The notes beneath the pieces are model-generated. The model was not told the DNA's origin, searched no databases, and saw only the letters and a list, made by a program, of their open reading frames with translations. The translations under genes and the position numbers were made by a program. From contig JBBUHH010000064.1 in NCBI GenBank assembly GCA_038055775.1, positions 1 to 36,554 of the forward strand: a stretch of 36,554 bases of DNA. Reading direction: 5' to 3'. The stretch is from Patescibacteria group bacterium (lineage in GTDB: Bacteria; Patescibacteriota; Minisyncoccia; Phycocordibacterales; UBA9973). This document shows positions 1 to 36,554 of this stretch, one piece after another (position 1 is the first letter of the stretch; every line of letters starts with the position of its first letter).

Positions 1-53
1 TGAAAAGCGGAAACCGGGCAACTGGTTCGTGAGTTCGAATCTCACCTCCTCCG
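1..53 (+). tRNA. tRNA-Ser (anticodon TGA), 5' half cut off by the window edge
   Basis: T-arm GTGAG/TTCGAAT/CTCAC at 29-45. Acceptor 3' strand CTCCTCC plus discriminator G at 46-53. Long variable arm CCGG-GCAA-CTGG at 14-25 marks a type II tRNA. The window opens on TGA-AA, consistent with anticodon UGA plus positions 37-38. Confidence 0.55.
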
Positions 54-93
54 CAGATTATCCAAATACCAAAGATGTAGTATAATAGAACAT

Positions 94-513
94 ATGAGTA
101 AACAAAAAATTGTTTTGTCCGCGTTGCGTTATGTGATGGGTTTTATTTTTCTTTGGGCGTTTTTGGATAAAATGTTCGGTTGGGAATTTGCGACGACCGC
201 GGAAAACGCATGGATTAACGGAGGGTCGCCGACCTCCGGTTTCCTTTCCTTTGCGGTCCGAGGACCCTTCGCCGAATTTTTTCACGGCTTGGCGGGCGTG
301 GTTGCCATTGATTGGCTCTTTATGCTTGGACTGCTCTTCATCGGACTCTCGTTAGTATTTAACAAATTTGTAAAATGGGGCTGTATGGCCGGTTCCCTTT
401 TAATGCTGTTTATGTATCTTTCCCTGCTTTGGCCGGAGAATAACCCCCTCATTGACGAGCATATTGTTTATATTTTGGTCCTTATGCTTATTGCCTTAAG
501 AAGGGAGCAGTAA
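94..513 (+). CDS. DoxX-family integral membrane protein
   Basis: 139 aa with four hydrophobic helices. The N-terminal pattern LRYVMGFIFLWAFLDKMFG and overall size are typical of DoxX/DoxD-like proteins. TATAAT at 81-86 lies 7 nt before the ATG. Confidence 0.55.
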   Translation: MSKQKIVLSALRYVMGFIFLWAFLDKMFGWEFATTAENAWINGGSPTSGFLSFAVRGPFAEFFHGLAGVVAIDWLFMLGLLFIGLSLVFNKFVKWGCMAGSLLMLFMYLSLLWPENNPLIDEHIVYILVLMLIALRREQ

Positions 514-573
514 GGACCGCATTCTAGTTCCAAGTGCATTTTAATTTTTTCTCTTATTTGGTATAATTAGTTT

Positions 574-1047
574 ATGGAAAAGCTTGAATGGTCAGCCCTG
601 GAATACGAAGAAAAGGACAGGAGTTCCGACTGGTTTTTGGCGCTCGGGATTATCGTTGTGTGCAGTTCGGTCGCCGCATTTATTTTTGAAAATTATTTTT
701 TCGCGGCGCTTCTTTTGCTCTCCGGAGTACTGCTGGGATTTTTTGCGATCAAAAAACCAGACATGATTTCTTATGAGCTTTCAGACCGGGGATTGAAAAT
801 ACGAAATCAGTTTTATCATTACGAAAATATAAAATCTTTCTGGGTGCAGACAGACTCAAGCGGCGCAGGCGAGTTAAAACCCGCGCTTTTTGTAAAAACC
901 GAAAGAATGTTTATGCCCGTTATCTCAATACCGATAGAAGACGCTATGTCCGCAGACATCCATTCCATCATGATTTTCAAAAATGTCGCCGAAGAGGAAA
1001 TGCGGGAGCATGCGTCTTCCAAAATCATGGACTTTTTGGGCTTTTAA
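574..1047 (+). CDS. hypothetical membrane protein (two N-terminal TM helices plus a soluble C-terminal domain)
   Basis: 157-aa ORF. A hydrophobic hairpin FLALGIIVVCSSVAAFIF...FAALLLLSGVLLGFFAI is followed by a beta-rich domain. Extended -10 TGgTATAAT at 559-567 lies 6 nt before the ATG. No family recognised. Confidence 0.55.
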   Translation: MEKLEWSALEYEEKDRSSDWFLALGIIVVCSSVAAFIFENYFFAALLLLSGVLLGFFAIKKPDMISYELSDRGLKIRNQFYHYENIKSFWVQTDSSGAGELKPALFVKTERMFMPVISIPIEDAMSADIHSIMIFKNVAEEEMREHASSKIMDFLGF

Positions 1048-1091
1048 TTTTGCTTTTATTTTTTACCGAAAACTGCTAATCTGAATAAATT

Positions 1092-1165
1092 GCTCTCGTA
1101 GTTCAACGGATAGAATGCTGGCCTGCGAAGCTGGCGATCCAAGTTCGATTCTTGGCGAGAGCACC
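1092..1165 (+). tRNA. tRNA-Arg (anticodon GCG)
   Basis: Manual cloverleaf: acceptor GCTCTCG/CGAGAGC, D-arm GTTC-AACGGATA-GAAT, anticodon arm CTGGC-CTGCGAA-GCTGG (anticodon GCG), T-arm CCAAG-TTCGATT-CTTGG, discriminator A followed by CC. Confidence 0.8.
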
Positions 1166-1194
1166 TTGACTTTTTGGAGACAAAGTGCTATAAT
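1166..1194 (+). promoter_or_regulatory. sigma70-type promoter of the FN3/efflux operon
   Basis: TTGACT (1166-1171), 17-nt spacer, TATAAT (1189-1194). The ATG at 1201 lies 6 nt downstream. Confidence 0.5.
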
Positions 1195-1200
1195 GGAAGG

Positions 1201-2172
1201 ATGGTTAAAAAACCAGTTAAATTAGGCGCGATGGTCCTTTTGGGAACTGTGTTGTTTGTCTATTCCCCTGCCGTTGCTTACGCTTACAGTCCATATGTTA
1301 CTACTGGTAGCGCGACTGCCATCACCAGTAGTACTGCCATCTTGAATGGCTCGGTGAACGCGGACAATATGCCGACTTCCGTTTGGTTTGAATACAGTAC
1401 GGACAGTGGCCTTAGAGGTTCTCTTTCGGCAACCGCCTATCGTTTCACTTCCGGAAACAGCGGCAACATTGTCGCGAATATCGGGGGACTTTATCCAAAT
1501 ACCATTTATTATTTCCGCGCCGTGGCTCAAAATATGGACGGGAGAACTTATGGCAATATTTACTTGTTTACCACTCAATACAGCTACCCTGTCGTAAATA
1601 ATGTCTATGTATCTAATAATCCCGCCCAGCCGTTTTCCGCTATCACCGAACCTGTAAGCAACCTCGGAAGTACGAGCGTCCAGCTTCATGCTTTGGTGTA
1701 TAACGACACAAGCGCTTCTTCAAACACTTGGTTTGAATGGGGAACAAACGGGAATTTGGGAAACAGGACCACAATGACGCAAACCGGAGTATTGCCAGCC
1801 GTCAAACGCGCCGATAGGCTGACAGGCCTCTCGCCCGGCACCACTTACTATTTCCGCGCTATGGCGGAAAATGCCTTGACGAGAAGCAATGGAAATGTTT
1901 TGAGTTTCACTACTAGCGGAGCAAAAGCAGTCGCAGCAGTTTCGGAAGCGCCCAGCACAACTAAAACAAATTCTGCGCCAACAACACCGGCAGAAAAAGA
2001 AAAGGTATCTTCCCTCTCAGCAAATGTTTTTGCTTCCGGTTCTTTCTTTCCAGAGAGTATTTTGGGATGGTCTGTCTTGATTATCCTCCTGCTTATTCTG
2101 ATAATCCTGGCGAAACATCTGTATCTTGATTTTGCTGTAAAAAAGTCACCGCCCGATTCCGGACACTCCTAA
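1201..2172 (+). CDS. membrane-anchored surface protein with two fibronectin type III-like repeats
   Basis: Signal/TM segment LGAMVLLGTVLFVYSPAVAYA. Two internal repeats (SVWFEYSTDSGL...TIYYFRAVAQN and NTWFEWGTNGNL...TTYYFRAMAEN). A Ser/Thr/Pro linker and a C-terminal TM helix WSVLIILLLILIILA. The ORF-track start at 1174 is TTG inside the promoter, so ATG 1201 is preferred. Confidence 0.7.
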   Translation: MVKKPVKLGAMVLLGTVLFVYSPAVAYAYSPYVTTGSATAITSSTAILNGSVNADNMPTSVWFEYSTDSGLRGSLSATAYRFTSGNSGNIVANIGGLYPNTIYYFRAVAQNMDGRTYGNIYLFTTQYSYPVVNNVYVSNNPAQPFSAITEPVSNLGSTSVQLHALVYNDTSASSNTWFEWGTNGNLGNRTTMTQTGVLPAVKRADRLTGLSPGTTYYFRAMAENALTRSNGNVLSFTTSGAKAVAAVSEAPSTTKTNSAPTTPAEKEKVSSLSANVFASGSFFPESILGWSVLIILLLILIILAKHLYLDFAVKKSPPDSGHS

Positions 2173-2212
2173 AAATGTGTGTTATAGTGAAATTATTCTC
2201 ATGCGACATAAA

Positions 2213-3895
2213 ATGAAGAAAGTCTTAAATGGAGTAAAGTCCTATATTATTTCCCACAAAATATTGAGCATCATTGCCCTGATTACGCTTTTAGGCGCCG
2301 GATACTGGGGATATATTAGATTATCGGGGGATAATGACGGCATCCGCTACATAACAGCCAAAGCGGAAAGGGGTGACATCGCCATTTCCGTCTCGGGTAG
2401 TGGACAGGTTTCCAGTTTTAATCAAGTTGATGTAAGAGCAAAAGCGTCCGGAAACGCGCTTTATATAGCCATGCAAGACGGAGAAAAAATAGGGGCGGGA
2501 GGATTGATTGCACAGTTGGACGACAAGGACGCAAAAAAAACCGTGCGCGATGCGGAAATAAATTTAGAATCGGCTAAAATCAGTCTAGAAAAACTGAAAA
2601 TAGAAAAATCGCGGGAAAATATGGATGCGGATTTGGCGAAGAGTTATAATGACGGATTTAATACCGTTTCCAATGTCTTTTTGGACCTGCCGGAAATTAT
2701 GACCGGTCTAAACGATATGTTTTTCGAGAGCGATTTAAGCACAGGACAATGGAATGTGGATTGGTATGAAGGGCAAGTCAAAAATACTGACAGCGGCAGG
2801 ACTAAAACATATAAACAAAATTTTGTGGATTCTTATCACACCGCGCTAAAATCTTATGAAGCAAATTTTGATAATTATAAAAACAGCGCGCGAGCTTCTG
2901 ATAATACAACCATTGAGGCGCTCATCGCGGAAACTTACGACAGCACAACGCTGATTTCTGACACTATCAAAAACGCGAATAACTTCATTGATTTCGTAAA
3001 TGATTCAATCCAAAAAAATAATTTCAGCCCGCCCTCAATCATTTCAGAACATAAGGCGACTTTGAGCGAGTACACCTCCGAAACAAACACGCATTTAGTT
3101 AATCTTCTTTCAAACACGACAAGTATAAAGAACTATAAGGATGCTTTCCAAAATGCCGGTTTGGATATAAAATCTTCGGAATTATCCCTGAAACAAAAAG
3201 AAAACGCGTCCCAAGATGCGAAGGATAAACTGGCGGATTATTTTATCCGCGCCCCTTTTGAAGGCGCTATCGCAAAGATTAATATCAAAAAATCGGATAG
3301 TGTGAGCGCGGGCGCCGTGGTTGCCACATTAATTACCAAAAAACAAATAGCGGAAATTTCTCTTAATGAAGTTGATGTGGCGAAAATAAAAATCGGGCAA
3401 AAAGCTGAGTTTGCTTTTGATGCAGTTCCCGACCTGAAAATTTCTGGAATTGTAGCCGACATTGATACGATCGGCGCTGTGTCACAGGGAGTCGTAACTT
3501 ATATTGTTAAAATAAGTTTTGATGCCCAAGATATCAGAGTAAAATCAGGAATGAGTGTGTCTGCCGAGATTATTACGGACGAAAAACGGGATGTATTGGT
3601 GATACCGAACAGCTCGGTAAAATCCCTGCCCGCCAATTCTGGGGTGGGACAAACCGGCAAAAATTATGTGGAAATATTTGGGGGATCTTCGGCCGTCCCT
3701 AGCAGGGTTTTTGTTGAAGTAGGTTTATCAAACGATTCACAAAGTGAGATTGTTTCCGGCATCAAAGAGGGCGATGAAATCGTTGTCAGAACAATCCTGC
3801 CTTCGGCAAGCGCGCCTGCAACTTCAGTTCCCAGTATTTTTGGCGCGGGAGGAAGTAGAACCTCTGGAGGAACAGTTAGATTCCAAACTCGATAA
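2213..3895 (+). CDS. HlyD/MacA-like membrane fusion (periplasmic adaptor) protein
   Basis: N-terminal TM helix, lipoyl/beta-barrel motifs (ERGDIAISVSGSGQV, IRAPFEGAIAKINIKKSDSV), and a very long helical middle region. It lies directly upstream of the MacB-type ATPase and permease. The ORF-track GTG at 2177 and ATG at 2201 are alternative starts. Confidence 0.75.
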   Translation: MKKVLNGVKSYIISHKILSIIALITLLGAGYWGYIRLSGDNDGIRYITAKAERGDIAISVSGSGQVSSFNQVDVRAKASGNALYIAMQDGEKIGAGGLIAQLDDKDAKKTVRDAEINLESAKISLEKLKIEKSRENMDADLAKSYNDGFNTVSNVFLDLPEIMTGLNDMFFESDLSTGQWNVDWYEGQVKNTDSGRTKTYKQNFVDSYHTALKSYEANFDNYKNSARASDNTTIEALIAETYDSTTLISDTIKNANNFIDFVNDSIQKNNFSPPSIISEHKATLSEYTSETNTHLVNLLSNTTSIKNYKDAFQNAGLDIKSSELSLKQKENASQDAKDKLADYFIRAPFEGAIAKINIKKSDSVSAGAVVATLITKKQIAEISLNEVDVAKIKIGQKAEFAFDAVPDLKISGIVADIDTIGAVSQGVVTYIVKISFDAQDIRVKSGMSVSAEIITDEKRDVLVIPNSSVKSLPANSGVGQTGKNYVEIFGGSSAVPSRVFVEVGLSNDSQSEIVSGIKEGDEIVVRTILPSASAPATSVPSIFGAGGSRTSGGTVRFQTR

Positions 3896-3901
3896 AATTT
3901 T

Positions 3902-4585
3902 ATGATAGAAGTAAAAAATATCACAAAAATCTACAAGACGGGAGATATGGAATTTCAAGCATTGAATAATGTTTCTTTCACCATAACGGACGGAGAATTT
4001 GTGGCGATTATGGGACCCTCGGGTTCCGGCAAGTCAACGCTGATGCATATTTTAGGGGCGCTAGACAGCCCGACTTCTGGAACTTATCTGCTTGATAGAA
4101 AAGATGTGTCTGTCCTGCCCGATGATGAACTGGCGGATATTCGGCGCAACAAAATCGGTTTCGTATTTCAAGCCTTTAATCTTTTACCGAGAACATCGGT
4201 ACTCAGAAATGTGATGTTGCCTTTAGTTTATGCCGGCGTGCAAGGCGGAAAAAGAATGGAAAAGGCAAAAGAGGCGCTTTTTGCCGCAGGTATGGATGAG
4301 GAACACTTCCACCATATGTCCAATCAAATCTCCGGCGGGCAAATCCAGCGGGTGGCTATCGCGAGAGCGCTAGTAAATAATCCGTCGCTCATTTTGGCCG
4401 ACGAACCGACGGGAAACCTGGATTCTAAAACCGGAGAAATCGTGATGGAAACTTTTCAAAAATTAAACAAAGAATTAAAGCGAACAATCATTTTGATTAC
4501 TCACGAACAAGAAATAGCCGAATACGCCAACAGGATTATTTTTTTAAAAGATGGAAAGCTGGTTGAAGACAGAAAAATAAAATGA
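3902..4585 (+). CDS. ABC transporter ATP-binding protein (MacB/LolD family)
   Basis: Walker [11 protein letters not shown]-loop, signature [14 protein letters not shown], Walker [14 protein letters not shown]-loop THE. Confidence 0.9.
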
Positions 4586-4659
4586 CCCATTCGAGAAATT
4601 CTCAGGCCATTCGCTCTGAGACTCAGGCTCGAAGAGGTCATAGTGAGTAAAACCGAACC

Positions 4660-5868
4660 ATGAAATTCAAAGATATAATACAAGAAACATGGAGTGCGCT
4701 TGCGGCCAACAAAATCCGTTCGGGTCTGACCATGCTTGGCATTGTCATAGGCATTGCTTCTGTTATCGCCATGGTTTCCATCGGCAACGGAGCAAAAGCG
4801 TCCATCCAATCAAGTATTGAAGGATTGGGTTCAAATCTTTTGACCATTCTTCCCGGAGTCATCCAGCCGGGACGAGGTATTGTTTCTTCCGGTCGTGGCA
4901 GCGCCCAAACATTAAAAAATGAAGATATTGATATTTTGAGAGAGATAGACGGAGTAAGCATGGTCTCCGCCGAATCCGCTCGCCGCTTTCAAATAGTCGC
5001 CGCCGGAAATAACACCAACACGACCGTGACTGGCACATTGCCGGAATATCTTACAGTTCACAATTTAAGTCTCTCAAGCGGCAATTTTATTTCCGACGGG
5101 AATCAGAGAAGCATCGGTAGGCAGGCGGTTTTGGGCGCCACGGTTGCAACCGACTTGTTCGGAGAAGAAGACCCCTTGGGAAAAACTATCCGCATTAATA
5201 AAATTAATTTTAATGTCATTGGAGTGCTGGTAAAAAAGGGAGGAGTCGGCTTTTCTGGACCGGATGACATGATCTTCGTTCCTCTCTCTACAATGCAAAA
5301 AATTCTCTCCGGGGAAGATTATCTTTCAACAATATGCCTGTCTGTCACGGATAAAGAAAAAATGTCTGCAGTAAAAGAGTTGGCAACACTCGCGCTTTTG
5401 GAAAAACACCGGGTGGCTGAAGCTGATTTTTCAATCATTTCGCAGGAAGATATTTTGGGCACACTTACTACTGTGATAGACACCTTCACGCTCTTTCTCG
5501 CGGCCATCGCTTCCATTTCGCTCTTAGTCGGCGGGATAGGCATAATGAATATGATGCTCACTACCGTCACCGAACGCACCCGCGAAATCGGGCTTAGGAA
5601 AGCCATCGGGGCGAAAAGGCGTGATATTAACATGCAATTTTTAGCAGAGGCTGTGATGCTCACATTTATGGGAGGGATTATAGGGGTCGCGCTTGGATGG
5701 CTCTTGTGTTTTATAGTGACATCGACAGGTCTCGTTAAAACACAAGTCTCTATATCTTCCGTGCTTTTGGCATTCGGAGTATCCGCCGGCATCGGCATAA
5801 TTTTCGGCTACTACCCCGCCCGCCGCGCCGCTATGCTAAATCCGATTGACGCACTAAGATATGAATAA
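4660..5868 (+). CDS. ABC transporter permease (MacB-type, FtsX-like with periplasmic core domain)
   Basis: 402 aa. An N-terminal TM helix, a roughly 220-aa extracytoplasmic domain, then a three-TM FtsX domain (IGGIGIMNMMLTTVTERTREIGLRKAIGA, YYPARRAAMLNPIDALRYE). Confidence 0.9.
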   Translation: MKFKDIIQETWSALAANKIRSGLTMLGIVIGIASVIAMVSIGNGAKASIQSSIEGLGSNLLTILPGVIQPGRGIVSSGRGSAQTLKNEDIDILREIDGVSMVSAESARRFQIVAAGNNTNTTVTGTLPEYLTVHNLSLSSGNFISDGNQRSIGRQAVLGATVATDLFGEEDPLGKTIRINKINFNVIGVLVKKGGVGFSGPDDMIFVPLSTMQKILSGEDYLSTICLSVTDKEKMSAVKELATLALLEKHRVAEADFSIISQEDILGTLTTVIDTFTLFLAAIASISLLVGGIGIMNMMLTTVTERTREIGLRKAIGAKRRDINMQFLAEAVMLTFMGGIIGVALGWLLCFIVTSTGLVKTQVSISSVLLAFGVSAGIGIIFGYYPARRAAMLNPIDALRYE

Positions 5869-6535
5869 AATTATGGAATCTTTTCCAATAAGAATAAATA
5901 AATACTTGGCTCTTAAAAAAATTTCCACCCGGCGCGGCGCGGATGAACTCGTTAAACAAAAAAAGGTTTTCATAAATGGAAAACTGGCAGTTCTTGGCGA
6001 TCAAGTAACTGAAAAAGACAAAGTTGAAGTAAAAGGCGCCGAGGAAAAAAAGTATGTATATTTTGCCTATAATAAGCCAGTTGGAATTGAGACAAATTCT
6101 CCGCGGGAAAATCTGTTTCCGCTCGGCAGATTAGATAAAGCTTCGCATGGACTTTTAATACTGACTAATGATGGCAGAATCACCGACGGTCTTTTGAATC
6201 CAAAATTTTTCCATGAAAAAGAATATCTTGTAAAAACTTCAAACAAACTCCGCTCAAACTTCAAACAAAAAATGGAAGCCGGCGTAAATATCGAGGGTTA
6301 CATGACAAAGCCCTGCAAAGTTCAAATCTTAAATGATTTCGCTTTTAGAGTCACCTTAACCGAAGGTAAAAAGCACCAAATCCGTCGGATGTGCTCGAAT
6401 CTTTTCCAAGAAGTTGCCGATCTAAAGCGCGAGCGGATAATGAATATCAAACTCGGCAAGCTGGGTTCAAACTCCACGCGCGAAATAAAAGGTGAGGAAC
6501 TGGCTACTTTTCTTCAGTTATTACTTAATCAGTAA
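5861..6535 (+). CDS. rRNA pseudouridine synthase (RsuA/RluF family, S4 domain plus catalytic domain)
   Basis: S4 motif RINKYLALKKISTRRGADELV and catalytic GRLDKASHGLLILTNDG, followed by KKHQIRRM. It overlaps the permease stop by 8 nt. Confidence 0.85.
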   Translation: MNKIMESFPIRINKYLALKKISTRRGADELVKQKKVFINGKLAVLGDQVTEKDKVEVKGAEEKKYVYFAYNKPVGIETNSPRENLFPLGRLDKASHGLLILTNDGRITDGLLNPKFFHEKEYLVKTSNKLRSNFKQKMEAGVNIEGYMTKPCKVQILNDFAFRVTLTEGKKHQIRRMCSNLFQEVADLKRERIMNIKLGKLGSNSTREIKGEELATFLQLLLNQ

Positions 6536-6599
6536 TTTCCAGTAAAGGTAGTCCTTGCTGGAATGCTGAAACTGACTCGAGTGTATGCTGTAAAAATAT

Positions 6600-6968
6600 T
6601 TAAATTACGCCTAAATATATACACAAAGCTATTAGTATAAGTATAGTCAATACTGCGGCAATACTTCTGATCTGGTTTTTACTCTGTGTCAAGATATTTC
6701 CGTCTATCATATTATTTTTTGAGACATAAGAAGTCATCTTTTTCATTAGAAAGTAAATCAAGATTAGTCCCCACGCAAAAAACCATATTATCATCTCAAC
6801 AAATCCATCCCACCCGCTGTTGTTGTCTAGACCGTCACTAGCATAGTGATAATCTACAGCTATACCAAATATGTATGTAGTAACTATAAAGATAGTAATA
6901 TAAACAAGAACTCTAAATGGTTTTCTCATATCATTCAATAATATCACAATTTCAACCATACACAACAT
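6600..6968 (-). CDS. hypothetical small membrane protein (three or four TM helices)
   Basis: 122-aa ORF, strongly hydrophobic, in a very AT-rich segment. No recognisable family. An ATG three codons downstream is an alternative start. Confidence 0.45.
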   Translation of the reverse strand: MLCMVEIVILLNDMRKPFRVLVYITIFIVTTYIFGIAVDYHYASDGLDNNSGWDGFVEMIIWFFAWGLILIYFLMKKMTSYVSKNNMIDGNILTQSKNQIRSIAAVLTILILIALCIYLGVI

Positions 6969-6981
6969 ATTACCATTAACT

Positions 6982-7011
6982 TAGTCATCCCAGTTCTTGT
7001 TGGGATGACTA
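6982..7011. terminator. 11-bp-stem hairpin overlapping the stop codon of the orphan ABC-F 3' fragment
   Basis: TAGTCATCCCA (6982-6992), 8-nt loop, TGGGATGACTA (7001-7011). A T-rich run follows only on the plus strand, so terminator function is uncertain. Confidence 0.35.
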
Positions 7012-7101
7012 CTTTTCTAGATCTAGTACTTCATCAATCCTGATTTGTTTGACAAATTCGGGTACATGCGAGACTGGGATCATTATGCCTTTAAGGTTTT
7101 C
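7009..7101 (-). pseudogene. orphan 3'-end fragment of an ABC-F ATPase gene (diverged duplicate of 7693-7785)
   Basis: The minus-strand reading gives ENLKGIMIPVSHVPEFVKQIRIDEVLDLEK-stop. The last 21 residues are identical to the C-terminus of the intact ABC-F gene, with 10 synonymous nucleotide differences. Confidence 0.75.
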
Positions 7102-7113
7102 CACAAATAGTGA

Positions 7114-7142
7114 TTGACAATCAATATGCTTTGTAATATCAT
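7114..7142 (+). promoter_or_regulatory. putative promoter of brnT-brnA
   Basis: TTGACA (7114-7119), 17 nt, TATCAT (7137-7142). The ATG at 7149 lies 6 nt downstream. Confidence 0.45.
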
Positions 7143-7148
7143 ACCTGA

Positions 7149-7427
7149 ATGAAGTATTTCGATTGGAGCGCTGAAAAGAATGAGCAATTGAAAATAGAAC
7201 GAGGGATGGATTTCAACGATATTGTAATTGCAATAAATGAAAACAACGTCTTAGACTATTACCCTCATCCAAATTTAAAAAAGTACCCAAATCAAACAGT
7301 ATATGTGATAAACATTAATAATTATGCTTACTTGGTCCCATGTGTAGTAGATATTAATAAAATATTTTTTAAAACCATTATACCCAGCCGAAAAGCAACA
7401 AAACATTATATAATTAATTCAAAATAA
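7149..7427 (+). CDS. brnT: BrnT-family (DUF497-like) type II toxin
   Basis: 92 aa. N-terminal F-x-W-x3-K-N pattern (YFDWSAEKNEQLKIERGMDFNDI) and C-terminal IIPSRKATKHY resemble BrnT ribonuclease toxins. It is followed 5 nt later by a BrnA-like gene. Confidence 0.65.
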   Translation: MKYFDWSAEKNEQLKIERGMDFNDIVIAINENNVLDYYPHPNLKKYPNQTVYVININNYAYLVPCVVDINKIFFKTIIPSRKATKHYIINSK

Positions 7428-7432
7428 ACTAT

Positions 7433-7690
7433 ATGAAATACTTTGAACTAGACAATTATGAAAAGGAGGTTTTAAAGGATTACGATCGAAGAAAAATCGT
7501 TCCAAACCCAAATCTTAAAGCAGAGATAAAACTCCTAAAAAAGTATGCCAAAGCTACTTTGGATAAAACCAAAAATATTAATATCAGAATTTCTGAAAGA
7601 GATTTGTGGAAAGTAAAAGCTTTGGCTTTTAAAAAAGGGTTGCCCTATCAGACTTTGATTAGTTCTATAATTCACCAAAACTCTGATTAA
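7433..7690 (+). CDS. brnA: BrnA/CopG-like antitoxin (ribbon-helix-helix)
   Basis: 85 aa. C-terminal INIRISERDLWKVKALAFKKGLPYQTLISSIIHQ matches the IRL-x-DL-x-LK...G-x-PYQTLI signature of BrnA-type antitoxins. Confidence 0.65.
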   Translation: MKYFELDNYEKEVLKDYDRRKIVPNPNLKAEIKLLKKYAKATLDKTKNINIRISERDLWKVKALAFKKGLPYQTLISSIIHQNSD

Positions 7691-7692
7691 TT

Positions 7693-9189
7693 TTACTTTT
7701 CTAAATCAAGTACTTCGTCAATCCTAATTTGCTTCACGAATTCCGGCACATGGGAGACGAGAATCATTGCGCCTTTATATTCGTCGAGCGCTTTCGCGAT
7801 TACTGGTAAGTGTCGGAAATTTATGTGGTTGGTCGGTTCGTCTAGGATAAGGAGTCCGGGTTTTTGAAGAACAAGTCTAGCAAATGCCACCAGCCCTTTC
7901 TGCCCTTCGGACAAATCTCCGATTCTAGTGCGGATAAATTCTCCGGTAATTAGAAATCCAGCGGCGACAGAGCGCATGCGTTCTTCATCCAATCTTTCCC
8001 CGCCCGCAAGCATCGCGCTCGCGAGCGATTGATACACAGTATCTTCAAAGTTCAGGGTAGAGAAATCTTGCCGATAATATCCAATGCGGATTCCCTCGGA
8101 TACTTTTTCGCCATCAGCATGACCGGAAGCCAACCTCTCCAGCAGGGTTGTCTTCCCTATTCCGTTTGGTCCCTGCAAGAGCAAGTGTGTATTTTTATTC
8201 AAAGAAATTTTTGCTTTATGTTTTACAATTTTTCCATTTTTCATTATAGAGAAAGAAGAAATATTTAAAATCTCCCCTATCAAGTCCGGCTGACTTGGAA
8301 TAGTAAAAGGTCGGATAGCTCTATCTTCCTTTCGCACTTCCACGATTTCTTCTTCGAGTTCTTCCGCTTTTTCGCGCATGCGTTTGGCGACTAAGCGCAA
8401 GCGCCCGCCTTTGTAGGCAAATACATTTGCTTGATCCTTTTTGGCTTGAATTTCTTTCTGTAATTGGGCATTTTTCATATTCTCCTTTTCCACTCGCGCG
8501 GAAATATCTTTGACTACATTAAAATAGTTGCCGACATACTGCTCGATTTTTTTGGTATACACATCCAAATACAGAACGGCTTGAGTGAAAGCATTTAAAA
8601 ATTCCGCATCGTGAGATATGACAATGATAGTTTTTTTGTAATTAATTAAAAAATTCGTCAGGTGGGTGATACCTGCTTTGTCTAAATTGTTTGTCGGCTC
8701 GTCTAGGAGAAGCAGGTCGGGGTCTTGTATCAAAGCGGAAGCAAGAAGGAGCCGCGCCTGCTGTCCGCCCGAAAAAGTATTCATTTTTTTGTCATGCACC
8801 TTTGTATGCCCTTTTAAATTTACCACTTCTAAAACATCGTCAATCTTTGGATCTATGTCATATACTTTCTGCTTAAAACATTTTTCAAAAAATTCCCGTA
8901 CAGTTAAATTTAACTGGTCTCGAGGAATCACTTGCTGAGCCGAAGCGATGCTAACGCCTTTCACTATATTGATAACACCAGATTCTAGAACACTCGAGCC
9001 GGAAATGAGTCCAAAGATAGTACTCTTGCCAGCGCCATTTTGTCCCATTAAAGTAAATTTCATCCCTCTGCGTACAGTAAAACTAACCCCGTCTAAGATA
9101 GGTTTATTTACACCCCATTCAAATGAGACATTGTCAAATCTAACTATAGTTTCCTGCGTTTTTTGATTTTCTTGCAATTCTTTAACCAT
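7693..9189 (-). CDS. ABC-F family ATPase (two ABC cassettes, no TM domain)
   Basis: Two Walker A sites (GQNGAGKST, GPNGIGKTT), two signatures (SGGQQARLLLA, SEGQKGLVAFA), two Walker B sites (LLLLDEPTNNLD, LLILDEPTNHIN) and a charged inter-domain linker. Confidence 0.9.
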   Translation of the reverse strand: MVKELQENQKTQETIVRFDNVSFEWGVNKPILDGVSFTVRRGMKFTLMGQNGAGKSTIFGLISGSSVLESGVINIVKGVSIASAQQVIPRDQLNLTVREFFEKCFKQKVYDIDPKIDDVLEVVNLKGHTKVHDKKMNTFSGGQQARLLLASALIQDPDLLLLDEPTNNLDKAGITHLTNFLINYKKTIIVISHDAEFLNAFTQAVLYLDVYTKKIEQYVGNYFNVVKDISARVEKENMKNAQLQKEIQAKKDQANVFAYKGGRLRLVAKRMREKAEELEEEIVEVRKEDRAIRPFTIPSQPDLIGEILNISSFSIMKNGKIVKHKAKISLNKNTHLLLQGPNGIGKTTLLERLASGHADGEKVSEGIRIGYYRQDFSTLNFEDTVYQSLASAMLAGGERLDEERMRSVAAGFLITGEFIRTRIGDLSEGQKGLVAFARLVLQKPGLLILDEPTNHINFRHLPVIAKALDEYKGAMILVSHVPEFVKQIRIDEVLDLEK

Positions 9190-9231
9190 TTTGACAGATT
9201 AGCTTATTTCATACAAAATAGCGAATTTTGC

Positions 9232-9261
9232 TTGACAAGATACCAAACTTTATGCTATACT
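9232..9261 (+). promoter_or_regulatory. putative promoter of the cold-shock gene, with a long 5' UTR
   Basis: TTGACA (9232-9237), 18 nt, TATACT (9256-9261). This leaves roughly 80 nt of leader before ATG 9349, as is typical for csp mRNAs. Confidence 0.5.
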
Positions 9262-9348
9262 TAAGAAACAAAGTAGGTGCAAGAAGAGTAACATAGAGTC
9301 GATTTCTTAGGTATATCTTTGTATTTAACAACTTAACTGTAAAAATCA

Positions 9349-9546
9349 ATGACTGGTACAATAAAAAGACTGACTCCGAAAGGTTTCGGATTTATCGTCG
9401 GAGAAGGGCTTACGAAAGATTTATTCTTTCATAGCAACGCTCTTGTCGGCGTAACTTTCGATGAACTCAAGGAAGGTGATGCTGTTTCTTTTGAAACAGA
9501 GGAATCACCAAAAGGATTGAATGCCGTAAATGTGCAGCGCGCATAA
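9349..9546 (+). CDS. cold-shock domain protein (CspA family)
   Basis: 65 aa with RNP1-like KGFGFI and RNP2-like LFFH motifs. Confidence 0.9.
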   Translation: MTGTIKRLTPKGFGFIVGEGLTKDLFFHSNALVGVTFDELKEGDAVSFETEESPKGLNAVNVQRA

Positions 9547-9556
9547 CAATTAAAAT

Positions 9557-9581
9557 AAAAACCCCGTATTACGGGGTTTTT
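9557..9581. terminator. bidirectional intrinsic terminator between csp and the thioredoxin-like gene
   Basis: AAAAACCCCGT-att-ACGGGGTTTTT, flanked by an A-run and a T-run. It overlaps the stop codon of the minus-strand gene. Confidence 0.75.
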
Positions 9582-9837
9582 ATTTTGCCCATTTTTTTAA
9601 TTCTTCATAACTCGCCTCACCGCAAATCCATTTTTTTGTTTTAGTATTATAAAAAAAGGGTACCCCGCCGCATAAGTCTTTGTCGATTTCTAGCAAGCGT
9701 TTTTCATTTTCTTTGTTATGCCAAACTTCCAAACTTTCCACCCTGACTCCTTCCTCTTTTTCCAAACGCTCTACAAGCGCATGCATAGAAACGCAATGCG
9801 GGCATTCGGTTCCATAAAATTCTAAAAGATGGGACAT
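9580..9837 (-). CDS. small thioredoxin/glutaredoxin-like protein (CPHC active site)
   Basis: 85 aa with CPHC near the N-terminus and GGVPFF (cis-Pro loop region). Confidence 0.65.
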   Translation of the reverse strand: MSHLLEFYGTECPHCVSMHALVERLEKEEGVRVESLEVWHNKENEKRLLEIDKDLCGGVPFFYNTKTKKWICGEASYEELKKWAK

Positions 9838-9841
9838 CTTT

Positions 9842-10093
9842 TTACTTAGTTATTCTGGCCAAGCGAGATTTCTTGCGAGCGGCGTTGTTCTTTTTGATGA
9901 CATTACTTTTCGCCGCCTTATCTATTATAGAAAAAGCGCTAGAAAGCATTTTCACAGCTTCCTTCTTGTCCGTCTTAGTAATTTTCTCGATTTTCTTGAT
10001 TATCTCTTTCATTGCCCGCATTTTGCGATCGTTAACAGACTTCTTACGCAAAGATCCCCTGACTGCTTTTTTTGCTGATTGTGTTATTGGCAT
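9842..10093 (-). CDS. rpsT: 30S ribosomal protein S20
   Basis: 83 aa, highly basic. The MPITQSAKKAVRGSLRKK start is typical of bS20. Confidence 0.9.
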   Translation of the reverse strand: MPITQSAKKAVRGSLRKKSVNDRKMRAMKEIIKKIEKITKTDKKEAVKMLSSAFSIIDKAAKSNVIKKNNAARKKSRLARITK

Positions 10094-10125
10094 GAATTTA
10101 ACTTAACAGAAAAATCTCGAAAATG

Positions 10126-10198
10126 CAACCCCTCCTGACCTCCCCTTGTCAGGGGAGGAAGAATTTATGTCTCCCTGATAAGGGGGATTAGGGGGTTG
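10126..10198. repeat. GC-rich nested-palindrome element, two-hairpin form (intergenic copy)
   Basis: Outer inverted ends CAACCCCT...AGGGGGTTG. Hairpins CCTCCCCT-tgtc-AGGGGAGG (10139-10158) and TCTCCC-tgataa-GGGGGA (10170-10187). Lies in the divergent rpsT/ruvA spacer. Confidence 0.8.
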
Positions 10199-10220
10199 AA
10201 TTTTATGTTATGATAAATTC

Positions 10221-10814
10221 ATGATTGGCAGCATAAAGGGAAAGATAATACTGAAAACGGAAAAATTTTTGATAGTTGAGGCGGGAGGAATCGGATATAA
10301 AGTAAGTGTATCTCAGGATACGATTTCTAGACTTGCCCCTCGAAAAAGCTCGGGACAAAATGACACAGTAGTGTCATTTTGGATTCATACCCATGTGCGG
10401 GAGGACGCGCTTGACTTGTATGGGTTTTTGGATAGGGCGGAATTAGAATTTTTCGAAATGCTCATAAACATATCCGGTATCGGACCGAAGGGCGCGCTTG
10501 CCATTTTGGGCGTGGCATCACTCCAGACTTTGCGTAAAGCTATCGGAACCGGTGACATTTCTTACCTCACCAAAATTTCCGGCATCGGCAAAAAAACGGC
10601 GGAAAAAATCGTGATAGAATTGCGAGATAAGATGGAAAAAGCGGCTGGCGAAACGGACGGGGGCTCCATGCAAGGCGAACTCGATGCGCTCGAGGCGCTC
10701 CGGTCGCTCGGCTACTCGCAAAACGAATCTCGCGAGGCGCTGAAAAAAGTTGATGCGGACTTGGACACAAATAAAAAGATTAAGGAGGCATTAAAAATTC
10801 TTGCTACGAAATAA
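10221..10814 (+). CDS. ruvA: Holliday junction branch migration protein RuvA
   Basis: MIGSIKGKI...GGIGYKV OB-fold start, HhH motifs (ISGIGPKGALAIL, ISGIGKKTAEKIV) and a C-terminal domain III. Confidence 0.9.
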   Translation: MIGSIKGKIILKTEKFLIVEAGGIGYKVSVSQDTISRLAPRKSSGQNDTVVSFWIHTHVREDALDLYGFLDRAELEFFEMLINISGIGPKGALAILGVASLQTLRKAIGTGDISYLTKISGIGKKTAEKIVIELRDKMEKAAGETDGGSMQGELDALEALRSLGYSQNESREALKKVDADLDTNKKIKEALKILATK

Positions 10815-10846
10815 AAGGATTATTCGTTAATTCGTATATTTATTTT

Positions 10847-11707
10847 ATGCCGGAACTACCGGAAGTTGAAACAACCACACAAGGATTAAGAAACACTATT
10901 GTCGGGCGCACAATAAAAAATGCCTGGACTGACTTGTCCACTAAGGATAAAAGGCAAAGGGACGCAATCGCGAATCCGAAGTATTTTATTATTTTTAAAA
11001 AAGAAATTCTAAATAAGAAAGTTTTGTCGGTGGAAAGGCGGGCGAAGAATATCCTGATAAATTTAAATAATCAGAAAACGATTTTGGTACATATGAAAAT
11101 GACTGGACACTTACTTTTTGGTGATTATAAAAAAGACCCGATTAACCGCTTTATCCACTTCACGATTAGTTTCAACAACGGCGAAAAATTGTATTTTTCT
11201 GACATGAGAAAATTCGGGAAAATTACCCTGTTGGATACAAAAGTCGCGCATGACACAAAACATCTGAATAACATAGGACCTGAACCCTTGGATAAAAATT
11301 TCACGATCGTGAAATTTAAGGAAGGATTGATGAAAAGAAAAAACGGCAAGATAAAAACAGTCCTCATGGACCAAAGCATCATCGCCGGCATCGGCAATAT
11401 CTATTCCGATGAAATCCTATGGCAGGCAGGCGTAAATCCCGAACGCAAAGTGTCTAGTTTAAAAGAAAAAGAATTAAAACTAATTTTTACCGCAATCAAA
11501 AAAACTCTAGCGAAAGGCATAAACTTCGGCGGAGATTCAATGTCCGACTATCGCAACATCCACGGCCTGCCCGGTAAATTCCAGCTACATCACGAAGCAT
11601 ATAGGCGCACGGGCAAAAAATGCAGAAAAAGAGGATGTAGCGGCACAATAAAAAGAAAAATAATAAACGGCCGTAGCGCGCATTTTTGTAACATACATCA
11701 AATATAG
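10847..11707 (+). CDS. mutM: formamidopyrimidine-DNA glycosylase (Fpg/MutM)
   Basis: N-terminal MPELPEVE catalytic motif, H2TH region, and a C-terminal zinc finger (CRKRGCSGTI...HFC). Confidence 0.9.
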   Translation: MPELPEVETTTQGLRNTIVGRTIKNAWTDLSTKDKRQRDAIANPKYFIIFKKEILNKKVLSVERRAKNILINLNNQKTILVHMKMTGHLLFGDYKKDPINRFIHFTISFNNGEKLYFSDMRKFGKITLLDTKVAHDTKHLNNIGPEPLDKNFTIVKFKEGLMKRKNGKIKTVLMDQSIIAGIGNIYSDEILWQAGVNPERKVSSLKEKELKLIFTAIKKTLAKGINFGGDSMSDYRNIHGLPGKFQLHHEAYRRTGKKCRKRGCSGTIKRKIINGRSAHFCNIHQI

Positions 11708-11820
11708 AAAACGAAATATAAAATTTAGAAAGTCTTGCGCAGGCGGACGCGCCGAGCAGTTCGCTGGGCTAGCAAGCCCAGATAGATTGCTTTATAAATT
11801 TTGATATTTCGTTTTCTATA
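11703..11820. repeat. 118-bp element with 24/25-nt terminal inverted repeats and a GC-rich core
   Basis: TATAGAAAACGAAATATAAAATTT (11703-11726) pairs with AAATTTTGATATTTCGTTTTCTATA (11796-11820), with one bulged nucleotide. The 69-nt core contains the hairpin GGGCT-agca-AGCCC. The arms include the stop codons of both convergent genes. Confidence 0.7.
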
Positions 11821-12292
11821 GACCGTATATTCTAAAAAGTGAAATCCCTAGCGCCACAGAAACATTCAGCGATTCTTTTTTGCCACGCATTGGGATTTCG
11901 GCAATAACATCGCATTTTTTTAGAATACTTTTCGGAATCCCGGCGACTTCGGCGCCGACGATGAAAGCATTCCTCGCTTTCGACCTTATTTTTTTGTAAT
12001 CAACCGAATTTTCATCCTGTTCGATGCCTATAATTAAAAACTTTTCTTTCTTTAATTCAGACAAGAGAGGCAAAATACTTTTCTTTTGCTCCCACGGCAC
12101 AAACTCCTCCGCCCCGAGCGCTGACTTTGCCAAATCTTTTCTTTTTCTGCCAAACCTATCAAGCGGCGCAGGGGTGTACCCCGTCAAATATATTTTATTT
12201 ATCCCAGCCGCATCGGCCGTCCGAAACATCGCGCCCACATTCTGCACGCTCCGGACATTGTGGATTATTAAAATATTCTCTGGCTGTTTCAT
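11816..12292 (-). CDS. SpoU/TrmH-family RNA 2'-O-methyltransferase
   Basis: Motifs NVGAMFRTADAAG, GAEVAGI and LNVSVALGI. The ORF-track TTG start at 12340 would translate the palindromic repeat. ATG 12292 (MKQPENILI...) is preceded by GGAGAGGGG and is preferred. Confidence 0.75.
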   Translation of the reverse strand: MKQPENILIIHNVRSVQNVGAMFRTADAAGINKIYLTGYTPAPLDRFGRKRKDLAKSALGAEEFVPWEQKKSILPLLSELKKEKFLIIGIEQDENSVDYKKIRSKARNAFIVGAEVAGIPKSILKKCDVIAEIPMRGKKESLNVSVALGISLFRIYGL

Positions 12293-12297
12293 AAATT

Positions 12298-12338
12298 CTC
12301 CCCTCTCCGAGATTCGGAGAGGGGCTGGGGGTGAGGTC
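12298..12338. repeat. GC-rich palindromic element, single-hairpin form (udg/trmH junction)
   Basis: Perfect 11-bp stem CCCCTCTCCGA-gat-TCGGAGAGGGG (12300-12324), then the family terminus CTGGGGGTGAGGT ending against the udg stop codon. Confidence 0.75.
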
Positions 12339-12975
12339 AAAAAAGACTTTTTTGCACATCTTCAACTTTTTTCTCTTTCTTGCTCGGCTCTTCCACGACC
12401 TGCTCTTCGGTAATTTCTTCGCCATTAACTTTTTTCAAAGCATCCGGTAATTTTTTAAAAGTATTTTCAAACATATTCATCGCCCCAGTACCTCGGAGTG
12501 CTGCCGCCGGGTGCAACATCGGCAGAATAAAGTGATTTCCCGATTTGAAAAGTTTGCCCTGGTCGCGAGTAATCTTGGCAAATGGCAGAAAATAATTCAT
12601 AGAAAATCTCCCGAGCGGCACTATCATTTTCGGAGCGATGATGTCTATTTGTCGCGCGAGATAAGGCTTGTACGCTTCAATTTCTTCGGGCATTGGGTCG
12701 CGGTTCTCCGGCGGACGGCGCTTCACGATGTTTGTGATGTACACATCGCTCTCCCTCCAGCCGAGGTCGCGGATATTTTTCCGAAGCAACTGCCCTGCTC
12801 GGCCGACAAAAGGCCTCTTCTCGCGATCTTCATTCATTCCCGGCGCTTCACCAATGAAAAGAATCTTGCAATTTGGATCCCCTTCTCCGAAAACGAGGCT
12901 TGACTGCATTAAGGGTAAAGATTTATCCCCTTCTATTTCTTTTTTGAGTTTCTCCAATTCTACGACCTTATCCAT
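12337..12975 (-). CDS. uracil-DNA glycosylase, family 4
   Basis: Motifs GEGDPNCKILFIGEAPG, RPFVGRAGQLL and HPAAALR, with a Lys/Glu-rich C-terminal tail. Confidence 0.85.
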   Translation of the reverse strand: MDKVVELEKLKKEIEGDKSLPLMQSSLVFGEGDPNCKILFIGEAPGMNEDREKRPFVGRAGQLLRKNIRDLGWRESDVYITNIVKRRPPENRDPMPEEIEAYKPYLARQIDIIAPKMIVPLGRFSMNYFLPFAKITRDQGKLFKSGNHFILPMLHPAAALRGTGAMNMFENTFKKLPDALKKVNGEEITEEQVVEEPSKKEKKVEDVQKSLF

Positions 12976-12987
12976 ATATATAGTATA

Positions 12988-14247
12988 TTACTTTAAAAAA
13001 TTTCTTGCCCGTATTTTTTTATGATACGCAATGGCAAACCGGTGCGCTTCGCTATTCCCGAGTAAGATTTCTCTCTTGTATTTAAAGCCAAACTTTTTGT
13101 CGCCCAAGATTGCTTTCGGTTTATGTCGTTCGTCTTTTACAACTGAAACCACCGGAATATCAAGGGTAGCCCTTGATAAAATTGCTTTGACAGCATTAAT
13201 CTGTGCCATCCCCCCATCGACAACTATCAGGTTCGGATAAGTCCATTCCGTGTGAACCAAACGCCTTTCCAATACTTCGGCTAGTGCGCCGGTGTCGTTT
13301 GTATTTAACTGCGTTCTTATTTTAAATTTCTTGTATTCACTTTTCTCCGTCTCTCCATTTTCTACAACAGTCATCACTCCCACCATATTTTTGCCGCCCA
13401 TATGGGCGATGTCGTACGCCTCTATCTTACCCCCTCCGCCTTCGGCACCTCCCCCTACATAGGGGGAGGCTGGGTAGGGGTACTTCATCAGCGCCACATC
13501 ATTTATATGCTGTAAGGCAAAAATCTGCCTTTTAATTTCCCCCGCCCTTTCAAATTCACGATTTTTCGCGTACGCTTTCATTTCTTTTTTAAGATTTTGC
13601 AAAATTCGCTTCTTTTTGCCTTCAAAAAATAATTTTATATTCCTGATATTCTGCAAATATTGTCTCCTCAAGGTCTCTCCTTCTCCGTCGCTTTGCTCCT
13701 CCTTAAGGAAAGACCTTTTCCCGACAATATCCGGCGCCAAATTTATCTGCTTGTAAAATTCTAAATAATTTTTGCTTTTTTCGTCTAGAAACGGAAAAAT
13801 CTTTCGGATAATTTTCATCGCTTCGCGAAGTTGTAGCCCATTTGTAAACGGCCCATACACTTTGTCAAACACCCGATGTTTGACATGGGTGCCGCGAACA
13901 ATCATAACCTTTGGCAAATCCTCGCTCGTGATGCAAACATAATTAAAACTTTTATCGGATTTTTCTTTCGTATTGTATTTCGGCTGATGTTTTTTTATCA
14001 GATTTGCCTCAAGAATTATAGCTTCTAGAACGCTGTCCGTAACCTGCCAATCAATTTTATTCGCCTTGAAAACCATATCTACGAGAAGTGGTCCGCGAGT
14101 TTCAATTAGGTCTTTTGAAAAATAACTTTTAATTCGGTCGCGCAACGATGTTGCCTTGCCTATATATAAAATTTCTTTTCCCTTTAAGAAAAAGTAGACT
14201 CCGGGTTTGTCCGGAAGGTTTTTCTTTTTAAAGTAAGAGATTTGCAT
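12988..14247 (-). CDS. uvrC: excinuclease ABC subunit C, short form without the C-terminal (HhH)2 domain
   Basis: GIY-YIG domain (GVYFFLKGKEILYIGKATSLRDRIKSYF), UVR motif (REFERAGEIKRQIFALQHI) and RNase H-like endonuclease domain (IEAYDIAHMGG...EAHRFAI). The ORF ends at 419 aa directly after that domain. Confidence 0.85.
   Translation of the reverse strand: MQISYFKKKNLPDKPGVYFFLKGKEILYIGKATSLRDRIKSYFSKDLIETRGPLLVDMVFKANKIDWQVTDSVLEAIILEANLIKKHQPKYNTKEKSDKSFNYVCITSEDLPKVMIVRGTHVKHRVFDKVYGPFTNGLQLREAMKIIRKIFPFLDEKSKNYLEFYKQINLAPDIVGKRSFLKEEQSDGEGETLRRQYLQNIRNIKLFFEGKKKRILQNLKKEMKAYAKNREFERAGEIKRQIFALQHINDVALMKYPYPASPYVGGGAEGGGGKIEAYDIAHMGGKNMVGVMTVVENGETEKSEYKKFKIRTQLNTNDTGALAEVLERRLVHTEWTYPNLIVVDGGMAQINAVKAILSRATLDIPVVSVVKDERHKPKAILGDKKFGFKYKREILLGNSEAHRFAIAYHKKIRARNFLK
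13428..13482. repeat. GC-rich palindromic element inside uvrC (in frame)
   Basis: Hairpin CCTCCCCCT-acat-AGGGGGAGG (13448-13469), a CCGCCTTCGGCA module, and TACCCC...GGGGTA ends. Translated as YPYPASPYVGGGAEGGGGK. It is the reverse complement of the uvrB copies. Confidence 0.8.
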
Positions 14248-14248
14248 A

Positions 14249-16906
14249 CTATTTTTTTAACGCCTTTTTCAAATATTTCCCAGTATGACTTTTTGCATTA
14301 TTCGCCACTTCTTCTGGGATGCCTTTGGCTACTAGATTCCCCCCTTTTACTCCTCCTTCGGGACCGATGTCTATAATATAATCCGAACTTTTGACAATAT
14401 CCATATTGTGCTCTATCAAGACTACTGTGTGACCTTTAGTGACAAGTTTATTTAAAACCTCCAAAAGCTTTTGCACATCATCGTAATGTAACCCCACCGT
14501 AGGCTCATCTAGAAGATAAATTGTTTTCTCAAAATGCGGACGGAAGAGCTCGCTGCTAATTTTCACGCGCTGCGCTTCTCCGCCGGAGAGTGTCGTCGCC
14601 GACTGACCAAGCTCCAAGTACCCCAACCCAACATCCATCAAAGTTTGCAGTCTGTCGGCAATCTCTGGAATGTCTTTAAAAAATTGGAGTCCGTCTTCTA
14701 CGGTCATATGCAAAATTTCATGGATATTTTTTTTCTTGTATTTCACCGTCAGCGTTTCTTTATCAAAACGCTTGCCGTTGCACACATCGCAAGTGACATA
14801 AACCGTCGGCAAAAAATGCATTTCTACGGCAATTTCGCCGTTGCCCTCGCAAGCCTCGCACCGGCCGCCTTTCACATTGAAAGAAAAACGATTGGCTTTC
14901 CAACCGCGCAGGCGGGCTTCTTCGGTTGAAGCAAAAAGGTCGCGGATATGAGTAAATGCTCCCGTATATGTCGCCAAGTTCGAGCGCGGTGTACGGCCGA
15001 TGGGCGACTGGTCAATGAGAATCGCCCGTGAGAGGTATTCCGTGCCAGAAAAAGAAGAGCAATTGAAAACCTGCGCGGAACGATATTTTCTTTCATATCG
15101 CGCCTGAAGATTTTTATACAAAATTTCATACATAAAGGAGCTTTTGCCTGACCCGGAAACTCCGGTGATGGAAGTCATCACTCCAAGCGGAACTTCCACA
15201 TTCATATTGTTGATATTAAAAATTTTTCCGCCAGATATCCGAATCGCCCCTTTTCCAACTCTGCGCTTTTTAGGAACTTCTATTTTTAACTCATTTCGTA
15301 TATAACCAAGAGTTCTGGATTTATTCGTATTTTTCCCAGCAGTCAATAATTCATCTAAAAACCCGGAGGCAATCACTTCTCCGCCATGTACTCCAGCTTT
15401 TGGTCCTATATCCACTATGTAGTCCGAAGCATAAATTGTATCTTCATCATGCTCGACAATGAGGATCGTATTTCCTAAATCACGCAAGTTTTGCAAAGTT
15501 TTTATCAGTCTGTCATTGTCTCTCTGATGCAAACCGATAGTCGGCTCATCTAAAACATAGAGTGCGCCGACAAGTCTAGAGCCGAGCTGAGAAGCCAAGC
15601 GAATACGCTGGGCTTCTCCGCCAGAGAGAGTGTTCGCCTTGCGGGAAAGTTGTAAATAATCTAAGCCGACATCGAGCATAAATTCTAATCGCGCTTCGAT
15701 TTCGCGGACAACTGGCAGAGAAATTTCTTTTTCTTGTTCGGAAAGCTTTAGATTTTTGAAAAATTCATGAGCATCGGCGATAGATAAAGAAGCAAGATCT
15801 AAAATATTTACACGCCTATCCACCTCATCCCCCGCCTTCCCCTGAAAGGGGAAGGGGCTTCCCCCTCTCCTTTCAGGAGAGGGTTGGGGCGAGGTTAAAA
15901 AAACATTCAGCGCCTCTGGGCGAAGTCGCGCGCCCTTGCAGGCATCGCAAGGCTCATCGCCCATAAAATATTTTGAGCCGAGACCGTTGCAAGAAGGACA
16001 AGCGCCATATGGAGAATTGAAAGAAAAAAGGCGCGGTTCAATCTCCGGAAAGGAAAAACCGTCGTTCTTGCAAGCAAACTTGGCGGACATAATAAATTCT
16101 TCATCACTTATTTTAATTGTCACTAGTCCATCAGACTCAATTAGCGCGCGTTCTAAAGCTTCCGAAAGTCTTGTGCGGCTTGCTTCTTTGTTGTCCGCAA
16201 ACTCATGCACTGCAAAATGGTCGACCAATATATCTATATTGTGTGCCTTATTTTTCGAAAGAGTAATCTGTTCGCGCAATTTCTTCATCACGCCGTCGAG
16301 CCGGATTTCGGTAAAACCTTTGCCTAGTAAATCATACAGCAACTGGTAGTATTCCCCTTTTCGTCCGCGCACAATCGGAGAAAAAATGCTAACCTCCGTG
16401 CCAAGGACCGCCTTTGACATTTTTGGGCTCATGTCAAGGGCAGTCCTTGGCACTTTATTTATTTTCTCTAAAACAAAATTCAAAATTTCTTCATTGGAAA
16501 GTTTTTTGATTTCTTCGTCGCACAAGGGGCAATGCGGGTGTCCGATGCGTGCATACATTACACGCAAATAATCATAAATTTCTGTAATCGTGGCAACAGT
16601 AGAACGCGGATTGTTGGAGCGGGATTTTTGGTCAATGGAAATAGCCGGAGAAAGACCGGTAATCTCGTCCACATCCGGCTTGGGCATCTGGTTCAAAAAC
16701 TGCCGCGCGTAAGAAGAGAGCGACTCCACATACCGCCTCTGCCCTTCGGCAAAAATAGTGTCAAAAGCGAGTGAGGATTTACCGCTCCCCGAGACGCCAG
16801 TAATTACCACCATTTTATTGCGTGGCATTTCCACTGTGATATTTTTTAGGTTATGAGTTCTAGCCCCCTTAACCACTATTTTCTCCTGAAAATCTTTTTT
16901 GGTCAT
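14249..16906 (-). CDS. uvrA: excinuclease ABC subunit A
   Basis: Two ABC cassettes (GVSGSGKSS twice, [12 protein letters not shown] and [12 protein letters not shown]), zinc-finger cysteine clusters, and an N-terminal [11 protein letters not shown]. The stop is 1 nt from the uvrC start. Confidence 0.95.
15822..15895. repeat. GC-rich nested-palindrome element, two-hairpin form, inside uvrA (in frame)
   Basis: Outer ACCTCATCCCC...GGGGCGAGGT. Hairpins CCTTCCCC-tgaaa-GGGGAAGG (15835-15855) and CCCTCTCC-tttca-GGAGAGGG (15863-15883). Translated as [25 protein letters not shown]. Confidence 0.85.
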
Positions 16907-17000
16907 AAACGCAACGACACCCGCATATATTCATAGGGGGTGTATATCAATTATTAAACTCGGTTTAGTATAACAGAAAAAATTAAAAAGTCTCTTTTTC

Positions 17001-17267
17001 TTATTTAACCACCAATTTCAAACCAAGACCACTTGTGATTTTTTGAATAAATGAAAGAGTGGGATTTGTATTGCCAGTTTCAAAACGAGCAAGAGCTGAT
17101 TGAGTTACACCAATCTTTTTCGCCAGCTTCCTCTGAGACATACCTTTTTGAGCGCGAGCTAAGGCAAGTTTACGAATGATTGCAAACTTTGGTTGCATTT
17201 CATCATAAATTTTTCTTGCGCCAGGTCTTTTAAATAATTCTCTTTTAAGATCTGCTAATGTTTTCAT
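17001..17267 (-). CDS. higA: XRE-family HTH antitoxin (HigA-like)
   Basis: 88 aa with HTH MSQRKLAKKIGVTQSALARFETG. It lies directly downstream of a Gp49/HigB-like toxin gene. Confidence 0.7.
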   Translation of the reverse strand: MKTLADLKRELFKRPGARKIYDEMQPKFAIIRKLALARAQKGMSQRKLAKKIGVTQSALARFETGNTNPTLSFIQKITSGLGLKLVVK

Positions 17268-17275
17268 ACTATGAT

Positions 17276-17293
17276 GATATCATATATGATATC
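17276..17293. promoter_or_regulatory. perfect 18-bp palindrome between the toxin and antitoxin genes
   Basis: GATATCATATATGATATC fills most of the 26-nt toxin/antitoxin spacer. Candidate operator or internal promoter element. Confidence 0.4.
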
Positions 17294-17605
17294 TTATGGC
17301 AAGTACTTTAGTCTGTAAGTAGCTTTTTCTAAATCTTTTATTGGTATTTTTTGAGTTTTCTTAATAAACCCATGCAATATGTATATTTCATCCTTGTGGA
17401 AAGTGCACAAAATTCTCACAGATATTTTGCCCACAATTCTTAATTCATAAATTTTTTTATTTATTTTCTTTAACTTAGGTGGTCCAAGATGTACTCCAAA
17501 CTCATCAAGAATTTCTAATAACCCGAAAATTTTAAAAGCCAAATTATTATCAAGAGATTTTATAAACTCGTATGTGTCATCTCGTAAAAATTTCACTCTG
17601 TTCAT
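17294..17605 (-). CDS. higB: RelE/ParE-superfamily toxin, phage Gp49/HigB-like
   Basis: 103 aa. The pattern KKIYELRIVGKISVRILCTFHKDEIYILHGFIKKTQKIP matches the Gp49-type l-y-E-l-R...R-i-l-y...gf-KK-x3-P signature. The toxin-first gene order is typical of HigBA. Confidence 0.7.
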   Translation of the reverse strand: MNRVKFLRDDTYEFIKSLDNNLAFKIFGLLEILDEFGVHLGPPKLKKINKKIYELRIVGKISVRILCTFHKDEIYILHGFIKKTQKIPIKDLEKATYRLKYLP

Positions 17606-17688
17606 AGTTACTTAAAGTTTATCACAAAATTTCCTCCGCGTTTGAGAAATTATTAGCATATTTTCCCCTTTCTGTATATAATAAGCAA

Positions 17689-18051
17689 ATGAGTGAAAGT
17701 GCTCCAAACCCAAAAACCGGTGCGGATACTATCCGCGAAAAAGTTGAGTCAGCCCTTAAAGAAGCTGGGTTGGAGGAGGCATTGCAAGTCATCACGCGAC
17801 TCGAACAAGAAGTAAAGACTATGACTATGCCTGAAAGATTTAGCGGCACAAATATAGCTTCCAATCGTCCTTATACAGTCTCTGGTGAACCAGTAACCCA
17901 AGAAGGTTTAACAGAAGCAGAATTCAAAAGAAGAGAACTGTTGGCTGATTTGGGCGCGCTGAAGAAGAAAATTGAAGAAGCGAAACAAGGTCTAGTAGAT
18001 GTAACTACAGATATTGCAGCGACAGGACTTCCAGGAGGTTGGTTAACATAA
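17689..18051 (+). CDS. hypothetical protein (Glu/Lys-rich, predicted helical)
   Basis: 120-aa ORF with TATAAT (17677-17682) 6 nt upstream of the ATG, followed by the hairpin CGTTAGG-tcttg-CCTAACG and a copy of the 40-bp repeat. No family recognised. Confidence 0.45.
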   Translation: MSESAPNPKTGADTIREKVESALKEAGLEEALQVITRLEQEVKTMTMPERFSGTNIASNRPYTVSGEPVTQEGLTEAEFKRRELLADLGALKKKIEEAKQGLVDVTTDIAATGLPGGWLT

Positions 18052-18082
18052 GATTCGCGTTAGGTCTTGCCTAACGAAGTTG

Positions 18083-18122
18083 AATTTAGCATTAGCCCGC
18101 GACCGCTGCTTATTGCTATTTT
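18083..18122. repeat. TTTAGCATTAG...TTATTGCTA structured repeat, copy A
   Basis: AATTTAGCATTAGCCCGCGACCGCTGCTTATTGCTATTTTA lies between the convergent ends of the orphan gene and uvrB, followed by a T-run. Confidence 0.7.
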
Positions 18123-18829
18123 ATTTTTCTACCCGGGTTTTCAGCACCCCGATTTCTTCCCTTAATATCGCTGCGGATTCGAAGTCGAGTTCTTTGACGG
18201 CTTTGTTCATTTCTTTTTCTTTTAATTTTATTATTTCCGCAATGGATTTACCAAACACTTTGAAATCCAAAGCGAGTTTCGCATTGACTGCTTTCGCATG
18301 CTCGCTTTCTAACTCTTCGGTAATATCTTTTATCTTTTTTGAAATTGTCTTCGGAGTAATACCGTGCTTTTTATTGTAAGCAAGCTGAATGTTCCTGCGG
18401 CGGGCAGTTTCTTTGAGCGCAGAATTCATCGCGTCAGTCATTATGTCTGCATAAAGAATGACTTTGCCTTCGGCGTTGCGCGCCGCGCGGCCGATAGTCT
18501 GAATGAGTGAAGTTTATGAACGCAAAAATCCAGCTTTATCGGCATCTAAAATGCCAATGAGCGCGACTTCCGGTAAATCTAAACCTTCTCTCAAAAGATT
18601 GACACCAACCAAAACATCAAACCCGCCTTTCCTGAATTGCGTAAGAATTTTTATGCGCTCCATCGTCTTGATATCGCTATGCAAATATTCTGCTTTTATT
18701 TTCTTTTCTTTTAAATAAACAGAAAGATCTTCCGCCATTCTTTTGGTGAGGGTGGTGGCTAATACCCGAAAGCCTCGCGTGATGGTTTTTTCTGTTTCAG
18801 TTATAAAGTCTTGGATTTGACCAGGATAC

Positions 18830-18887
18830 ACCTCACCCCCGTCCCCTCTCCTTGACAAGGAGGGGGGTGCCGAAGGCGGGGTGAGGT
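18830..18887. repeat. GC-rich palindromic element inside uvrB (in frame), copy 1
   Basis: Outer ACCTCACCCC...GGGGTGAGGT, central hairpin CCCCTCTCCTTG-a-CAAGGAGGGGGG, and module TGCCGAAGGCGG. Translated as TPPSAPPSLSRRGDGGEVY. Confidence 0.85.
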
Positions 18888-19209
18888 CTGCGCTAACTCC
18901 TCGCACAACAGTCTCCGGATCAACAAGCCCAGTTGGGCGAATAATTTGCTCAACTACCTGTTCGCTTTCTTTTCTTTCCTGTTCGCCCGGGGTTGCGCTT
19001 GTATAAATTACCTGCCCGATACATTTCTGAAATTCCTCATATTTAAGCGGTCGGTTGTCTTTCGCCGAATGCAGGCGGAAGCCATATTCCACAAGTGTAT
19101 TTTTGCGCGAAGCGTCCCCCGCGTACATGCCTTGAAGCTGAGGCAAGGTCACATGAGATTCGTCAACTATAGTAAGAAAATCTAGTATCAGACTTTCTTT
19201 TCCATCTTG

Positions 19210-19252
19210 CCTCCCCCTTGATAAGGGGGAGGTGCCAGAGGCGGAGGGGGTA
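19210..19252. repeat. GC-rich palindromic element inside uvrB (in frame), copy 2
   Basis: Perfect 10-bp stem CCTCCCCCTT-gat-AAGGGGGAGG (19210-19232), then TGCCAGAGGCGGAGGGGGTA. Translated as PSASGTSPLSRGRQDGK. Confidence 0.85.
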
Positions 19253-20237
19253 TGCGGAAAATACGAAAGCAATGTCTCCGGCGGTTCGCCTTCTTTTTTG
19301 CCGGAGAGATGTCTTGAATAATTCTCAATACCGTTGCAATAGCCGATTTCTTTAATCATAGCTAGGTCATAATTCGTTCGGCGTTTGATTCTCTCTGCTT
19401 CTAGTAATTTTTTTTCTTTTTTGAATTTCTTCAATTGCGCCGCTAATTCTCCTTTTATCAAAACCAACGCTTTTTTCTTTTTTACATCTTCGGTAATAAA
19501 ATGTTTTGCCGGAAAAATAAAAATACTTTTTTCATCTTTTATGATATGCGCAGAAATTGGATTAACTTTTATTATTTTAGAAATCACTCCGTTCTCTATT
19601 TCAATTTGGTACATAATAGTTTCTGAAACAGGTATAAGTTCCACTCTAGAACCCAGAGAACGGAAAGTTCCGGGAATCAAATCCGCGTTGGTGCGTTCAA
19701 AATGTATAGCAACAAGAGACTTCATCAAAACCATGCGATCCATTTTCTGCCCGACTTCAAGTTTCAGATTAACTTTTTCATATTCTTCGGGACTGCCCAA
19801 TCCGTAAATGCAAGACACAGAAGCGACGATGATAACATCCGGTCTGGTCAAAAGCGCCTGCGTGGAAGCGTGGCGCAACATGTCTATTTCTTTGTTTATG
19901 GAAGCGTCTTTTTCAATGTAAGTGTCCGAAGCGGGCATGTACGCTTCCGGCTGATAATAATCATAGTAAGAAACAAAATAATGCACGGCCACCTCGGGGA
20001 AAAATGTTTTGAACTCCTGCGCCAGCTGAGCGGCAAGAGTTTTGTTGTGCGCAATTACTAAGGTTGGCTTGTTATACTGCGCGATAACATTCGCTATCGT
20101 AAAAGTCTTGCCCGTCCCCGTAGCGCCTAGAAGCGTCTGTCTTTTCATCCCCATCCTTAAGCCTGATATCAATTTTGAAACAGCCTCCGGCTGGTCCCCC
20201 GCCAGAAGCCAGGGCTGATGTAACTTGAAAATAGACT

Positions 20238-20384
20238 TCATCTACTTAACATACCATCCAAAGTCAATTCGTCAACACCGCCTTCAAAGGAATCGTAAGC
20301 CCTTACTACAATATAATAGGCTATGGCAGAAGTTACTATCGTAAAAATGAGAAAATTTACTAGCGTTAAATTAATCCTGTGCAT
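20238..20384 (-). CDS. candidate 48-aa single-TM small protein, translationally coupled to uvrB
   Basis: Not in the ORF track because it is under 60 aa. It reads MHRINLTLVNFLIFTIVTSAIAYYIVVRAYDSFEGGVDELTLDGMLSR. Its TGA stop overlaps the uvrB ATG (ATGA). Extended -10 TGaTAAACT lies 7 nt upstream of its ATG. Confidence 0.3.
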   Translation of the reverse strand: MHRINLTLVNFLIFTIVTSAIAYYIVVRAYDSFEGGVDELTLDGMLSR

Positions 20385-20398
20385 AGTTAATAGTTTAT

Positions 20399-20410
20399 CA
20401 CAATATTGTG
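20399..20410. promoter_or_regulatory. perfect 12-bp palindrome overlapping the putative uvrB-operon promoter
   Basis: CACAATATTGTG. On the minus strand its last two bases are the TG of the extended -10 TGaTAAACT (20392-20400). Confidence 0.35.
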
Positions 20411-20473
20411 GTCAGGAATAGTTTTCTGCTGGAAACTTTCCCGACCCAGACTCGCGCCGTCGCACTCCGTTTC

Positions 20474-20498
20474 GCACAAAACACCCCGTGTTTTGTGC
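20474..20498 (-). terminator. 11-bp-stem hairpin immediately 3' of tRNA-Lys
   Basis: GCACAAAACAC-ccc-GTGTTTTGTGC overlaps the last 3 nt of the tRNA. No clear U-tract follows on the minus strand, so it may be a processing or termination structure. Confidence 0.35.
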
Positions 20499-20568
20499 GC
20501 CCGCTCGGGATCGAACCGAGGACCTTATCCTTAAAAGGGATCTGCTCTACCGACTGAGCTACGGGCGC
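20496..20568 (-). tRNA. tRNA-Lys (anticodon TTT)
   Basis: Reverse complement: GCGCCCG-TA-GCTC-AGTCGGTA-GAGC-A-GATCC-CTTTTAA-GGATA-AGGTC-CTCGG-TTCGATC-CCGAG-CGGGCGC-A. Confidence 0.9.
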
Positions 20569-20577
20569 ATAGTTTAA

Positions 20578-20606
20578 AATATATATGAAATAAGCCTAAA
20601 AATCAA
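20578..20606 (-). promoter_or_regulatory. putative promoter of tRNA-Lys
   Basis: On the minus strand: TTGATT (20606-20601), 17 nt, TATATT (20583-20578), 9 nt upstream of the tRNA 5' end. Confidence 0.5.
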
Positions 20607-20611
20607 GATAA

Positions 20612-21259
20612 TTAGAACACTTCCAGTAAAAACCGTTCAAAAACGGATTCATCGTCGTAGCCCTTCTTGCGGGCTTCCGGCAATAAATAGCTTAGACGAA
20701 GAGCGGAATTCTTTAGTTCATTTTCCGAAAATTTGCCGAAATTTTTCTTTAAAAGCATGTCCTTGATTTTCCAAAAAAGCACACCGATAATTTCTTCCAT
20801 CCCCACCCCTCTATCCATTGCCTGCCGAAAATAAATCCACATATTTAATTTATCTTTTTGCCCGAAAGCGTTGGCAACCAAAAAATTATCGAATTTTTCT
20901 TTTTTTTCCTTCGGCAACTCAAAAACATTTATTTCGGAACGCGCTTGTTTGAAAGCATCCAGTATGGGCTTGTTTAATTTGCTCTCCAAAAAAACAAAAG
21001 TGTTCGCCGACTCTTGCATTAATTTCAGTTTGCCTAAAACAAAATCCCGCGTTTCTTCGTAGTCTAAGATATTTTGGAAAAGCGCCGCAGAAAGGGCGGA
21101 AAAAAGGCTTGAACCGGAATAAAGGCTCTCTATTTGCGCCGGGTCAAAATTATTTCGGCTTATTGAAAATTTTTCTGTGCTGACAGGGATAGAACTTATG
21201 AATTTTTCATAGTAAATAAGCTTGTTTTTGGCATCATCCCCGGCAAAGAGGTACAGCAT
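20612..21259 (-). CDS. DNA polymerase III delta subunit-like protein (short HolA)
   Basis: 215 aa. The N-terminal LYLFAGDD...K pattern and helical C-terminal half resemble HolA. Weak assignment, made by eye only. Confidence 0.4.
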   Translation of the reverse strand: MLYLFAGDDAKNKLIYYEKFISSIPVSTEKFSISRNNFDPAQIESLYSGSSLFSALSAALFQNILDYEETRDFVLGKLKLMQESANTFVFLESKLNKPILDAFKQARSEINVFELPKEKKEKFDNFLVANAFGQKDKLNMWIYFRQAMDRGVGMEEIIGVLFWKIKDMLLKKNFGKFSENELKNSALRLSYLLPEARKKGYDDESVFERFLLEVF

Positions 21260-21262
21260 AAA

Positions 21263-21742
21263 TTAAAATTTAACAACTTTTTTGTATTCCAAATAAGAAG
21301 CGCCGTATTTTTCCTCAAGCATTTTCTCCGTCTTAGCCTGAAATATAAATTTCTCAATAAAAAAAGAAATGAGTGTGGTTAAAACCACAAAGAAAGCGTT
21401 AGCGATAAATCCAAATCCCATTACCAAGAGGAAAAGCCCGAAATGGGTAGGATTGCGGGTATAACGGTAAGGGCCGCTGTAAAAAGCGTGTTTATCAAGA
21501 CTGTCTTGCTTGAAATTATGCGAAGTTCTTTCCGTCCAAATAATCACAAAAGTTCCGAAAACTAAAAGCGTAAAACCGGCTGGTATTAAAATAGAACTGG
21601 AAAAAATTGAAACCTGAAAAATAAGGTCCAGCGTCACACCGATCAAAAACAGCAGAAAAAAAACATAATGGGAATGCACTAAAATTCGGCGAACTTTGTG
21701 CTTAGGAGGATTAATGTTGGCTTCTAAACTCTGCGCTTCCAT
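21263..21742 (-). CDS. isoprenylcysteine carboxyl / phospholipid methyltransferase-family membrane protein
   Basis: Four TM helices and the motif GPYRYTRNPTHFGLFLLVMG, typical of ICMT/PEMT-like enzymes. Confidence 0.6.
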   Translation of the reverse strand: MEAQSLEANINPPKHKVRRILVHSHYVFFLLFLIGVTLDLIFQVSIFSSSILIPAGFTLLVFGTFVIIWTERTSHNFKQDSLDKHAFYSGPYRYTRNPTHFGLFLLVMGFGFIANAFFVVLTTLISFFIEKFIFQAKTEKMLEEKYGASYLEYKKVVKF

Positions 21743-21768
21743 TTGACTATTCTAGCACAAAAAATAAA

Positions 21769-24135
21769 TTATTTCACCTCTCCAAGATTATCCCCTGAAC
21801 CGGAATGTACTTCAAGCGGGATGTCGGTTTTATAATGTAAAAAGGAACGGGAAAGCACATTTTGCATAGCATTTTTTATGATTTTGTCGGCTTTGTCTAG
21901 AATACTGTTTTCTATTTCGTAAACTAATTCATCGTGAATCTGCAACACGAGATGCGTTTTATTTAAAATTCCTGCCTCTTTCAAATCTTCCTCGGCATAC
22001 CTAATGGCCAACTTGATAATATCCGCCGCTGTGCCTTGCACCGGCGCATTGGTAGCGGTTCGTTCTGCCATATTTTTCAAAAATGGAATTTTTGAATTTA
22101 TATTTGGAAAATATCTCCGCCTGCCAAATAAAGTTTCGGTATAGGAATTTTTAAGCGCAAACCGTTTTACTTCTTCCATATAATCCCGCACACCTGAGAA
22201 TTGATTGAAATAATTGTCGTAAAATTTCTGCGCTTCTTCGCGCGTGCCGCCTAAATTTTTCCGCAAAGCGGAAACTCCCATGCCGTAAATAATGCCGAAA
22301 TTTATCACTTTCGCTTGCCGACGCATTTCTCTATCTACTTTATTTATTGGCACTCCGAAAACAAAAGAGGCAACTCCTGCATGAATATCTTTTTCATCGC
22401 GAAAAATCTGGGTCATTTTTTTGTCACCCGAAAGCATCGCGGCAACCCGTAGTTCGATTTGGCTGTAATCAAAAGCGCAAAGTTTGTAACCTTTTTGCGC
22501 TATAAATCCATCTCTGATTCTTTTCCCTAGTTCCGTTTTTATCGGCAAATTCTGCAAATTTGGATCCTGCGAGGAAAATCTGCCAGTAGTTGAACCATTT
22601 TGTAAAAACTTTGCGTGCAATCTGTCATCCGTGCTAGACATTTTAGGAATTACATCTATATAAGTGGAGAGCAATTTCTGTAATTCTCTATAAGCTAAAA
22701 TTTCTCTAATAATCGGATTTTCTTCTTCCAGTTCTTCTAAAACAGAAACTTTGGTGGAAAAAGTTCCGGTAGCATTAGCCTTTTTGTTTGATTTCATTCC
22801 CATCTTACCAAAAAGTATTTCCCCCATTTGCTTGGGAGAATTTATATTAAATTCTGTTCCCGCCATTTCGTATATTTTCTTTGTCAGCTTATCCAATTCT
22901 TTATGATACTCCCGCGACAGATTTTCAAAATACTTTTTGTCTATCAAAATGCCGAAGTTCTGCATTTCTTTAATGATATGCATAATGGGTTTTTCAATTT
23001 CTTCATACACATTGTTTAGTTTATTTTCTTTAAGTTGTTGAAAAACATACTCATAAGCAGCATTAAAAGAATCTTTGCCTGAAAACATTAAAATGTCCTC
23101 TAATTTGGGATTTGGAATATCTGAATTGATGAGCCAGAGAGCAATGCTAGCTTCTTGTAACTTTATCGAGTCAACAGCGCCTAAAGCGCTGGTTTCCAGC
23201 GCTTTAGGCGCTGTCTCACTATTTCCAAAAAAGTTTTTTAACCTTACAAACAAAGAACGAAATTCAAATTTCACGAACATCGCTTCTATCTTTTTCAAGT
23301 TGGCATTCTCCCAAAAAATTTTTTCGGGCAGTTTAAAATCTATCGGCGCGTCAAGCCTAATCTTGGCAAGAGTTTTAGAAAATACAGCCTCTTCTTCATT
23401 TTTTTTAATCAACTCTATTATTCTGTCGCTCAAACCCGCCTTCCTAAAGGTTATTTCATTTTTCTTTATTTTTTCATAAATTTCCTCAATCGTGCCGAAC
23501 TTAGAAATCAAAATTGTCGCGGTTTTTTCTCCGATACCTTTGATACCCTTTATGTTGTCTGAGGTGTCGCCCCGCAGACCTTTATAGTCCGGCAAAAATT
23601 CAGGCTTAAACCCGAAACGGACCATCACGGCATTTTCATCGTACAAAATAGTATCGTTAATTCCCTTTTTCAATGTGTACACTTGCACCTTTTTATCATC
23701 CACTAACTGCATCGTATCCATATCGCCGGAAGCGATGATTATTTTTAAGTTTCTATCTTTTTTATATTGCTCGCAAATAGTACCCAGCACATCATCCGCT
23801 TCAAAACCCGGGCTGTCGTATATGGGAATGTTGAAAGCTTCAAAAATTTGGCGGGAATTTTTTAATTGCATAATGAGAGCATCATCGGCTTTAGCCCGCC
23901 CTTTTTTGTATTCATCGTACGCCTCGTGTCTGAATGTTTTTCCGGGCAAATCGTAGCAAGCCACAATATAATCCGGTTTCAAGTCAGTGACTATCTTCAT
24001 AATCATACTGGATAGCCCGTACAAAGCCCCCGTAGGCTCTCCCTTGCTAGATAAAAACTCCGGTAAAGCATGATAAGCGCGGTGGATTATAGCGTGAGCA
24101 TCCAGTAAAACTAAAGTTTTGGTATCGTTAGGCAT
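21769..24135 (-). CDS. polA: DNA polymerase I (5' nuclease plus polymerase domains)
   Basis: 5'-nuclease start LVLLDAHAIIHRAYHALP. Polymerase motifs A (DYSQIELRV), B (RRQAKVINFGIIYG) and C (LQIHDELV). The ORF-track start at 24351 overlaps pilB, so ATG 24135 (MPNDTK...) is preferred. Confidence 0.9.
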   Translation of the reverse strand: MPNDTKTLVLLDAHAIIHRAYHALPEFLSSKGEPTGALYGLSSMIMKIVTDLKPDYIVACYDLPGKTFRHEAYDEYKKGRAKADDALIMQLKNSRQIFEAFNIPIYDSPGFEADDVLGTICEQYKKDRNLKIIIASGDMDTMQLVDDKKVQVYTLKKGINDTILYDENAVMVRFGFKPEFLPDYKGLRGDTSDNIKGIKGIGEKTATILISKFGTIEEIYEKIKKNEITFRKAGLSDRIIELIKKNEEEAVFSKTLAKIRLDAPIDFKLPEKIFWENANLKKIEAMFVKFEFRSLFVRLKNFFGNSETAPKALETSALGAVDSIKLQEASIALWLINSDIPNPKLEDILMFSGKDSFNAAYEYVFQQLKENKLNNVYEEIEKPIMHIIKEMQNFGILIDKKYFENLSREYHKELDKLTKKIYEMAGTEFNINSPKQMGEILFGKMGMKSNKKANATGTFSTKVSVLEELEEENPIIREILAYRELQKLLSTYIDVIPKMSSTDDRLHAKFLQNGSTTGRFSSQDPNLQNLPIKTELGKRIRDGFIAQKGYKLCAFDYSQIELRVAAMLSGDKKMTQIFRDEKDIHAGVASFVFGVPINKVDREMRRQAKVINFGIIYGMGVSALRKNLGGTREEAQKFYDNYFNQFSGVRDYMEEVKRFALKNSYTETLFGRRRYFPNINSKIPFLKNMAERTATNAPVQGTAADIIKLAIRYAEEDLKEAGILNKTHLVLQIHDELVYEIENSILDKADKIIKNAMQNVLSRSFLHYKTDIPLEVHSGSGDNLGEVK

Positions 24136-24173
24136 TATGTAAATAATACCATTTATTATACAATATACATGTA

Positions 24174-25874
24174 ATGCCAAATACTTTTGACGAAGAAAAA
24201 CAAAATAAGCGGCTGGAAGATTTGCGCAAACAGGAGGAGGAGCAATTGGTAGCAAGTTTGGCGGAATCCAAATATGGTCTTCCTTACATTGACCTCTATC
24301 GTCTAGGCATAGACAATGAAGCGCTCCGGGCAATATCGCATGAAGACGCAAAAAAAATGAAAGTTGCGCCCTTCAAACTTTTCGGAAAAAATATTTTTAT
24401 AGCTGTTCGCTCACCTTCAGATGATCTTTTTAAAACACTAAAGGATTTAATGGAAAGACATAATTTATTACCTACTTTTTATATGGCCTCTAACGCCAGT
24501 CTAAATAAGGTTTGGGATAGATATAAGGAACTTTCCATGGCGGAAAGTTCGCAAGTGGGAGGCATAGATATATCCGGAGAAGTTTTAAGGGATACGGCAA
24601 AAAAAATCGAGCATTTGCAGGACATTGAAAAATTGGTTGTGGAAGCGTTGGAAGGGAATAAAATCCACAAAATTTCCCATTTGTTGGAAATAATCCTAGC
24701 AGGCGCAATTGCCATTAAGGCTTCGGATATACATATAGAACCGGAAAAGGACAGGGGGCGGTTAAGACTGAGGTTGGATGGCGTGCTACAAGACATAAAT
24801 TTTTTCGGATTGGATATATACCGCCTGCTTAATTCGCGTATCAAACTTCTTTCCGGTATGAAATTAACTTCAACCATCGCGCAAGACGGGCGTTTTAATA
24901 TTGCGGAAGGGGCGGAAGAAATAAGTATTCGTTCCTCGCTTATTCCCGGCGCTTACGGCGAATCGATTGTCATGCGTATACTGGACCCGAAAGCCATCCA
25001 AGTGGCTATTGAAGAATTGGGCATTGAACCTTATTTATTTGAAATTGTTAAAACTGAAATTGTAAAACCTAATGGACTAATTTTAGTTACCGGACCGACG
25101 GGTTCCGGAAAAACTACCACTCTTTACGCATTTTTGCGAAAAATATATTCAACCGAAATAAATGTAATAACCATTGAGGACCCAGTTGAATATCACTTAG
25201 TTGGCATCACTCAAACACAGATCAATATTGAAAGAGGATATACTTTCCCGGAAGGATTGCGTTCCGCGCTTCGGCAAGACCCGGATGTAATCATGGTCGG
25301 GGAAATCCGCGACGGAGATACGGCAGAAATTTCCGTACAGTCGTCTTTAACGGGCCACATGGTCTTTTCAACCCTACATACCAATAACGCCGCGGGAGTC
25401 ATTCCTCGTCTGATTGACCTTGGAGTCAATCCGAAGATTTTAGTTTCAGCTCTTTCTCTTTCGCTGGCCCAGCGACTGGTCCGCCGGCTCTGCCAATTCT
25501 GTCGAAAAGAATCCGAAGCGACTACCGAAGAGGCAAAGACTGTCCAGTTGGTTCTTGACAGCATCAAACAGGAAGGAAAAAATTTCATGAATTACAACAT
25601 CAAAGCCGAGCCTCCTTTCAAAATTTTCTCTCCGGTCGGATGCGAAAAATGCAATAAAATCGGCTATAAGGGACGAATCGGCATCTTCGAAGCGATTAAA
25701 ACCGACGAAGCGATAGAAAAAATAATTCCGGAAAACCCAAGCGAACACGAAATCAAAAAAGTGGCGCATAACCAGGGCATCCTCTCCATGCGCCAGGATG
25801 GCATTGTTAAAATCCTAAACGGCATCACCTCCATAGAAGAAGTCCAAAGCGTGGTGGATTTGAAGGAGGAGTAA
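24174..25874 (+). CDS. type II secretion / type IV pilus assembly ATPase (GspE/PilB family)
   Basis: N-terminal GspE_N-like region, Walker A GPTGSGKTTT, Asp box, Walker B DVIMVGEIRD, His box GHMVFSTLHTN, and a tetracysteine motif (CQFC...CEKC). Confidence 0.85.
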   Translation: MPNTFDEEKQNKRLEDLRKQEEEQLVASLAESKYGLPYIDLYRLGIDNEALRAISHEDAKKMKVAPFKLFGKNIFIAVRSPSDDLFKTLKDLMERHNLLPTFYMASNASLNKVWDRYKELSMAESSQVGGIDISGEVLRDTAKKIEHLQDIEKLVVEALEGNKIHKISHLLEIILAGAIAIKASDIHIEPEKDRGRLRLRLDGVLQDINFFGLDIYRLLNSRIKLLSGMKLTSTIAQDGRFNIAEGAEEISIRSSLIPGAYGESIVMRILDPKAIQVAIEELGIEPYLFEIVKTEIVKPNGLILVTGPTGSGKTTTLYAFLRKIYSTEINVITIEDPVEYHLVGITQTQINIERGYTFPEGLRSALRQDPDVIMVGEIRDGDTAEISVQSSLTGHMVFSTLHTNNAAGVIPRLIDLGVNPKILVSALSLSLAQRLVRRLCQFCRKESEATTEEAKTVQLVLDSIKQEGKNFMNYNIKAEPPFKIFSPVGCEKCNKIGYKGRIGIFEAIKTDEAIEKIIPENPSEHEIKKVAHNQGILSMRQDGIVKILNGITSIEEVQSVVDLKEE

Positions 25875-25895
25875 AAATTATGAGAGAGTGGTAAG

Positions 25896-25909
25896 GCAAG
25901 ATCTCACAA
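25896..25909. repeat. left arm of a 14-bp perfect inverted repeat bracketing the 81-aa gene
   Basis: GCAAGATCTCACAA is the reverse complement of 26226-26239. Confidence 0.7.
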
Positions 25910-25933
25910 TCCTACAATACCTCTTATTTCTTT

Positions 25934-26179
25934 TCACTTAATCTCAAGGAGAAGTTTGTAGAGTTTTTCTTTTTCTTCATTGTAGATTTTTAAATCCTCT
26001 TCTTGCCATCCAATTCTTTTTGCTAAAACCACTATATTATCCATAACTCCTAGACAATTTATTAATGCATGAATATTCGCACCGGTAGATTTGGTATCTA
26101 TGATTACGCGAAGTTGGTCAACATCTTCTTCGGTTGGGCACACTAAACGAGATGGAGTATTTTCCGCAGACTCATTCAT
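25934..26179 (-). CDS. hypothetical 81-aa protein
   Basis: ORF with a plausible promoter on the minus strand (TTGCAT, 17 nt, TAGTAT). AT-rich. No family recognised. Confidence 0.4.
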   Translation of the reverse strand: MNESAENTPSRLVCPTEEDVDQLRVIIDTKSTGANIHALINCLGVMDNIVVLAKRIGWQEEDLKIYNEEKEKLYKLLLEIK

Positions 26180-26210
26180 AGATAGATACTATCACTAATT
26201 GGGTTACAAT

Positions 26211-26254
26211 GCAAAAATTGTGAGGTTGTGAGATCTTGCTTCACAATTTTTTTG
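26211..26254. repeat. 13-bp-stem hairpin whose loop carries the right arm of the 14-bp inverted repeat
   Basis: GCAAAAATTGTGA ... TCACAATTTTTTGC. The loop contains TTGTGAGATCTTGC (26226-26239). Confidence 0.6.
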
Positions 26255-26256
26255 CA

Positions 26257-26297
26257 AAATTTAGCATTAGTACGCCATGACATACTATTGCTAAATT
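26257..26297. repeat. TTTAGCATTAG...TTATTGCTA structured repeat, copy B (likely dapF terminator)
   Basis: AAATTTAGCATTAGTACGCCATGACATACTATTGCTAAATT. Stem ATTTAGCA/TGCTAAAT plus TAGTA/TACTA. On the minus strand it follows the dapF stop and is followed by TTTT. Confidence 0.7.
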
Positions 26298-26312
26298 GGT
26301 GCCTTAATTCAA

Positions 26313-27131
26313 TTATTTATTGTCTATTTCTCCTTTAAAAACAAACTCTGCGGGACCGCGGAGAATAATTTCGCCTTTTTTATTTTGTGACAGATAAAGT
26401 TTTCCGCCGGGAAATTCTAAAGCTACCTCTGTCTGTACAAGGTCTTGCCTTGTATTTTTCAGGACCGCATATACGGCGCAAGCGCCGGAGCCGCAGGATA
26501 AGGTGGCGCCCACACCGCGCTCCCAAACTTTTACTTTGAAATAATCGTCCCGCACTTTTTCTACTAGCTCTACATTTATTTTATTAGGAAAATGAGAATT
26601 GTTTTCTATTTTTGGACCAAGTTGAGAAATATCAATATTGGAGATATTTTTTACAAAACCAACCGCATGTGGGTTGCCCATTGAGACAAAATTAAATTCG
26701 ATATTTTCTAAAACAAGAGAATTTTTCGGAAAGTCCAAAATGCCTTCGCGGGAAAATACGGGCGCACCCATATTTACAGAAAAACTTTCGTCAGAATTGC
26801 ATAGAACTTTTTTTATTCCGGCTCTTGTATCAATTAATAATTCTTTTTTCTGAGTTTCTTTGGATTTCGTTAATTCTAGAAAAAATTTCGCCGTACATCG
26901 CGCTCCGTTTCCGCACATTTCAGCAACTGTACCATCGGCATTGTAATAATTCATAAAGCAATCCGCCTCATCCGACTTTTCAACTAAAATCAGCCCGTCC
27001 GCGCCCACGCCAAAATGCCGGTCGCACAAAAGTTTTATTTTTTCCGTATTGTTCACATCAAAACTTTCATCACGATTATCCATCAGGATGAAATCATTTC
27101 CCGTGCCATGGTATTTATGAAATGTAATCAT
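26313..27131 (-). CDS. dapF: diaminopimelate epimerase
   Basis: FHKYHGTGNDFILMD start and two catalytic Cys motifs (CGNGARC, SCGSGACA). Confidence 0.9.
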   Translation of the reverse strand: MITFHKYHGTGNDFILMDNRDESFDVNNTEKIKLLCDRHFGVGADGLILVEKSDEADCFMNYYNADGTVAEMCGNGARCTAKFFLELTKSKETQKKELLIDTRAGIKKVLCNSDESFSVNMGAPVFSREGILDFPKNSLVLENIEFNFVSMGNPHAVGFVKNISNIDISQLGPKIENNSHFPNKINVELVEKVRDDYFKVKVWERGVGATLSCGSGACAVYAVLKNTRQDLVQTEVALEFPGGKLYLSQNKKGEIILRGPAEFVFKGEIDNK

Positions 27132-27132
27132 G

Positions 27133-28176
27133 CTATTTAATATACCCTCTTTTGACTAATAATTCAGCGGTTAAAATAGCACCCCCTGCCGCCCCACGGA
27201 TGGTATTGTGGGAAAGGGCGACACATTTCCAATCAAAGACAGAATCTTCTCTAATCCGGCCAACACTTATTCCCATTCCCCTTTGCAAATCTCTATCAAG
27301 TTTTGTTTGCGGTCTATTTTCTTCCTCAAAATATGTTAAAAACGGCTTTGGGGCAGAAGGTAGATTTAATTCACCTAAAGGATTTTTAAAATTTTTCAAA
27401 GCTTCAATCAGTTTCTCTTTTGAAACTTTTTTGCCGAATTTTATATTGATTGCCGCCATATGACCATCGGAAACGGGAACCCGTATGCAGTTTGCGGAAA
27501 TTTTTAACCCATTTTTTAGAACAAATTTGCCATTTTTAATTTTTCCTAAAATTTTAGATGGTTCTTTTTCTGATTTTTCTTCTTCCCCGCCGATAAAAGG
27601 GATAATGTTGTCCGCTATCTCCGACCAAGTTTCAAAAGTTTTCCCCGCGCCGGAAATTGCCTGATAGGTTGAGACAATTACTTCTTTTGGCAAAAAATCT
27701 TTCCAAACATACAGCAATGGAATATAAGACTGGAGAGAGCAATTTGGCTTTACGACAATAAATCCGGAGGTCCAGCCACGATTTTTCTGCTGTATGGGAA
27801 TAATATCGAGATGTTCAGAATTTATTTCTGGAATAATCATTGGTATATCTGCTGTCCACCTATGCGCCGAATTATTAGAGACTACGAACACCCCTTTTCC
27901 TGCATAATTTTCCTCAATTTTTTTTATAAACTCTTTATCAGCATCTGTGGCAGAAAAAACTAGACGGCATTTTTGAGAAATAATATTTATGTCATCTTCC
28001 ACAGAATATATGGTAAACGAACCCATTTTTTTTCCTGCTGATTTTCTAGAAGCCGCGACAACAGTTACCTCAAACCAGGGATGGTTTTTTAGTAAAGAAA
28101 TAAATTTTTGCCCGACCATGCCGGTCGCCCCTAAGATTCCTACGGGGATTTTTTTACTTACTTTTTGCTGTGTCAT
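27133..28176 (-). CDS. asd: aspartate-semialdehyde dehydrogenase
   Basis: Rossmann motif GILGATGMVGQ, active-site KPNCS, and C-terminal NTIRGAAGGAIL. Confidence 0.9.
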   Translation of the reverse strand: MTQQKVSKKIPVGILGATGMVGQKFISLLKNHPWFEVTVVAASRKSAGKKMGSFTIYSVEDDINIISQKCRLVFSATDADKEFIKKIEENYAGKGVFVVSNNSAHRWTADIPMIIPEINSEHLDIIPIQQKNRGWTSGFIVVKPNCSLQSYIPLLYVWKDFLPKEVIVSTYQAISGAGKTFETWSEIADNIIPFIGGEEEKSEKEPSKILGKIKNGKFVLKNGLKISANCIRVPVSDGHMAAINIKFGKKVSKEKLIEALKNFKNPLGELNLPSAPKPFLTYFEEENRPQTKLDRDLQRGMGISVGRIREDSVFDWKCVALSHNTIRGAAGGAILTAELLVKRGYIK

Positions 28177-29101
28177 TGCTTATTTTAGTTCCGCTCCCTT
28201 TTGGATTAAAAGTGTTTTTGATATAAATAGGAATACCTTTGAGTACTGCCGGTTTTATAGTCTTCGGGTGAATAACTTTGGCGCCTGAATATGCCATTTC
28301 TTCCGCTTGCGAATAAGATATTTCCGGAATGAGGAGCGCGTCTTTCATTTTCTTTGGGTCTGCGGTCATCAAACCATCGACATCCGTCCAAATTTCGATA
28401 ATAGACGCATCCAGAGCCGCGCCGACTAAAGCCGCGGTATAATCAGATCCACCGCGAGAAAGAGTGGTCGTCTCCCCCGCTTCCGTGGAAGCGATAAATC
28501 CGCCCATCACAGAAAATATATTTTTGTTTTTTAAAAAATTAGAAATAAGTTTATATGAAGTTGCCAAATCCACATTGGCGCCACCGAAATTATTGTCCGT
28601 TTTAATTAGAGCGCGGGCATCTACAAATTCGCACGAAACATCTTGATTTTTTATCGCTTCGCTTATTATGTAAGCCGATAATTGTTCCCCAGAACTCATC
28701 ACAGCATCAAGTGAGACGAGAGAAAGTTCTTTAGCTGTAAAGATATTTTTTATCAATTCCCCCAATTCGCTATATTTTTTGTTAATTTCGAGCAATACTT
28801 TTTCTAAATTTTCAGGCTTGATTAATTCTTTGACAACTTTATCGTGTCTTTCGCAAATACTGCTAAAAATTATTTTATATTTTGAGTCTCCCTTCGAGGC
28901 AAGAGTCGCTAATTTGATAAGTTCGTCAGTAATGCCTCCAAGAGCAGACACCACGACGACAGTATTTGGCTCATTTGCTAAAACAATATCAATAACCCTA
29001 TTAATGTTTTTTGCGTCTGCTACGGAAGTTCCGCCAAATTTTAGGACTTTCGTGGTTCGATTATCCTCACCATGACCCTGAACTTTTATAGAATGGGTCA
29101 T
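28154..29101 (-). CDS. lysC: aspartate kinase, catalytic (amino-acid kinase) domain only, no ACT domains
   Basis: Motifs KFGGTSV, VVVSALGGITD, RGGSDYTAALVGAAL, EIWTDVDGLMTADP and GAKVIHPKT. The ORF stops at 315 aa right after IYIKNTFNPKGSGTKI, where ACT domains normally begin. ATGA overlap with the dapL stop. Confidence 0.85.
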   Translation of the reverse strand: MTHSIKVQGHGEDNRTTKVLKFGGTSVADAKNINRVIDIVLANEPNTVVVVSALGGITDELIKLATLASKGDSKYKIIFSSICERHDKVVKELIKPENLEKVLLEINKKYSELGELIKNIFTAKELSLVSLDAVMSSGEQLSAYIISEAIKNQDVSCEFVDARALIKTDNNFGGANVDLATSYKLISNFLKNKNIFSVMGGFIASTEAGETTTLSRGGSDYTAALVGAALDASIIEIWTDVDGLMTADPKKMKDALLIPEISYSQAEEMAYSGAKVIHPKTIKPAVLKGIPIYIKNTFNPKGSGTKISNDTAKSK

Positions 29102-30321
29102 ATTTTTAAATTCTTTTTAATGCTTTCCATCGCTTTTTTTACATCGCGTTTATCAGCAAATGTGCTCAAGCGAACATAGCCTTCCCCTTCCCTGCCAAAC
29201 AAAGAACCCGGAGTGACGACGACATGCGCTTCTTTCAATAATTTGTCGAAAAATTTCCAGGAAGTTAAATTTTTCGGGGCTTTGAGCCAAATATACGGAG
29301 CGTTCTCTCCGCCAAAAACTTTGAAACCGAGCGCGGCGAGGCTTTGTTTTATTTTTTTCGCGTTGTCCATGTAATAAGCAATCAATTTTTTGCTTTCTTT
29401 GAACCCGGACTCGGATAAAACAGCCAATCCACCCTCGGTGGAAATGTTTGAAGCGCCGTTGAACATCGTGCTTTGTCGTCTATTCCAAAGATTGTTCAAT
29501 TTTCCTTCTGGAGCATCTTCAACAACCAAATCCATCGGCACCACCGTCCAGCCGAGGCGAACGCCGGTAAATCCCGACCACTTGGAAAAACTATTTATCT
29601 CAATCGCGCATTTTTTCGCCCCCTCTATTTCATAAATGCTTTTTGGTAAGGACTTATCAGAAATATATTGCACATAACAGGCATCGAAAATGATGACTGA
29701 TTTGTTTTTTAATGCATAATCCACAAAGGCTTTTAGCTGTTTGTGGGTAGCAACCGAGCCGGTTGGATTATTCGGGCTGCAAATGTAAATCAAGTCCGCT
29801 TTTGATTTCGGCAGAGCCGGCACAAATCCGTTTTCTTCGTTGCAAGACATATATACTATGCCTTCGTACTTGCCATTTTTAAATTCACCCGTCCGTCCGG
29901 CAATTACATTGCTGTCTAAATATACCGGATAAACTGGATCTGCTATTGCTACGATGCTGTCTAATCCAAAAATAGACGCGATGTTCCCGGAATCTGATTT
30001 TGCTCCGTCGCTAATGAAAATTTCTTCCAAAGCAAGATCAATTTTTCTTTTTTTATAAAACTCCGCGAGCGCAGTTCTCAATCTAATGTCTCCTTGCGGG
30101 TGTCCGTAGCCGGTATATGTTTTTATTGAGCCAAGTTTTTTGACTTTTTCTTTTAATCCTTTAATGACAGTCGGGGTCAAGGGTTGCGTTGTGTCGCCAA
30201 TACCCAGCCGAAAAATTTCCATTCCCGGATTTTTCTCCACGAAGTCTTTCATTCGCTTTGCGACTTCGCCAAACATATACGCGCCCTGTAATTTGTCATA
30301 ATTTTTGTTGACAGTAGCCAT
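29098..30321 (-). CDS. dapL: LL-diaminopimelate aminotransferase (DapL-type, PLP-dependent)
   Basis: 407 aa. N-terminal NKNYDKLQGAYMFGEV and the PLP-lysine region SFSKWSGFTGVRLGWTVVP are characteristic of DapL. It sits between dapA and lysC. Confidence 0.8.
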   Translation of the reverse strand: MATVNKNYDKLQGAYMFGEVAKRMKDFVEKNPGMEIFRLGIGDTTQPLTPTVIKGLKEKVKKLGSIKTYTGYGHPQGDIRLRTALAEFYKKRKIDLALEEIFISDGAKSDSGNIASIFGLDSIVAIADPVYPVYLDSNVIAGRTGEFKNGKYEGIVYMSCNEENGFVPALPKSKADLIYICSPNNPTGSVATHKQLKAFVDYALKNKSVIIFDACYVQYISDKSLPKSIYEIEGAKKCAIEINSFSKWSGFTGVRLGWTVVPMDLVVEDAPEGKLNNLWNRRQSTMFNGASNISTEGGLAVLSESGFKESKKLIAYYMDNAKKIKQSLAALGFKVFGGENAPYIWLKAPKNLTSWKFFDKLLKEAHVVVTPGSLFGREGEGYVRLSTFADKRDVKKAMESIKKNLKI

Positions 30322-30328
30322 TTATTTT

Positions 30329-31231
30329 TTAAACTAGTTTTAAATTTTTTAAAGCATTCTCTACTAAAATCCTATTTTTTTCTTCTATATTGGTTAAGGG
30401 TAGACGCAAATTTTCTTCTATCAGCCCCATTTTTGCTAGAGCAGTTTTGACGGGAATCGGATTGGACTCTACGAAGTTGATATTCATCAAATTAAGTAAT
30501 TCATAGTGAACCTTTTTTGCTTTTTCCATATCTCTAGCTAAAGCAAAGTGAATCATGTCGGAAAATAATTTTGGGACTTCATTGCAAACAACAGAAATAC
30601 AGCCTTTTCCACCAACGGCAATCAAAGGCAAAGCTATGGCATCATCGCCAGCCAAAACGACAAAATCTTTCGGTCCATTCTTCGCGACTTCATTTATGAT
30701 TTCCATCATTTGGTTGATGGAACCGGAAGCTTCTTTGACCGCGACGACCGAAGGAACTTCCCGGGCAATCCGCACGATAGTTGCGGGCGACACATTGGAA
30801 CCCGTGCGACCGGGAACATTATAAATAATGATTGGCAGATCCGTTGCTTTTGCAATTTCTTTAAAGTGAAGCACGAGGCCATTTGGAGTAGGCTTGTTGT
30901 AATATGGAGTGACATGCAGAAGTCCGTCTGCTCCGGCGGATTTTGCCAGTTTGGAAAGATGTACTGCTTTCTTTGTATCATTTGAACCCGCGCCCGCAAC
31001 TACCGGAATTCTTCCGGAAACTTTTTTAACAACTGTTTTTATAACAGCCACATATTCTTCTTCATTTAAAGTTGCCGCTTCGCCGGTAGAGCCGGCTACT
31101 ACTATGCCGTCTACCCCGCCCTCTAGTTGGTACGCGACTAATTTTTCTAAAACTGGTAAGTCTAAATCGCAATTTTTCTTAAATGGGGTGACAATTGCCG
31201 GAATTGAGCCAAAAAATTTTATGTGCTTCAT
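30329..31231 (-). CDS. dapA: 4-hydroxy-tetrahydrodipicolinate synthase
   Basis: Motifs GSIPAIVTPF, VAGSTGE, YNVPGRTG and VAVKEASG (catalytic Lys). Confidence 0.9.
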   Translation of the reverse strand: MKHIKFFGSIPAIVTPFKKNCDLDLPVLEKLVAYQLEGGVDGIVVAGSTGEAATLNEEEYVAVIKTVVKKVSGRIPVVAGAGSNDTKKAVHLSKLAKSAGADGLLHVTPYYNKPTPNGLVLHFKEIAKATDLPIIIYNVPGRTGSNVSPATIVRIAREVPSVVAVKEASGSINQMMEIINEVAKNGPKDFVVLAGDDAIALPLIAVGGKGCISVVCNEVPKLFSDMIHFALARDMEKAKKVHYELLNLMNINFVESNPIPVKTALAKMGLIEENLRLPLTNIEEKNRILVENALKNLKLV

Positions 31232-31240
31232 ATTTTTATT

Positions 31241-31918
31241 TTATATTTTAAATAATTCTTCAAAAGCGTGTACGCCTTTTTTGTTTTTAATAAATTCTGC
31301 CGCGACTAAAGCTCCTTTAGCAAACCCGACTCGGCTATACGCCTGATGCGAAAGGGTTATGCCATCGGCGGTACTGTCAAAAACCACTTCATGAAACCCG
31401 GGATTCCTGCCAGCGCGGATGGAAGTAAAGTTTAGCCCCTTCACTTTTCCGGCAATCTTCAAAGCCGTACCGGAAGGACTGTCTAACTTGGCTTTATGGT
31501 GAACTTCCAATCCGTAAACATCATAATCTGAAAACTTCGCGAAAAGTTTCGCGGAAAAATCCATAATTTTGAAAAAAATATTAACCCCGACAGAAAAATT
31601 CGGACTGTATATCAAACCAGTTTGATATTTTTCAACTATTTTTTTTGCTTTTTCTAAATCATCGTGCCAACCAGTCGTGCCGACGACTAAATTTTTGCCG
31701 AGCTTGGCAACTTCTTCGATATTTTTTAGGACCGCATCTTTGGATGTAAAATCCACGGCAATATCCGCTTTGGTAATTCCTTTCAAATCCAGTCCGTCTT
31801 CCCTGTTTTTATAACTTATTGAAACAACTTCAAAAACCTCCGAGTCCTTGCACAAAAAATCGATTTCTTTTCCCATTTTTCCATATCCTATTAAAGCAAT
31901 TTTTGTTTTTTTTGCCAT
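31241..31918 (-). CDS. dapB: 4-hydroxy-tetrahydrodipicolinate reductase (short form)
   Basis: N-terminal IALIGYGKMGKEI, then GTTGW, and EVHHKAKLDSPSGTA (the E-x-HH-x-K-x-D-x-PSGTA motif). Confidence 0.85.
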   Translation of the reverse strand: MAKKTKIALIGYGKMGKEIDFLCKDSEVFEVVSISYKNREDGLDLKGITKADIAVDFTSKDAVLKNIEEVAKLGKNLVVGTTGWHDDLEKAKKIVEKYQTGLIYSPNFSVGVNIFFKIMDFSAKLFAKFSDYDVYGLEVHHKAKLDSPSGTALKIAGKVKGLNFTSIRAGRNPGFHEVVFDSTADGITLSHQAYSRVGFAKGALVAAEFIKNKKGVHAFEELFKI

Positions 31919-31933
31919 ATAATTATTATACTT

Positions 31934-32740
31934 CTAAATCAAATTTTTGATTTCATCATGAATCAAGCCATTGCTCGCAATAATACCTGACGTTTTAACG
32001 CTTAAATTATCCCCAACAAAATCAGTAAACTTGCCTCCAGCTTCTTCTACTAAGAGTTTTCCGGCAAATTCCGGAAAAGTGTCTTCATTGAAAGAAATAG
32101 CCACATCGGCTCGGCCGCAGGCGACATAAGCATAATGTATACCGAGAGGTCCTAAAGTTCTTAGGGTACTGCCACTTTCCAGCATCGCCTCGATTATTTT
32201 CAGTGCTTTTTTTCTATATGGTCTCGGTGGAGTAAAATACGGACCAATCATAAAAAAAATGTTTTCTTTGCGATTGGAAACATGGATTTGTTTGCCGTTG
32301 AGAAATGCGCCCTTGCCTTTTTCTGCGGTAAATAATTCTTTGCTGGAAGGATCATAGACTAGCGCAAATTTTATTTCACCTTTATATAGATGGCTCAAAA
32401 CTATGCAGTAATGGGGCATGCCATGAATAAAATTAATTGTGCCGCTGATTGCGTCAATTACCCAAACATTATTGTCTGCAATAAAAATACGATGTAATTC
32501 CTCTGCGTAAAATGAATGTTTCCCGGGCAGAGTATTAATTATATTAATAAGCGCTGCCTCTATCTCGATTTCTTTTTCAGTCAGCCATTGTTTACTTTTT
32601 CCTATATCAACGACGCTCCCGGAAATTGCTGGAAGCGAGTCGCCAAGTTCTATTATTTTGTTGATTATTTTTTGATACATAAACTCCGCCAATCGAAACA
32701 TGATAACAGCTTTAGTTGGATAAGTTAAATTTTCTAACAT
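31934..32740 (-). CDS. inositol monophosphatase / FBPase-family phosphatase
   Basis: Motifs WVIDAISGTINFIHGMP (W-x-IDPIDGT-x-NF) and an EE metal site. An internal Met is a possible alternative start. Confidence 0.75.
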   Translation of the reverse strand: MLENLTYPTKAVIMFRLAEFMYQKIINKIIELGDSLPAISGSVVDIGKSKQWLTEKEIEIEAALINIINTLPGKHSFYAEELHRIFIADNNVWVIDAISGTINFIHGMPHYCIVLSHLYKGEIKFALVYDPSSKELFTAEKGKGAFLNGKQIHVSNRKENIFFMIGPYFTPPRPYRKKALKIIEAMLESGSTLRTLGPLGIHYAYVACGRADVAISFNEDTFPEFAGKLLVEEAGGKFTDFVGDNLSVKTSGIIASNGLIHDEIKNLI

Positions 32741-32797
32741 TTATATTGAATTTGAGACTTTTTGTAAAATCTGTTAGAATTCCCAAATAACACTAAC

Positions 32798-33454
32798 ATG
32801 ATCAAAATACAACCCATTGTGCGAGAAATAGTCATGGGAGAAATGGAAGCGTACTTTGCGCTCGGGAACGGCTATATGAATATGAGCAGTTACGCGTACC
32901 GGATCCTTCCCCTCGTGGAAGCGCGAGCAAAAAAAACGGTAACTATTACCAGCATCGTTGTGTCTCTCTCCCGCCTGCGAAAGGAATTCAAAAAAGAAAA
33001 ACCCATGATAGAGGAGGTGGCTATAAAAAATATCACCACCAAGCTTCCTCTCACGGAGATTATTTACGAAAATACAAAAAAATTCATCCGCGAATTGGAA
33101 TCGCTCCATAAAAATATCTCCGTGTCGCAGGACGATTTTTTCACCACCACCATCGGCACAACGGAAATTGACGTCATCTGCTCATCTAACCTCTCTGCCA
33201 AAGTGCTGAAGCATTTCAAAATGAAGCCGAAAACCGTAAACCGAGATCTCGCCGCCATCGCCATCTCTTTCGACCCGAAAGTTTTCAGCGTCCCGAATAC
33301 TTTTTTCTCTCTCCTCTCCATCACCGCCCGCGCCCGCATCAACATTGAAGAACTAGTCTCCACCCCGACCGAACTCATCTTCATCGTAGCTGAAAAAGAT
33401 TTCGGTCACACGGTCGCTTTGTTTTCGGAATTGCACCGAAAAGTAAATACTTAG
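32798..33454 (+). CDS. stand-alone ACT-domain protein, paralogue 1 (candidate aspartokinase regulatory subunit)
   Basis: 218 aa. The C-terminal segment AAIAISFDPKVFSVPNTFFSLLSITARARINIEELVSTPTELIFIVAEKDFGHTVALFSELH follows the aspartokinase ACT pattern (PG...F..L....INI..I..S..E.S..V...D...AV..LH). Roughly 70% identical to 35355-36011. Confidence 0.55.
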   Translation: MIKIQPIVREIVMGEMEAYFALGNGYMNMSSYAYRILPLVEARAKKTVTITSIVVSLSRLRKEFKKEKPMIEEVAIKNITTKLPLTEIIYENTKKFIRELESLHKNISVSQDDFFTTTIGTTEIDVICSSNLSAKVLKHFKMKPKTVNRDLAAIAISFDPKVFSVPNTFFSLLSITARARINIEELVSTPTELIFIVAEKDFGHTVALFSELHRKVNT

Positions 33455-33465
33455 TACTCCCCATC

Positions 33466-33500
33466 AATTTAGCATTAGTACGCGACCGCTTATTAATGAT
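33466..33500. repeat. TTTAGCATTAG... structured repeat, copy C (left half only)
   Basis: AATTTAGCATTAGTACGCGACCGCTTATTAATGAT. The right arm is replaced by the promoter of the next gene. Confidence 0.65.
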
Positions 33501-33511
33501 ATAATAAACTA

Positions 33512-34075
33512 ATGGGACACAATGATTCAAGAATGGGAAATATGAAAAAGAAAGTCCTCTTGCTGTTGTATGCTGGGTTGGCTCTTGGTTTAACCAGATC
33601 CCCTAAACAACACCGATGGATTTTGGAACAAATACCGAAAGAATGGGAAAAGTTAAATCGCCAAGCCCTAGAAAGAGCTATTAACTCTTTATACACTTCT
33701 CACCTAGTTCAAGAAAAGAATAATAAAGATGGCACAACTACGCTAATTTTGAGCGAAAATGGAAAACAAAGAGCATTACGATTCAATATTGACAAATTAG
33801 AAATTAAAAAGCCACCAAAGTGGGACGGAAAGTGGAGAATAGTTATGTTTGATATTCCTGAAAAATTAAAGAGATTGCGTGATTCTTTGCGTTTGCATTT
33901 TCAAGAGATTGGTTTAATTGAACTTCAAAAATCGGTCTTGGTTTATCCACATCCCTGCGGTAATGAAATTGAGTTCATTCTGGAACTTTACAACGCGAGG
34001 AAACATGTGCGGTTTGTTTTGGCTGAAAGGATAGACAACGAATTAGACCTAAAAAGAAAATTTGGTTTACTTTAG
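33512..34075 (+). CDS. PaaX-like regulator (N-terminal winged helix, C-terminal Cas2/VapD-like ferredoxin fold)
   Basis: The C-terminal KWDGKWRIVMFDIPEKLKRLRDSLRLHFQEIGLIELQKSVLVYP matches the W-x-G-x-W...F-x-IPE...R...LR..L...G...LQ-x-SVW-x-xP pattern of PaaX C-domains. Extended -10 TGaTATAAT (33497-33505) lies 6 nt before the ATG. Confidence 0.6.
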   Translation: MGHNDSRMGNMKKKVLLLLYAGLALGLTRSPKQHRWILEQIPKEWEKLNRQALERAINSLYTSHLVQEKNNKDGTTTLILSENGKQRALRFNIDKLEIKKPPKWDGKWRIVMFDIPEKLKRLRDSLRLHFQEIGLIELQKSVLVYPHPCGNEIEFILELYNARKHVRFVLAERIDNELDLKRKFGLL

Positions 34076-34082
34076 TTAGCTT

Positions 34083-34120
34083 GTTTAGCATTAGTGAGCG
34101 ACCGCTTGTTATTGCTAAAA
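34083..34120. repeat. TTTAGCATTAG...TTATTGCTA structured repeat, copy D
   Basis: GTTTAGCATTAGTGAGCGACCGCTTGTTATTGCTAAAA, stem TTTAGCA/TGCTAAA. Lies between the convergent ends of the PaaX-like gene and lysA. Confidence 0.7.
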
Positions 34121-34140
34121 TAGGTTCTGCGTATGCATAG

Positions 34141-35307
34141 CTAGACTAAAATTTCCCTTGGTAGAGACCGGTTGTTGTAATGCGAAGCCATGGCATAGCC
34201 GTACGCGCCGACATTTTTAATGGCTAAAATGTCCCCTATTTTAGGCTTAACAATAATTCTTGATCTTCCGAAAACATCTCCAGCCTCGCATATATTGCCG
34301 ACTATATCTGCTTTTATTTTTTCTCCCTTCACCCGGCTCGCGTTTAGAATTTCATGATAAGAGCCGTAAAGTATGGGACGGATTAGATGATTAAAACCTG
34401 TATCTATTCCGACAAAATTCCTCTTTGGGTTATTTTTTATTTCCGTGACAGTTGCGAGCAATATTCCTGATTCGGCAACCAAAAATCTTCCAGGTTCTAA
34501 TATCATCGTTAGCTCTCTGCCATATTTTTTGCAAAAATTACTCATTTTCTTTGTTATCTCTGCCCCAAAAATTTTAAAGTCAAAACTTTTTTCTTCGGGC
34601 AAATACGGCACGCCGAAACCGCCGCCGAAATCAAGCGATTCCAAGTCGGGGAACTCCCCTGCCGTCTCGAGCAGCTTTTCAAAAGCTTTGAGTAAAATTT
34701 TTTTATCCAGAACATTTGAGCCGATGTGCTGATGCAAACTTATAATTTGTAATTTATATTTTTCTGCCAATCTTTTCGCCTGCGGTAAATGTTCTAATGG
34801 AATACCAAATTTGCTCATCACTCCGCCAGTAATGACATGATTGTGGTGCCCGGCGCCAATCCCCTGATTTATCCGCAGTCCCACCTTGGCGCCAGGATTT
34901 AATTTTCCGTAGAGTTCAATCTGCGACAGCGAGTCTAAATTAATTTGGATTTTATTTTTTACAACAAAAACTATTTCTGCTTTGCTCACGGATGTGGAAG
35001 TGTAAAGAATATCTTTGGTCCTAAATCCAGATTTCAAAGCCAAAAGTATTTCTCCCCCGCTTACTGTCTCAACCTTTGCGCCAAGGCGGCGTAAAAGTTT
35101 CAAAATTTCGATATTGCTGTTTGCCTTCATCGCATAGTGTATGCGTAATTTCGGGTAGAAAATATTCTCTACCAAATCTAAATATCTTTCCCGAATTGTT
35201 TTAAAATTGTAGACATATATAGGGGTTCCGAACTTTCTAACCAAATTCTTTACTCGCATATAAAACAGACTGACATTTCTTTTGTCAAAAGTAAAACTTT
35301 TCAACAT
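34141..35307 (-). CDS. lysA: diaminopimelate decarboxylase
   Basis: TIM-barrel PLP enzyme: GTPIYVYN, YAMKAN (PLP Lys), HQHIGS, GGGFGVPY, EPGRFLVA, and CEAGD near the C-terminus. Confidence 0.9.
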   Translation of the reverse strand: MLKSFTFDKRNVSLFYMRVKNLVRKFGTPIYVYNFKTIRERYLDLVENIFYPKLRIHYAMKANSNIEILKLLRRLGAKVETVSGGEILLALKSGFRTKDILYTSTSVSKAEIVFVVKNKIQINLDSLSQIELYGKLNPGAKVGLRINQGIGAGHHNHVITGGVMSKFGIPLEHLPQAKRLAEKYKLQIISLHQHIGSNVLDKKILLKAFEKLLETAGEFPDLESLDFGGGFGVPYLPEEKSFDFKIFGAEITKKMSNFCKKYGRELTMILEPGRFLVAESGILLATVTEIKNNPKRNFVGIDTGFNHLIRPILYGSYHEILNASRVKGEKIKADIVGNICEAGDVFGRSRIIVKPKIGDILAIKNVGAYGYAMASHYNNRSLPREILV

Positions 35308-35354
35308 TTATCCAACAATTTGCACAATTTGTCATATTTGATAGAGTGGTAAAT

Positions 35355-36011
35355 ATGATAAAAATACAACCGATAGTGCGAGACATAATCATGGGAGAAA
35401 TGGAAGCGTACTTTGCGCTCGGAAATGGCTACATGAATATGAGCAGTTATGCCTACCAGATAAAGCCCAAAGTGGAAATTATGACCAAGAAACAAGTAAC
35501 CATTAATAGCCTTGTTGTTTCCCTCTCCCGCCTGCGAAAAGAATTTATAAAAGAGCGCCCGCTTATCCAAGATATCCCGATAACAAATATCACAACCAAA
35601 CTCCCCCTGACAGAGATAGTCTATGAGAATACTGATAATTCAATCGCCAGATTGGAATCATTCCATAAAAAAATATCCGTCACCCGGGAAGATTTTTTTA
35701 CGACAACGGTTAGCACCACCGAGCTAAATGTGATTTGCTCCTCCAACATCGCGAAAAAAGTCCTGAAACACTTCGGGATGAAACCGAAATTTGCCACGGA
35801 TAATTTGGCGGCGGTCGGAATATCTTTCAATCCAGCGCAGTTTGATATCCCGAACACATTTTTCTCGCTCATATCCGTCCTCGCCCGCACGCGCATCAAC
35901 ATCGCGGAAATAGTTTCCACTTATACCGAACTCATATTTATTGTCGCTGAAAAAGATTTCGGGAGAACTGTTGCGCTGTTTTCGGAGTTGCATCGGAAAG
36001 TAAATTCTTAA
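35355..36011 (+). CDS. stand-alone ACT-domain protein, paralogue 2
   Basis: Collinear with 32798-33454 from MIKIQPIVR to ELHRKVN. The ORF-track GTG at 35346 lies inside the -10 region. ATG 35355 matches the paralogue's start and sits 7 nt after TAGAGT (TTGCAC, 16 nt, TAGAGT at 35320-35347). Confidence 0.55.
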   Translation: MIKIQPIVRDIIMGEMEAYFALGNGYMNMSSYAYQIKPKVEIMTKKQVTINSLVVSLSRLRKEFIKERPLIQDIPITNITTKLPLTEIVYENTDNSIARLESFHKKISVTREDFFTTTVSTTELNVICSSNIAKKVLKHFGMKPKFATDNLAAVGISFNPAQFDIPNTFFSLISVLARTRINIAEIVSTYTELIFIVAEKDFGRTVALFSELHRKVNS

Positions 36012-36017
36012 AGTTTT

Positions 36018-36263
36018 TTACTTTGGATGGCTCTTTACATCAAGTAAAATATAAGCATCGCTGTCAATTGAAAAATAGAATCTGAAACTTTTGTCGACTC
36101 TCGTTTGCCAAATATCCTGAAACTCATCGAATTTCTTCGCATGCAAAGATGGGTGGCGAATATCTAAGGATAAATACTTTATTTGTTTTTTAAGTTTCTT
36201 TTTAGTTATATCAGATAAATTCAAGAGAGCTTCCTTGAAATTTTCATGATAGAGAATCTTCAT
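36018..36263 (-). CDS. RelE/ParE-superfamily type II toxin
   Basis: 81 aa. The pattern HPSLHAKKFDEFQDIWQTRVDKSFRFYFSI...ILLDVKSH matches the h-P-s-L..kKl.....w..Rv....R..f signature of RelE/YafQ-like toxins. Its start is 1 nt from the upstream small-gene stop. Confidence 0.6.
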   Translation of the reverse strand: MKILYHENFKEALLNLSDITKKKLKKQIKYLSLDIRHPSLHAKKFDEFQDIWQTRVDKSFRFYFSIDSDAYILLDVKSHPK

Positions 36264-36264
36264 C

Positions 36265-36474
36265 TTATATTCCTAGAGATTTAAACAAGTCGCCGGTGGA
36301 GAGAAATGGTCCCATAATATTTTTGCCGGCCTTGGCTTCAAAGGCAAGTTGACTTAAAGTTTTTGTGGTAAATTTATTCTTCTGAGAAAGAGACAAAAGA
36401 CGCCCAAGTTCTTTTCGGGAAATAATTATCAAATCATCTTTGATTAAATTTTTCGGGATGGTTATTGTAGTCAT
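36265..36474 (-). CDS. putative antitoxin partner of the RelE-like toxin
   Basis: 69-aa ORF immediately upstream of the toxin, in antitoxin-first order. Assigned by position only. Confidence 0.45.
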   Translation of the reverse strand: MTTITIPKNLIKDDLIIISRKELGRLLSLSQKNKFTTKTLSQLAFEAKAGKNIMGPFLSTGDLFKSLGI

Positions 36475-36554
36475 GTGAATGGATTATACCACACAAAATA
36501 AAAAAGCATTAATCTCTAAACAATCCTTTCAGGGCTGGGCCCCGAGAGTAACAA

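Follow-up and report, generated by a model that had tools for sequence, protein, structure and literature searches.

Palindromic mini-elements inserted in frame in uvrA, uvrB and uvrC of a CPR bacterium and their association with DUF559 endonuclease genes

Six GC-rich elements made of nested palindromes were found in the 36.5-kb stretch of DNA analyzed here (the window), and four of them lie in uvrA, uvrB (twice) and uvrC, where they are open in the host frame. We consider, with a probability of roughly 0.7, that they are non-autonomous selfish mini-elements, short relatives of a cross-phylum unit encoding a DUF559 endonuclease that would act on them in trans. Such a reading would place small palindromic DNA parasites inside the DNA-repair genes of an uncultured groundwater (CPR) bacterium with the frame unbroken; neither translated-through mini-elements of this kind nor their mobilization by DUF559 was described in the literature searched.

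The six elements had been located by an initial annotation of the DNA, and their positions were confirmed in the sequence (Table 1). They had been presented as GC-rich islands in an AT-rich window; the islands are evident, but the window, at 40.6% GC, is only moderately AT-rich. A scan for perfect GC-rich hairpins (stem of at least 7, loop of 3-9) revealed eight across the window against a mean of 1.3 expected from 30 Markov shuffles, and seven of the eight fell within five of the six elements. The eighth (11764-11781) was outside all six, and the 18830 copy contained an imperfect hairpin only. Additionally, the terminus GGGGRTGAGGT occurred four times in the window versus 0.35 expected. A full copy consisted of inverted termini of 10-11 nt (ACCTCAYCCCC ... 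GGGGRTGAGGT) around two hairpins, one long and C-rich, the other shorter; as single-strand DNA, the copies at 10126, 13428, 15822 and 18830 folded into an outer stem with two hairpins (z -2.8 to -4.7). Truncated copies comprised the hairpin(s) and a single terminus, and the left terminus was missing from those at 12298 and 19210. Element lengths in the window were 41-75 nt.

Table 1. Palindromic elements in the window, with the evidence for each.
Feature	Coordinates	Strand	Evidence
Intergenic copy, rpsT/ruvA spacer	10126..10198	.	outer stem CAACCCCT/AGGGGGTTG
Right-end type copy, filling the spacer between udg stop and trmH start	12298..12338	+	sequence, hairpin scan, fold
In-frame copy in uvrC, peptide YPYPASPYVGGGAEGGGGK	13426..13482	-	alignments, hairpin scan, fold, fuzzy consensus
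Probable seventh palindromic in-frame insert, uvrC, different AT-richer family, peptide VGKRSFLKEEQSDGEGETLRR	13664..13725	-	fold, absence in relatives
Complete two-hairpin mini-element in uvrA, in frame, 25 codons	15821..15895	-	alignments, hairpin scan, fold, fuzzy consensus
Complete mini-element at uvrB site 2, peptide (L)TPPSAPPSLSRRGDGGEV	18830..18887	-	alignments, terminus count, fold, fuzzy consensus
Insert at uvrB site 1, 23 codons, TPSASGTSPLSRGRQDGKESLIL	19183..19251	-	alignments, hairpin scan, fold, fuzzy consensus

The intergenic copy contained the perfect inner hairpin CCTCCCC-TTGTCA-GGGGAGG (10139-10158) and a weaker one, TCCC-TGATAA-GGGG, and adopted a three-way DNA fold (-18.1 kcal/mol, z -3.3). 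The copy at 12298 carried the hairpin CCCCTCTCCGA-GAT-TCGGAGAGGGG followed by the tail CTGGGGGTGAGGT; its 10-bp stem and 13-nt tail were identical to the right terminus of a DUF559 unit (L211), the loop alone differing. It had been assigned to the udg/trmH junction, which is correct, yet the copy additionally has an open trmH frame and belongs to the called ORF, giving (M)TSPPAPLRISERGEF when translation is taken to begin at the called TTG (12340). The TrmH called in the window has 174 aa, versus 157-162 aa in relatives.

The uvrC copy, in the linker ahead of the RNase H-like endonuclease domain, comprised the modules tail', a mini-hairpin GCC-TTC-GGC, the hairpin CCTCCCCC-TACATA-GGGGGAGG and a tail-like CTGGGTAGGGGTA. 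It was inverted relative to the uvrB copies, as the initial annotation had pointed out; 13428-13456 and 19224-19252 were reverse complements over 29 nt (93% complementary). In uvrA, the termini ACCTCATCCCC/GGGGCGAGGT enclosed the hairpins CCTTCCCC-TGAAA-GGGGAAGG and CCCTCTCC-TTTCA-GGAGAGGG, and the element folded with -25.2 kcal/mol (z -4.3). The copy at uvrB site 2 had the termini ACCTCACCCC/GGGGTGAGGT, the hairpin CCCCTCTCC-TTGACAA-GGAGGGGGG and a mini-hairpin GCC-GAA-GGC (-21.8 kcal/mol, z -4.7); located directly ahead of the conserved (Y)PGQIQ block, it probably occupies the linker between the two helicase domains. The site 1 insert lies five residues upstream of helicase motif II (DESH). 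The interval 19210-19252 originally given for it is its GC-rich part of 43 nt, a right-end type copy with the hairpin CCTCCCCC-TTGATAA-GGGGGAGG, a mini-hairpin GCC-AGA-GGC and the tail GAGGGGGTA, whereas the whole insert spans 69 nt. Elsewhere in uvrB, the window has an in-frame TAA at 18514-18516, where other assemblies have GAA.

Alignments to solved structures and to relatives placed the inserts in loops or linkers. The insertion points in UvrA and UvrB were between conserved blocks of the solved chains: UvrB had 23 extra residues following YFP(D/H) and 16 preceding (K)GQI, and residues 337-366 of UvrA lay opposite 4 residues of 9gxk_A. The solved-chain alignment of UvrC started only at residue 274, directly past the insert. 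All intragenic copies examined (in the window, the four GC-rich copies and the insert of another family; in the relative L093, at least six) were in frame and stop-free, which bears out the open frame already claimed for the four; for ten independent copies, the chance of this by frame alone is ~(1/3)^10.

Comparison with orthologues bounded the insertions and revealed the same sites to be empty in close relatives; distant orthologues were without the peptides. The uvrA site was empty in L091, L092 and L094, and L093 carried the same element there. Site 1 of uvrB was empty in L091 (YFPKT-GFL) and L094 and in 40 of 118 homologues; site 2 (PVSEKNSYK type when empty) was empty in 60 of 112 homologues and, among the close relatives, in L092 and L094. 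At the uvrC position, some insert was present in 5/5 relatives compared, with several families among them. The UvrB loops were likewise occupied in this clade by several other palindrome families, which had escaped the initial annotation. Further copies of the uvrA-type element were found in L093, in uvrA, twice in uvrB and in the GIY-YIG (N-terminal) part of uvrC, and in P0123, an unrelated metagenome protein (92% identical over 26 aa).

Filled and empty orthologous sites differed with sharp ends, between A and ACCTCACCCC on one side and directly after GAGGT on the other. This comparison found no target-site duplication at the insertion ends, and a few host codons were replaced upon insertion. 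A further feature missed at the outset is that the elements are better conserved at the DNA level than the flanking codons, being 85-96% identical between relatives versus 67-78%; in particular, the GC-rich 48 nt at uvrB site 1 were 96% identical to L092 versus 77-78% for the flanking codons. The hairpin loop of the window was flipped relative to that of L092.

The hairpin-plus-tail module, CCCCTCTCC-loop-GGAGAGGGG-NN-GGGGTGAGGT, is a cross-phylum family that is associated with DUF559 endonuclease genes and extends beyond this type of genome, a relationship not noticed initially. At least 120 metagenome contigs (GC 0.31-0.71) contained the pattern ACCTCRCCCCN{1,5}CCCTCTCC; because the motif was partly built from sequences of the window and of relatives, this motif-selected sample is non-independent for the left half of the module. 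Of the 84 matches inspected, most also had, after a short loop, the right arm GGAGAGGG, on which the pattern sets no condition. The full-length form consisted of an inverted module, a DUF559 (Vsr-like PD-(D/E)XK) endonuclease ORF and another inverted module. A whole unit was found in frame within metH, and partial units within a gene of a cyanobacterial plasmid and within leuS. In 7 motif-selected loci, the motif adjoined an ORF that matched PF04480 (E 1e-25 to 1e-37), with inverted copies on both sides in L123 and L211; the control uvrB loci, 1.35 Mb in all, yielded no DUF559. Among the 120 motif-selected loci, DUF559 was adjacent in these 7 only, although a majority of copies without an ORF is what a non-autonomous family predicts. 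In the converse test, plasmid DUF559 genes were picked by protein similarity alone from Cyanobacteriota, Deinococcota and Alpha-/Betaproteobacteria; C-rich pyrimidine-arm hairpins lay within 200 nt of 7 of the 8 genes, at a density of 6.1 per kb versus 0.0097 per kb, ~630 times background. A fuzzy consensus of the recurrent module, derived from DUF559 loci, recovered five of the six window copies, including that at 12298 and missing only that at 10126, with 0 hits in 100 shuffles.

DUF559 was abundant in Nomurabacteria and Paceibacterota, and CPR relatives carried a syntenic DUF559 gene in a conserved slot between the T2SSE ATPase gene and ruvB. Its flanks (CCTCCCC-TGCGAA-GGGGAGG, a second hairpin and GAGGGGTGA) had the module order of the third and sixth window copies and were of the window's own module subtype. 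The window and the adjoining 10 kb at its start contained no DUF559 gene, and the T2SSE-ruvB slot in this genome holds an unrelated 81-aa ORF; the mobilizing enzyme in this genome is therefore only proposed. Module tails pointed outward in L123, L211, L222 and L223 and inward in L092, L219 and L220, which is untidy for a simple terminal-inverted-repeat transposon. The hairpins could also be expression or termination signals of the DUF559 genes.

We propose that the uvr copies are those that kept the frame after landing in tolerant stretches between conserved protein blocks, and that transcription and translation run through them, yielding Pro/Ser/Gly/Arg-rich segments. They may be acted on in trans by a DUF559 nuclease whose gene lies elsewhere in the genome, in the way proposed for RAYT transposases and REPINs. 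With no target-site duplication and a few host codons removed, break-and-repair or template-switch copying would fit better than cut-and-paste transposition. The 6-7 copies were packed in 9.1 kb and the other 37 kb of the contig were without any, so this clustering could reflect local gene conversion instead of genome-wide mobility. The suggested likeness to Rickettsia palindromic elements holds for behavior, as both are selfish palindromes tolerated in frame in either orientation, but not for family membership; those elements are ~150 bp long, occur in another host lineage and have no sequence relation to the present ones.

Assembly error, with the GC-rich segments arising as chimeras or from contaminant sequence fused to the contig, is excluded. 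Although two short-read contigs (L004 and L006) terminated at window position 15851, within the uvrA element, and the L002 assembly was strain-chimeric ~40 nt past it, an identical UvrC, insert included, was encoded by at least 13 contigs obtained from different samples with different assemblers (ENA Hainich, Logan and NCBI MAG assemblies). Over the elements, L001-L010 matched the window at 99-100% identity, L001 and L002 had all uvrA and uvrB copies unchanged, and related genomes of other sites carried homologous inserts at the same codons. Ribosomes reportedly bypass GC-rich 'byp' elements in Magnusiomyces mitochondria, with a similar report on T4 gene 60. Stable GC-rich hairpins within coding sequence of a lower-GC genome, conserved at the DNA level beyond what a peptide would need, might suggest that the inserts are likewise missing from the protein through bypass or mRNA excision. 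This is very unlikely, because neither process would impose the open, stop-free frame seen in every intragenic copy examined; moreover, the inserts matched no Rfam family, intron or ribozyme, and no matched take-off and landing codons were evident at their ends.

It is also quite unlikely that the palindromes spread by selection for a host benefit, as mRNA or DNA structures tuning uvr expression, binding sites for host proteins or adaptive surface loops. The clustering in one DNA-repair gene neighborhood, the repeated hits on uvr genes in relatives and the conservation above the flanks would agree with such a role, but many close relatives have empty UvrB sites in proteins that are otherwise intact, the same loops are taken by unrelated palindrome families, both orientations are tolerated, truncated copies are present, and the module also occurs in unrelated genes, spacers and phyla. 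The DUF559 association itself gives no direction of dependence, and DUF559 genes could have homed into pre-existing palindromes that spread without them by replication slippage, hairpin template switching or gene conversion. Vsr-like nucleases are known homing endonucleases (PMC3239194, PMC2677866, PMC3424549), the DUF559 ORF of L221 and L225 lies between complete two-hairpin mini-elements, and the insertion ends described above and the loop flip relative to L092, a template-switch signature, are consistent with this order of events. We nevertheless regard it as unlikely, since the hairpins flanking DUF559 are of a lineage-specific variant, a pattern suggestive of co-diversification like that of REP/RAYT, and the DUF559 of CPR relatives occupies one conserved syntenic slot and is not scattered among palindromes.

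The AT-richer insert in uvrC, which the initial annotation had overlooked, is probably a seventh palindromic in-frame insert belonging to another family. It was not found in L091-L094, and its 13-bp stem, AAGGTCTTTCCTT/AAGGAGAGACCTT, folded with -10.3 kcal/mol (z -3.3).

All six GC-rich elements described in the initial annotation were found at their positions (table), with lengths of 41-75 nt in a window whose overall GC content was 40.6%. A scan of the whole window for perfect GC-rich hairpins (stem of at least 7, loop of 3-9) revealed eight, seven of which fell within five of the six elements (shuffles, ~1.3); the copy at 18830 contained an imperfect hairpin only. The terminus GGGGRTGAGGT occurred four times in the window, as compared with 0.35 expected occurrences; the folds listed in the table are those of single strands. 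Over 29 nt, the uvrC copy and the uvrB site-1 copy were indeed reverse complements of each other (93%). No Rfam family matched any element in a scan of window positions 9500-20500. The copy at 12298 was included in the called trmH gene; since the TrmH proteins of relatives have 157-162 aa, translation more probably starts from the ATG at 12293. As UvrB homologues with 72-81% identity carry the names Candidatus Nomurabacteria, Paceibacterota or Parcubacteria, the host was taken to be a CPR/Patescibacteria bacterium.

Coordinates of the elements and other features (L091-L094, syntenic relatives; L001 and L002, other assemblies of near-identical DNA; other L numbers, further contigs or loci)
Locus	Positions	Feature	Remarks
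Window	from 10126	Copy 1	Terminal inverted repeats CAACCCCT / AGGGGGTTG; folds as two hairpins inside an outer stem
Window	from 12298	Copy 2	Hairpin(s) and a single terminus only
Window	12293-12340	trmH start	Called from TTG at 12340; element annotated as 16-aa N-terminal extension
Window	from 13428	Copy 3, uvrC	Folds as two hairpins inside an outer stem
Window	13448-13469	Hairpin of the uvrC copy	Loop TATGTA on the coding strand
Window	13664-13725	Seventh in-frame palindromic insert, uvrC	Different, AT-richer family, VGKRSFLKEEQSDGEGETLRR; 13-bp stem
Window	14249-16906	uvrA	
Window	14582; 14804	Single positions	Window differs from nearly all assemblies covering them
Window	from 15822	Copy 4, uvrA	Terminal inverted repeats ACCTCAYCCCC / GGGGRTGAGGT; folds as two hairpins inside an outer stem
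Window	15851	End of two contigs	Within the uvrA copy
Window	18085-18123; 26260-26298; 33468-33506; 34084-34122	39-nt intergenic repeat	TTTAGCATTAGT..GCGACCGC..
Window	18514-18516	TAA in uvrB frame	At conserved Glu of helicase motif VI; GAA in L001 and L002
Window	from 18830	Copy 5, uvrB site 2	Terminal inverted repeats as in copy 4; folds as two hairpins inside an outer stem
Window	19070	Single position	Differs from L001 and L002, the sole two assemblies extending that far
Window	from 19210	Copy 6, uvrB site 1	Hairpin(s) and a single terminus only
Window	25872-26263	47-nt inverted repeat (70% complementary) around 81-aa ORF	Between T2SSE gene and dapF-like gene beside ruvB
L092	2184-2294; 3417-3535	Palindrome clusters, ~110-120 nt	Several short hairpins round a central stem; second cluster folds at -42.6 kcal/mol, z -9.7
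L092	16420-16441	Hairpin of the uvrC copy	Loop TACATA on the coding strand
L093	1125-1898	257-aa RVT_1 (reverse-transcriptase) ORF	Upstream of polA
L108	3-355	Truncated DUF559 and two hairpin modules	In frame in leuS; unit cut by contig end
L123	3951-3972 (+); 4364-4385 (-)	Inverted copies around DUF559 ORF	PF04480, E 2e-37
L123	3951-4385	DUF559 unit, 435 bp	Wholly in frame within metH
L215	8874-9896	340-aa ORF beside ruvX	Just upstream of window position 1; faint LAGLIDADG_3 match
L221 (NZ_CP112876.1)	151946-156811	Annotated 1621-aa plasmid CDS	Partial DUF559 unit in frame inside

Four of the six copies were intragenic, or five of seven when the uvrC insert of the other family was counted. 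The initial annotation gave the conserved blocks on either side as contiguous in the E. coli proteins, and in alignments to solved structures (phmmer) the extra residues of UvrA and UvrB indeed lay between otherwise contiguous conserved blocks. In particular, UvrB site 1 held 23 additional aa following YFP(D/H), five residues upstream of motif II (DESH), and site 2 held 16 aa preceding (K)GQI, both relative to the solved chains. UvrA residues 337-366 stood opposite 4 residues in 9gxk_A, and the UvrC insert was located just ahead of residue 274, the first residue that aligned with solved RNase H-like endonuclease domains. In an AlphaFold2 model of UvrB (26-sequence alignment; mean pLDDT 52.6), the inserts appeared as low-confidence coil; because this model was too poor, their placement was taken from the solved-structure alignments.

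Filled and empty alleles were recovered at the DNA level across the four syntenic relatives, which share with the window the gene order polA, PEMT, hypothetical, uvrB, (toxin-antitoxin-like genes), uvrA, uvrC, udg, trmH, fpg, ruvA, rpsT. The uvrA site was filled in the window and L093 and empty in L091, L092 and L094; uvrB site 1 was empty in L091 and L094, and site 2 in L092 and L094. An extra copy was present in the GIY-YIG region of the L093 uvrC, where the others compared had none, and the seventh insert was missing from all four relatives. The insertion ends were sharp, beginning with ACCTCACCCC directly after an A and closing with GAGGT, and no target-site duplication was seen in the filled/empty comparisons at five sites. 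Each insertion brought a net gain of 17 to 22 codons; since this is below the element length, a few host codons were lost. L216 was considered as an empty rpsT/ruvA site and rejected, as the stretch there is a scaffold gap of Ns.

The two UvrB sites were also variable among the 120 closest homologues. Of 118 proteins, 40 had a basal site 1 (1-2 aa) and ~43 one of at least 14 aa; of 112, 60 had a basal site 2 (9 aa) and ~48 one of at least 18 aa. The inserts fell into at least six unrelated families, several of them represented at both sites. One other family (..EYTRRHSHSVLEGQ.LSGRSEDSSEYIP) was observed at both sites in P0015, P0023, P0042, P0058 and other UvrB proteins; its peptide itself looks palindromic (EYTRR ... 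SSEYI), which suggests a further protein-coding palindrome family.

Between the window and its relatives, the elements were 85-96% identical and the flanking codons 67-78%. We also observed that the hairpin of the uvrC copy had the same stem in the window and L092 with a reverse-complemented loop, while the flanking modules kept their orientation, i.e., the loop of a perfect palindrome had flipped. The conservation and the flip both fit palindromes that are homogenised or re-copied, and not a drifting peptide loop.

The module, a C-rich hairpin followed by a G-rich tail, is not particular to this type of genome; its spread was found to be far wider than the initial annotation suggested. A scan of JGI metagenomes with the pattern ACCTCRCCCCN{1,5}CCCTCTCC, which covers the left terminus and left arm only, matched at least 120 contigs with GC contents from 0.31 to 0.71. 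The right arm GGAGAGGG, which lies outside the search pattern, followed after a short loop in most of the 84 matches inspected, and mini-elements that were complete, having a further small hairpin and ending in GGGGTGAGGT, recurred (e.g., L097, L141, L147, L154 and L173). On low-GC contigs, 11 of 39 matches lay within long stop-free frames; the host ORFs recognised by eye included leuS-, metH- and helicase/restriction-subunit-like genes. Searching plasmids with a 58-nt element (blastn) gave four weak matches (Thiothrix, Brasilonema, Cupriavidus and Hymenobacter), and the two inspected, from Thiothrix and Hymenobacter, were both in unannotated spacers. HMMER with the 31-aa uvrA insert returned only two matches at E<=0.001, including the unrelated carrier protein P0123, because the query was too short. 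A word-indexed protein search with the doubled insert peptide gave two candidates and missed known UvrB carriers, so that it was uninformative on spread. A full-text search for the motif strings found unrelated primer sequences only.

We found that the module is associated with genes of the DUF559 family (PF04480), Vsr-like PD-(D/E)XK endonucleases that have been grouped with Vsr and the homing endonuclease I-Bth0305I (PMC3424549, PMC3239194). The DUF559 ORF of L123 was flanked by inverted copies, that of L211 was bracketed likewise (GC ~65%), and single flanks of such units were visible in L110, L165, L179 and L150. The module/DUF559 ORF/inverted-module units of L123, L211 and L222 shared their termini with the mini-elements; DUF559, the candidate enzyme, is not a known transposase. 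The units matched PF04480 and, weakly, related restriction-endonuclease-type families, and neither a Hint nor any other splicing domain was seen in them; the units of L123, L108 and L221 are endonuclease-domain insertions that involve neither intein nor intron. Window copy 2 agreed exactly, in stem and tail, with the right-hand terminus of the L211 unit, and five of the six window copies had the family trait of a C-rich pyrimidine-arm hairpin followed by a GGGGTGAGG-type G-rich tail. A MAFFT alignment of the DUF559-flanking modules for a covariance model was discarded because the variable loop lengths misaligned the left arms. The fuzzy consensus of the recurrent hairpin-plus-tail module used instead matched five of the six window copies and nothing in 100 shuffles.

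For the converse test, eight plasmid DUF559 genes were chosen from PLSDB by tblastn alone (Picosynechococcus, two from Pseudanabaena, Synechocystis, Deinococcus, Sinorhizobium, Sphingomonas and Neisseria). Every one of them lay amid C-rich hairpins with G-rich tails, seven had perfect pyrimidine-arm hairpins at most 200 nt away, and the hairpin variant differed lineage by lineage; one of the eight is the gene of L221, within the 1621-aa CDS. Hairpin density near these genes was 6.1 per kb, as against 0.0097 per kb in controls. No DUF559 gene was present in 1.35 Mb of control loci, which came from a genome-contig scan with the UvrB pattern YYDYYQPE and were, among the matches listed, mostly from distant taxa. 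These results show the elements to be members of a family that spans phyla and is tied to DUF559.

DUF559 was common among Nomurabacteria and Paceibacterota. In the CPR relatives L092 and L227-L230, a DUF559 gene was found in a slot that is conserved, with the T2SSE ATPase gene on one side and ruvB on the other. The gene has CCTCCCC-TGCGAA-GGGGAGG, another hairpin and GAGGGGTGA on its flanks, with the order and stem of window copies 1, 3 and 6. In the window, this slot contained an unrelated 81-aa ORF, and no DUF559 gene was found in the 46.5 kb examined of contig CAYHXZ010000001.1 (MAG GCA_964360725.1, Hainich groundwater wells H51/H52), of which the window is part. The palindrome clusters of L092 flank a two-gene cassette of DUF559 and a 247-aa protein that had no match in Pfam; homology of this second gene to the window's gene in the same slot was rejected on comparison.

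Taken as a whole, the best-supported reading is that the elements are non-autonomous selfish palindromes, tolerated if the frame is kept and if they lie between conserved protein blocks. We infer that the inserts are translated through; bypass during translation or excision from the RNA was ranked lower, the copies having kept their frames open in each host gene. An origin by misassembly was likewise ranked lower. Two contigs do end inside the uvrA copy, as expected of a repeat, and the encoded UvrC, its insert included, was identical on at least 13 contigs, which stem from separate ENA, Logan and NCBI assemblies; the uvrA and uvrB copies were unchanged in L001 and L002. The artefact that the initial annotation had allowed for was thereby ruled out. 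A regulatory structure that benefits the host was also placed below selfish spread, given the several empty alleles among the relatives.

By analogy with REPIN-RAYT (PMC3116915), DUF559 would mobilise the elements in trans. That it merely homes into existing palindromes was ranked lower. DUF559 falls in the same nuclease fold group (PMC3424549) as the Vsr-like (EDxHD) homing endonucleases, of which I-Bth0305I is an example, and the free-standing endonucleases of 'fractured genes'; these provide a precedent in this fold for selfish mobility and residence in host genes (PMC3239194, PMC2677866). However, those enzymes are housed by group I introns or lie between split inteins, and they have one cognate homing site, whereas the DUF559 units have palindromic termini, no intron or intein, ORF-less derivatives and many different sites. 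The broadest proposal is that DUF559 endonucleases are the partner enzymes of pan-bacterial hairpin mini-elements, a second REPIN-RAYT-like system on another nuclease fold, with ~450-bp nuclease-bearing and 40-75-nt ORF-less forms that can stay in frame inside essential genes, and that palindromes in CPR remodelled, on a large scale, surface loops of core proteins, UvrA, UvrB and UvrC among them. We hold this tentatively, with a probability of roughly 0.4.

The initial annotation compared the elements with Rickettsia palindromic elements (RPEs); the likeness stood for behaviour and failed for membership on account of size, host and the lack of an Rfam match. Both are short palindromic selfish repeats in frame in unrelated genes, with extra peptide compatible with the fold, and both comprise several families per lineage in small-genome bacteria (PMC10969869); the repeats here are in frame in unrelated ORFs and would be read as peptide, as in RPEs. 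In contrast, RPEs are ~100-150 bp and limited to Rickettsia and relatives (PMC10969869), whereas the present elements are 41-75 nt, GC-rich and found in CPR/Paceibacterota. RPEs are further set apart by the 10-11 nt inverted termini, two internal hairpins, cross-phylum core and DUF559 association found here. Sequence similarity to RPEs was judged absent on the lack of an Rfam or other match and on the published RPE size and host. To our knowledge, no partner gene is known for RPEs.

Tiny GC-rich or hairpin repeats, including copies in conserved genes of lower-GC genomes, are represented by the yeast mitochondrial GC clusters and the Nostoc small dispersed repeats (SDR). They resemble the elements in spreading by a mechanism unlike transposition, but they differ in host and sequence and are not known to have an associated nuclease gene. 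SDR are mentioned in PMC3116915.

Like REP/REPIN sequences, the elements are short, dispersed GC-rich palindromes that occur as singlets and inverted doublets (PMC3116915, PMC3733652); here, the copies at 12298 and 19210 are singlets, those at 15822 and 18830 are doublet-like full copies, and doublets occur in L092. A usually single-copy nuclease or transposase gene amid its own palindromes, with one variant per lineage, is common to both systems (PMC3116915, PMC3733652), and the syntenic CPR DUF559 gene between palindrome doublets mirrors the RAYT arrangement. However, RAYT (TnpA_REP) is an HUH Y1 (IS200-like) transposase, whereas the gene flanked here encodes a PF04480 PD-(D/E)XK nuclease, and the conserved tag is GGGGTGAGGT instead of GTAG or CGTC. 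REPs are extragenic by definition, whereas the present elements also lie within ORFs, and, unlike in REPs, even the nuclease-bearing unit can be in frame in a host gene, as in metH (L123) and, as partial units, in leuS (L108) and L221.

The Coxiella QMITE, Anabaena MITEs and intragenic ERIC are, like these elements, non-autonomous, with terminal inverted repeats and occasional intragenic open frames (PMC5896051, PMC10969869). IS transposases gave rise to those MITEs, and target-site duplications are usual among them, whereas the window elements have the terminal inverted repeats without the duplication and are much smaller. Unlike IS-derived MITE parents, the candidate autonomous form here is only ~435-485 bp and encodes a ~100-aa DUF559 domain. 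Inteins and introns were rejected (inserts of 17-25 codons, no Hint domain, no Rfam intron match). CRISPR or tandem arrays were rejected because the copies are dispersed, and terminators because four of them lie within ORFs.

In-frame colonisation of genes by palindromes has been treated as nearly peculiar to Rickettsia, and it is now seen in a CPR lineage with ultra-small genomes from free-living environments, where three subunits of one repair machine are affected. The two UvrB loops are filled by at least six insert families in ~40% of the 120 closest homologues; such palindromes are a concrete source of lineage-specific insertions and length variation in CPR proteins. They also call for caution in annotation and assembly, as contigs break at them and one contains a called start codon. 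DUF559 proteins are annotated merely as 'endonuclease domain-containing' or 'very-short-patch-repair'. In Cyanobacteriota, Deinococcota, Proteobacteria and CPR, matching hairpin repeats surrounded DUF559, a large family without an assigned role, with the unit sometimes an in-frame insert in housekeeping genes; this embedding offers a hypothesis both for its role and for the spread of widespread short GC-rich hairpin repeats. Full-text searches of papers available without subscription found no link of CPR/Patescibacteria to RPE-like or in-frame palindromic elements and none of DUF559 to repeats or mobility.

Some minor features of the region were also noted. The TAA in the uvrB frame is a single-base difference peculiar to the window, since L001 and L002 have GAA. 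The UvrA proteins of the window and relatives (846-885 aa) were without a ~115-residue segment matching 9gxk_A residues 306-420, which we take to be the canonical UvrA insertion domain. L093, which carries the RVT_1 ORF, was the relative richest in uvrA-type element copies, and the 340-aa ORF of L215 may be a homing-endonuclease-like gene. The four copies of the 39-nt intergenic repeat were 72-100% identical and had no relation to the GC-rich hairpins; they may represent regulatory sites or a further kind of small repeat.
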